The position numbers and the translations under genes are program-made. The notes beneath the pieces were generated by a model. The model ran no database searches. It saw nothing but the letters and a program-made list of their open reading frames with translations, and was not told the origin of the DNA. Shown one piece after another: positions 1 to 64,000 of a stretch of 64,000 bases of DNA. Location of the stretch: contig CBDBGH010000001.1 of assembly GCA_965205265.1 (NCBI GenBank), positions 32,001-96,000 of the forward strand, written 5' to 3'. The number at the start of each line of letters is the position of its first letter. Within the stretch, counting starts at the first letter, position 1. The stretch is from Alphaproteobacteria bacterium. GTDB lineage: Bacteria > Pseudomonadota > Alphaproteobacteria > Bin95.

Positions 1-452
1 TTGGCAACCAGCGCACTCAAACGCGCCGTATTCGGCTGGATTACCCGGTTCGCCAGGAACCACGCCGTCATTCGGGTGTCAAGGGTCGAAACCTGTGGTG
101 CGTCCGGCAACGCCTCCACAACAAGCCAGTCCAGAAAGGCCGTCGACTTTTCCGCGCCGAGCCGGCCAAGCTTCAGAAACGTTTCAACGGCACGTCGATA
201 ACGGCGGTCTGAACGCTCGGGTACATGCGAAGGTAACGGACCCTCATACGCAATCCGCTCTCCCGGAAACTGCCCAACCGCATCCGGAACTGGATCAGCC
301 AATCCGGGGAACCGGGCATGACGCTGAAAGAACTTCAGATAGTACCCAAGCACCAAGCGCCGCCGGGGCGACAGACCCTCAAGCAGCCGCAGTTCCTGGG
401 ACGTCAACACCCAATGCGCCCTAAGCGCTTCCGCCGACCAAAGCTGCTCCAT
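1..452 (-). CDS. tnpA: Tn3-family transposase, 5' part (DUF4158-like N-terminus), runs off the window
   Basis: Not in the ORF track; translated by hand from ATG at 452: MEQLWSAEALRAHWVLTSQELRLLEGLSPRRRLVLGYYLKFFQRHARFP...RRYRRAVETFLKL...FLDWLVVEALP, typical of the Tn3 TnpA N-terminal domain. Confidence 0.75.
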   Translation of the reverse strand, partial: MEQLWSAEALRAHWVLTSQELRLLEGLSPRRRLVLGYYLKFFQRHARFPGLADPVPDAVGQFPGERIAYEGPLPSHVPERSDRRYRRAVETFLKLGRLGAEKSTAFLDWLVVEALPDAPQVSTLDTRMTAWFLANRVIQPNTARLSALVA

Positions 453-465
453 ATATCCCCCAATA

Positions 466-503
466 CCTCAATATGCTGATCGCGCGGCACGACCGGCGGC
501 CCC
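466..503 (-). repeat. Putative 38-bp Tn3-family terminal inverted repeat
   Basis: Minus strand reads GGGGCCGCCGGTCGTGCCGCGCGATCAGCATATTGAGG (38 bp, GGGG start), just upstream of tnpA and exactly where the methyltransferase fragment is cut. Confidence 0.6.
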
Positions 504-775
504 GGCGCCGCGTTCTGGACCCGTTCTGTGGAACCGCGACAACGGCCCTGAGCGCCGCGTACCATGGACATGAGGGGATAACGACAGACATCAATCCGTT
601 CCTGGTGTGGTTTGGTGGCGTGAAGACAGCGCGGTACTCCGGCGCTGCGATAGCTTCCACGCGCGACGCAGGCGCCCGGGTGATGGAGGCGGTCGGGCGC
701 GGCACATTCGATCCTGTCGAGCCACCTCCCATCCATAACATCGATAGATGGTGGTGTCAGGAGGCGCTGGAGTCC
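504..775 (+). pseudogene. DNA methyltransferase (N4/N6 type) internal fragment
   Basis: VLDPFCGTATT (FxGxG motif I) and TDINPFLVWF; cut at the 5' end by the Tn3 end and diverging after RWWCQEALES. Confidence 0.7.
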
Positions 776-1113
776 TGTGCAGGGCCGATCATCCGTGCGC
801 CTGCACCGTACAGCCCCGTTCATGACAGATCGGCAGCGGGCCAGGAAGCCCAACCGATCGATCCCGCTGGACGCCTTGCGCCCCTGCTGCTATCGCTTTG
901 GGCAGTACATTTCTGTACTTCCCTTTTTGTCGCTGACTGCATGGCCGAGAATGTGCGTAAAGGGGACTGGGACTTCGAACGATGACCGAATATGATCGCA
1001 AGAAGATGATGGAACTGAACAGAAAGCGAACGCGAATTGCCGGATACGTCGGGTGGTGAAGTCGCGGCGTTCCCTTAGGGTTGATGGCATTTACGGATAA
1101 AGGAATTCACCGG

Positions 1114-1317
1114 ATGTCGGCAGTGACAAACAATCCTCTTTCTCCTCTGGTTTCGGAGTTCGATTCAGTTGAGCAGGAGGCCAGCTACAACGAATGGCTA
1201 CGCGCCAAGGTTGCCGCCAGTCTGGCTGACACCCGCCCGGCGCTCCCTCATGACGCGGTGATGGCTGAAATGGACGCTCTGATCGACCGGATCGCCGCAG
1301 AAAATCCTGAGCGCTGA
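1114..1317 (+). CDS. Type II antitoxin (PaaA2/RelB-ParD-like)
   Basis: SPLVSEFDSVEQEASYNEWLRAKVAASLAD..PHDAVM; RBS AAGGA; TGATG overlap with the toxin gene. Confidence 0.85.
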   Translation: MSAVTNNPLSPLVSEFDSVEQEASYNEWLRAKVAASLADTRPALPHDAVMAEMDALIDRIAAENPER

Positions 1318-1598
1318 TGCTCCCAATTTTCTGGCGGGAGACGGCCCGCAGCGATTTGCGCCAAATCGTGACCTACATTGCCAACGAGGATCCGCACGCT
1401 GCCCGTCGCATGAAAATTCGACTGGAAGCAGTAGTGCTTCCTTTGTCAGAGCACCCCTACCTGTATCGTCGGAGTGATCGCGTTCCGGGCCTGCGCGAGA
1501 TCGTGGCTCATCCGAATTACATCGTGTTATATCGGGTTGCCGCTGATTGCATCGAAGTCGTGAATGTGGTCCACGCGCGCCAGCCGTTCCCCAAATAA
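1317..1598 (+). CDS. RelE/ParE-family toxin
   Basis: 93 aa, ARSDLRQIVTYIA...GLREIVAHPNYIVLYRV...VVNVVHARQ. Confidence 0.9.
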   Translation: MLPIFWRETARSDLRQIVTYIANEDPHAARRMKIRLEAVVLPLSEHPYLYRRSDRVPGLREIVAHPNYIVLYRVAADCIEVVNVVHARQPFPK

Positions 1599-1639
1599 AA
1601 GAGGATTACATACCTAACTTACCTAACTTGACAACATAT

Positions 1640-3028
1640 CCCCACTTCCAGTCCGAAGTGCAACACCGGCCATTTTCCCCGCCCGGGCGGGGAAAATGGC
1701 CGGAAGGCGGGATTCCCGGCCCCCTGGCGCCGGTGATTCCGGGCCCGGGACGGCTGGAGTCCCTTCGCGGGAGAGCCTATCGGCGCTTTCCGGGCAGCGC
1801 AAGGCCGCCGCCGGGGCGGGTCGCGTCCGTCCGGGCGCAGGGAGGGCGCAGCCCGACCGGAGCCCGGACGGACGCGACGTCGAAATCCTGTCCACCCCCT
1901 TCCGGCGCAGCCATCCGCGCCGTCTGGAGGCGGGCGGGCCGCGTCAGGGTGGGCGGGCCCGGCGGAACACCTCGGCGGGCGTCCGGTAGCCGAGCACCCT
2001 GCGCGGTCGCGCGTTCAGGCGGTCCTGCACCGCTTTCACCTCCGCGTCGGTGACCGCCCGCAGGTCCGTCCCCTTCGGCAGGTACTGCCGGACCAGCCCG
2101 TTGGTGTGCCCGGTCGGGCCCCGCTCCCAGGAGTGCTGGGGGGTCGGGAGGAAGAACCCGGCCTTCAGCGCCTCCGCCACGCCGGCGTGGCCCGCGAACT
2201 CCCTGCCGTTGTCCGCCGTGACCGTGTGGACGGCGACGGCGGACGGCGGCGGCATCGCCAGCATCGCGGCGGAGACCGCAGCCGAGGTGCGCCGGTCAAC
2301 CCTCTGGAGAAACGTGTATTTCGAGGCGCGGTCCACAAGGGAGACCACCGCCCCGCTGTGGCCTTTCCCGATGATCGTGTCCGCCTCCCGGTCGCCCACA
2401 CGCTCCCTGCTCTCCACCTCCGCAGGCCTCTCCGAGATGTCCACCCGGCCCGGGATGTGGCCCCGGCCGGAGTGCCGCCCGCCCCTCCAGTTGGGCTTTT
2501 TCCCGCGGCGGCGCAGCAGCGGGAACAGCCCGCCGCCCGCCTTCCTGTCGGCCTTCAGGTGCTCGTATATCCACTGCCGGCCCACCGCCCAGCCGCCCTC
2601 CAGCCGCAGCCGTCCCGCGATCCGCTCCGGGCTCCAGCCCTCCTCCAGAAACCCCTCGACACTCGCCCAGCGCTCCGCAGTCATCCTCCGGGGGACCCTG
2701 GACGCCGCGCTGCGGCGCTCCTCCGCTTTCCCCTGCGCCTCGCCGGGGCTGTAGCCCGAATCCCCGCCGTTCCGGCGCAGCTCCCGCCAGACCGACGGGC
2801 GGTCACGGCCCAGACGGGCCGCGATCACCCCGTCCGACAGCCCGCTTTCCTTCAGCGCGCCGATCTGGCATCTATCCTCATGGGTCAGGTGGCGCTGGCC
2901 CTCGGGCATGACAGTCTCCTATGCGTCGTTGCTGGGACTGTCGCCGCTTCCTGGCCGATCCGCAACATCATGCGGCAGGAAAACCGGTCACCACCGCCAC
3001 TGGTGTTGCACTTCGGACTGGAATGGGG
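1640..3028 (-). mobile_element. IS30-family insertion sequence
   Basis: 22-bp identical inverted repeat core TTCCAGTCCGAAGTGCAACACC at 1646-1667 and 3002-3023, enclosing an IS30 transposase. Confidence 0.9.
1944..2909 (-). pseudogene. IS30 transposase, ORF open but degenerate
   Basis: HLTHEDR..IAARLGR..VWRELRRN, GDREADTIIG, TVTADNGREF, HSWERGPTGHTNGLVRQYLPKG; the catalytic E of the NENTNG motif appears replaced by G. Confidence 0.8.
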
Positions 3029-3031
3029 CTA

Positions 3032-3508
3032 TCATATAAGGAAATTGACGCCCATATATTGATTGATTCGACACAACATGTGGTGTTTGCCAACTTCAGT
3101 GTGTAATCCCCTAAAAATAAGGGGTGGAGCGGACCAGCGGCCGCTGGCGGCCCGTCGTGGTCTGCGGGAACGGTCGCACACAGACGCTCGGGAACGGCGA
3201 TCCGCGGCGGCGTCGGAGAAATTCCCGATGACCACGCTGCCCTGGGGGAAACGCGCGGCAATGTCCAGCCTGCCGCCCATCGCCTCGATGCAGGAGCGAA
3301 GGTTCGACACGTACATGTCGGCCCGCCGTTCCAGCTTTGCGACAGCCGGCTGGTTCACGTCCATCTCCTCGCCAACGGACTTCCGGGTCATGGCCCGGGC
3401 CTGCCGCAGCTCGTGAAGCAGCATGGCCGCGCGAAGATCCCCTTTCCGCGCCCGACCCGCGGGAGACAGTTCCTCCGTCAGCCGCGCGAAAGGATGGTGT
3501 CCCGCCAT
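3032..3508 (-). CDS. higA: HigA-like XRE antitoxin (degenerate, natural stop probably lost near 3190)
   Basis: LHELRQARAMTRK..VNQPAVAKLERRADMYVSNLRSCIEAMGGRLDIAARFP; directly downstream of higB. Confidence 0.8.
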   Translation of the reverse strand: MAGHHPFARLTEELSPAGRARKGDLRAAMLLHELRQARAMTRKSVGEEMDVNQPAVAKLERRADMYVSNLRSCIEAMGGRLDIAARFPQGSVVIGNFSDAAADRRSRASVCDRSRRPRRAASGRWSAPPLIFRGLHTEVGKHHMLCRINQYMGVNFLI

Positions 3509-3867
3509 CAGATCGCTCCTTCTTCCCTGAGTTCCTCGAGATGTACATCATAGAGCCGGTCCGCAAGCGGCACGAACCGCCTGTGGAACAAATCATCTCC
3601 TGTCCTGTCGCCGCCGGTCAGCGGAACTGCCGTGCGTCTGGGATCAAAGGCGTGGAACACGCGAATGGGCTTTCCGCCGCCCTGAACGCGAAGCTCCCGC
3701 ATGTGACCGCGCCGCGAACCCTTTATCCCCGAGCATTGGGGATACGGCAGTCCGGGCCCCTGCTCTCCAGGCAGATCCACCACTGCGGAAACGTCCTCCC
3801 GTTCGCTTGCCGCGGGCGTCTCCCACCAGTCCCCGAACTCGTTCGTATATTCGACGCTCCAGACCAT
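3508..3867 (-). CDS. higB: HigB/RelE-like (Gp49) toxin, degenerate
   Basis: WSVEYTNEFGDWW...GPGLPYP...HMRELRVQ..PIRVFHAFDPRRTAVPLTGGDRTG. Confidence 0.85.
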   Translation of the reverse strand: MVWSVEYTNEFGDWWETPAASEREDVSAVVDLPGEQGPGLPYPQCSGIKGSRRGHMRELRVQGGGKPIRVFHAFDPRRTAVPLTGGDRTGDDLFHRRFVPLADRLYDVHLEELREEGAI

Positions 3868-3968
3868 GACCCATGGTGTTCCGTCGATGGAATGCCATCA
3901 GGTCACAAAACGACATCCAGGCGCGAACCGGACCTCGGGTCGAGTGCCGGAAGGGGCGAAAGACCCCG

Positions 3969-4121
3969 TCAAGGACTTGCCCGATGCCGTGTCATGATTC
4001 CAGGCACGGTGTTACTGCTGATTCCGGGGTCGTGCGCGATCCATCGGTAGCTCCGGCCCTCCCCGACGGACCGGATGACCTTCGCCGCGAGCCTGTCCGA
4101 TTTCGGTCCCCGCCCACGACC
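3969..4121 (-). pseudogene. Serine recombinase/resolvase C-terminal HTH remnant
   Basis: LGRGRGPKSDRLAAKVIRSVGEGRSYRWIAHDPGISSNTV; cut by the IS end at 4122. Confidence 0.65.
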
Positions 4122-6513
4122 CAATGGCATTCGGATAAGTTTTTCTGGCGTTCGGACAGGAAAGCCCCCGCGCTTCGGGCATCTGCCGGAAGCCGGGGGC
4201 GCTGTCGGTAACCGGCCCTGTGTCGGGCCTGTTTCATGCGGCGGGTCGGGCCTGCCAGCCACCTGCTCCTGGGTTGCTTCGACTCCCGGGGGTGGCTCCT
4301 TCCGGGCCTTTCGCGCTGGATGCGGCGTGACAGCCCGGCCATGATCCTGGCGACGGATTCCCTGACCGCTCCGGCCTGCGGCGGGAACAGGGCCCCGGTC
4401 CCCTTTCCGACGGGGCGCAGGCCGTTCCTGAAACTGGTGCGCATGGCGGGCAGGCCCTCCTCCCCGCCGCCGCCGGTGGGGTCGCTGTCGCAGCGGTCGG
4501 GGAACTGGCGTGTCAGGGTGAGCGGGGTGAACGCCGCGTATATCTCCTGGCGGACGCCACGCTCCGATCTGGCGCGCAGATCCCCGATCACCCGCTTCCC
4601 GCTTCTGTACATCCCCTCCACGCCCCACCGTCCGTGATGGAGGTCGACGGGGGGCTGGATTCCATATCGGTCGCTGTCCGGAAGCGAGGTGGCGAGGCGG
4701 TATTCGGTGTCCCCGGCGGTGTACCTGACGAGGCGAACGCGGAGTGTCCGGCCGCGAAGGGCGGCTTCGTCCCCTGGTGCGCTGACCGTGACGGTCCGGT
4801 CGGCCACGCCCGATGCGATGAAGCCGTCGAAGGTCGGGTTGGCCCCCCGCTTGATACGGAAGACGAAGTGCAGCCCGCGCTCCGCATGGGCCAGCGCCAT
4901 GGGGAGGGAGTGGTATCCCCTGTCGTAGACGATGACGTCGCCTTCGGCCGCGTGGCCAGGGTGCGTGAGGGCGGCCTGCCGTTCGTTCCCGTGGCCGGAC
5001 AGGTCGAGGTCAACAGGTGTCCTGTCGCGGAGCCGGTGGAGGACGACGGGCATGCCCTGGGGATGGTGGGCACCGTCCGCGATGCGGTAGCCGCGGTCCG
5101 CGAGTTCCCCCGGCAGGGTGAGCTCCGGGCCGTCGACGGCCAGGACCCTGTGGCCCTTCCAGAGGGTGGCGTCGGGACCCCGGGCGAGGACCTCCCGGTG
5201 CAGCCGCCTGAACGCGGCCCCGTCGAGCTTCCCGCGCGCCTCGCAGGCCGTGGATGCCGCCGGGGGCCCGTCCTGCGGCAGGTCGACGCCCGCCGCCGCG
5301 CACTCCTCCCATAGCCCGCACAGCGTGGTGCGGTAGCCCTGGCCGCCAGGCGTGACGGTGAGGCGGAACACGAACGGCATGACGGGCAGGCTGCCGACAC
5401 CCGCCTCCGCCATCGGGCGTCCCCGCGCTCCGCGACAGCCGTGGCGGCCGAACCGGCGGTCCGAGGCGGCGGAGCGCCCCCTCTCCGCCCGCGTCGGCGA
5501 TCCGTCATCCTCCCCGCGCAGGATCCCGCGGGCATTCCCGCGCAGCGGCATCAGGTGGACGCCCTTCACGGTCCTGCCTCCGGTCCCGCCGGTCTCCCCG
5601 ATGTGCCTCCAGCCCGCGCCCCGATGGCACGAGGCCCTGAACCGGGTCCCGTCCACGAATGTCCCGCACATCACCGGACGCCAGCCGTGGAGGCGCTCCC
5701 AGTCGTCCGCGAGCTGCCGCACCGCCAGGGCCAGCGCCGGGGACGCCAGGAACTTCGAGCGCACCCAGGGGAACACGGGGTAGCGCGGGTTCACCACCAT
5801 CAGGTGGCGGTTGCGGTCCCGGCACGGAAGCGTCCTCCTCACCGCCTCGAAGAGCAGGCACCCCAGCCTGCGGCCGTCCCGGTCGGTGAGGAGGTAGCGG
5901 ACGTGCGCCCCGAAGGGGCGCCTGTAACCCAGATGGTGGTGGCGGTCGACGGGCGCGTTCCAGAGCCGCCTGCCCTCCGTGTCCGTCACGGGCTCCAGGC
6001 CCAGCGGCCGGAGATCGCGGAGCCGCGCCGCGACCTCCGGCTGCGGGTCGGAGGCGGAGGTCCAGGCCGGCCTGCCGGCGGCCCTCATGTCGCGGACGCT
6101 CCCCTCCCGCCTCGCCGGCAGCCTGGGGATGCCGTGGCTCTCCAGGGTCCCGGCATGCCGAGGCAGGCCCCGACCCTGCAGGCACCCTTCGCCGTCGTCC
6201 AGCCAAGGTGCCCGCGGATGGTCCTCCCCAGCCCGTTGCGGCTGTCGTTGGGCAGCAGCGCCACGGTCTCCTGGATGTCGGCGGTCCGCCGCCGGGTCAG
6301 GCGGCGGCCGGAGAAGGTGGTCGATCTCAGGTCGGTGATTCGCCGGTCCATGGCCGGTTCCCGTATCTGCCCGACACCAGCATACGAACCAGCGTCCGCC
6401 TGTCAGTGGGTCTGGCGAAAAAAATCTGGAACACCGAAAACCACGCCATGTCAACGGCTTGCGACCGGCAGGGAAAACCGCTCAGGAACGTAAGGGCTAT
6501 CCGAATACCATTG
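4122..6513 (-). mobile_element. IS4-like element encoding a DUF4338 (DruA-like)-DDE transposase fusion, copy 1, frameshifted
   Basis: IRs CAATGGCATTCGGATA (4122-4137) and CAATGGTATTCGGATA on the minus strand (6498-6513); start at 6351; LWNAPVDRHHHLGY..RLGCLLF..LASPALALAVRQLADDW (DUF4338), then VLAVDG, VIVYDRGY, HGRWGVEGMYR (IS4 DDE). Confidence 0.8.
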
Positions 6514-6649
6514 GCTGGGTGGCCGGGGCGTTTCCACGAGCCAAAGTGTGGCGGAATGCCGCAGTGGGTGGCTGGTCGGGCGCCGTCCGCGCATGGCTGG
6601 CTGCGCCGTCCCCTCCGGGGCGGCGTCCGCGGCGTCCGGTGCTGCCTGA

Positions 6650-7862
6650 ACCGGCGGTGCCGGATGGTGAGCCGCATCAGCTGCCCGCCGGTCAGGGCCA
6701 GCACGCCAAAGAACAGGTGGCAGGCCACCCTGGCGTGCCCACGGACACGGACGTGCCGGGCGCCGTACGGGTCCTTCAGGGCGGAGTTCACCCGCCCGCC
6801 GCTGGAGCGCTGCCGGTAACGCACGCGGTCGTGGCGTATGTGGCCCGCCTTCCGCTGCGCCAGAGCCTCTTTCCTGAGGCGCTCCCTCAGGGCCGCATCG
6901 CGGCGGGGGTTGGTGTCGGTGATCGCCACGCGCCCCGTCAGGCAGGCGTGGAACCCGATCCCCGGGGAATCACAGGCCGCGTCCATGAGCTGGTGGCAGT
7001 GGTCCACCCGCCGCGCCGTCATCCTCGAAAGAGGGATGGCGGCCTGGCTGTCGTGCAGCGAAGCGGAGGTCAGGATGCGGCTGATGGGGATGTCCCCATC
7101 AGCCGCGTCGATATGGAGCCTGTACCCCCTCCAGCTCTCCCTGTACCCCTTCGAGTTGCGCTTCGTGCCGGTGTCGCAGGCCTTCGGAAGCTCGCCAGCC
7201 ATCTCCGTGGCGGTCATCCCGTCCGGCGGCCGCCGCTCCAGCCGGGTCGGCTCCTTCGGCCTCTCCTACCCCTTGTTTCGGGCGTCCGCGCTTTCGCTTT
7301 GGCCTCTCCTCCGGCTTCGGCTTCGGCGCCAGCCTCTCCCGCCCGACGACCGAGCCGGCGTACGCGGAGCGGCCCGGCGCCTCGTGCATCCGCTCGGGCA
7401 GCCGGATCTCCGCGAACCAGGGGAGGGCGCGGGAGAAGGCCGGTTCGCCGGGAACCTCCGACACGCGGGACCAGCCGCAGAGCCTGCGCAGCGTCGGGTC
7501 GTACAGCAGCCGGTCGACCGGCACCACCGTGGTCGGCATGTCCCACACCGCCTTCGCGACGAAGGCCCGAGCCAGCGCCCTGCGGTCGGCGGGAGGGTTG
7601 CCGACGCCCCGGTGGCTGTAGTGCACGTGCCTCACGCCCAGCGGGCCGACCTCCCCGGCGAGGGAAGGCAGAAGTTCCCCCTGGAACCGCTGCCAGGCAT
7701 CCGGTATGGATGATCGCAGGGAAATGGAGCCGTCTCCCTGCATGTTGTGGTATTGACACCTGCTTCATACCAGAGGGATGGCTCCATATCCATACCAGCC
7801 ATCAGAAAAAACGCCCGTTTCCGAAAAAAATCGCTTGATCGGGAAGTTCTGCAAGAAGCTCA
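6650..7862 (-). mobile_element. IS5/IS1182-like element remnant, frameshifted transposase
   Basis: PPADRRALARAFVAKAVW..LRRLCGW..PGEPAFSRA (7099-7743) and KRNSKGYRESWRGYRLHID..TSASLHDSQAAIPL..VRGHARVACHLFFGVLAL; IS-end-like TTCTGCAAGAAGCTC near 7846-7861; far end not resolved. Confidence 0.7.
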
Positions 7863-7880
7863 TATGATCAAAAGATACGG

Positions 7881-9462
7881 GTAACTGCTCGCCCCTTCAT
7901 CCCTGACCGTCCCGCCTGACGGCTTTCGGGCCGGGCATCCTGTCCCGTCATCCGCGCCCGTCCGCCGTCGGCCATCCCTGGGCCTGGCATAATGGAGCTG
8001 CCCGCTGCACTGTCCATCCGTCCGGGCGAATCACGGCGGAGGCGGCGATCATGGTGGTGGAGGCGGAGCGGTGCCGACGGTGAACGCAGCCTCGCTGCGC
8101 GCGCGGCTGGACGGTTGCCGGGCCCGGTTCGATGCGATCAGGCGGAAGGGCGGGGCGGGCGCGGACACCCCTGCGCCGGTCAAGGCCCTTTTCCTGCCGC
8201 CCGGCGTCCTGGTGGCCGTGCCGCTGGAGCGGACGACCCGCAGGACCGACGCCAGCTCCAGCATCCCCCCGTGGCGGACGGAGAGGGACGGGACCGCCCG
8301 GCGCACCGGAAGGGACGGCGGCCGGGGCGCGGAACCGAACCTGCGGACCGGCACGGACATGGGCGGGACCACCGTCGGGGAGACGGTCGCCGTCGATGCC
8401 TGCGGCGCCGACCTCCCGTGGGTCGCCCCCGCCGGACGCGGGCGGCGCGTCCCGTCCGGCATCGTCCCCGAGGCCGGCGGGCGCCGCGTGGAGGCCGGGG
8501 CCAGGGAATGCCCGGACCGCCGGGCCCGGACCAGGGGGCGGTTCCCCGACGGCATGCCGGGCCCGCTGCGGTACGGCACGGGCCTCCAGGCATTCACGAC
8601 CAGCCTGCCGGGCGCCCACATGCTGTCCCCGCCCCGGGCCGTGGGAGGAGGCCGCCGTCGCGCGGCTGCCGGAACGCCCGGCCCTGCACGCCGACGGGAC
8701 CGGATTCCGGGTCGACGGCAGGAGGCGGTGGCTCCATGTCCCCACCGACGGGTCCCTGACCCTGAAGCGCCCGCACCGCAGGCGCGGATGCGGGGCGATC
8801 GGGGACATCGGCGTCATCCCCCGCCACACCGGCACGCCGGTCCACGACTGCTGGGCGGGCCACCTCACCCACCACCGGTGTACGCACCGGCCCTGTGGCT
8901 CCCATATCCTCCGCGAACTGACGTCCGTCGTGGAATCCAACGGCTTCCGCCGGGCGCGCCTGATGAAAAGGCCGCCGCGCGGGGCCTGCCACGGGGCCAG
9001 CCGAAGCGACACCAAGGTCCCGCCCGAGGCCGGACGCCTGGCCGCGCGCAGGCGTTGCCGGACCATCCCTGCACAGGGCCGCAGGGAGCTGCCGGAGATC
9101 CCGCCGCGTCCGAAGGGAAAGCGCGGGAGGGTCGCGGGATCCGACGCGCACAGCCTCCACGGCCGCCTCGGGAGGCACGGGGGGTCCGTGCCGCGCTTCA
9201 TGGCCGACCCGGACGTCAGCTTCACCGACAACGCCGGCGGGCGGAAAATCCGCATGGCCAGGGTGAGGATCAAGGTGTCAGGCCGCTTCCGGACACAGCT
9301 CCATGCCGGGGCATGGTGCCGGATCTCCAGCTACCCCAGCCCGATGGCCGCCCTCGGTTACAACCCACCCGTCGCCATCCAGACCGCCCTGGCCGGAAAC
9401 GCAGCCGCCATGGCCAGACTGCACAATGCCCGGTCCGCACCCAGAAAGGGGTGAGCAGTTAC
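7881..9462 (+). mobile_element. IS66-family element (single-ORF type), degenerate and frameshifted
   Basis: IRs GTAACTGCTCGCCCCTT and AAGGGGTGAGCAGTTAC; 8-bp target duplication AGATACGG at 7873-7880 and 9463-9470; LHADGTGFRVDG..WLHV, VHDCW, FTDNAGGRKIRMARVRIKVSGRFR. Confidence 0.9.
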
Positions 9463-9600
9463 AGATACGGAACCGACAAATCAAGCCTGTCTGGACAAAC
9501 GACAAAAACTCACAAATTTGTCGTGCACCCCACTAGAGAGGCTGAGTTGACAATCAAGTTTCTGCACGCGAATGTAGTCAAATTATCCAGGAGATCGGAT

Positions 9601-10716
9601 TTGCGCGTCGTTGGCATAAAGACTTATCCACTGACGGTTCCTACTGGTGACCTGCAGCGCACTTCCCAGGGCTCATTCGGCACCATTTCGATTCTGGTCG
9701 TCATTGTTGAAACCGACGCGGGAGTCACTGGCGTCGGCGAGGCTCTCGCGCGCCAAGGCCCCACCGCCTACGCTGCTTTGATCGACAACCTTTTGGCGCC
9801 GAAGGTGCTTGGCGCAGATCCGTTCGCCGTCGCTGGCATCTGGAAAACACTGTTCCGATCGTTCACCGGTCGTTCCGGCGGGGTCCTCATCGAAGCGATT
9901 GCCGCTATCGACATGGCCATGTGGGACATCATGGGCAAGGAGACCGGTCGGCCCGTTTACGAACTGCTTGGCCATATGGGCAGGGAGCGCCTTAGAGCCT
10001 ATGCTTCGTCGATCCCATGGGTCGATGACGGCGGCGCAGCTCGTGTCGTTGAGACATGCCTCGAGGCTGGGTTCAGGGAGATGAAGGTCAAGATCGGGGC
10101 TCCGGCGGAAGCAGCGTTGGCGCGTGCACGCCTTGTCCGTGAGCTCGCCGGCCCGGACATTGGCCTAATGGCAGACGGCAACTGGATTTTCGACGTCGAT
10201 GAGGCATTGCAAGTCGGACGAGGTTTGGCAGAGCTCGGATATATCTGGTTTGAAGAGCCCATCGTGCCGGAAGATATGGAAGGATACCGCTACTTGCGGA
10301 ACCGATTGCCGATCAGGCTGGCAGCAGGAGAAAGCGAACACACCGCGGCAGGCGCTGCGCCGCTGCTGGCGGCGCGATTGGTCGGAGTGGTTCAGCCAGA
10401 TGTCGCCCGCTCAGGCGGGATCACCGAAACGCGTAAGATAGCGCTTCTGGCGGATTCGATGCACATCCGCTACGCGCCCCATGTCGGTGCGTCCGGCGCC
10501 ATATGTGCCGCCGCAAGTCTGCATCTGGCGGCGGCCATGCCGAATTTCTGGACCTACGAATGCATGGAGTTTCCCAACCCGCTGCGGGATGCGCTTCTGG
10601 CGTCGCCGGTTCCGGGCCCCGATGACATCGAGGACGGAACGCTGCCGCTGCCTTCAGGGCCTGGGCTGGGAATTGAACTCAACATGGCAGAGGTGGAGAA
10701 ATGGACGAATGCGTAG
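9601..10716 (+). CDS. Mandelate racemase/muconate lactonizing enzyme family protein
   Basis: TTG start with RBS AGGAGA; VETDAGVTGVGE, AIDMAMWDIMGK, KVKIG, MADGN, WFEEP, AAGESE, QPDV..GGITE, GPGLGIEL. Confidence 0.9.
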   Translation: MRVVGIKTYPLTVPTGDLQRTSQGSFGTISILVVIVETDAGVTGVGEALARQGPTAYAALIDNLLAPKVLGADPFAVAGIWKTLFRSFTGRSGGVLIEAIAAIDMAMWDIMGKETGRPVYELLGHMGRERLRAYASSIPWVDDGGAARVVETCLEAGFREMKVKIGAPAEAALARARLVRELAGPDIGLMADGNWIFDVDEALQVGRGLAELGYIWFEEPIVPEDMEGYRYLRNRLPIRLAAGESEHTAAGAAPLLAARLVGVVQPDVARSGGITETRKIALLADSMHIRYAPHVGASGAICAAASLHLAAAMPNFWTYECMEFPNPLRDALLASPVPGPDDIEDGTLPLPSGPGLGIELNMAEVEKWTNA

Positions 10717-11538
10717 GCAATACGACGCTGCTTGGCCGCCTTAGCAGAGGCTATTACGAGTTCAGCGTGCCCGAACGGCGTGTTGCCGATTTCGTGCTCG
10801 AGGATCCTTCGAGCATTCCGCGCAAGAACCTTGCAACGATCACCGAGGGCGCAGGAGTCATCGAGCCGACGGTTCTGCGCTTTTGCTGCTCGATCGGCTT
10901 AGATGGTTACGCTCATTGCAAGGTCGAACTCGCTGCGGCACTTACCGCTAGCGGAGCCGCCTGCGTTCATCGCGACGTGTCCATTGATGATGACAAAGCC
11001 ACCGTTCGGACAAAGCTGACCCAGTCGTCGGTCAATGCCTTGACACGCCTGCAGGAGTCCATCGACGACGCAGCAGCCACCGAGGCTGTTGATCGCATTT
11101 CTGATGCACTGCGCGTTCAGCTGTTTGCAGTCAGGCCTCGGCGGTGTACTCGCCCTCGATGCCCAACGGAAGTTCATGCGCCGGGACTTAGTCTGCGAAT
11201 CCCAGCACGACGCCCAATTGCAAACCATGGCGTCAGTAACGCTTGGGCCCGGAGACGTCGTGCAGGCTCTTTCCTACAACGGGCGAATAAAGGACGTCCT
11301 ACGCACGGTGACGACCGCACGCGAGTCCAGTGCTTTCGTCATTGCAGTCGCGCTGCCCGGATCACCCGCCACGAAAGCACCCGATCTAGTGATCGCGGTC
11401 GATCCACCCGAAGACATCTTTTTATATGCACTGATGACATCGCACTTGTCTCAACTGGTCGCAATCGACCGTTTGACGACGTTCGTGGCGGTGCGCCGAG
11501 GACCAGCCATCGTTCCCAGGCTCGAGCGCATCAAGTAA
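10701..11538 (+). pseudogene. RpiR/MurR-family regulator (HTH + SIS), frameshifted near 11133
   Basis: PERRVADFVLEDP..GVIEPTVLRFC; the SIS half ALDAQRKF..GDVVQALSYNG is in another frame. Confidence 0.8.
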
Positions 11539-11645
11539 TCCCTGAGCGATCAGTGGATCGCGGAGCGTGGCCATTCGAGGCAGCGACCTCGATCGGAATC
11601 ACCCGCGAACGAAGGACCTTCTGATAGGTCACAATGGAGGAAATC

Positions 11646-12926
11646 ATGAGACTAGTATCGCTAACACTCTCTGTCGCCGCCGGGATATTGGCCCTTTCGC
11701 CCAACGATTCGGCTACTGCCCAGGACAAGCCGGAGAAGCTCACCATCATTTCACACCGTGTGCACCAGACGGTCGCGACCGGTGCCCAGGGCGGCGACAT
11801 TACAGCGGCCTGGCGTGAGGCGAACGGTGTCGACGTGGAGTGGGTGACGCTGGGAACAGGGCCACTCCATGAGCGGCTGTTCCGCGAGCTCGAACTTCCT
11901 GAGACGAGCATCGACATCGCGTTTCTCTTGAACACCCGAGCCGTGGCGAGCGTAACGTCGGCGCTGGAGCCCCTGAATGCACATCAGGCTGCAAACCCGA
12001 TCGAGAACATTGACGACGTTTTCCCGGGACTGAGGGCAGCCATGACATTCGGCGGCACGATGTTTGGCGTGCCCTTCCGCCATGCGTCGAGTTGCTTCCA
12101 CTACAACAAGCGCATCCTCGAAGAGCGTGGAATCGATGTTCCCACGACGATCGAGGAATTCGCTGAAGCGGCGCGCGCCGCGACCTACGAGGTAGATGGC
12201 AGCAAGGTGCATGGTTTTGTCATTAACGGTCAGGGATATGCCAACGTCGTCGACCTAGCGCGAGCCTGGGACGGTGACTTCGTCACCCTCGACTACAAGG
12301 TCAAGACGACAGACACCGGCATGATGAATGCCGCCAACCTATTGCGATCGTTCTACGAAAAGGGCGTTTTGCCCAAGAACTGGGCGGCGATCTCCAACGA
12401 AGAGAACAATACGTGGATGCAGACCGGTCGATCGGCCATGACGATCACTTCGTGCGGGCGCAACCGCCTGTACAACGATCCCGAGAAATCGCAGGAGACC
12501 GGCAACATCGTCACAGTTGCGCTGCCCGTCAGCGAGGACTTCCTGGGCGCCTTCGACGTGGCTCCCGCCAAGGTCGAGTTCTGGACGATTGTTATCCCGA
12601 AAAACTCGCGAAACAAGGAGTTCGCCTGGGATTTGGTCAAGACGATGCTCTCGGAAGAAAGCACGTTGATGGCCGCTTTGAACGGTAACGGTCCGGTGCG
12701 AGCATCGACGTATGATCGGCCGGAGATGAAGGACAAGCTCTCCTACGCTGATGAGGAAAAGGCGGTCCTGCTCGTAGGGCGCGTTCCGTTGCCACCGTTC
12801 GAGAATTCCGCTCGCGCCACGGATGTCTTCGTCGAAGAGATCCAGGCCGCTGTTCTGGGTCTGAAGCCTGTCGACGAGGCGATGGCGGAGATTGACAGGC
12901 GCGTAACGCCGTTGCTGCCGCAGTAG
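11646..12926 (+). CDS. ABC transporter substrate-binding protein (CUT1 type)
   Basis: RBS GGAGG, signal peptide, FHYNKRILEERGI.VPTTIEEF, first gene of an ABC cluster. Confidence 0.9.
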   Translation: MRLVSLTLSVAAGILALSPNDSATAQDKPEKLTIISHRVHQTVATGAQGGDITAAWREANGVDVEWVTLGTGPLHERLFRELELPETSIDIAFLLNTRAVASVTSALEPLNAHQAANPIENIDDVFPGLRAAMTFGGTMFGVPFRHASSCFHYNKRILEERGIDVPTTIEEFAEAARAATYEVDGSKVHGFVINGQGYANVVDLARAWDGDFVTLDYKVKTTDTGMMNAANLLRSFYEKGVLPKNWAAISNEENNTWMQTGRSAMTITSCGRNRLYNDPEKSQETGNIVTVALPVSEDFLGAFDVAPAKVEFWTIVIPKNSRNKEFAWDLVKTMLSEESTLMAALNGNGPVRASTYDRPEMKDKLSYADEEKAVLLVGRVPLPPFENSARATDVFVEEIQAAVLGLKPVDEAMAEIDRRVTPLLPQ

Positions 12927-13010
12927 ATCGAAATGGGCTGCGGGGTGGCGACCGCGCCATCCCGCGGCGTTGCCAAACTAGATTCAGCCTAACCGAAGGA
13001 ACGATCGCCG

Positions 13011-13880
13011 ATGCGACTCAGCCTGGTTCACGTTCTCCTCGTGGCGCCGGTGCTCTTGCTGTTGATCCTCGTGATCGGCGTACCTTCTATTTACGTGCTG
13101 TGGCTCAGTCTGCAGAAGACCGCCTTCGGTCAGGAGCCGCAGTTTGTCGGCCTCGCCAACTATTACAGCGTTCTGTCCGACCGCTATTTCTGGCGGGCAT
13201 TTCTCAACACGTTCGTTGTCGTCAACATCGTTGTCTATGTGGAGATTACCGCCGCCATCGGCATGGCGTCATTGTTCGCCAGCGGCGCGCCTTTCCGGCG
13301 CATGATGATCTCGCTGGTCATCGCGCCCTACGCGGCCAGTGAGGTCGTGGCGGTCGTGATCTGGAAGTACATGTTCGAACCTGACATTGGACTCGTGTCG
13401 GCCCTGATGACATTCCTCGGTTTGCCAGAATTGACCTGGACCACCGATCGGTGGGCGGCACTCGGGCTAGTGGCGTTGCTCAGTATATGGATGAATCTGC
13501 CGTTCAGTTTCCTGATACTTTACTCCGCGAGATTAGGCTTGCCGAAAGAACTGTACGAGGCTGCCACCATCGACGGCGCAACACCCTGGGATCATTTTCG
13601 GCGCATAACCCTGCCGCTGCTCATGCCGGCGATACTGGTCGCCCTGTTGTTTCGCTATGTATTTGCGTTTCGATTGTTCGCAGAGGTTTGGCTTCTGACG
13701 GGAGGCGGCCCAGCGCGACAGACGGAAGTGCTTGCCATCTACCTGTACCGCCACGCCTTCAGCTACCAGGAGTTTGGCGTCGCCTCGGCCATCGGCTGGC
13801 TGATGGTGATCGGAACGCTGCTGATCGCGTCGGGCTATCTGCGCACCATGTACAAACGGATGCTTACCAGCGATGCGTAA
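13011..13880 (+). CDS. Carbohydrate ABC permease
   Basis: FVGLANY; LYEAATIDGA..FRRITLPLL EAA motif. Confidence 0.92.
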   Translation: MRLSLVHVLLVAPVLLLLILVIGVPSIYVLWLSLQKTAFGQEPQFVGLANYYSVLSDRYFWRAFLNTFVVVNIVVYVEITAAIGMASLFASGAPFRRMMISLVIAPYAASEVVAVVIWKYMFEPDIGLVSALMTFLGLPELTWTTDRWAALGLVALLSIWMNLPFSFLILYSARLGLPKELYEAATIDGATPWDHFRRITLPLLMPAILVALLFRYVFAFRLFAEVWLLTGGGPARQTEVLAIYLYRHAFSYQEFGVASAIGWLMVIGTLLIASGYLRTMYKRMLTSDA

Positions 13881-14706
13881 CCGCAATTCCGCTCTCCGGT
13901 TGCTGAAGGGATTGGCCTATCTGGCGATAGCCCTTTGGTCGGGTGCACCGATTGCACTCCTGGTGCTCTCGTCGCTCAAGCCGCCACGTGACATACTCTC
14001 TTTTCCGCCGACCATCATCTTTACGCCCACACTCGACAATTACCGAGCATTGATTTCCCGCTGGCCGGGATTCTTCGACGCAATGTGGAACAGCTTGATC
14101 ATTACGGTCGGCGCGACCGTCGTCACGGTCATCACGACGACGATGGCCGGCTACGTCTACGCCCGCGTGCGCACCCGGGCCACGGCCATCTCGTCGTTCT
14201 TCATGATCCTCATCCGCATGATCCCGCCGATCGTCATCTCGCTACCGCTCTTTCCGTTGGTCAACATTTTGAGGCTGTCTGACACGCACATCGTCCTCAT
14301 TATCCTCTACGCGACATTCTTCGTCTCACTGAACACGTGGATAATGAAAGCGTTCATCGACCAGATACCGTTGGAGTTGGAAGAGGCGGCGACAGCAGAC
14401 GGTGCAACGCTGCGCCAAGTCCTGCGCCACATCATCGTACCGCTCTCTGCTCAGGGCATGATCGCAGCCTCGACATTCGTTCTCATCTTCTCGTGGAACG
14501 AGTTCCTGTTCGCTTTCATTTTCACGACCACGAACGCCAAGACCGCTCCGATCGTAATCAGCGAGATGGTTGGTGCCATCGACGGCGTCGACTGGGGCAT
14601 TCTGTTCGCGGCGGCGACAGTTCAGCTCGTGCCGATCCTGGTCTTCGTGATAGCTGTGCAGAAATACGTAATCGCCGGCCTCACGGCCGGATCGCTGAAA
14701 GGTTGA
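13873..14706 (+). CDS. Carbohydrate ABC permease
   Basis: IPLELEEAATADGA, FSWNEFLFA, GLTAGSLKG. Confidence 0.92.
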   Translation: MRNRNSALRLLKGLAYLAIALWSGAPIALLVLSSLKPPRDILSFPPTIIFTPTLDNYRALISRWPGFFDAMWNSLIITVGATVVTVITTTMAGYVYARVRTRATAISSFFMILIRMIPPIVISLPLFPLVNILRLSDTHIVLIILYATFFVSLNTWIMKAFIDQIPLELEEAATADGATLRQVLRHIIVPLSAQGMIAASTFVLIFSWNEFLFAFIFTTTNAKTAPIVISEMVGAIDGVDWGILFAAATVQLVPILVFVIAVQKYVIAGLTAGSLKG

Positions 14707-14722
14707 ATAAGGGAGACACGCG

Positions 14723-15580
14723 TTGAATGATTTCCAGATGGCGCTTTTGCGAGCGGATCCGAAGTTATCACGATTCAGCCCGTTGCAACGGATCATATAT
14801 TTTGACGACTTCGACACCGGTTACAACGGGTGGACGGCCCTTATCGGTAATTATGAGGATGATATCGGCAATATGCACCCTGGGTATAGGCAGCTGACAT
14901 TGCCGATGCTCTCCAATCTATCGTTCTGGGACGCCGGTGCGCATGGCAGTTTTGACGGTAGCTATGCTCTCAAGATCGCAAGCCGGGCCAGGGCCGGTAC
15001 GCAAAACGTGGCGATCAAGCGCATCACCTTCATCAAACCCTGCCCGATCCAGATCGAGTTCTTCTTCACTTTTAAACCTGAGGCAAGCGCTGCGCAGTTG
15101 CTCGATACCGACCTGCGTTCGGTTGGGATTCTTCTGGACCTGCAAGATGACCGACATCGGGTCATGCCCCACCTGCGATACCTCAACGCCTATGAGGGAG
15201 AACGCGTCGAGCGCTGGCAGTTTAAGGAGAAGCGGGTTCCGGTGAAACGCTTCAGCGACAAAACCGTCACCCACTATCACCTAGCGGACCGGGACTGGAA
15301 GCATCTGGGATCCGAACGCCAGGTACTCTGCTACAACGAGATTCCGACCAAGGTGAACTGGCAGTATGCGCGGCTGAAGTTCGACCTGCGCACGATGCGC
15401 TATCTTGAGTTCCAATGTAACGACGTGAGCTACGATGTCGGCGATCTCGGTTCGCTAACTCTCCCCGCCATGCCGAACTTGCGAGGGATGTTCAACGTCG
15501 CCTTCTTTGTAGAGAGCGACGCGGACCGCCGCTCCAGCCTCTATGTGGATTCAGTTCTGGTTTCGGGAGATTGGGAATAA
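14723..15580 (+). CDS. Conserved hypothetical protein (probably DUF6772-like)
   Basis: 285-aa clean ORF, RBS GGGAG, inside the operon; family name from recall only. Confidence 0.7.
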   Translation: MNDFQMALLRADPKLSRFSPLQRIIYFDDFDTGYNGWTALIGNYEDDIGNMHPGYRQLTLPMLSNLSFWDAGAHGSFDGSYALKIASRARAGTQNVAIKRITFIKPCPIQIEFFFTFKPEASAAQLLDTDLRSVGILLDLQDDRHRVMPHLRYLNAYEGERVERWQFKEKRVPVKRFSDKTVTHYHLADRDWKHLGSERQVLCYNEIPTKVNWQYARLKFDLRTMRYLEFQCNDVSYDVGDLGSLTLPAMPNLRGMFNVAFFVESDADRRSSLYVDSVLVSGDWE

Positions 15581-15912
15581 TGCCCGCGCTTCGAGAAAGC
15601 TATACGGCGGTCGTGGCACGCGCCGAGACAATCACCAATGGATACGCGACGGAAGCTTACGAGGCCGGTTGGGCCAAGGAAGCTGTCGTGTTCGCCCAGA
15701 ATGTCGAGGTCGGTGCCGCCACCGTACTGCACGTGCAGATCTCGGCCGATGGGATGAACTGGCTGGATGAGGGAAGTCGCCTCGAGATCGCGGCCGACGC
15801 GTCGGGAGAGTTTGCACGCGTCAGTCATTTCGGAAACTGGCTGCGGTTGCGTGCCGAGGTGCCGGACAATGGCAAAAGGCGCCTGACCCTAACGGTTCAT
15901 TTTAAAGCGTAA
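15580..15912 (+). CDS. Small hypothetical beta-rich protein (probably DUF6385-like)
   Basis: TAATG coupling to the previous gene; ATEAYEAGWA, VQISADGMNWLDEG, VSHFGNWLRL. Confidence 0.7.
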   Translation: MPALRESYTAVVARAETITNGYATEAYEAGWAKEAVVFAQNVEVGAATVLHVQISADGMNWLDEGSRLEIAADASGEFARVSHFGNWLRLRAEVPDNGKRRLTLTVHFKA

Positions 15913-15953
15913 GCGTCTTGCGGGATCGGAGCGGCGAAGGGAACAAGTAAACA

Positions 15954-17006
15954 ATGGCGTCAGTCGATATTGTAGATGTCCACAAATCCTTCGGGCAAGT
16001 CAAAGTCCTGCGGGGAATCAGCTTGAGCATCGCCGATGGGGAATTCGTCGTTCTGGTCGGTCCCTCAGGCTGCGGAAAGTCGACGCTCCTGCGCATGCTG
16101 GCAGGGCTCGAAGATATTGCCGCCGGCAAGGTCAGAATAGGCAACCGCGTGGTCAACGAATTGCGCCCCAAGGAGCGCGACGTCGCCATGGTGTTCCAGA
16201 ACTATGCGCTCTACCCACACATGACCGTGGCCGCCAACATGGGCTTTTCGCTGATGTTGCAAAAGATCGAGCAATCGGTGGTCGACACGCGCGTCAAGGG
16301 TGCGGCCGAGATCCTCGGCCTGTCGCCGTTTCTGGATCGCTATCCTCGCCAGCTGTCTGGCGGCCAGCGCCAGCGCGTCGCCATGGGTCGGGCGATCGTG
16401 CGCAACCCGCAGGTATTTCTGTTCGACGAGCCGCTCTCGAACCTGGATGCCAAGCTGCGCGTTGCCATGCGTACCGAGATCAAGGAATTGCACCAGCGCC
16501 TCAAGACCACGACCATCTACGTCACCCACGATCAGATCGAGGCGATGACCATGGCCGACAGGATCGTAGTGATGAACGACGGCGTGGTCGAACAGATCGG
16601 TGCGCCGTTGCAGCTTTACGACGATCCTAGCAATATGTTCGTTGCCGACTTTATCGGGTCCCCTGCCACCAATTTCATCGACGGTCGGCTGGGCGCCGAT
16701 GGCGTCGTCACCGAGGACGGCATCACGCTACCGGTGCGCAATATCAGGGGATCAGGTGGGGGTCGACCGGTGCATTACGGCATACGACCCGAGCATCTGG
16801 AGTTATCGGACAAAGGCCTGGATGCCGAGGTCGTCGTGGTAGAGCCGACCGGGGCCGATACGCTGTTGTTCGCTAGGGTCGGCAATCGCCAACTGGTTGC
16901 CGTGTTTCATGAGCGCCACAGCCTTCACCCTGGACAAAAGGTGAAGCTCTTCCCGCGTCCCGACGCCGCCATGGTCTTCGACCAAGAAACCGGTCGACGC
17001 CTGTAG
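15954..17006 (+). CDS. ABC ATP-binding protein (UgpC/MalK type)
   Basis: GPSGCGKS, LSGGQRQR, FLFDEPLSNLD, YVTHDQ. Confidence 0.95.
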   Translation: MASVDIVDVHKSFGQVKVLRGISLSIADGEFVVLVGPSGCGKSTLLRMLAGLEDIAAGKVRIGNRVVNELRPKERDVAMVFQNYALYPHMTVAANMGFSLMLQKIEQSVVDTRVKGAAEILGLSPFLDRYPRQLSGGQRQRVAMGRAIVRNPQVFLFDEPLSNLDAKLRVAMRTEIKELHQRLKTTTIYVTHDQIEAMTMADRIVVMNDGVVEQIGAPLQLYDDPSNMFVADFIGSPATNFIDGRLGADGVVTEDGITLPVRNIRGSGGGRPVHYGIRPEHLELSDKGLDAEVVVVEPTGADTLLFARVGNRQLVAVFHERHSLHPGQKVKLFPRPDAAMVFDQETGRRL

Positions 17007-17055
17007 CATGACGTGCATCTTCGAACATTCCAGACGCACCCCGGGGGAGTCCTAA

Positions 17056-18429
17056 AATCCTAATAGGCCGAACATACTGTGGTTCACCACCGACCAGCAG
17101 CGGTTCGATACCATCGGTGCGCTCGGCCACTCCGCGGTGTCGACCCCAACGCTGGACAGGTTGGTCGCGGGCGGCTTCGTTTTCACCCACGCCTTCTGCC
17201 AGTCGCCGGTATGCACGCCGAGCCGTGCGAGTTTCATTGCAGGGATGTACCCTAGTAGCATACGGATGAACCGCAACGGCAACGGAGCATTTCCATCCTC
17301 GCCACCGCTTGTCACGAAACTGGTTGCCGACGCGGGCTATGTCTGTGGCAATGTCGGTAGGCTTCACTTGGCCAGCGCTTGGAACGGCTCCGAGGCGCGC
17401 ACCGATGACGGTTACAGCTATTTTGCCTACAGCCACAAACCGAGCCAGCACGGGGGCTACGACTATGCCGCCTGGATCAAGAGCCGCGGAGGTTTGCTTG
17501 ACGCCCTAACTTCAAGTGCAGGCGGCGTTCCGTCACGTTTGCACCAGACGACATGGTGCGTCGGTCGCGCCATTGAGTTCATCGATCGGAACCGGGATCG
17601 CCCGTGGATGCTGACGGTCAACCCGTTCGACCCGCACCCGCCGTTCGATCCGCCAGCAGACTACGTCGACATGTTCGACGCGGACGCCATGCCTAGGCCG
17701 CACATCCGGGAAACCGACCTGGACGCGCAGGCAAAGCTCGCCCGATCGATTTCGGGACGGAGGCCCGGCGGCCGGACAGCGGCAGCAATGCGCTCGGACT
17801 GCACGAAGACTGAGGCGGCTGCAGGCTACCTACTACGCCATGATTCGGTTGATCGACGACCCGACCGGCTTCTAGGCCATCTGAAGGCGGCGAGTCTGGC
17901 GAAGACCACGCTCGTGATCTTCACCAGCGATCACGGCCTCTTGCTGAAAGGTTGCCACTTCTACGAGGGCCTCGCCCGAGTAACGCTTGTCCTTTGTGGG
18001 CCCGGCGTCGTCAGTGCCGGACACCGAAGCGATGCGCATGTCAAACTCACCGATCTCGCACCGACCATCCTCGAACATTGTGGCGTCAAGATTACGTCGG
18101 CAAAGCATGGCCGCAGTCTCGCGCCGATCATGCGCGGAGACACCGATCCATCGGTTCATCGCGACCATGTGCGCTGCGAGTATTTCGACGCGGTCGATAT
18201 GCCGGACAAAACGTCGGCAACCATGTTCCGGAACGCGCGATACAAGCTAGTTGTCTATCACAACCACGATCTCGGCGAACTCTTCGACCTCTCGCGCGAC
18301 CCGTGGGAGTTCCACAATCTGTGGGATTCGGCCGATCACCATTCCATCAAGTCGGACCTGATCCGGCGGAGTTTCAACAGCACGGTCGCGGCTTTCGACA
18401 AAGGGCCAGACAGGATCGCACCCTGGTGA
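17056..18429 (+). pseudogene. Sulfatase, decayed
   Basis: RPNILWFTTDQQRFD and CTPSR signature; in-frame stop just upstream; the YYAMIRLID segment lies in a different frame (compensating shifts near 17750-17870); SDHG..DHG segment shortened. Confidence 0.8.
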
Positions 18430-18442
18430 GGTTCCTGCAGAG

Positions 18443-18752
18443 ATGCCTATCGAGACCCGTTCCAACATCATTGAATTCTCTACCGGTCAGCACCGCGCTG
18501 ACTTCCTGTGTGTCTCGGGCAAGTCGGTCAGCGCACCGCATATCGACCGGCTGACCTGCGAGCGGACACGTTTCACCGCCCGCATCACCGCAAGCCCAGC
18601 CTATCGGCCGTCACGGGCATCGCTTATGATGGGCATGCCGCCCCTTTCCCATGGTATCCGCGACAGCGGCATCGACCCGCACATGTCGAAACACGGATTT
18701 GCTGCACTGTTGGCCGATGCCTGCAACCAAACAGTCTTTGTCGGTGGCGCGG
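18443..18752 (+). pseudogene. Second sulfatase, 5' fragment
   Basis: SNIIEFSTGQHRAD..APHIDRL..PAYRPSRASLMMG (catalytic Cys lost), truncated. Confidence 0.7.
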
Positions 18753-19790
18753 TCAAATCAAAGCGACAAGCCCTTCAGGGGTGATGTCCTGTGCCAAATG
18801 CATCAAGACATCCCCCGGCGCCGCTCGTACGGGAATACGCCGGCACAGCACCATCCCCGACGCCATCGCACGAACTGGCTCCGACATGCGCTCAAGTCGT
18901 TCCAGATCGTGCAAGTGGCCGACGATGTCCCCGGGTTCCACTTGATCTCCCAATCCTACGGTGGGCGCAAAGGCACCGTGATGTGACGCGCGTACAAAAT
19001 GCTCCGGCTCTACGAGCATCAGGCGGCTGTTCGCGGGTTCACCGGGAAACGGGCCGGTCAAACTGACGGCAGCCAGGCACCGCCTGATCCCATGTCGGGC
19101 GATATCGAGGGTCGTCGGTCTTACGCCTCCACCTCCACCGAGTTCGGTCGCCATGCCGATGACGCCGCGATCCTGGGCCTCAGACACCAGAGTGCCTCGT
19201 CCGACGGGATTGAGAATGAACGCCGCTGCGGGCGCCCCGAAGGCGAGCATTAGATCGCGCACGGCCGCCGCCTGTTCTGGGTTGTTTGGCAAGCGGCCAA
19301 AGGCGCAAGGGTAGTATTCCAGAGACCGGCCGCCGCTGTGCAGATCTACGAGGTAATCCGCGCGCGACAGCAGCAATTCAGAGATCGCCCAAGCGACCAT
19401 TTCGGTGAGCGTTCCATCGGGCCTGCCGGGAAAACTGCGCGCAAGATCGCCGGCGTCGACCGGCGAAAGCCGGCGTCCGGCCCGGGATTCCGCTGGTCTT
19501 GCCATCGGTACGATGATCGCCCGGCCATTGATCATTGCCGGATCGAGGTCGATAGCCAGTTCGCGAAGGATCAGCTGGCCTTCGTATTCATCGCCATGGA
19601 CGCCCCCTGTGAACAGCATAGTCGGACCCTCTCCGCAATTGATTGCGGCGACGGGGATGACGATCTGGCCATAGGCCGAATCCTCGTGCGAATATGGCAC
19701 GGTCAGCGCGCCGAAATGGCGCCCCGCTGTCTCGAGTTCGAGCGCAAGCGTGGCCGGACCGGCGCTGTGGATGATTGTCGGCGTGCTCAT
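18753..19790 (-). CDS. Succinylglutamate desuccinylase/aspartoacylase family deacylase
   Basis: GGVHGDEYEG, DLARSFPG, DLHSGG, TELGGGG. Confidence 0.88.
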   Translation of the reverse strand: MSTPTIIHSAGPATLALELETAGRHFGALTVPYSHEDSAYGQIVIPVAAINCGEGPTMLFTGGVHGDEYEGQLILRELAIDLDPAMINGRAIIVPMARPAESRAGRRLSPVDAGDLARSFPGRPDGTLTEMVAWAISELLLSRADYLVDLHSGGRSLEYYPCAFGRLPNNPEQAAAVRDLMLAFGAPAAAFILNPVGRGTLVSEAQDRGVIGMATELGGGGGVRPTTLDIARHGIRRCLAAVSLTGPFPGEPANSRLMLVEPEHFVRASHHGAFAPTVGLGDQVEPGDIVGHLHDLERLERMSEPVRAMASGMVLCRRIPVRAAPGDVLMHLAQDITPEGLVALI

Positions 19791-20815
19791 TGTGCAGCCT
19801 TTCGATCAAAAACCGCTGCATGGATGAATAGACCGGGCGCTCCGCCCGAATGAAGGAACATGGCTTTGCCGCCGGTTGGAAGTCGGCCATCACGGAGCGC
19901 AATCTGCATTCCGGCAAGTCCTCGTCCTGAGTAGATCGGGTCGAGGACAAGCCCTTCCGTCCTGCCTGCAAGCTCCACCGCCGAGATGCTCGCCCGCGAA
20001 GGCTTTCCGTAACCAGGAAAAACCGCGTCGTCTACGATGTCGAAATCGTGGGGCAAGATGCGTTCGGCCCAGTAAAGCCAGTCGGCCGCCCGGTCGGCAG
20101 TCTTGATGATCCACTCTTTCAGCCGGCCTTCAGGCTGCTGAACACTGATGCCGACCAATCGAGTTGAGACAGCCAGCCGTTTGAAGCCAAGCGCCAGCCC
20201 GGCGAGGGTCAAACCAGAACCGCAAACCACGACCAGCTGATCTGGTATGCCCGGGAGCGACGCAAAATCGTCGAGCAACTCGCCCGCGCCTGCGGCCCAG
20301 GCCGCGATCCCGACATTCGCGCTTACCCCGGTCAGTTGAACGATATGCGGCGCCCGGTCGGCGGCGCGGTACTGCGCTGCGATGGCTTCGAGCTCGGCGG
20401 TAATCGCGGGGTTCCAAGGGTCGGTATGCTCTGAGAAAGTCACCGTGGCCCCAAAAATATGGTCAAGCAGCAAGTTTCCTACAAGCTCAGTTCCCATATT
20501 GGCCCGAAGGTGCAGGTGACATCCGAGCCCCAGCTTCGCGGTAGCACCGGCGAGAGAGCGGCAGAAATTCGATTGGCTTCCGGCTGTCGCAATCACCATG
20601 TCTGCCTGTTTCTGAATGGCTTCAGCCAGGATGAAATCAAGCTGGCGCAGTTTGTTGCCGCCCAATGCGTAGCCAGACTGATCCTCGCGCTTGATCCACA
20701 GGGAATCCAGGTGCAGCGCGTCCGCAAGCCTTGGGGCGGCATCCAAGGGCGTTGGGAGTCGGGTCAATTCAAGGCGGTCCAGCCCCGTTATCCTGTCTGA
20801 AATCGGTTTTGCCAT
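19787..20815 (-). CDS. D-cysteine desulfhydrase/ACC deaminase/cysteate sulfo-lyase family PLP enzyme
   Basis: LPTPL, WIKRED..GGNKLR, QSN, GSGLTLAG, VLDPIYSG, FLHSGG. Confidence 0.88.
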   Translation of the reverse strand: MAKPISDRITGLDRLELTRLPTPLDAAPRLADALHLDSLWIKREDQSGYALGGNKLRQLDFILAEAIQKQADMVIATAGSQSNFCRSLAGATAKLGLGCHLHLRANMGTELVGNLLLDHIFGATVTFSEHTDPWNPAITAELEAIAAQYRAADRAPHIVQLTGVSANVGIAAWAAGAGELLDDFASLPGIPDQLVVVCGSGLTLAGLALGFKRLAVSTRLVGISVQQPEGRLKEWIIKTADRAADWLYWAERILPHDFDIVDDAVFPGYGKPSRASISAVELAGRTEGLVLDPIYSGRGLAGMQIALRDGRLPTGGKAMFLHSGGAPGLFIHAAVFDRKAAQ

Positions 20816-21167
20816 CTCGCTTGCAGTTGTTCCAAAACGTGTCGGACATCTAAGCAAAGGACATCAGCAAATGCCAGTCCGTTCACCGAGCTTCATACCA
20901 CCATTTCGACCGCCGATAGTTTCCGCAGAAATTCAAATGGAATTCGCCGGTGAACCTGCAATAAGCTGAGTGTTGTGGCGGCGACAGTGTTGCACTTCGT
21001 GCGTGCGATCGGATTGACGCTACGATGATCGATGTAGGTACAACAGCCAGGGCGATTCGCTTAGAGCCTTGCGAGATTGAGCGCACCAAGATGGCAAAGG
21101 ACGACAACTCGGATTCACGAGTGACCAAGAACGCCGCCCGCAGAACTGCGCACGGTGGAATTGCGAT

Positions 21168-22628
21168 ATGAGGATCTTCGCTGCATCCTTGGCGACGGAG
21201 ACCAATACATTTTCGCCCATTCGCATCGACAGATCTGCCTTCGAGGATGCGTTTTATGCTCCGCCCGGCCAGCACCCGTCCACGCCAACACTCTGCTCGG
21301 CACCGATCATCGCCGCGCGCGAGCGGGCGAGGAGAGAAAGTCTGGAACTAATCGAGGGGTCGGCGGCATGGGCCGAGCCCGCCGGGCTGCTTTCGCGTGC
21401 GGGTTATGAAAGCCTGCGAGACGAGATTCTGGGTCAGCTTACGGAAGCCCGTCCGCTCGATGTGGTGCTACTCGGTCTGCACGGTGCCATGGTGGCGGAG
21501 GGTTATGATGATTGCGAGGGTGATCTGCTAACCCGTGCACGCAGGATCGTGGGTCCGGATGTGACAATCGGCATCGAACTCGATCCCCATTGTCATCTTT
21601 CGGCGGCGATGATTGCTGCGGCCGACATCATGGTCACCTTCAAGGAAGTGCCGCATGTTGATTTCCTTGTCCGGGCCAGGGATCTTGTGGACCTCTGTAT
21701 TCGCCGGGCGCGCCGCGAAATCGCCCCGGTCACGACTGTCCTGGATTGTCGGGCCATAGCCAATTTCATCACAAGTCGCGAGCCTGGTCGGTCGCTGATC
21801 GACGACATCGTTGCGCTCGAGAGGCGGGACGACGTGCTGAGCATTTCGGTCGTGCATGGTTTTCCGGCTGCGGACGTTTACGATGTCGGTACCAAGGTCG
21901 TGGTTATCACCGACGCGGATCCGCATAGGGGCCGGAAAATCGCGTCCGATGTCGCAGAGCGCATTCTGGGTTTTGGTGAAAATCGCCTGCCGCCGATGCC
22001 GGCGCCCAAAGAAGCCCTTATCCTAGCCACGCGGCTACCCGGGCAGCCGATCGTTCTTGCGGATCGTTGGGATAATCCCGGCGGCGGCGTGGGCGGGGAT
22101 AGCACCTTCCTGCTGCGAACTTGCATCGCACGACCTGCTATCGAGGCGGCGCTGGGAGCTCTGTGGGATCCACTTGCGGTTTCCCTGTGCGCTTCGGCGG
22201 GGGTCGGCGCTTCGTTCGACCTGCGCATAGGTGGCAAGAGTGGTCCGGGTGCCGGGGAGCCGGTGGATGTCCGCGTGACGGTGACCGGATTATGCAGCAA
22301 TCTCGACGTGCCCTTTGCGACGAGCCGCGTCTCACTGGGTGCCGCAGCCGCCATACAGACAGGCAACTTGGACATTGTCCTTGCTGCCAAGCGGGTCCAG
22401 ACCTTCCACCCTGGGATATTTGAGCGGATGGGCATCAGGCTTGCGGCTAAAAAAGTGGTGGTGGTTAAGTCGGCGAGTCACTTCCACACCGCGTTCTCAA
22501 CGATCGCGGCAGACATCATCTATGTGAACTGCGGTGGCCCTTATCCGCCGGATCCGACGCTTATTCCCTACACGAAAATCCGCCGTCCCATTGCACCACT
22601 AGAAGCGGCAATGCCAGTCTGGATGTGA
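21168..22628 (+). CDS. M81/MlrC-family metallopeptidase
   Basis: ETNTFSP, LHGAMVAEG.DDCEGD, ELDPHCH, DNPGGG, VVKSASHF. Confidence 0.9.
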   Translation: MRIFAASLATETNTFSPIRIDRSAFEDAFYAPPGQHPSTPTLCSAPIIAARERARRESLELIEGSAAWAEPAGLLSRAGYESLRDEILGQLTEARPLDVVLLGLHGAMVAEGYDDCEGDLLTRARRIVGPDVTIGIELDPHCHLSAAMIAAADIMVTFKEVPHVDFLVRARDLVDLCIRRARREIAPVTTVLDCRAIANFITSREPGRSLIDDIVALERRDDVLSISVVHGFPAADVYDVGTKVVVITDADPHRGRKIASDVAERILGFGENRLPPMPAPKEALILATRLPGQPIVLADRWDNPGGGVGGDSTFLLRTCIARPAIEAALGALWDPLAVSLCASAGVGASFDLRIGGKSGPGAGEPVDVRVTVTGLCSNLDVPFATSRVSLGAAAAIQTGNLDIVLAAKRVQTFHPGIFERMGIRLAAKKVVVVKSASHFHTAFSTIAADIIYVNCGGPYPPDPTLIPYTKIRRPIAPLEAAMPVWM

Positions 22629-23259
22629 CATCGCCGCCCACAAGCTGCTGTCTTCACAAGATCGGTGACGGCTACTCAGATGCAATTTCCGGACGGTATT
22701 GCGAGACTGTACCGGGTTAAGACAGGGCTCTTGCTGCGAGTTACCGGATGGCCGTCTATCTCGCAGCACTGTAGCGGCGGTTTTCACTGTGTTCTCCAGC
22801 GAACACGTCTCTGAGACCACTGCCAGCATTTCCCAGGTTGTTCCGTTCTGGGCTCACAGCGGACCTCAGAGGCGGCTCAGCGAATGCTAAATCTCAAACT
22901 GATTCAAACGGCCGCCTTAGCCAGTACGCTGGTGTTGCTTCGCACTCGCAGCGAAAGACCACTTCCCGCTCATTCTGTTGAAAAACAACGTGTTGCGAGC
23001 TAAGAAAGTGAGATCTGAGTAAGTGCGCGAGTGACTATTGAACAGGGCTTTCGCGTTTGCTGCGGTGCGGGAAAGATCTTCGCCAGCTTGCGGAGGTTCT
23101 GGGCGGTGGCAGCGAGGAGGGATGCGTCGTTTGCGCCGCTTGGCCCACGTAATCGGAGCCATCCGGGGCCTAGGATGCGCTTGATGTGCGCGAAGGTAAG
23201 CGGTTAAAGTACGGCGTTCGGTCGGGTCCCACCCGTCCTTTTTTGGTTTGACAGTATAG

Positions 23260-23783
23260 GGCATCGCCCGCCAGTGGCTGGCCATCGGGATCGGGGACGG
23301 ATGGCCCATCCGGCTTCGCCGGGCGGGCTGTCCGGGCTGCAGGCGGCCACGGTCGCGACCTAGGAGGGGCGGACCGCCGAGCTGGCGGCCGTGGTCGCGC
23401 CCCTGGCGGTCCAGATCGCCCGGCGCGCGCCCTGTACGGCTCGCGCCCGGAAAGGCGCGGGAAGGCGTCCGACGCCCCCTCCGGCGAAGACGGCAGGACG
23501 GCGACGGCTGCCGCCGCGGCGGCAGGCCTGGACGCAGGAAGGAGCGCGGCGATTCGGTCGGCGACGCCGGACTGCGCTTCGACGGCAAGGTCCCGGTAGT
23601 CGACGGGCTGTCGGAGGACGGTTATGAGGTGGTCCCGGAGCGCGTCCACACTAGCTCGCCGCCCCGGAGTTCCGGCACGTGGTCATCCGCTACCGGCACC
23701 TCGCCGTGTAGGTCAGTGGGACCGAACGGCCGCCGCGCCTACGAGACCGACGCGGAGGCCCGCGGCGGCGCGGTCTCACACCA
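23260..23783 (+). pseudogene. IS66 TnpC-like remnant
   Basis: Manual translation RKERGDSVGDAGLRFDGKVPV..GLSEDGYEVVPERVH..HVVIRYRH resembles the TnpC N-terminal region; left boundary approximate. Confidence 0.45.
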
Positions 23784-25134
23784 GACCTCCCGGTGCAGCC
23801 GCCTGAACGCGGCCCCGTCGAGCTTCCCGCGCGCCTCGCAGGCCGTGGATGCCGCCGGGGGCCCGTCCTGCGGCAGGTCGACGCCCGCCGCCGCGCACTC
23901 CTCCCATAGCCCGCACAGCGTGGTGCGGTAGCCCTGGCCGCCAGGCGTGACGGTGAGGCGGAACACGAACGGCATGACGGGCAGGCTGCCGACACCCGCC
24001 TCCGCCATCGGGCGTCCCCGCGCTCCGCGACAGCCGTGGCGGCCGCGACGGGCTCCTCCCGGTGGCGGCCGAACCGGCGGTCCGAGGCGGCGGAGCGCCC
24101 CCTCTCCGCCCGCGTCGGCGATCCGTCATCCTCCCCGCGCAGGATCCCGCGGGCATTCCCGCGCAGCGGCATCAGGTGGACGCCCTTCACGGTCCTGCCT
24201 CCGGTCCCGCCGGTCTCCCCGATGTGCCTCCAGCCCGCGCCCCGATGGCACGAGGCCCTGAACCGGGTCCCGTCCACGAATGTCCCGCACATCACCGGAC
24301 GCCAGCCGTGGAGGCGCTCCCAGTCGTCCGCGAGCTGCCGCACCGCCAGGGCCAGCGCCGGGGACGCCAGGAACTTCGAGCGCACCCAGGGGAACACGGG
24401 GTAGCGCGGGTTCACCACCATCAGGTGGCGGTTGCGGTCCCGGCACGGAAGCGTCCTCCTCACCGCCTCGAAGAGCAGGCACCCCAGCCTGCGGCCGTCC
24501 CGGTCGGTGAGGAGGTAGCGGACGTGCGCCCCGAAGGGGCGCCTGTAACCCAGATGGTGGTGGCGGTCGACGGGCGCGTTCCAGAGCCGCCTGCCCTCCG
24601 TGTCCGTCACGGGCTCCAGGCCCAGCGGCCGGAGATCGCGGAGCCGCGCCGCGACCTCCGGCTGCGGGTCGGAGGCGGAGGTCCAGGCCGGCCTGCCGGC
24701 GGCCCTCATGTCGCGGACGCTCCCCTCCCGCCTCGCCGGCAGCCTGGGGATGCCGTGGCTCTCCAGGGTCCCGGCATGCCGAGGCAGGCCCCGACCCTGC
24801 AGGCACCCTTCGCCGTCGTCCAGCCAAGGTGCCCGCGGATGGTCCTCCCCAGCCCGTTGCGGCTGTCGTTGGGCAGCAGCGCCACGGTCTCCTGGATGTC
24901 GGCGGTCCGCCGCCGGGTCAGGCGGCGGCCGGAGAAGGTGGTCGATCTCAGGTCGGTGATTCGCCGGTCCATGGCCGGTTCCCGTATCTGCCCGACACCA
25001 GCATACGAACCAGCGTCCGCCTGTCAGTGGGTCTGGCGAAAAAAATCTGGAACACCGAAAACCACGCCATGTCAACGGCTTGCGACCGGCAGGGAAAACC
25101 GCTCAGGAACGTAAGGGCTATCCGAATGCCATTG
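23784..25134 (-). mobile_element. IS4-like DUF4338 element, copy 2, truncated
   Basis: Near-identical to 5189-6513 except for a 26-bp indel; IR at 25119-25134. Confidence 0.9.
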
Positions 25135-25518
25135 GCTGGGTGGCCGGGTCACCTCCGTCCCGGACGGCCTGCCGATCAAGGCGCGGTACTGGGGGTGCAG
25201 ACGCTGGCCCTGCCGGAGTCCGTGGCGCGGCGCAAGGCGCTGTCGATCGGGCATGTCGGCCGCGAGATCGCGCGCGACGGAAGGCTGCTGGCGGGGGGAT
25301 GGAACAGGCCGAGGCCGGACGGGGAGCCCGCGATGGAGCCGGGGAAGTACCTGCAGTTCATCTCGAACACATCCGACTTTATAGAAACTGCGGCGCGGCA
25401 GGTGGCGAAGGCCGGAAAGGGCGGCGAATGGTGGGGCGCGGACCATGCCGCCGCCCGTTTCGTGGCCAGCACCGCCGACGCGGCGGAGCACCTGGCCAAG
25501 GCCATGCTCGGGCTATGA
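25135..25518 (+). pseudogene. Nucleotidyltransferase-HEPN gene fragment (paralog A)
   Basis: VQTLALPESVARRKALSIGHVG...AAEHLAKAMLG; cut by the IS on the left and by vapC on the right. Confidence 0.8.
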
Positions 25519-25695
25519 GGGGACGCGCGCCGCCTCGCCGTGCGACCCGGCAAGCCCGCGCCGGTGCGGCGGGATCCATATCTCGTATTCCAGCAACCGG
25601 CTGGAGACCAGGGTCTCGTCCCACAGCGAGACCGGCGGCTGTCGGTCCTCGGCGAGGAGATGCGCAAGCGCAATCGACGTGTCGAGATAGATCAC
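25513..25695 (-). pseudogene. VapC/PIN toxin, truncated
   Basis: VIYLDTSIALAHLLAEDR..LVSSRLLEYE; GTGA overlap with the antitoxin gene. Confidence 0.8.
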
Positions 25696-25985
25696 CGGTC
25701 GCGCCGACTCCCGTCCAGCTCCGCCAGCGCCTCGTCCAGCGCGGCGACCGGCGGCGGCTTCGGCGGCGGACCCGAGCCGGACAGCGCGGGCGCCGCGAGA
25801 ACGCCGGAGCGCACTGCGTCGGCCAGGAAGGCGTCGGCGAGGACCGGGCTCCGGGCCTCCCTGAGCGGTCCGAGTTCCGCCACCACCCTGTCCCGATCCG
25901 TCACCAGGACCGTCTCGCCGGATGCGGCGAGACGCACACACTCGCTCAACCGGCTGCTCAGCGCCTTGATCCCGATCGACCTCAT
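25692..25985 (-). CDS. Phd/YefM-family antitoxin
   Basis: MRSIGIKALSSRLSECVRLAASGETVLVTDRDRVVAEL. Confidence 0.85.
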   Translation of the reverse strand: MRSIGIKALSSRLSECVRLAASGETVLVTDRDRVVAELGPLREARSPVLADAFLADAVRSGVLAAPALSGSGPPPKPPPVAALDEALAELDGSRRDR

Positions 25986-26312
25986 GCACTCAAGGTAGCG
26001 ACCGATCGCTACCCCGTCAACAGCGCTTTCCCGCCGGGCGAAGCTGAAGATGATTCTTGCATATCCGGGGACTGCCGGGTAACAGGAGGGCGGTCCCCCT
26101 CGCCCTTCGACTGATCCGGAGAGCCATCGGGCGGCCGGAAGTCCACCGGACATCCCACCCCTTTGGAATCTCCGGAGGCCACCCCGGCGGCCGGACCGAT
26201 TTCGGTCCCGGGGCGGCTGGTCGGTATCTCCAGAGCGCTGAACCTGTCCGTGCATCGGGTGTAGCCCGGAATTCCGTCATGCCGCCGTGGCATGATCCGC
26301 CCGGCACACCCT

Positions 26313-26576
26313 CCGGGACCTTTCAATGTAACACTGTTGACTCGATGCCAGCGTAGCCGTGCGTGGCCAGATCATGTCCGAGGGAGCGGATATCCGTTCC
26401 GGAGACTCCGTGATTCCAGTGTGGACTGCCGTTCCAGCGGCATGGATCCGGTGACCTGCGCGGTCACGGACGTGAATTCCCGATCGGTTCGGCCCAGCCC
26501 GGCCGGTTCCTGTGGATTGGGCCGCCCATGAAACAAAAGGGACATCGAGTTAACAGTGTCCAGTTGAAAGTCCCGG
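26313..26576. repeat. Imperfect 36-37 bp inverted repeats bracketing about 190 bp
   Basis: CCGGGACCTTTCAATGTAACACTGTTGACTCGATGCC (26313-26349) versus the reverse complement of 26541-26576, CCGGGACTTTCAACTGGACACTGTTAACTCGATGTC. Confidence 0.75.
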
Positions 26577-26681
26577 GACTACGGACCGGAAAGGGGAACA
26601 GAGTCGGAAATCCTGCCCCGCGCGCCCTGTGCAAGACAGCGCTTTCCTTCCTTCGGTTCCCGGTGCTACCATCCCGACACC

Positions 26682-27719
26682 ATGGCCAGCCCTGACAGAC
26701 AGCCGCCCGCCGCCGGGGCGGCGACCCTCGCCGGAATCCGCCGGGCGGCGGAGGAGACCCTCGCCGTCTGGCCCGAGGCCAAGGCGGCGGCGCTGTTCGG
26801 TTCCCGGGCGCGGGGCGACCACCTGCCGTCCAGCGACTGGGACGTCGCCTTCATCACCCGGACCGGCGACCGGGTGACCGCCATCCCGGACGGCTTTCCG
26901 ATCGAGACGCTGTTCTGGGACGTCCAGGCGCTGGCCCTGCCGGAGTCCGTGGCGCGGCGCAAGGCGCTGTCCATCGGGCACGTCGGGCGCGGGGTCGCGC
27001 GCGACGGAAAGCTGCTGGCGGGGGGATGGAACGGGCCGAGGCCGGACGGGGAGCCGGCGATGGAGCCGGAGAGGTACAGGAAATTCATCTTCATCGCGTC
27101 CGACCATATCGAGCATGCGGCGATGAAGGTGACGGAACCCGGAATGGGCGGCGACTGGTGGCTTGCGTTTGATGTCGCCGACCTTTTCGTGGCCCGCACC
27201 GCCGGCGCGGCGGAGCACCTGGCCAAGGCCATGCTCGGGCGGCGCGGGATCGACCCGCATCCGACGCATGGTGTCGACCAGCTCGCCGACCAGACGGCGC
27301 GGGAGGGGCATTCCGCTCTGGCGGAGGACATCCGCGGGATGGACGGCTTCACCAAGGAGGACCATGTGGCGGGCTACGAGGGGACAGCCTCCGCCCGCCT
27401 CCAAAACGCCATCCGTCGCCTGCCCACCGTCGTCCGGCGGCTCGCGCTGGAGCTTGCCTCGGCCGCCGAGGACCCGAAATTCGCCGATGTGGTCGCGCAG
27501 GTCGCCACGGTGGTGACCAGGAAGGCCGCCGCCCGGGACACCCTCCGGCTGGCCATCGTGCGGGACGCCTCGGATCCCTCCCCACCCCCGCAGCACCGGT
27601 GGTTGGCGCCGCTGGTCGTGGCGCGGGAGTCCTTCCTGCCAGAACTCCTGAAGCTCCAGGCCGACCTCCGGCCCCTTGTGGGTCAGGAACGGGACCGCGT
27701 CGCGTGGCGGTCCTCCTGA
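26682..27719 (+). CDS. Nucleotidyltransferase (MNT)-HEPN fusion protein (paralog B)
   Basis: LFGSRARGDHLPSSDWDV (Pol-beta NTase motif); AAEHLAKAML..THGVDQL (HEPN-like). Confidence 0.82.
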   Translation: MASPDRQPPAAGAATLAGIRRAAEETLAVWPEAKAAALFGSRARGDHLPSSDWDVAFITRTGDRVTAIPDGFPIETLFWDVQALALPESVARRKALSIGHVGRGVARDGKLLAGGWNGPRPDGEPAMEPERYRKFIFIASDHIEHAAMKVTEPGMGGDWWLAFDVADLFVARTAGAAEHLAKAMLGRRGIDPHPTHGVDQLADQTAREGHSALAEDIRGMDGFTKEDHVAGYEGTASARLQNAIRRLPTVVRRLALELASAAEDPKFADVVAQVATVVTRKAAARDTLRLAIVRDASDPSPPPQHRWLAPLVVARESFLPELLKLQADLRPLVGQERDRVAWRSS

Positions 27720-27866
27720 CCGTTCGGCTGATCCGTGAGCCACCGGGCGGGCGGGTGTCCACCGGACATCACTTCCATGGTGAAACCCAGCCGACCCGCA
27801 GCCTCCGGTTTCGGGGCAGGGCGGTGCCGGATGGGTCGGCGCCTCGGCGGCCACCGGTCCGCCCAT

Positions 27867-28628
27867 TTAGCAGCAGCGCCCGGCGGCGCCAGTCCGGGGC
27901 GGCGGGCGAACGGGGATAGTCGAGCCACCGCCGCCGCGAGAACATCGGGGCGAGCATGGCCCCGATGCGGAGGGGATGGGGGCGATCATGGTACCGCAGT
28001 CCCATCCCTCGGGCTCCGTGTAGCTCCACATCACGGCATCGATCCTCATCGACGGTCCGTAAGCGATGGGGATGTCCCGGGGGAGACGGCCGCACCCGCC
28101 CGGACCGCAGACGCCGAGCAGGAGATCCCCGCCGGGCGCGGTGGCCTCCGCCATGCCGAGCAGGACGCGGTCGACGTCGGCGAGGGTGTCCTGATGGATG
28201 TAGCCATACCAGAATCCGGTCACCAGCTCCGCAGGCCCGATCCCGGCGAGGTCGCGGGCGTCCCGCTCGATGAAGCTGGCCGCGAACCCTCCGCGGGCGC
28301 GGGCCATCTCCAGCATCCGCGCCGAGCGGTCGACACCGGTGCGCCGCGTCGCCCCGCCTGCCCGCCGCAGGTGGAACCCGGTTCCGCAGGCCACATCGAG
28401 CCACCGGCGGCCGCCTGTCCGCGACCGCAGCAGCGTCTCCACGGTCCCGACCTCGAATTCAGTGTGGGGGCGGTTGACAGGTCCGGTGAGGTACCGGCTG
28501 TCGTAGAGGCGGACGAAGTCCGGGTCGTCATAGGGCCGCGGGGGCGGCGGCCATTCACTTCCGGCGGCGGTTGCCGTCCCGGATCCCGCCACCCGGTCAC
28601 GCCAGCTCGGCGCCGGGGGCCCGGACAC
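27867..28628 (-). CDS. Class I SAM-dependent methyltransferase (start and C-terminus uncertain)
   Basis: WLDVACGTGFHL, GVDRSARMLEMAR, APGGDLLL. Confidence 0.75.
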   Translation of the reverse strand: MSGPPAPSWRDRVAGSGTATAAGSEWPPPPRPYDDPDFVRLYDSRYLTGPVNRPHTEFEVGTVETLLRSRTGGRRWLDVACGTGFHLRRAGGATRRTGVDRSARMLEMARARGGFAASFIERDARDLAGIGPAELVTGFWYGYIHQDTLADVDRVLLGMAEATAPGGDLLLGVCGPGGCGRLPRDIPIAYGPSMRIDAVMWSYTEPEGWDCGTMIAPIPSASGPCSPRCSRGGGGSTIPVRPPPRTGAAGRCC

Positions 28629-29903
28629 GGCTTCGGGCCGGCGGTTCGCCGCCGGTCAGTTCAGGCAGAGGCGGCGCCAGCCCGCCCCTCTCCATCAGGT
28701 ACGACCTGAACGAGGGGATCGGGCAGGAATGGAGCTCGTTCGTGTTGAACTGCAGGACCCCCCGGTGCACGAGATGTTCCAGGAACCATTCCTCGTCCCG
28801 GCCCTTCGGCAGACTCCAGCCATCCCCTTCCGGATCATCCAGAGGCCGGGCGAGGCTCCTGATCTGTCTCACGATGGTTGAGTCCTCGCTGCCTTTCTCC
28901 GGCAGCTGCCGCATCAGCTCCGCCACGAGGAACCTGGCGTCGCGGATCTCTTTCGAGCGCCGCCGGCTGTAGGAAGCGGTGCGGAACTCCCGCTCCCGCT
29001 GCCGGACCCGCGCCGCGTCGACGTCCGCGAGCCTCCCCCGCATTCCAGCAGCCCCTTCGCGAGCGCCCGCATGCCGTTGTGCAGGTGCTGCGGCCAGCCG
29101 TCGGAAAGACCCGCGATGAGCGTCGGCCAGCTGACCCGCGCGTCCCCGGCGGGGACGCGGAACTCGTCCAGCATCCTCTCGACCGCGTAGGCCGCCTCCC
29201 CGTCCCCGAGGGCGCCGACCTCGTGGACCGCCTCGGATTCCAGCCGGGTCAGGCCCGCCGCCTGGAGCCTGTCATGCGAGTCGCCGAGGCCCGCGTAGAC
29301 CGGCACGACGGGAAGGCCGTGCCGGGCCGTGTGCAGGGCCAGGAGCATGGGCCCGGCCTCCGGCCCGACGGTCTGGATCTCGTCCACCATGAGACAGACC
29401 GGGCGCGGCCATGTCCGTCCCGGCAGCGTCCGCCCGAGGGTGTCGAGGCCCGCGTCCTCCGGATGGACGGACCCCCCGGTGCGCCCGTCGGCACCGGTCC
29501 CGCCCAACCCGACGGCGCCGCCGACGCTCCAGGACCGCTGGGTGCGCCAGTCGCCGCTGGCGCCGGGCGAGCCGGCCTCCGCGATGAGGGAGGCGACGCG
29601 GGCCTGATCACCGAGATCCACCGGCTCCAGATGGACGGTGACCGGCCCCTCCCCGCCCCCGGCCTCCCAGAGCTTCGCGAGTTCCGAAAGTATCGCCGTC
29701 TTGCCGGCCCCCGGCGCGCCCCGCAGCAGCTGCGTGGCGCCCTTGGGGCCCTGACCATCCCCGGCCCTCTTCCCGGCCCTAGCGCAGACATCGGAAATGT
29801 GCCCGATCACGCCCGCGCGGCCGACGAAGAACCTTGCGTCTTCCCGGTCTCCGGTCCTGACGAACTCCGCCAGACCTTCCAGGTCCGGTCCGCTCGAGCC
29901 CAT
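28597..29903 (-). pseudogene. STAND-like/AAA_16 ATPase, frameshift near 29038
   Basis: FFVGR, GAPGAGKT, LMVDEIQ, SDGWPQHL; C-terminal HLVHRG..CPIPSFRSYL in the next frame; the shift lies in a G run. Confidence 0.8.
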
Positions 29904-30033
29904 GGAAAACGGTACCATCTGTCTGCCCTCCCGAAGCGCCCGTGCCGGCCGGTCATCCATAGCGGAAAATCCGCCGGGGAGCAACCGCGGGGCGCCGCGG
30001 CGGCCGAACCTCAGATGACGGTCAGGGGCGGTG

Positions 30034-30977
30034 CCGTTCGGTTCCCGGGCGCGGGGCGACCACCTGCCGTCCAGCGACTGGGACGTCGCCTTCATCACCC
30101 GGACGGGCGACCGGGTGACCGCCATCCCGGACGGCTTTCCGATCGAGACGCTGTTCTGGGACGTGCAGGCGCTGGCCCTGCCGGAGTCCGTGGCGCGGCG
30201 CAAGGCGCTGTCCATCGGGCACGTCGGACGCGAGATCGCGCGCGACGGAAGGCTGCTGGCGGGGGGATGGAACAGGCCGAGGCCGGACGGGGAGCCCGCG
30301 ATGGAGCCGGGGAAGTACCTGCAGTTCATCTCGAACACATCTGCCTTTATACGGGATGCGGAGCCGGAGGTGGCGGCAGCCGGAATTGAAGACGACTGGT
30401 GGGATGCGACCTATGCCGCCTACCGTTTCGTGGCCCGCAGAGCCGCGGCGGCGGAGCACCTTGCCAAGGCCATGTTCGGGCGGCGCGGGATCGACCCGCA
30501 TCCGACGCCCGGCGTCGACCAGTTCGCCGACCGGGCGGCGCGGGAGGGGCACTTCGCCCTGGCGGAGGCTGTCCGCGAGATGGACGGCTTCACCAAGGAG
30601 GACCATGTGGCGGGCTACGAGGGGGCGAACGCCGACCGCCTCCGCCACGCAGCCGCGCGCCTGCCCACCGTCGTCCGGCGGCTAGCGCAGGAGCTCGCCT
30701 CGGCCGCCGGGGACCCAAAATTCGCCGAGGTGGCCCGCTGGCCGCCAGGGTCGTGGCCAATTCCGCCCGCGCCGCCGGGGACACCCTCCGGCTGGCCATC
30801 GTGCGGGACGGCGCGGATCCCACCCCGCCTCCGCCGCCGTACCAGTGGCTGGCCCCTTCGGTCAGGGCGCGGGAAACCTTCCTGTCGGAGCTCCTGAAGC
30901 TCCAGGCCGACCTCCGGACCCTTGTGGGTCAGGAACGGGACCGCGGCGCGTGGCGGTCGCCCTCGCCGTTCGGCTGA
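30034..30977 (+). pseudogene. MNT-HEPN fusion (paralog C), 5' truncated, frameshift near 30735
   Basis: Begins at FGSRARGD; near-identical blocks to 26682-27719; ends DRGAWRSPSPFG*. Confidence 0.8.
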
Positions 30978-31203
30978 TCCGGAGAACCACCAGCCACCTC
31001 CTCCTTTCGTTCCTGATTCTCTGAACATACGAGGCCAACGCGCCGGAAAACCCGTCAAGTCAGCCCATGTCGGCAATCCTGCGGGACTTTCGGGACCTCT
31101 GTCGGGATGGACCCGTCGCTGTCGGACACCGACCGGGCGGGCGGACCGTCAGGAAAGGTTGCGGATGTGTCCCGCCGTGGTGTAGGAGGAATGCCTGTCC
31201 GCT

Positions 31204-31896
31204 ATGGAGGATATGATGGAGACCGCCACAGGTCCCATGGGGTCGCAGTTCCACCGCATCGACAGCATACCCCTGGACATGATGGACAGACTGGCCCGCA
31301 TGGACTGGAACCTGGTGGGACGGCGCGTGATGATCGACGCAGCCCAGGGCATCATCTGCTGGATGTCGCCGTCAAGTGTCCATGAAGGTATCGCCAGGGC
31401 GGCGGACCGGGTGGTGGAGATCGCCGGTTCCCTTTCGGGGCAGCTGGTCGTGATCAGGGGAAGCACCCGCTGGAAACGTCCCGGGGATCCGGAGGGCACG
31501 GGTCTGGAGGCGGATGCGTCCTTCTATCTCGGCGGGAACGCCGAGGCGTGGTATGCGGCCAAGAAAGCCGGTAAACAGGCAGTCCTGGATTTCGAGTCCG
31601 CCACACCGCCCGATCTCGTGGTGGAGGTGGAGGTCACCCATCTCGACCAAGGCAAGCCAGCCCGTTACGCGGCCCTGGGTGTTCGCGAGATGTGGCAGGC
31701 GACGGAGAGGGAAGGCGACACGTCGCCTGCCATCCATTTCCTTGACCTCCAGGCGGAGAAGGGACCCACTCCGATGGAAGCCTCAAGGCTCCTGCCGACC
31801 CTGTCGCGGGACCGTCTCTCCGAAGCCCTGCGGATCGCGGAGACTTATCCCCGGATGGAGACGGAGAACCGTCTGAGTGATCTGCTGGACCGGTGA
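31204..31896 (+). CDS. Uma2-family endonuclease (paralog 1)
   Basis: WMSPSSVHE, GSTRWK..GLEADASFY, PPDLVVEVEVT, YAALGVREMW. Confidence 0.85.
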   Translation: MEDMMETATGPMGSQFHRIDSIPLDMMDRLARMDWNLVGRRVMIDAAQGIICWMSPSSVHEGIARAADRVVEIAGSLSGQLVVIRGSTRWKRPGDPEGTGLEADASFYLGGNAEAWYAAKKAGKQAVLDFESATPPDLVVEVEVTHLDQGKPARYAALGVREMWQATEREGDTSPAIHFLDLQAEKGPTPMEASRLLPTLSRDRLSEALRIAETYPRMETENRLSDLLDR

Positions 31897-32083
31897 CCCG
31901 GGACGGGACCGTGGCGCGGGGCGGCCCGCTCACCTTTCGGCTGATCCCTGGCTCCACCGGCCGCCAGATCCGCACGGTCCTTTCGTGGGTGGTCAATGCG
32001 CCGAGGAGACCGTCAGGACCGCCCGATACCGGAATCCTCTGGGCCTTGCGGAACCTCTGTCAGGATGGACCCGTCATTGCCGG

Positions 32084-43239: not shown

Positions 43240-43317
43240 GGTCGGCGAATTCGAGTGTTGTGAATCATATGAATCATTCGACTCATGTATATCATTCACA
43301 TGATTCAGATCTTTTGC
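43240..43317. promoter_or_regulatory. 9-bp-periodic operator-like array, copy B (inverted homolog of 39430-39525)
   Basis: GGTCGGCGAA...ATTCGACTCATGTATATCATTCACATGATTCAGATCTTT aligns with the reverse complement of copy A. Confidence 0.75.
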
Positions 43318-43442
43318 ATTCCGGGCCAGAAAGCCACAGGTTATCAGACCCGCCGCGCGGCGCCCCGAGTGGGGATTGCCCGAAGATACAGCAGATGCTA
43401 GGATTTAGGCCGAATCCACAGTCCGATAGGAGGGAAGAGGTT

Positions 43443-43727
43443 ATGGCCTCTCCAGCAGTGCCGCCTGCCCGCGCCCTCGCGGCCGAGGAAAGCTACCGGA
43501 AGTCGTTCCGCGACGCGGTGATGCCCCACCTCGGGACGACCCCCGAGAAGGCGGCCTACATCGAGGCGGCGCTCGACATCCTCTGGGAGTATGACGAGCT
43601 GTCCCCCTATGAGATGGCCGTCAACGCCTGGAACAGCGGCAACCGGGAGCTCTACGAAAGTGCGCTCGCCGACGACCACCGGCTCACCGAACTCGCGGCT
43701 GCGATCAAATCCGGGGAAGAGGGGTGA
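43443..43727 (+). CDS. Small acidic hypothetical protein (possible antitoxin/partner)
   Basis: 94 aa, RBS GAGG, GTGA overlap with the next gene. Confidence 0.65.
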   Translation: MASPAVPPARALAAEESYRKSFRDAVMPHLGTTPEKAAYIEAALDILWEYDELSPYEMAVNAWNSGNRELYESALADDHRLTELAAAIKSGEEG

Positions 43728-44623
43728 CCTCTCCCGCCGCCGCGCAGGTCGCCGCCGACACCAATCTGGTCCGCCATTCGACGCCCAGACGCTATCTCAC
43801 CGTAATGGAGGACCTGCGGGGCCGACGCATCGCCATCCTCCCCACGGTCGCCCACGAGCTGCGGGGGCATATCCCGCTGCAGGCTGCGGCATACGTCAGG
43901 GGAATCTGCGAACGGGACGAGAGGTGGAGCGGCGGCCAGATCCAGACCGCGGCCCGCGCCGTGGGCGGCGCGGCGGTGGAATGGTGGGAGGACTGGCGGC
44001 TCCGCAACGACTCGGTCTACGAGCATGTTCCGGATCTGGGAGCTTCGCATTAAACCCTGACGGCCACCTCCCTTCCCGACGACGCCTTCCGGGACACTAA
44101 CGGGAACGACCAGTTGATCTATGCCCAGGCATGGGCGCATGGTATCGACATTCTGGCGGGCCGGAACCGCCGGAGCATTGTCAGGAAGGAGCTGGAACGT
44201 CATTTCGCGGCGCTCGACGCCCCACGCCCGCCAATCGAGGTCAGGAACCTCTACGAGCATACCACTGCCGTTGCCGAGACCGAACGGCGGGATGTCCCGG
44301 AGGTCGCGCTGGAGGCGATGCTGTGTGCCGTCATCCCCGAGGACTGGACATCCGGGAAGCACGTCGGCGTCCGCTCCTCGTGCGAAAGGTTCATCAGGAA
44401 CCTGAACACTGGCCCCGGCCGACGCGTCAGAATGACAGCAGGTGAGAACACGCTCTCCCGAATACTGGACAGGGCGCTTCATCGCCTCGGTCATACAGCT
44501 TTCGTCGAGCGCTGTGAGGCGGCATACGCCATACGCCCGGCGGCGGCACGGGAAGCCGAGAGGCAGTTTCACAGCAGGACCCGCGCCGCAGTGCGGTTGA
44601 CCGGCATCGATCCCTGGGCTTGA
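43724..44623 (+). pseudogene. Divergent PIN-like protein with an in-frame TAA at 44051-44053
   Basis: VAADTNLV, ILPTVAHEL, NDQLIYAQAWAHGIDILAGRN resemble the PIN acidic motifs; the two ORFs are in frame. Confidence 0.6.
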
Positions 44624-45071
44624 TCCACGCTGCATCGCGTCAAGGGTCGAAGTTGCCGAATCACGGACCGGTCCGCGGTGAATCAACGTGATCATCTGGA
44701 TCAAGGCGCGCCGAAACCGCCTGTTTCGGGCAGCGCTGAATGACCTGGGTTCCGCCCCGGTTGAATTCCCCTCCGTCGGGATCCGTTTCCGGGTCAACGT
44801 CGGCTGCCTACTCGCGACGCAGCCTGTCCCAGTCCGCCTGTCCCTCTCCTGACTGGCGGACCGCCTACTCAAGGGTGACTGTCGTGACGGCGTTTTTTCC
44901 TTCTCTTCCCGCCGGTTGGCCGCGATGATCAGGATGGCGTAACTGCGGAACATGTAGACCGCCGGGATGACGGTTCCACCGTCCAGACCCCCGTCGCGGT
45001 CCAGCGGACCGGAGCCCATCCGACCATCGGCACTGGACATCCCGGATTCCGGCCGGGTTTCACTGCCGCCG

Positions 45072-45659
45072 TCAGGCCGCGCCGACAGGGATCCCGTCCG
45101 ACGACAGCCCGAGGGCTTCCAGACGCTTTTCGACCGCGAGCGGGCTGCGCTCCAGAGCCACGGCGATCTGGGAAATCCCCTTCCCCGCTCCGTGAAGCCG
45201 TCTCACCCTGTCCTCCTCGTCCTGTGTCCATGCCGCGCCCTGGCGGGCCGGACGACCGGTCCTTCCACCGGAACGCGCGGCGGCGGATCCTCCGCCTTCC
45301 CGACGGACTTCCGCAGTCCTGCCCGGGACAGGCCTAGGCGGGACGTCCGCCCAGGTATGGACCGGCCCGCTGAACCTCTCGGTCTCCCGCCGCTCCATCT
45401 AGTCCGACAGCGCCGCCAGGGCGGAGGGCAGCGCGGTGGCGAGGAACCTCCCCCCTTCCAGCGTGAATGTCGCCATCGTCCCGCGTCCGTCCTCCACCGC
45501 CACGTAGTGCAGGACCACGTCGCCGCCGACATCGGCGGCGCGGAACATGTACCGGTCATCGCCGCTGCTGGACTCTGCGTCCCAAACGAAATCCGGCCTC
45601 GCGCCGCCGCCCTGTCCGTCCATGGCAACCATCATGCTTCGGTCGGTGCAGTGTGCCAC
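45072..45659 (-). pseudogene. Hypothetical protein with C-terminal HTH, split by an in-frame TAG at 45399-45401 (or two abutting genes)
   Basis: AWTQDEEDRVRRLHGAGKGISQIAVALERSPLAVEKRL. Confidence 0.5.
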
Positions 45660-45889
45660 CGGAGCGTCCAGCGCTCAAGCGCGGCGGCGCAGGGGTCTGG
45701 TCCTTTGCTTAAGCCCCATTACATGTGCTTGGTCCGGGTTTCTCGAGGCGGACAGCGGTTCCCACTAGCCCGGATATCTCACCAGACCGGGAGTCCGTGC
45801 ATCCGGCGAGGGAAAGTCCGGACAAAAAATCGTAGACAACGACTGGAATGCGTTTCTGTAGATGTCCAGAATGGAAACTCCCCCATTTA

Positions 45890-46360
45890 CGGGTCTGAGC
45901 AGCAATGGCGCAGAGAACCTACATAAGGATTTCAGGGCTCGTCAGGGTCTGCGTTCTGCGGGTCGCGCAGTGGCCTGAGTTCGCCCCGTTCCACGAATTC
46001 CGGCAGTGGGAAGGCGTATCGGCCGGGCATGTTGACGTGTCTGAAACCTGACGGCGACAGACGCGCGACGTCTTCGGGCCTGGAGTCGCAGCCCTCCGCC
46101 ACGAGTTGGTCGGGGGCGGCATCCATTTAGATCGTGTTCCGGAGCACGACGGGATTGACGACCGGGCCGAGTGCTCCGAGTTGATCCTCCTGACGTTCAC
46201 GGTAGCGTTGGCGCAACTCGCCACGCCATTCCGTGGAAAAGGGCACGAGCGGGTTGATGTCGTCCTTCAACCCGGTTGGGTTGAGCGGGGATGCGCCGCC
46301 GGCAGGCTTCGTCATCGATGAAACGGAGAAGATGGAGTGTCTTTACGAGGCGGCCGACGC
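45890..46360 (-). mobile_element. Tn3-family remnant: terminal IR plus transposase C-terminus
   Basis: GGGTCTGAGCAGCAATGGCGCAGAGAACCTACATAAG IR-like end; KTLHLLRFIDD..GELRQRYRE.QEDQLGAL..EDVARLSP..HVNMPGRY. Confidence 0.82.
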
Positions 46361-46473
46361 CGGGCACGGGCAATGCGGTCGATGGCAGCGCGGACACGCG
46401 CCAGCGCGTAGTTGCGGCGGTGGGCTGGCCGAAATCGGTGGTTTCGGTCCCCGGTGCCACCGACGCAGGGCAA

Positions 46474-46587
46474 TGCCGACCGATTCATTCGTTTCGGGTC
46501 TTCCTCATTGAAGAAGGCGATCATCCGGGTATGGAATCGGGCAGACGGAACGATGATGGCGACGATGGTACGGATTTCAGGTTCTGA
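46474..46587 (+). pseudogene. C-terminal remnant of another STAND-like ATPase paralog
   Basis: PIHSFRVFLIEEG..GRRNDDGDDGTDFRF* matches the ends of the two downstream genes. Confidence 0.75.
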
Positions 46588-46711
46588 AATCCATGCCAAT
46601 ACCCTGTTGGTTCAGGTTTCATTTTTCGGCTGGTTTTCCTATGGTAAGGACACGGAATTATTTCCGGTGTCGATGGCATCGCGAATATGTCAATATATGA
46701 AAGAACTGTCC

Positions 46712-47986
46712 ATGCCCATCAATCGCGCCCATATCAAGGAATACCTGCGGCAGGGCGAAGGTGCGCCACCGCCGGTCTTTATCGGTCATGATGATATCCT
46801 GAATGATATCCTGGTCACAGCAAAAGACAGTGCCGGTCAGTCAAAAAAGACCCACGTTGTGCAGGGGGCACCTGGAGCCGGGAAGACCTCCCTGCTGCAC
46901 GAGATGCAGAAGCGATGGACGGGGGAGGACGGATTTCCAAGAGTGGTGGCCCTGCATTCCACCCAGCTTCTGTACAATTCCCTCAATGGTGTCGGGGCTG
47001 TACTTGAAGCCTGGACCATGGATGAAGGAAAATGGAAGCGGACATTGACCGATCGGATCAAAAGACTGAGCGGAATTGGGATTGGACCTGGCGGTCTGTC
47101 GATGGAATTCTCCGATGTCCAGATTCCAGAGACATTATATATGGTGGCCAACAGATATCCTGTAAAGGAACAGGCCAGACCGATCATTGTCGCCGTGGAC
47201 GAGGCGCAGCGCCTGTCCAGGGGGCAGACGGCACCGGAAGCCCTGTTCCTGCAGGAGATCCATGACGGCGGTTCCGGCCTGCCCTTGATCCTGGTGCTCG
47301 CTGGCCTGTCCGATACAGATGCCAGGGCCAGGGAGATGCATCTGACACGTGGACGGACAGTCCATGAAGTCAGACCCCTCACGCAGGCCCAGGCCCGGGA
47401 TTTCATGCGCAGGCTGGCCCTTTGGTTCGGCCTCGACACCTCCCGCCACAATTCCCGTCTGGAGGCCCTAGCCGACATCTGCGATGGCTGGCCGCGGCAC
47501 CTGCGCTTCGCTGGCGTCTCCCTGGCGGAAGAGGCCCTGCGCATTGACGGTGACATGCATCGCATGGACTGGCCTGCGATGGCGGCGAGGACATGGCAGG
47601 AGCGTCAGGCCTATTACAGTTCCCAGAGAACTTCGCGGATGCGCCATGCCAAAGCGCTCCTGGCGGCGGTGATGCAGGACATTCCAACACAGGCGAATGG
47701 ACCCAGATCACTTGAGGACACGGAAGTCCTGGCCTCAATCGTCCGGCATAGACGTATTGGCGATACGCCCGACAATATCCCCTGGTCATTGCCGAAAGGG
47801 ATGGATGCGGAGGATTTTCTTGAGGATCTCGTCCATCAAGGTGCTCTGTACATTGATGGCGAAGGATATGTCCATTCCCCCATTCCCTCATTCAAGGCTT
47901 TCCTCATCGACCAGGGCCGTCAGCCGGATACGGAACCGACCAGGCGGAACGATGGGGGAGATGATGGCACGGATTTCAGGGCCTGA
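46712..47986 (+). CDS. STAND-like/AAA_16 ATPase
   Basis: GAPGAGKT, VAVDEAQ, CDGWPRHL, LVHQGALY..SPIPSF. Confidence 0.85.
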   Translation: MPINRAHIKEYLRQGEGAPPPVFIGHDDILNDILVTAKDSAGQSKKTHVVQGAPGAGKTSLLHEMQKRWTGEDGFPRVVALHSTQLLYNSLNGVGAVLEAWTMDEGKWKRTLTDRIKRLSGIGIGPGGLSMEFSDVQIPETLYMVANRYPVKEQARPIIVAVDEAQRLSRGQTAPEALFLQEIHDGGSGLPLILVLAGLSDTDARAREMHLTRGRTVHEVRPLTQAQARDFMRRLALWFGLDTSRHNSRLEALADICDGWPRHLRFAGVSLAEEALRIDGDMHRMDWPAMAARTWQERQAYYSSQRTSRMRHAKALLAAVMQDIPTQANGPRSLEDTEVLASIVRHRRIGDTPDNIPWSLPKGMDAEDFLEDLVHQGALYIDGEGYVHSPIPSFKAFLIDQGRQPDTEPTRRNDGGDDGTDFRA

Positions 47987-48030
47987 AATCCGTATTGACG
48001 CCATTATGTCAATGTATGAAAGGACTGTCC

Positions 48031-49277
48031 ATGCCCATCAACCGCGCCCGTATCAGGGAATACCTGCGCCAGGGCGAGGGTGCGCCGCCGCCGGTCTTTG
48101 TCGGTCATGACGATATCCTGAAGGATATCCTGACCACAGCGAAGGACAGCGCCAGCCAGCCGAAGATGACCCGCGTCGTGCAGGGCGCCCCCGGCGCCGG
48201 CAAGAGCTCGATGCTGCACGAGATGCAGAAACGATGGACGGGGAAAGATGGAACCCACGGTTGGTCGAGGTGTCTTCGGAAGCCGTCATCCAAAATGTAT
48301 CCGGCGTCATCCGGGCGATCATGGCCGCCGGCCTTTCATCTGAGGACAGCTGGTGGAATATCCTTCAGGAGCGTTTCCGTAGGATACGCGCCGTCGGCGC
48401 TTCCGTCGCGGGATATGGCCTGTCCGCTGAATTCGATGTCTACGCCGATGTGAAAATGCTTGGTATGGCCATGGAACGGAGCCGGAGGGAGGCTTGGAAC
48501 CACGTTGTCATCCTCGCCGTGGATGAAGCCCAGGCGCTCAGCGGCGATCATGAATCCACATCCGCATGTTTCCTGCGCGAGATCCACAATGGCAGGACTG
48601 GCCTTCCCATAGGTCTGGTTTTCGCCGACCTGTCCGATACAGATGCCAGGGCCAGGCAGATGCATCTGGCACGTGGACGGAAAATCCATGAGGTCAGACC
48701 ACTCACGCAGGTCCAGGCCCGGGACTTCATGCGACGGCTGGCCCTGTGGTTCGGTCTCGACACCTCCCGCCACAATTCCCGTCTGGAGGCCCTGGCCGAC
48801 ATCTGCGATGGCTGGCCGCGACACCTGCGCGTTGACGGCGTCTCCCTGACGGAGGAATCCCTGCGCGTTGACGGCGACATGCATCGCATGGGCTGGCCAG
48901 CCATGCGGAGGATGGCATGGGTGCTGCGCCAGAAATACTATGACGAACAGTCCAGCACCATGATGCAGGATGCGGATATCCTGACCGCCAGGGTGATGTG
49001 CGGACTGCGCGATGGCATGCGGTTCAGGGATCTGCAGGGACTGGTGGAGAACAATGTTGTGGACTGTCCCGGGCAGCGATTGCCGGCGGGAGTGGATTCC
49101 GCAATGTTCCTCAACGATCTCATCCATCAGGGCGCGTTGTACAGAAACCCGCAGGGCCGCGTCCATTCCCCCATCCCCTCGTTCCGGGCCTTCCTCATCG
49201 AACAGGGCCGCCAGCCGGATATGGAACCGGCCAGGCGGAACGATGGGGGAGATGATGGCACGGACTTCAGGGCCTGA
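48031..49277 (+). pseudogene. STAND-like ATPase tandem paralog, frameshift near 48255
   Basis: GAPGAGKS in one frame, LAVDEAQ and GWPRHL in the next; the shift lies in a C run. Confidence 0.82.
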
Positions 49278-49308
49278 AACCGGTTGCGGTTGGACCGCCC
49301 GGAAATCG

Positions 49309-50577
49309 TCAGTCCCGACCAGAATTCTCAGTCACGTCATTTTCCAGACCATCCCCGCTGTTTCTGCCGATCAGGAAAGCCTTGAAGGAGGGGATTGGCG
49401 AATGGATATATCCATCGCCATCCTCGTACAGGGCTCCCTGGTGGATGAGGTGGTCGAGGAACCATTCCGCATCCCTGTTCCGGGGCAATGTCCATTCGAT
49501 GGCCTCACCGTCCCTATGCTGGTTGTGGATACGGTTCATGTGATTGAGTATGTCCACATCCGTAACGGTGGTTTCATCGGATCTGACGGGGACGCCGTGG
49601 AGGATTTCCGCGAGCAGGAACCGTGAACGTCGCATGGTCCGGCTGGTCTGTTTTCGGTAATATTCCCGCCGCAGGGTCCATGTCCGTTCCTGCATGGCTG
49701 GCCAGTCCATGTGGTGCATATCCCCTTTCGCACGTTCGGTTTCCCTGGCCAGCACCTCACCGGCCTGACGCAGGTGCCGGGGCCAGCCGTCGCAGAGACC
49801 GGCCAGTGCCTCGAGATGCGCGTTGTGGCGGGATGTGTCGAGGCCGAAGAAGATCGGCAGCCGTCGCATGAAGTCCCGGGCCTGGAATTCCGTCAGGGGT
49901 CTGGCCTCATGAAGTCTGGCGCCGCGTGTCAGATGCATTTCGCTGGCTCTGGCGGCGGTGTCGGACAGGCCGGCGAGTACCGGAACCAGTGGCAGGCCCG
50001 ATGTGCTGTCATGGATTTCCTGCAGGAGCAGCGCTTCGGGCGATGTTTTCCCCCGATCCATACGCTGGGATTCGTCCACGGCGACGATGACCGGACATCC
50101 CTCTTTCGCTGGAGGGTATCTGGCGGCCAGTTCGCGGCATGTTCCGGGAACCTCGCTGTCGGCGAATTCAACCGACAGCCCGCCCGGACCGGCACCGACC
50201 CCCCGCAACCGCTTGAGTCGATCCTTCAGGGTATCGGTCCATTTCGCCTCCGCCATGGTCCAGGCATCAAGGACGGCGCCAACGCCCGTTCGGGGATCTT
50301 TCATCAGATCGGTCGAGGACAGGGCCACGACCCTGGGTTTTCCGTCCTTACCCAGCCATCGTTTCTGCATTTCGGCGAGCAGCGAGCTCTTGCCGGCCCC
50401 GGGGGCGCCCTGGATGATGCGGGTGAATTTCGCCTCTCCGGCGCTTTCCTGTGCCGTCCGCAGGATGTCATCGAGGATATCCTGATGGCCGACGAAGACC
50501 GGTGGCGGGGCACCCTCACCCTGGCGCAGATATTCGCGGACCCTGTCCGCGTGATAGCGTGGTGGCCTTGAGGACAT
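49309..50577 (-). CDS. STAND-like/AAA_16 ATPase, convergent paralog
   Basis: EYLRQGEGAPPPVFVGH, GAPGAGKS, VAVDESQ, CDGWPRHL. Confidence 0.85.
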   Translation of the reverse strand: MSSRPPRYHADRVREYLRQGEGAPPPVFVGHQDILDDILRTAQESAGEAKFTRIIQGAPGAGKSSLLAEMQKRWLGKDGKPRVVALSSTDLMKDPRTGVGAVLDAWTMAEAKWTDTLKDRLKRLRGVGAGPGGLSVEFADSEVPGTCRELAARYPPAKEGCPVIVAVDESQRMDRGKTSPEALLLQEIHDSTSGLPLVPVLAGLSDTAARASEMHLTRGARLHEARPLTEFQARDFMRRLPIFFGLDTSRHNAHLEALAGLCDGWPRHLRQAGEVLARETERAKGDMHHMDWPAMQERTWTLRREYYRKQTSRTMRRSRFLLAEILHGVPVRSDETTVTDVDILNHMNRIHNQHRDGEAIEWTLPRNRDAEWFLDHLIHQGALYEDGDGYIHSPIPSFKAFLIGRNSGDGLENDVTENSGRD

Positions 50578-50731
50578 GACCTGTTCCCTCTGTTTCAGGT
50601 CGAAATCGGTCCGCATCAGTCTATCATACAATGATGATGAGGTCCAGAATGGCATCATTGTTGACCTGTCTTTCATGAAGGGTGACGTCACAGGTGGCCC
50701 GCAGGGATTCAGCCCAGACATGAGATGTTCC

Positions 50732-50769
50732 GTGACTGTTCCCCGCCCTGAAGGACGGGGAACAGTCAC
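50732..50769. repeat. 14-bp-stem hairpin (REP-like or terminator)
   Basis: GTGACTGTTCCCCG-ccctgaagga-CGGGGAACAGTCAC. Confidence 0.6.
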
Positions 50770-50879
50770 CCGATCGAACCCACATATCCGCGGTATTCAG
50801 GCATTGTCCGCTTCCATGTTCCTTGTACAATACGATCACAGGAGGTTTTCCCTGGTCGGCCAGGCGATCTATGCGCCGT

Positions 50880-51175
50880 CGGCATTTCCCCCTCCATTCT
50901 CTCGAGGGTGACCCGGTAGCTGAGCGCCCCCACCACCCGCGACAGCGTCCTCATGGTCGGATTGCCCCTGGCCGGAAGAATCTGTACATCACCTCACGGC
51001 TGACGTTGGCGCGCGCGGCGACCTCGCCCATCCCCCAGGCCTGGGCGATGTCGCAGATGACCGCGACGATGAGGGCCGGGTCGCCGTCATCAAGGGCCGC
51101 CTTGAGATAGGCCCGCTGGGCTTCGGGCGTCCCGAAACGCTCCGCGGGATCCCAGGGTTCGGTCTCAACTGTCAT
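50880..51175 (-). pseudogene. Addiction-module antidote (HI1420-like HTH), frameshifted, toxin absent
   Basis: WDPAE..AYLKAALDDGDPALI..GMGEVA..VSRE; GNPTMRTL..VVGAL in the next frame. Confidence 0.75.
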
Positions 51176-51189
51176 TCACGATCTCCCCT

Positions 51190-52555
51190 GCCAGTCGCCT
51201 CGCGCGTGTGGCCTCACAAGCCGCACCCTGAATTGACGAAAGCGGAAGAAACATCGCGACGACCCCACCTGGCCTGACCTTCACATGCGCCAGATCGACG
51301 AAGTTCGAGGCGAGACCGGCATTGCCCTGCCCGGCGGGCAGGTGGCTGTCTTTCATCAGCGTTGTCCGGAGCCGCTTCAGACGTTTCGACATTGCTTTCT
51401 GTTCCGCGCCCTCAGTCACAAATCCGGCAAATGAAGGGACTGGCACATTGGCGGTACATGGTTGGTCGGTCGGTTGAACGGCGGATTCATAATGACGAGA
51501 TCCACGGACCCCGCGGGGACCTCGATATCCTTGTTCTCGACGTCGCCGCGGCCGCCGACCTGTCTCTGCCCCGTGGCGAACAGGGTCAACGCCGCCGCCT
51601 GACCCGTCAGATCCAGTGATCCGAGCGATATCCCGGAAGCGCCATCGTATCCGTAAGGCATCGTGTATACGCGGGTTCGGCCGAATGTGACCGTTGGATG
51701 CGCACTCGAAAGCTGCGAAGCGCAGAGATGGGTCGCCGCCGACATGATGTCCGCCGCGACCATTGCGTTCTCAATCATTGCTTGGTGCACTTCGCTTTCG
51801 TCAGCGCCAGCTCTCCGGTGGTGCGCCAGGATCGACTGGTAGGCAGCGGACAGCAGGGTGCCGGTCCCACAGGAAAAGTCGGCGATGCGCAGCCTTTGGT
51901 ACCCTTCATGATCCGACCAGTCCACATTCATCTGCCGTATGGCAATCTTCGCCAGCAGGACAGCGCTTGTCGGCAGCGTGTGGAATGTCGCAAGGAGCTT
52001 ACGGTCCGTGATCAGTGTCTGGAACATTCGTCCGGCAAGGTCATGCCTGGTTGTGACGCCCAGTTCAGCGAGCCGGGCGGCCGCGGCGACCAGGACATCG
52101 AGCACACGTTTCGCGGTCTCGATCCGGATCGGGGCGAGGAGGTTCGATGCCAACTGGAAGATCGGCCAGTAATTGATCGTCTCCAGAATGTGGTCCCAGC
52201 AGTCAAGCAGCGGTTGCCGGAGGTGCCCGCCGGATTCCCTCCGGAGTTCCGCCACGGTTCGGATGCTATGTGTCCCGGCCATGACGGCATGGAACGTCAA
52301 TGCATTGGCGAGAATCGTCATCGCCATTCGGTTGGTCTGCTCGCCAGACGATTGGTTGAGGATCCGAAGGCTCTCCGTTATCAGGTGCTGCGCCAGCATC
52401 GCATGTTCGATGCACCGCACGATACCGTCGACGGAACCGGACAGCCAGCTCGCCGTCGGCAAGCGGTGCGGAGCTACCGGGTCACCGGGAGCATCGGCGG
52501 CAACCTGATGGCCGGAGAGTCCGAATTTGACAGATGGTTGCCTCCCGAATGACCC
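51190..52555 (-). pseudogene. Type IIG-like restriction-modification enzyme fragment (N6-adenine MTase domain)
   Basis: DLAGRMFQTLITDRKLLATFHT, IADFSCGTGTLL, VIMNPPF; truncated at both ends. Confidence 0.78.
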
Positions 52556-52674
52556 AATTCAACGCTCGGACCCACGGGGTAAACTGCGGCCTCTATTGAC
52601 AATTGCTTCGATTGCTTCATCTAATTCGTTCAACTATATCATTCCATGGAATCACACCGTCCTGAGAGGCCTGC

Positions 52675-53139
52675 ATGAACACGTTGCCTCATCGCCAGCT
52701 CCCGCCTACGCCTCGGGACGCTGCGATCGCACGAAGCACTCGTGAGGCTCTGTCTCCCTACGGCGGGATGGACCGGCCCTTGACGCTACGCGTCAGGGAC
52801 AGCGAACAGGAACGACCTATCGAACTCCCGTCCGGTGCGGTCGACCTGCTCATGCAGGTCCTGGAAGCCATGGCCGCAGGCCAGGGCGTGACGTTGATAC
52901 CGGAAAGCGCCGATCTCACAACGGTCCAGGCGGCCGACTTGTTGAACGTCTCCCGCCCCTTTCTCATCAAACTCCTCGACCAGAAGGTCATCCCCCATCG
53001 GAAGGTTGGCAAGCACCGCCGGATTCGCATGGAAGACGTCATGGCTTACAAGAACGCCATCGACCGCGAACGCGAGCAAGCGCTCGACCAGCTGGCCCGT
53101 GAGTCCCAAGCTAATGACATGGGATATGGCGCCCGGTGA
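52675..53139 (+). CDS. Excisionase-like HTH antitoxin
   Basis: LTTVQAADLLNVSRPFLIKLLD..IPHRKVGKHRRI. Confidence 0.88.
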   Translation: MNTLPHRQLPPTPRDAAIARSTREALSPYGGMDRPLTLRVRDSEQERPIELPSGAVDLLMQVLEAMAAGQGVTLIPESADLTTVQAADLLNVSRPFLIKLLDQKVIPHRKVGKHRRIRMEDVMAYKNAIDREREQALDQLARESQANDMGYGAR

Positions 53140-53705
53140 CGGGCTTCACCGCTCTTCCTGACGCCAACATTCTCTATCCCGCACCTATGCGGGATATTTT
53201 TCTGCAAATGGCGGCTGACGATGTCTTTCGCGCCAAATGGACCGAAAACATCCATCAGGAGTGGATCGACGCCCTGATCCGTAACGAACCGCACCGTGAC
53301 CGAGCAACGCTGGAGCACACCCGCCGTCTCATGGACCGGGCGACGCGGGACTGTCTGGTCACCGGATACCAACCGCTGATCCCCGCACTCAACCTTCCCG
53401 ACCACGACGACCGTCATGTTCTCGCCGCGGCCATTGTAGGACATTGCGATGTGATCGTTACCTGCAACCTGCGAGACTTCCCGGAAGAAGCGGTGATGCC
53501 CTACGGGATCGAAGTCCTCCACCCCGACAGCTTTCTGTCCAATCACCTTGACCTGGTGCCAGGCTCTTTCTGCGACGCGGTGCGCAAGATACGAGCGCGG
53601 CTTGTGGCGCCACCCATCTCCGTTCAGGACTATCTCGCCGTCCTGACCAAGCTGGGTCTCGTCGCCACCGCCGCTGAACTGGCTCGGTTCTCGGAGCGGC
53701 TCTAA
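53136..53705 (+). CDS. PIN-domain toxin
   Basis: DANILYP, LPDHDDRHVLAAAI..VIVTCNLRDFP. Confidence 0.88.
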   Translation: MTGFTALPDANILYPAPMRDIFLQMAADDVFRAKWTENIHQEWIDALIRNEPHRDRATLEHTRRLMDRATRDCLVTGYQPLIPALNLPDHDDRHVLAAAIVGHCDVIVTCNLRDFPEEAVMPYGIEVLHPDSFLSNHLDLVPGSFCDAVRKIRARLVAPPISVQDYLAVLTKLGLVATAAELARFSERL

Positions 53706-53993
53706 TTGGTCTCCGATCCTCGAGGAATGGCCAAGCCCAGACGGGATCGAAGTCAGCATTTCCGTCCTCCAGTGCTTTCACAATTCTCGTCCGCAATCGG
53801 TAAGATCCTACAACTGCGACGAGTCCCCGACGTTGAATTCCATCAACACATAGCCGAATCTTGTTGTCAGAATCTGCTTTCCTGCCTACCCCGAAACAGC
53901 GTGATTCCCCGCTTTCTGCAACCTGTCCCCTCCCCTGACCGATCAGAAACCTCAGAGGCTACGGGATGACAATTCTCAACACTGGGCGCACGG

Positions 53994-64000: not shown

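Follow-up and report, generated by a model that had tools for sequence, protein, structure and literature searches.

Within the 64,000-nucleotide stretch of DNA analysed here (the window), the region between positions 1944 and 9462 is a graveyard in which five mobile or addiction genes lie dead: IS30, higBA, DUF4338-IS4, IS5-like and IS66. The IS30-family transposase relic (1944 to 2909, minus strand) is a complete open frame of 321 codons, 87% identical to a 321-amino acid homolog present on 27 contigs, and has no indel block relative to its family. Its catalytic-region motifs are changed (GDWEAD to GDREAD and LNE to PTG), and a Pfam scan recognized HTH domains alone (34 and 31 bits), the integrase core not being detected. 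The higA-like antitoxin relic (HTH_37, 27.8 bits; 3032 to 3508, minus strand), which was aligned with the same-genus copies L002-L004, carries a 12-base deletion and a run-on C terminus, and the higB-like (Gp49, 35 bits) toxin relic (3508 to 3867, minus strand) differs from intact same-genus copies by Y>H, L>P, I>T and K>R changes. The DUF4338(DruA)-IS4 transposase relic (3992 to 6454, minus strand) is an unbroken 820-codon frame matching DDE_Tnp_1 (52.6 bits) and DruA (49.9 bits); its homologs, of about 728 amino acids, are 60-73% identical to it, and relative to the family it contains eight insertion and seven deletion blocks. Contigs from the runs of three studies, which cover three organisms, contain exact stretches of this relic. 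Its 5' part and adjoining DNA are present a second time at 23784 to 25148 (plus strand), a copy that gives the same DruA match as its twin at 5189-6527 and is 98% identical to it (1365 aligned columns with one substitution and 26 gap columns). The IS5-like relic (6327 to 7743, minus strand) shows internal deletions and is split into an N-terminal (7099-7743) and a C-terminal (6327-7217) frame, with matches to DDE_Tnp_1 (31.7 bits) and, under the cut-off, DUF772 (19.6 bits). In the IS66-family relic (8071 to 9454, plus strand; DDE_Tnp_IS66, 43.6 bits), the frame from 8071 encodes the N-terminal part and the frame 8132-9454 the C-terminal one, with an apparent hand-over near 8640; the intact family has about 492 amino acids and is 60-70% identical.

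The carrier of this graveyard is a mosaic plasmid of 193 kb. Of the neighbouring genes, relE, the ABC genes, parAB and dnaB had been described as normal. Pfam gave intact scores for ParE (58 bits), PaaA2 (69), TraA (188) and DnaB (328), whereas for the ABC genes and parAB the description holds by composition and k-mers only. Since the GC3 of the relics (0.80-0.92) resembles that of the chromosome (0.87, at 68% GC), much of their contrast with the backbone (0.59-0.77) is heritage rather than decay.

One-way Transitions in the Relics

The direction of change was determined by comparing window codons with alignment columns in which intact-looking homologs show at least 70% conservation. The in-frame C-terminal part of the IS66 relic showed 52 differences in 217 columns, 44 of them A>G or T>C and none G>A or C>T. 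The DUF4338-IS4 relic showed 148 differences in 544 columns (61 A:T>G:C versus 8 G:C>A:T, besides 23 G<>C, 7 A:T>C:G, 7 A<>T, 31 multi-step and 11 ambiguous), and the IS30 relic 26 in 211 (10 versus 1). Together, these three relics contain 115 A:T>G:C versus 9 G:C>A:T changes at conserved codons, whereas at the protein level their intact homologs show the two directions at about 1:1, with 1-13 A:T>G:C-type and 1-21 G:C>A:T-type changes in 41 other IS66 homologs and ratios such as 7:28, 6:32 and 4:2 in intact IS4 homologs. In agreement with this bias, E>G occurred at 25 of 60 conserved E columns but D>G at 3 of 46, K>R at 16 of 33 but N>S at 3 of 23, L>P at 23 of 99 and Y>H at 10 of 28, while the reverse changes G>E/D/S (0/79) and P>L (0/49) were not found at conserved columns. 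The resulting replacements are E>G, K>R, Q>R, L>P, Y>H and W>R; because A:T>G:C transitions cannot generate stops, the frames stay long and open though function is lost.

At least three of the five elements are thus heavily loaded with one-way A:T>G:C transitions, so that the direction proposed in the original prediction was borne out for IS66, DUF4338-IS4 and IS30, but its extension to all five elements was not. The skew was weak in higBA, with 45 A:T>G:C versus 26 G:C>A:T among 133 unpolarised differences from two intact same-genus copies, and in the IS5-like relic, which was aligned against intact multi-copy elements of the same genus that are too distant as references (49 versus 29 among 252 DNA differences and 22 versus 13 among 124 amino acid differences). 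Likewise, the statement that nearly all changes are such transitions fits IS66 (85%) and is overstated for IS4 (41%) and IS30 (38%). Among the examples quoted, GDREAD from GDWEAD (IS30), VFHAFD/AVPLTGGDR from VFYAFD/AILLIGGDK (higBA) and LHADGT from LHADET (IS66) were confirmed. As to single-copy genes, one non-mobile methyltransferase was free of skew, in 43 columns only, and the rpiR and C5-methylase pseudogenes appear young.

Sequence Context of the Transitions

In the three skewed relics, an A followed by G accounted for 85 of the 115 events (74%) versus 183 of 555 unmutated A/T sites (33%, p=9e-16), C stood at -2 in 54% of events versus 33% of unmutated sites, and the combination, CNAG, comprised 44 of 115 events versus 51 of 555 unmutated sites (p=3e-13). 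The transitions therefore concentrate at A-then-G, chiefly in 5'-CNAG-3' (equivalent to T in 5'-CTNG-3' of the opposite strand), which upholds and sharpens the CT/AG context noticed earlier. Consistently, the whole tract 1944 to 9462 (no strand assigned), which stops at the start of the low-GC backbone, is depleted in CNAG (n=179, observed/expected 0.65, Poisson P=3.5e-10) and not in CNGG (1.13). By element, the CNAG ratio was 0.65 in both the higB-like and the IS5-like relic and 0.56 in IS66 (CNGG 1.19), versus 0.98 in the backbone at 9600-22900; other reference-free controls gave 0.94 for TraA, 1.10 for DnaB, 0.98 for the chromosome and 1.07-1.20 for active IS families. A 2-kb scan of the plasmid (C1) showed an index of 0.45-0.69 over 30-41 kb and of 0.98-1.3 from 41 kb, which corresponds to 9 kb in the window.

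An independent replicate at the DNA level was provided by the IS30 family of a Rhodobacter MAG (G053), in which 131 unique events include 78 A:T>G:C versus 18 G:C>A:T and the context is again CNAG. There, 25 of 35 CNAG sites had changed versus 53 of 334 other A/T sites, that is, about seven times faster (CGAG 12/16, CCAG 10/14, GGAG 1/23); by 3' base, AG had changed at 49 of 125 sites, AC at 10 of 110 and AT at 4 of 58, and A-then-G was still preferred where C at -2 was lacking (24 of 90 versus 16 of 172). The A>G and T>C changes are interleaved and equal in number, which makes a process acting on duplexes or mismatches likelier than a single-strand one.

Affected Genomes and Their Repeats

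The signature extends to ordinary DNA (100 kb) of G053 and of a second MAG that harbours graded decayed copies, G054, where CNAG observed/expected is 0.67 and 0.77; no depletion was seen in that of G055 (1.03) or in the main chromosome of the present genome (G000, 0.99), whose four-fold sites do have a mild '+G' effect whatever the -1/-2 base. At four-fold codon sites of G053 and G054, A or T in the CNAG context is about half as common, both for A in CNA|G (0.123 versus 0.207, p=2.5e-6, and 0.093 versus 0.188, p=3.7e-9) and for the T version (0.114 versus 0.219 and 0.137 versus 0.214), the latter being also reduced in G056 (0.183 versus 0.326). The pressure is therefore not limited to repeats.

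The decayed IS30 copies of G053 form a graded series with 31 to 81 differences per copy, every frame being open, and the IS66 variants P0168-P0171 are likewise graded and open. The G053 copies share transversion markers in blocks, and 49% of informative site pairs fail the four-gamete test, which shows that gene conversion occurs between copies. Dozens of different IS30 variants lie on one 6.34-Mb contig, most differences are A>G or T>C even in copies diverged by only 0.1-0.7% from the master, and variant pieces of the window elements with 88-99% identity are abundant in contigs from the three organisms' runs (n=11238, 1052 and 1268).

The original prediction had proposed a repeat-targeted process, a reverse RIP. 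In the present genome this finds no support: a 56-copy 1.9-kb and a 14-copy 4.1-kb IS family are each 99.8-100% identical, the 1.3-kb duplicate of the IS4 relic differs from its twin by a single substitution, and the ordinary DNA of G053 and G054 is itself depleted. A third family, of 34 copies, ranges from 88.6 to 100% identity, and the singleton variants across the three families were G:C>A:T in 4 of 4 cases. It appears that this genome is not at present mutating its own repeats and that the relics decayed before the current plasmid arrangement, probably in or via Rhodobacterales/Paracoccaceae-like hosts.

A search for vsr, whose product had been suggested as a possible agent, found the gene adjoining a C5-methylase in G000 and solitary in G053, G054 and G055, but not in G056; all match Pfam Vsr PF03852, with 69% identity between the G053 and G054 proteins and 49-50% between those of G055 or G000 and that of G053. 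No loss of mutS or mutL was found, both being intact in all five genomes (G000 and G053-G056).

Possible Origin of the Decay

Between the two mechanisms originally put forward, Vsr-like T:G correction fits the context better: T>C takes place where position -1 is C and position +2 is G, which matches the flanks of the T in the E. coli Vsr motif CTWGG. We tentatively favour, from the substitution patterns, a Vsr-like context-dependent bias in T:G to C:G correction that may have been amplified by gene conversion and would have been unopposed in DNA already dead before the current plasmid arrangement; biased mismatch repair is a more likely source than a dedicated anti-transposon system. T:G (A:C) mispairs in a short context, arising through replication errors as well as in the heteroduplexes that recombination among the many copies of an element produces, would be corrected to G:C by very-short-patch (VSP) type repair, with a putative Vsr-like endonuclease of relaxed specificity as the agent. 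The pressure would act genome-wide in host lineages having the process, masked by purifying selection in working genes, whereas in dead copies decay would proceed toward saturation, perhaps accelerated by inter-copy conversion. Such one-way decay bears on the origin of GC-rich bacterial DNA.

In E. coli, Dcm/Vsr repair converts T:G mispairs to C:G whatever their source and leaves an oligonucleotide imprint in which CTAG is rare and CCWGG in excess; VSP repair and its imprint were reportedly treated by Lieb, by Bhagwat and McClelland in 1992, by Merkl in 1992 and by Glasner in 1995. The decay described here resembles that system in T>C changes at a T that has C directly before it and G two bases after it, in a genome-wide k-mer signature and in the presumed action on recombination heteroduplexes. 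It differs in the context, CTNG (A-G generally) rather than CTWGG, in the near-saturating decay of dead genes (CNAG in the G053 IS30 family) and in that the signature cannot be predicted from vsr alone: G055 and G000 carry the gene but no CNAG depletion in ordinary DNA, and G056 shows the T-version effect without it. The putative link to Vsr is one of contextual analogy. Moreover, CTNG is a loose motif, given the preference for A-then-G even without C at -2, Y>H does not fit into it, and the skew is weak in two of the five relics (IS5-like and higBA). The effect at synonymous sites of G053 and G054 is about 2-fold versus about 7-fold at CNAG in dead IS30 copies; hence, a copy-specific factor may contribute.

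That last difference would also suit a hypermutation system dedicated to attacking mobile or repeated DNA in donor lineages, for example adenine deamination in duplex DNA or transposition intermediates, which would kill transposases without stops. The graded open-frame copies inside single genomes, the near-master copies with the same bias and the many variant pieces, which look more like active diversification than slow decay, point the same way, and sites recurring across many copies would suit hotspots. The recurrence, however, can also be put down to gene conversion, given the blocks of shared transversions, strand-coordinated clustering is absent from the G053 IS30 events, and we know of no natural duplex-DNA adenine deaminase; with the untouched repeats of G000 and the signature in ordinary DNA, such a system seems unlikely. 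RIP in Neurospora and other fungi is triggered by duplication and produces C:G>T:A changes, AT enrichment and stops. The decay described here shares with it the transition-only character, the dinucleotide context, the graded mutated transposon copies and the inactivation, but runs in the opposite direction, makes no stops and leaves the duplicated DNA of this genome untouched.

It is also doubtful that no special enzyme was involved and that a replication-error context bias or the GC-ward pressure of the donor genomes was merely exposed in old, selection-free DNA. The 3' G is the strongest single determinant, as the next-nucleotide effect at high dGTP predicts (dGTP opposite T being sealed when the next base is G), and both the genome-wide signature of G053 and G054 and the '+G' effect in G000 agree with this explanation. 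The additional dependence on C at -2 goes beyond next-nucleotide kinetics, however, the few recent G000 IS mutations run the other way, and mutS and mutL are intact. Unspecific GC-biased gene conversion, which has reportedly been described in bacteria by Lassalle in 2015 and in multigene families by Galtier in 2003, would account for a GC rise in recombining or multi-copy DNA regardless of function and for mosaic copies. Classically it favours every weak-to-strong change, whereas the G053 IS30 family shows only 9 A:T>C:G transversions against its 78 transitions, and a four-base context. Mismatch-repair-deficient E. coli, whose spectra Lee is said to have determined in 2012, shares the predominance of A:T>G:C, but has its hot context at 5'-NAC, which is cold in the G053 IS30 copies; the intact mutS and mutL argue against this origin as well.

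Finally, it is very improbable that the frames encode divergent functional proteins or that the differences are artefacts, even though frames of 321 and 820 codons remain open and systematic errors could occur in the long-read MAG assemblies serving as replicates, because open frames are expected anyway (no stop-making transitions, and GC of 70-77%), invariant or catalytic residues are altered (W>R in GDWEAD and E>G in LNEHTNG and LHADETG), Pfam scores have collapsed (IS30 and IS66), the IS4 stretches recur exactly in the runs of the three studies, and the differences are copy-specific within genomes, unlike methylation-type basecalling errors.

With regard to the favoured Vsr-like correction bias, a solitary Vsr-like protein, VsrA, functionally tied to the methylase ScmA (YGCCGGCR), has been described in Caulobacter crescentus, with a role in DNA-damage signalling and fitness, and was proposed to act on T:G mispairs from replication errors (iScience 2026, PMC12907096). 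The passages considered from that source add that T:G mismatches within degenerate motifs are tolerated by certain Vsr enzymes of Neisseria; those on VsrA contain no mutational spectrum or mobile-DNA decay, unlike the relics described here. VsrA is described as being of the DUF559 type; the vsr genes of the present study match PF03852. VsrA resembles the solitary ones among them in being an alphaproteobacterial Vsr homolog unlinked to its methylase, and GCTGGC contains CTGG, one form of CTNG.

Direction of Change in the Relics

The five relics lying between positions 1944 and 9462 of the window (IS30, higBA, the DUF4338-IS4 element, an IS5-like element and IS66) are degraded genes. The IS30, IS66 and IS4 (DUF4338) relics are full-length homologs of their families, with 87%, up to 92% and up to 73% identity to transposase homologs, respectively, and their Pfam domain scores are weak or nil, as is expected of dead family members. 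Pfam detects only HTH domains in the IS30 frame, without the integrase core, and gives 43.6 bits to IS66, 52.6 bits to the IS4 DDE domain, 31.7 and 19.6 bits to pieces of the IS5-like element, 35 bits to HigB and 27.8 bits to HigA; the adjoining ParE and PaaA2, which have short profiles, score 58 and 69 bits. No intact copy of any relic was found elsewhere in the source genome, G000.

The original prediction held that these mobile genes had decayed by A:T to G:C changes. The differences were polarised at the codon level only, by setting window codons against those alignment columns in which intact-looking homologs of IS30, IS66 and DUF4338-IS4 are conserved to 70% or more. The in-frame part of IS66 showed 52 differences in 217 columns, 44 of them A>G or T>C and none G>A or C>T. 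In the IS4 relic, 148 differences in 544 columns included 61 A:T>G:C and 8 G:C>A:T changes, and the IS30 relic, with 26 differences in 211 columns, gave 10 and 1. When the residues of the three relics were pooled, E>G (25/60) far exceeded D>G (3/46), K>R (16/33) exceeded N>S (3/23), and Q>R (6/23) exceeded H>R (2/35); L>P reached 23/99 and Y>H 10/28. The reverse replacements were rare, with G>E/D/S at 0/79, P>L at 0/49 and R>K/Q/H/W/C at 4/124. Ordinary IS66 homologs (n = 41) subjected to the identical test had 1-13 changes of the A:T>G:C type and 1-21 of the G:C>A:T type, and the ordinary IS66 and IS4 homologs, tested one by one, had balanced or AT-ward counts. More decayed copies were present in other genomes, both of IS66 (A:T>G:C to G:C>A:T ratios of 97:1 in P0217, 47:5 in P0196, 33:3 in P0213 and 28:5 in P0204) and of IS4 (83:3 in P0312, 64:5 in P0309, 60:3 in P0298 and 59:1 in P0286).

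The directional decay is therefore strong in IS66, IS4 and IS30, but the skew is weak in the other two elements. At 133 higBA sites, the window differs from two intact same-genus copies that agree with each other; 45 of these differences are A:T>G:C and 26 G:C>A:T, a skew that cannot be polarised because the reference lineages themselves drift AT-ward. For the IS5-like relic, whose references belong to a different subfamily and are too distant, G<>C transversions dominate (101/252). Of the residue replacements quoted in the prediction, those in GDREAD, VFHAFD..AVPLTGGDR and LHADGT were real when checked in alignments to homologs or to same-genus copies. Another same-genus higBA copy, L004 (G013:C2, about 1500-1975), is itself broken: it lacks about 78 bases, and one W codon has become a stop; its replacements include L>P, D>G, Y>H and V>A, and at the DNA level it has no A:T>G:C excess (25 versus 30).

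As to controls, a non-mobile SAM-methyltransferase gene (window 27870-28655) showed no A:T>G:C and one G:C>A:T change, in only 43 conserved columns, and paralog pairs within plasmids had about as many transitions as transversions, with no consistent direction. As single-copy controls, the pseudogenes of rpiR and of C5-methylase seem too recent to be informative. The RpiR-type regulator (window 10701-11538, plus strand) carries one frameshift that leaves the N-terminal HTH and the SIS parts in separate frames, and it shows neither a GC rise nor CNAG depletion. Two C5-cytosine methylase genes, at window 40933-42045 (minus strand) and G000:C1:95948-96805, have one internal stop each (TAG and TGA) and still score 210 and 182 bits in Pfam; an HNH endonuclease frame follows the second, and both look like young single-copy pseudogenes. 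Three Uma2-family frames (putative restriction endonuclease) at window 31186-33058 and G000:C1:21657-22424 share 83-86% nucleotide identity and score weakly in Pfam, at 28-36 bits, and their mutual differences are balanced, with transitions about as frequent as transversions.

DNA-level Decay of an IS30 Family in a Rhodobacter Genome

A multi-copy IS30 family of one Rhodobacter MAG, G053, which emerged from a scan of genome contigs, provided an independent replicate at the DNA level. It consists of eleven near-identical "master" copies with a GC content of 0.69 (0.69/0.52/0.87 at the three codon positions) and nine diverged copies that reach 0.745 through positions 1 and 2 only, without stops in any of them. 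One diverged copy, L069, has 81 differences from the master consensus, 60 of them A>G or T>C and 5 G>A or C>T, and the other eight are similar. Among 131 unique events in the family, 78 were A:T>G:C, 18 G:C>A:T and 9 A:T>C:G. The A>G (41) and T>C (37) changes are interleaved and affect the strands equally, and A>C (4) and A>T (2) are few, which argues against mutagenesis by a diversity-generating retroelement, in which A on one strand is changed to any base. The four-gamete test failed for 49% of the informative site pairs, and adjacent transitions and transversions have identical copy patterns; the copies therefore exchange segments.

In this family, the proportion of sites changed depended on the 3' base (AG 49/125, AA 15/76, AC 10/110, AT 4/58), and among tetranucleotides CGAG (12/16) and CCAG (10/14) were changed much more often than GGAG (1/23).

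A Four-base Context Marks the Decay

The prediction that many of the changes lie in a CT/AG context was borne out. In the window events, a G followed the changed A in 85 of 115 cases, compared with 183 of the 555 A/T sites of those columns that stayed unmutated (p = 9e-16), C stood at -2 in 62 of the 115 and 182 of the 555, and the full CNAG motif (CTNG on the other strand) was present in 44/115 versus 51/555 (p = 3e-13). The T>C and A>G changes thus share a short, fixed context in which the T is preceded by C and followed two bases on by G; the motif is loose, and a G on the 3' side is enough by itself to increase the rate.

The same context can be read without any reference. Across the relic block, the observed/expected ratio (o/e) was 0.65 for CNAG, 1.13 for the product motif CNGG and 1.19 for GNAG, and each of the five relics, the IS5-like element and higBA included, had a CNAG o/e of 0.56-0.78. 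The controls gave 0.94 for TraA, 1.10 for DnaB, 0.98 for the backbone, 0.98 for the chromosome and 1.07-1.20 for active chromosomal IS families. In a 2-kb scan of contig C1, the CNAG/CNGG index was low from 30 to 41 kb and rose sharply at 41 kb (window 9 kb), where the backbone starts; the low-GC genes adjoining the relic block lack the CNAG signature. Directly upstream of the block and within the low-index tract lie an N-terminal fragment of a Tn3-family transposase (window 3-452, minus strand), whose DUF4158 domain scores only 32.9 bits where the copy at C1:188852 reaches 164.7, and a DNA-methylase-like fragment without a Pfam match (window 473-985, plus strand). Relics like the five of the block retain long open frames, and annotation will present them as intact transposases or toxin-antitoxin genes; the CNAG/CNGG index picks them out reference-free.

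Repeat Targeting or General Pressure

The relics and the G053 IS30 copies resemble the products of fungal RIP in showing one transition class in a dinucleotide context on both strands, and a repeat-targeted "reverse RIP" had been proposed for the relics. This proposal found no support in G000, whose chromosome carries a wealth of young IS elements in families of 56, 34 and 14 copies. The 56-copy (1.9 kb) and 14-copy (4.1 kb) families are 99.8-100% identical, with 3 variant events jointly, and the 34-copy family (2.8 kb) is 88.6-100% identical; across the three there were 4 singleton variants, every one G:C>A:T. The 1.3-kb twin of the IS4 relic on the same plasmid differs from it by 1 substitution and 26 gap columns, and the decay is therefore older than the duplication and has not resumed since.

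Moreover, ordinary DNA bears the signature in G053 and in G054, the latter taken as a MAG carrying decayed IS66, IS4 and IS30 copies. Over 100 kb of ordinary DNA each, the CNAG o/e was 0.67 in G053 and 0.77 in G054, whereas a third comparison genome, G055 (1.03), and the main G000 chromosome (0.99) showed no depletion. At four-fold degenerate third positions, A was about half as frequent in CNA|G as in CNA|H (0.123 versus 0.207 in G053; 0.093 versus 0.188 in G054), and T was likewise lower in CT|NG (0.114 versus 0.219 and 0.137 versus 0.214). The near-identical duplicates in G000 and the marked ordinary DNA in G053 and G054 count against RIP-like mutation triggered by duplication.

The phenomenon is a GC-ward, context-specific decay of selection-free DNA that recurs across several genomes and IS families. 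The bias in dead copies is several-fold above that at synonymous sites, and these elements have matches of 88-100% identity in the contigs of sequencing runs from three organisms (11238, 1052 and 1268 pieces); multi-copy amplification or a copy-directed component may therefore add to the general pressure. If the process were aimed at mobile DNA, it would represent a novel type of genome defence. We consider it rather unlikely that some alphaproteobacteria (Rhodobacter/Paracoccaceae-like, and the organisms of runs X3, X4 and X7) actively hypermutate their IS copies from A:T to G:C as a bacterial mirror of fungal RIP, disarming transposases without truncation, and that the window relics are its products.

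A search of the full-text literature, with subscription journals outside its coverage, found no publication describing bacterial IS copies that are hypermutated or decayed by A:T>G:C change. The prevailing view is that mutation in bacteria is AT-biased throughout; how GC-rich genomes are maintained is disputed, the candidates being selection, repair and biased gene conversion. In the present case, DNA free of selection shifts GC-ward by a single class of change within a defined context of four bases, and this context is depleted genome-wide in the genomes where decay is in progress.

Candidate Mechanism and Repair Genes

The process acts symmetrically on the duplex, runs in one direction, produces transitions only and depends on four bases of context; at least two genomes show it genome-wide, and in dead DNA it is saturating. 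The T of the E. coli CTWGG site has C on its 5' side and G two bases downstream, and these flanks coincide with those that matter here. T:G mispairs would be converted to C:G through a Vsr-like short-patch pathway, an alternative also named in the original prediction, which we tentatively regard as the best available explanation. The proposal of Vsr-like repair gains from the context and from the presence of vsr (PF03852, above cut-off) in four of the five genomes, namely G000 (109.8 bits), G053, G054 and G055; the fourth comparison genome, G056, yielded no vsr with this profile and gave a mixed signature result. The Vsr proteins of G053 and G054 are the closest pair (69% identical). On the other hand, the motif is loose and, in a comparison of only five genomes, vsr was present with CNAG depletion in G053 (0.67) and G054 (0.77) but without it in G055 (1.03) and the G000 chromosome (0.99), so that vsr presence alone may not predict the signature. 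The G000 gene has a C5-methylase directly upstream (C3:5272032-5273322), and those of G053, G054 and G055 are solitary within 1.5 kb on each side. A 2026 article ties a solitary Vsr-like protein of Caulobacter to a GCCGGC-type methylase, notes that some Neisseria Vsr enzymes accept degenerate motifs, and proposes Vsr-like action on T:G mispairs arising from replication errors (PMC12907096).

Beside Vsr-like correction, a dedicated adenine-directed hypermutator, for instance the adenine deaminase named in the original prediction, and a polymerase or pool effect are less probable rival explanations. None of the five genomes has endonuclease V, which is therefore non-discriminating. A mutator arising from mismatch-repair loss is excluded, since MutS_V and MutL_C were found in open frames of 616-942 amino acids in all five genomes. 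Context-dependent correction of T:G to C:G is a testable candidate, for which dead IS copies offer a natural read-out of the spectrum.

Origin of the Relics and Replicon Setting

The closest relatives of the relics lie outside the small order of the host. Searches of 16 genomes of the same genus and 36 of the same order yielded no IS30 relatives, and the DNA-level relatives, among the matches listed, come from MAGs titled Rhodobacter, Paracoccaceae and Amylibacter and reach 70% identity or less. Near and distant DNA searches of a plasmid collection with the relic block returned nothing close, and tblastn matches of the IS30 master to plasmids were all below 60% identity. Two proteins, P0035 and P0168 (5.72-Mb contig), are 92-96% identical to the relics and have damaging changes in common with them. 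Exact stretches of the IS4 relic are present in run contigs from three other organisms, which opposes an assembly artefact. The whole stretch was not found in any one run among Logan contigs, as distinct from raw reads, the best share of words being 0.64; two sponge-metagenome runs, X1 and X2, contained a share of 0.11 of the relic-block words, X1 with diverged IS pieces. We infer that the relic block joined the present plasmid arrangement already decayed.

The C1 replicon comprises 193,076 bp at 65.7% GC, of which the window is bases 32001-96000, and G000 also has a 5.46-Mb chromosome (68.2% GC) and a 43-kb contig. In 1-kb steps, GC is 0.56-0.63 in the window backbone and 0.67-0.77 across most of 2-9, 23-31 and 33-39 kb. 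High GC was rejected as a marker of decay, the equally GC-rich TraA relaxase (AAA_30 188 bits, MobA_MobL 165 bits) and DnaB (DnaB_C 328 bits) scoring as intact in Pfam. GC3 is 0.80-0.92 in the relics, about 0.87 in chromosomal genes and 0.59-0.77 in backbone genes; the relics being chromosome-like and the backbone lower, the contrast in GC between mobile and backbone genes therefore mostly reflects differing origins inside a mosaic plasmid.

Two other tracts of G000 are unusual in composition. In C3, the region 4.75-5.3 Mb has lower GC (0.66) and GC3 (0.80) than elsewhere and a median CNAG/CNGG index of 0.76-0.81 versus about 1.0; it carries the dcm-vsr pair and two more C5-methylase matches, one with an internal stop, and may be an integrated foreign replicon. 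In C2, bases 1-3000 (identical to 28300-31300) have 76-80% GC, the highest among the small replicons of G000, with a CNAG o/e of 0.74 and a CNGG of just 0.78, so that the signature differs from that of the relic block. Bases 28300-43206 of C2 repeat 1-14907 at 100% identity, and 1-61 kb of C3 repeats 5407-5463 kb; these terminal repeats look like untrimmed overlaps of circular assemblies, which would make the true size of C2 about 28.3 kb.

Follow-up and report, generated by a model that had tools for sequence, protein, structure and literature searches.

The terminal fragment of a Tn3-family transposon at positions 45890-46357 (minus strand) of the window, the 64,000-nucleotide stretch of DNA analysed here, has decayed predominantly by T>C transitions on the coding strand of its transposase gene (tnpA), which is the same as A>G on the plus strand, and an excess of A:T>G:C over the reverse transitions extends to three other dead transposase pieces of the same replicon, with a pooled count over all four of 53 against 4. 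What the fragment is, and in which direction, how densely and on which strand it has changed, can be read directly, and the same states are present in independent data sets. Decay of dead transposases in this direction is unusual for bacteria.

The stretch is almost certainly a non-functional 3' end of a Tn3-family transposon, belonging, as its sequence indicates, to a clade that occurs on Hyphomicrobiales plasmids, and it almost certainly has no present function. In BLAST searches against plasmids, homology to tnpA and the inverted repeat (IR) runs from 46357 down to 45891, where the matches stop. The top hits among the 515 plasmid records matched are two Aminobacter sp. SR38 plasmids (78.1% identity), and annotated Tn3 family transposase genes together with their IRs are 72-78% identical to the remnant at the nucleotide level. 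The read-through translation matched 2183 proteins at E ≤ 1e-10, and PF01526 (DDE_Tnp_Tn3 catalytic region) was present in 120 of 120 proteins among the matches listed; the closest were P0002 (85% identity) and P0003 (84%; intact, 1001 aa), followed by P0004-P0006. The initial annotation had proposed a Tn3 remnant of about 140 codons, which agrees well with what we find: the last ~141 codons of tnpA and a 38-bp terminal IR, cut short at the 5' side and interrupted by a single +1 frameshift and a single in-frame TAA. The parts of the remnant and its adjoining ATPase flank are as follows:

45890-45927, minus strand: 38-bp Tn3-family terminal IR, aligned with the IRs of 8 plasmid relatives; outer tip at 45890/45891
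45932-45934, minus strand: native tnpA stop codon TGA, the end of the open reading frame (ORF) 45932-46126, aligning with the stops of relatives
45935-46126, minus strand: last 64 tnpA codons, with AAPDQ and NMPGRY (relatives AALDQ or AALNQ, and NMLGRY)
46127-46129, minus strand: in-frame TAA, with C>A at 46127; Tyr in 9 of 10 aligned proteins, Thr in P0011 (IYTDAA)
46130-46227, minus strand: about 33 tnpA codons in the frame of the C-terminal part, with LGPVVN, NPVV and VLRNT (relatives LGLVVN, NLVV and VLWNT)
46228, minus strand: +1 frameshift, an inserted base that all 8 plasmid relatives lack, seen as a gap column and placed to about 1 base
46229-46357, minus strand: the preceding ~43 tnpA codons, read in the other frame, with TLHLL, DDEAC, RRIPAQPNR and HQPAR (relatives TLYLL, DDEAY or DDESY, RRILVQLNR and HQLAR)
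46470-46590, plus strand: flank, the C-terminal tail of 'copy 0' of a tandem AAA-ATPase paralogue array, recognized by alignment and a weak self-match and abutting the truncated remnant

The six peptides cited in the initial annotation are all present in minus-strand ORFs, RRIPAQPNR and HQPAR in 46197-46460, LGPVVN and VLRNT in 46127-46315, and AAPDQ and NMPGRY in 45932-46126; the frame switch falls between the first two of these ORFs. A full-length TnpA (~1000 aa, with an N-terminal DUF4158) is not encoded, the gene being cut at ~46357 (homology ends at ~46354-46357), shifted at ~46228 and stopped at 46127-46129, and no resolvase gene, res site or second IR adjoins the remnant. A 5-bp target duplication requires both transposon ends, and the remnant is a single end, flanked by the ATPase-paralogue tail on one side and by DNA without a match on the other; a self-match search recovered no second copy in the genome. 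The IRs of Tn3-family elements are marked by a GGGG tip and a TAAG inner end. Here the inner CTTA is retained and the tip keeps three of the four expected bases, and the repeat is degraded by six changes in all, two of them T>C (45915 and 45910), with one T>G (45909), one G>A (45906), one A>G (45900) and an altered tip base (45890). Two sequences on the minus strand, 46818-46791 and 46712-46684, resemble promoters directed at the remnant; they match a consensus and no more, and were not used as evidence.

The closest known elements are Tn3-family transposons of Hyphomicrobiales and other plasmids, such as the element encoding the 'Tn3 family transposase' WP_024899727.1 on plasmid unnamed3 of Roseateles sp. 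XES5 and the plasmid copies of Aminobacter sp. SR38, Ciceribacter and Agrobacterium. The remnant shares with them 76-78% nucleotide identity over its last ~470 nt, together with the C-terminal TnpA motifs and the 38-bp IR. It differs from them in consisting of ~141 codons and an IR only, with a frameshift, a stop and no adjoining resolvase or res, and in carrying 14-15 T>C changes at positions that are invariant or nearly so in 81 relatives.

The direction of change was polarized with two sets of relatives. The first comprised 7 plasmid relatives, RhizWSM being excluded from the outgroups because its IR end is not homologous. At the 279 sites invariant in all seven, the remnant has 37 changes; 15 are T>C and 8 A>G, 4 are G>A and none C>T, and the other 10 are transversions. 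The second set, of 81 relatives, combined 73 of 80 metagenome loci (those with an HSP of at least 381 nt) with 8 plasmid rows. In its 153 columns of complete invariance the remnant has 15 changes, 10 of them T>C and one A>G. At the 235 columns conserved in at least 95% of the 81 relatives (T 54, A 49, C 60, G 72), it has 23 changes on the coding strand: 14 are T>C, while A>G, C>T and G>A occur once each, and 6 are transversions. T>C took 14 of the 54 conserved T (~26%), against 1 A in 49, 2 C in 60 and 4 G in 72, with A>G no higher than C>T and G>A. Both the asymmetry between the two A:T>G:C classes (T>C 14/54 vs A>G 1/49; Fisher p = 5e-4) and the share of T>C relative to the 81 relatives are pronounced: summed over the same columns, the relatives have 195 changes, of which 18 are T>C, 10 A>G, 58 C>T and 50 G>A, so that T>C accounts for 14/23 changes in the remnant vs 18/195 in its relatives (Fisher p = 4e-8). 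This count of transitions by direction, which the initial annotation had put forward as the means of checking its claim, upholds the view that coding-strand T>C turned Leu and Trp into the Pro and Arg residues; its amino-acid view could detect L>P and W>R only. The annotation would have been refuted by Pro and Arg already standing in the closest intact homologues, but P0002-P0006 have L, W or Y at the cited positions.

Base composition shifted accordingly in the direction of the counts. The GC content of the remnant is 0.626 vs 0.56-0.58 in the six alphaproteobacterial relatives used as outgroups, with T moving from ~0.215 to 0.177 and C from ~0.31 to 0.353, and its terminal branch is long (0.27 vs 0.02-0.07 for the nearest relatives). 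A mild context preference is apparent, T being changed in 7/14 CTC vs 8/45 other contexts (p = 0.03). Under a relaxed rule with the seven relatives (at least 6 of 7 agreeing), 18 T>C and 12 A>G are interleaved along the remnant, forming 15 runs vs ~15.4 expected (counted by hand). Contigs from four sequencing runs belonging to four studies (X1, X2, X4 and X6) hold the remnant with 0-3 differences per piece. Among these sister copies, one more T>C has arisen at an invariant T (45978) and one copy lacks the G>T at 46270; the few later changes comprise one T>C, one C>T and one G>T. Closer relatives were found neither in the genomes of 61 relatives, own genome included, nor among the 2 candidates scored in each of 401 genomes of the class; the best of the 80 metagenome loci is 76.8% identical to the remnant in nucleotides, and a contig scan returned only two distant loci (55% and 46% amino acid identity) because its search patterns were the mutated peptides. 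Other Tn3 end remnants in other hosts (the Aminobacter MSH1, Mesorhizobium and Agrobacterium rows) have no T>C excess.

Four further transposase pieces on the replicon were compared with the remnant, three of which can be placed by coordinates, on the window or on contig C1:

1944-2909, minus strand: dead IS30-like transposase ORF, with a Pfam match to HTH_38 only; changes inferred by codon from an alignment to 19 homologues
8132-9454, plus strand: dead IS66-like transposase ORF (Pfam DDE_Tnp_IS66, E = 3e-11)
C1:188508-189565: 3' part of res and 232 tnpA codons of the same Tn3 lineage as the remnant, about 110 kb away on the same replicon

In the IS30-like ORF, where among other changes the conserved GDWE reads GDRE and the conserved NEN reads TGH, the 15 deviations include three T>C and five A>G but not one G:C>A:T (8 vs 0, on both strands). 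In the IS66-like ORF, DETG reads DGTG and FTNNxAE reads FTDNAGG, and 13 changes include T>C 6 and A>G 6, that is, A:T>G:C 12 vs G:C>A:T 0, again on both strands. Its GC content by codon position is 0.68 / 0.75 / 0.83 (GC2 0.746), the high values at all positions being as expected for old dead DNA drifting toward GC. Both genes were picked as ORFs, a choice that favours sequences without new stop codons, and their changes were inferred at the protein level because DNA-level homologues of the IS pile are absent for 7950-9500 and, for 3950-7800, limited to short pieces at 67-77%. Just left of the window lies a second Tn3-family copy, in which 9 of 20 nonsynonymous changes are T>C, 8 are A>G and one is C>T; at its 438 invariant sites, A:T>G:C stands at 17 vs 8 G:C>A:T (17 vs 1 when nonsynonymous), whereas its six relatives together have 11 vs 43 (p = 9e-5). 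Its balance of T>C and A>G (9 vs 8) differs from that of the remnant (p = 0.017). The fifth piece, the N-terminal Tn3 piece on C1, behaves differently. With a terminal branch (0.23) similar to that of the remnant, it has 41 changes at 604 sites, in which C>T (7) and G>A (8) outnumber T>C (4) and A>G (5), hence 9 A:T>G:C vs 15 G:C>A:T transitions, and it has lost GC (0.606 vs 0.62-0.635 in six of seven relatives; outgroup RW1 0.673).

The ATPase genes compared on the replicon do not share the pattern. Five ATPase paralogues, treated by the same method, have 11 A:T>G:C vs 37 G:C>A:T, far from the pooled transposase count (p = 6e-14). The broken ATPase copy 2, 1.6 kb from the remnant, has 3 vs 6 (p = 2e-4 against the dead transposases). 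The A:T>G:C pattern is thus found in four of the five dead transposase pieces tested and in none of the one broken non-mobile gene. The 'copy 0' tail at 46470-46590, set against copies 1 and 2, appears by eye to differ mainly by G:C>A:T, without a count. On the chromosome, recent single-copy mutations of IS families (family 2 excluded) comprise T>C 3, A>G 4, C>T 9 and G>A 8, some events possibly being counted twice because certain families overlap, and there is no GC-ward mutation bias among them. Several comparisons revealed no direction of change, namely three-way DNA parsimony among ATPase copies at 60-68% identity, unpolarized pairwise comparison of paralogous segments, and diverged chromosomal IS subfamilies; the IR-side flank (42300-45890) had no DNA match in plasmids and, in 17 genomes of the genus, nothing beyond partial ones at 64-68%.

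These results qualify two suggestions of the initial annotation. That the effect follows element type gains from the three additional dead transposases with A:T>G:C decay, but the same-lineage N-terminal Tn3 piece lacks the bias, and therefore element type is not sufficient; element type as opposed to age or residence history as the cause is only partly supported, the comparison being with one broken non-mobile gene that is possibly young. As for a T>C signature in the IS pile, A:T>G:C transitions are indeed nearly exclusive there, but A>G is as common as T>C.

Our best guess for the remnant, tentative and somewhat short of an even bet, is long neutral decay under a strongly GC-ward regime combined with a local strand asymmetry. 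After the death of the gene, the remnant would have resided for long as neutral DNA in a GC-rich plasmid lineage, whose backbone genes have GC3 of 0.84-0.92. A substitution regime strongly biased toward GC, whether by mutation, by biased fixation (GC-biased gene conversion, for example) or by both, would have turned once-constrained A:T pairs into G:C with the reverse nearly absent, in the remnant as in the three other dead transposases. The one-sidedness of the remnant would reflect a local asymmetry between strands, from transcription-coupled repair or a fixed polarity of replication or repair, rather than a separate mechanism. The GC-ward regime as the cause, like the source of the asymmetry, is what these patterns suggest; the interleaving of T>C with A>G and the additional sister-copy change count in its favour, pointing to gradual accumulation rather than to a few events. 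Against it, GC-ward decay predicts A>G as often as T>C, and the remnant has A>G at 1 of 49-51 sites vs T>C at 14-15 of 54-60; A>G and T>C both raised with G:C>A:T depressed describes the IS30-like ORF, the IS66-like ORF and the second Tn3 copy, but not the remnant. The GC-ward regime is also at odds with the N-terminal Tn3 sibling (9 vs 15), the broken ATPase copy (3 vs 6), the 'copy 0' tail, which is rich in G:C>A:T by eye, the chromosomal IS mutations, which are not GC-ward, and the presence of mutS and mutL with open frames in the host genome.

Two processes in GC-rich bacteria offer a comparison, the amelioration of acquired DNA that Lawrence and Ochman are said to have described in 1997 and the GC-biased gene conversion that Lassalle et al. 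reportedly found in 2015. The decay resembles both in moving toward the higher GC of the host, in affecting four dead genes, and in being gradual and interleaved. Unlike them, it consists almost purely of transitions, is one-stranded in the remnant, and exempts a sibling piece and a broken neighbour. Bacterial mutation is reported to be AT-biased (Hershberg and Petrov 2010; PMC2936535). In keeping with this rule, C>T and G>A dominate in the remnant's relatives, in the ATPase paralogues and among recent IS mutations, whereas the remnant and the three other dead transposases run in reverse; a ratio of 53 vs 4 therefore requires very strong biased fixation or an unusual mutation spectrum.

Targeted editing, in which an activity of the host or plasmid deaminates adenine or otherwise converts A:T to G:C in transposable-element DNA, appears unlikely, as does its strand-specific form, in which the remnant was hit on one strand (plus-strand A>G, for example while single-stranded) and the other three elements on both. 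A single transition type makes up 14 of the 23 changes in the remnant and takes about a quarter of the conserved T with a strand bias of 14 vs 1, and four of the five dead transposase pieces are nearly pure in A:T>G:C, in contrast to the ATPase paralogues and the broken ATPase neighbour; the sparing of the N-terminal piece and of the flank is as expected if single copies are hit or missed, and the mild CTC preference also fits. However, no gene of the deaminase-fold families PF00383 and PF14437, the two Pfam families searched, lies on C1 or C2, each family having 3 hits that are all chromosomal. Moreover, the hand count found T>C and A>G interleaved without clear strand-coordinated clusters, three of the four elements are strand-symmetric, and the changes are old, being common to copies from four studies with the few later ones mixed. 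The non-mobile control is, in addition, a single gene of possibly recent breakage, and picking the IS30-like and IS66-like genes as ORFs favours frames free of new stops.

Editing hypermutation of mobile DNA is known from fungi, where RIP makes C>T changes in repeats, from APOBEC3, which makes G>A changes in retroelements, and from the 'biased hypermutation' of ADAR (A>G / U>C). The remnant resembles these in its single transition type, high density, strand bias and mobile-element target, but the dead transposases differ in showing A:T>G:C in bacterial DNA, with no enzyme candidate found, no clear strand-coordinated clusters, and symmetry in three of four. Diversity-generating retroelements direct mutagenesis at adenines, converting A to any base. 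The changes in the remnant likewise fall at adenines of one strand; they differ in being, on the plus strand, almost all A>G (14-15), with a single A>C and no A>T, and there is no reverse transcriptase domain in the 91 ORFs of at least 150 aa scanned and no template/variable repeat pair. Literature on GC-biased conversion or AT-to-GC change in bacterial pseudogenes, and on natural DNA adenine deaminases or A-to-G activity, yielded, among the titles listed, no A:T>G:C hypermutation of bacterial transposon remnants. A more specific version, a RIP- or APOBEC-like, adenine-directed activity of the bacterium or plasmid that converts A:T to G:C specifically in transposase-bearing DNA, with single-strand action on the remnant, we regard as slightly less probable still.

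A polymerase or mismatch-repair signature is about as improbable as editing in its general form. The remnants would have spent long in a mismatch-repair-deficient or mutator host, or would have been recopied by an error-prone polymerase that mispairs T with dGTP; for instance, and with no greater likelihood, end-primed synthesis on the transferred strand during replicative transposition might give strand-biased A:T>G:C. Transitions do dominate, A:T>G:C far exceeds G:C>A:T and a strand bias is present, and the strand bearing T>C has its 3' end at the IR, so that, on the established Tn3 mechanism, it would be the template of target-primed synthesis in the Shapiro intermediate. Mismatch-repair-deficient E. 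coli lines reportedly accumulate mostly A:T>G:C with a strand bias of about 2 to 1 (the work is that of Lee et al. in 2012), a spectrum similar in kind, but the 14 vs 1 of the remnant lies far beyond that bias and its near absence of G:C>A:T is unlike mutator spectra. Furthermore, mutS and mutL have open frames in the present host, the Tn3 end remnants of Aminobacter MSH1, Mesorhizobium and Agrobacterium lack a T>C excess, and a dead copy would probably need hundreds of mobilization cycles to alter a quarter of its T.

Two remaining readings are extremely improbable. One holds that Pro and Arg are native to a functional GC-rich Tn3 sub-lineage and carry no post-inactivation signature, and it can point to some A>G and one T>C (46243) at variable columns or matching the closest proteins, for example in DDEA and ARALFHG, which the remnant shares with P0005 and P0006; it is refuted for the residues cited in the initial annotation, where the closest proteins (L, W or Y in all 10 aligned) and the columns of the 81 relatives keep the ancestral states, 10 T>C falling on columns invariant in 81/81, and the remnant is also frameshifted, stopped, truncated and degraded in its IR. 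The other, a sequencing or assembly artefact behind the T>C states, found nothing in its favour and fails because the same states recur in contigs from four other studies, and the assembly reproduces dozens of IS copies at 100% identity.

Dead bacterial genes are expected to drift toward A+T, and four dead transposases on one plasmid drift in the opposite direction while neighbouring non-transposase paralogues on the replicon behave normally. Whatever its cause, the A:T>G:C decay accounts for the long open 'ORFs' rich in Pro, Arg, Gly and Ala in the IS pile of the window, and annotators should be cautioned that these open frames are dead genes. How GC-rich genomes keep their composition is a long-standing question, and if biased fixation is responsible, the remnants would be an unusually clean read-out of that upkeep in truly unconstrained DNA. 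If an editing activity is responsible, it would disable transposons permanently without stop codons, leaving long, open, dead GC-rich frames, and would represent a new kind of genome defence against transposons and a natural DNA A-to-G converter.

The sequence at window 46357-45891 on the − strand is the 3' end of a Tn3-family transposase gene (tnpA) together with the terminal inverted repeat (IR). Of 72,556 plasmid records searched by blastn, 515 gave a match, every time over this interval, with the best matches at 78.1% (two Aminobacter sp. SR38 plasmids) and 77.9% (Mesorhizobium); the corresponding region of Roseateles sp. XES5 (76.7%) is annotated as a Tn3 family transposase and is followed by the IR. 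Alignment with eight plasmid relatives places the following features (coordinates without a replicon name are window positions):

~46354-46357, − strand: 5' truncation, where homology begins
~46228, − strand: +1 frameshift, one extra base
46127-46129, − strand: TAA, which is TAC or TAT in the eight DNA relatives
45932-45934, − strand: native TGA
45890-45927, − strand: 38-bp IR with six changes

At the TAA position, 9 of the 10 aligned closest proteins have Tyr and one has Thr. The fragment is securely a dead Tn3 end and, in itself, is ordinary.

The initial annotation had seen a T>C signature in this remnant, with Pro and Arg replacing Leu and Trp, and the six peptides it cited are all found in − strand ORFs. 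When the read-through translation, with stops as X, was searched against 5.8 billion proteins, 2183 matches were obtained at E ≤ 1e-10, the closest being P0002 (85% identical) and P0003 (84%; intact, 1001 aa), followed by proteins at 83-80%. At the sites of the window's Pro, Arg, His and Cys residues, all 10 aligned closest proteins keep Leu, Trp or Tyr, so the altered residues were not already present in the closest homologs, and a native Pro/Arg Tn3 lineage is excluded. In a first estimate, seven plasmid relatives served as outgroups, the Rhizobium WSM1274 row being omitted for its non-homologous end. Across the 279 sites invariant in 7/7 relatives, the window carries 37 changes (T>C 15, A>G 8, C>T 0, G>A 4, transversions 10); the same treatment of each relative yielded 4-27 changes, among which T>C and A>G were never commoner than C>T and G>A. 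The terminal branch of the remnant is 0.27, versus 0.02-0.07 for the nearest relatives, and its GC content is 0.626, versus 0.56-0.58 in six alphaproteobacterial outgroup relatives, a shift almost wholly due to T going down and C going up on the coding strand.

For a wider reference, 80 metagenome loci encoding relatives were fetched, 78 of which match the remnant by blastn (best 76.8%); the 73 loci whose HSP reached 381 nt or more and the eight plasmid rows made up 81 outgroups.

Changes in the remnant at columns conserved among 81 relatives
100% conserved: 153 sites; 15 changes; T>C 10, A>G 1, C>T 0, G>A 0, transversions 4
At least 95%: 235 sites (T 54, A 49, C 60, G 72); 23 changes; T>C 14, A>G 1, C>T 1, G>A 1, transversions 6
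At least 90%: 260 sites; 25 changes; T>C 15, A>G 1, C>T 1, G>A 2, transversions 6

Summed over the 81 relatives at the 95% threshold, 195 changes include T>C 18, A>G 10, C>T 58 and G>A 50. The signature is thus borne out, accounting for 14 of 23 changes at columns conserved to at least 95% (T>C share, window versus relatives, p = 4e-8; T>C versus A>G per site in the remnant, p = 5e-4; both Fisher). In the wider family, the columns behind the A>G changes of the seven-outgroup count are variable; where the sequence was once under constraint, the coding strand has therefore decayed by T>C, equivalent to A>G on the window + strand. One of the 15 T>C changes, at 46243, has the same state as the closest proteins and may be older than the inactivation. 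Sequence context was mildly informative, with 7/14 CTC sites changed versus 8/45 in other contexts (p = 0.03).

An assembly artefact is likewise excluded, since four sequencing runs, belonging to four studies, yielded contigs across the remnant in which each piece shows 0-3 differences and the T>C states of the window recur. The sister copies carry one extra T>C at an invariant T (45978), and one run keeps G at 46270 (a window-private G>T) and has C>T at 46247. In some contigs of runs X1, X2 and X4, 57 nt inside the remnant (46111-46167) are missing and 46110 is joined to 46168; other contigs of the same three runs have the full form, and the skip reflects either a polymorphic deletion or another copy of the stretch. 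The signature itself is genuine and dense, of old date, and confined to one strand.

Other dead transposases on the same replicon, C1, decay in the same direction. An unrelated Tn3-family pseudogene left of the window (C1:29539-30639 analysed) carries 28 changes at 438 sites invariant in six relatives, including T>C 9, A>G 8, C>T 4 and G>A 4; its 20 nonsynonymous changes comprise 17 A:T>G:C transitions and one C>T, and its relatives sum to 11 A:T>G:C versus 43 G:C>A:T. Two genes of the IS pile were compared with homologues from the class (301 genomes searched, the window's own and 300 others), the base change being deduced at conserved protein columns from the codons of the conserved residue to the window codon:

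1944-2909, − strand: dead IS30-like transposase gene (19 homologues; 65 columns conserved to 75% or more)
8132-9454, + strand: dead IS66-like transposase gene (6 homologues, 68 columns)

The IS30-like gene, which has lost conserved catalytic-motif residues, shows 15 deviations (T>C 3, A>G 5, G:C>A:T 0, transversions 5, ambiguous 2), and the IS66-like gene 13 (T>C 6, A>G 6, C>G 1), with GC high at all three codon positions (0.68 / 0.75 / 0.83). Counted on both strands, A:T>G:C versus G:C>A:T is 8:0 in the IS30-like gene and 12:0 in the IS66-like gene, both chosen as long ORFs, a choice that favours sequences without new stops, and 17:1 (nonsynonymous) in the second Tn3 copy.

As a control, the same codon method was applied to the AAA-ATPase family on C1, using five paralogues and one homologue from another genome as reference. 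The five AAA_22-like paralogues lie at window 46412-50769, C1:97748-98977 and C1:136419-137687. Three are clustered (copy 1 intact, copy 2 frameshifted, the third inverted), and of a further member, 'copy 0', a truncated tail remains at 46470-46590. The same acidic tail, …RRNDGGDDGTDFRA, terminates copies 0, 1 and 2, and the search of the 300 other class genomes yielded one homologue. A:T>G:C versus G:C>A:T is 2:3, 3:10, 2:7 and 1:11 in the intact paralogues and 3:6 in broken copy 2, 1.6-3 kb from the remnant. Pooling formerly constrained sites gives 53:4 in the four dead transposases versus 11:37 in the ATPase family (p = 6e-14); against broken copy 2 alone, p = 2e-4, this being a single non-mobile control that may be recently broken. 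Differences of the adjoining copy 0 tail from its paralogues are, by eye in the alignment, mainly G:C>A:T.

The proposal that the effect follows element type is supported by the second Tn3 copy and the IS30-like and IS66-like genes; against it stand the copy 0 tail and an N-terminal piece of the remnant's own lineage (C1:188508-189565; the 3' part of a resolvase and the first 232 tnpA codons, which the remnant's relatives match at 78% aa and 76% nt identity). The terminal branch of this piece is 0.23, its GC is down to 0.606 versus 0.62-0.635 in six of its seven relatives (outgroup RW1, 0.673), and its 41 changes at 604 sites invariant in seven relatives are T>C 4, A>G 5, C>T 7, G>A 8 and transversions 17. 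Per A:T site, A:T>G:C transitions number 23/127 in the window piece versus 9/229 in the N-terminal piece (p = 2e-5). The latter lies ~110 kb from the remnant, and an IS66-like remnant follows at C1:189577-190468.

C1, of which the window covers positions 32001-96000, is a 193-kb replicon (GC 0.657) that we read as a plasmid, since it encodes a MobA/MobL-AAA_30 relaxase, ParA and DnaB; GC3 of its backbone genes is 0.84-0.92. Across the window, GC is a mosaic, at 0.70-0.77 in 2-9, 23-31 and 33-39 kb and 0.56-0.64 in other blocks, and the minimum of the cumulative GC skew, at ~61-62 kb next to parA, DnaA_N-like and dnaB genes, is a possible site of the replication origin. A C-5 cytosine DNA methylase gene is split (40762-42057, −) into an N-terminal part of 130 aa with FxGxG and PCQ motifs (41665-42057) and a C-terminal part of 295 aa (40762-41649); given how well the motifs are preserved, the gene was probably broken recently. 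A DruA-like (PF14236) segment occurs twice, at 5189-6527, as one long ORF with a fused DDE_Tnp_1 transposase domain, and at 23784-25148 (98% identical, mainly indel differences). C2 has the same 14.9 kb at both ends (C2:1-14907 and 28300-43206, 100% identical) and is likely a circular contig assembled past its own start. The chromosome, C3 (5.46 Mb, GC 0.682), repeats C3:1-21130 at C3:4632568-4653697 (4.63 Mb; 99.995%) and has undergone a massive recent IS expansion (e.g., C3:126629-128547, 27100-30105 and 429113-431906), in which a 1.6-1.9-kb element is present ~57 times, a 2.8-kb element 34 times, and several families have 8-14 members each, mostly 99.9-100% identical. Singletons among near-identical chromosomal IS copies are T>C 3, A>G 4, C>T 9 and G>A 8, with family 2 excluded for its mixed subfamilies and some events possibly counted twice where families overlap; no GC-ward mutation bias was found among them. 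The genes mutS and mutL are present as open frames, and searches with PF00383 and PF14437 recovered only three deaminase-fold genes, all chromosomal. Dead transposases on C1 decay by A:T>G:C transitions, whereas the opposite direction prevails in their relatives, in the paralogues nearby and among recent mutations of the IS copies.

We tentatively rank highest, at a little below an even chance, long neutral decay: dead transposon DNA would drift over the long term in a strongly GC-ward lineage, with a local strand asymmetry superimposed in the remnant. It is favoured because the direction matches backbone composition, because the changes built up over time and are interleaved rather than clustered (by hand count, 18 T>C and 12 A>G form 15 runs, ~15.4 expected), and because the deaminase-fold search yielded no enzyme candidate. 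Left unexplained are the un-raised A>G in the remnant and the sparing of its N-terminal sibling and the broken ATPase neighbour, all of which targeted adenine-type editing of transposon DNA would account for; yet editing, with neither an enzyme candidate from that search nor clusters of changes, and dependent on the single non-mobile control, is unlikely. A mutator or error-prone-polymerase history agrees with the transition-only, strand-biased spectrum but is at odds with the near absence of G:C>A:T and the 14 versus 1 strand bias, and we regard it as similarly improbable.

Decay of bacterial transposase pseudogenes by A:T>G:C changes only, strand-specific in one case, was not found in full-text literature searches at the level of titles, and it runs opposite to the AT-biased mutation that is reported for bacteria (PMC2936535). 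We read it as pseudogene decay or amelioration in which the spectrum is unusual. Because A:T>G:C changes never create stop codons, such decay may account for the very long open frames of the IS pile, rich in Pro, Arg, Gly and Ala.
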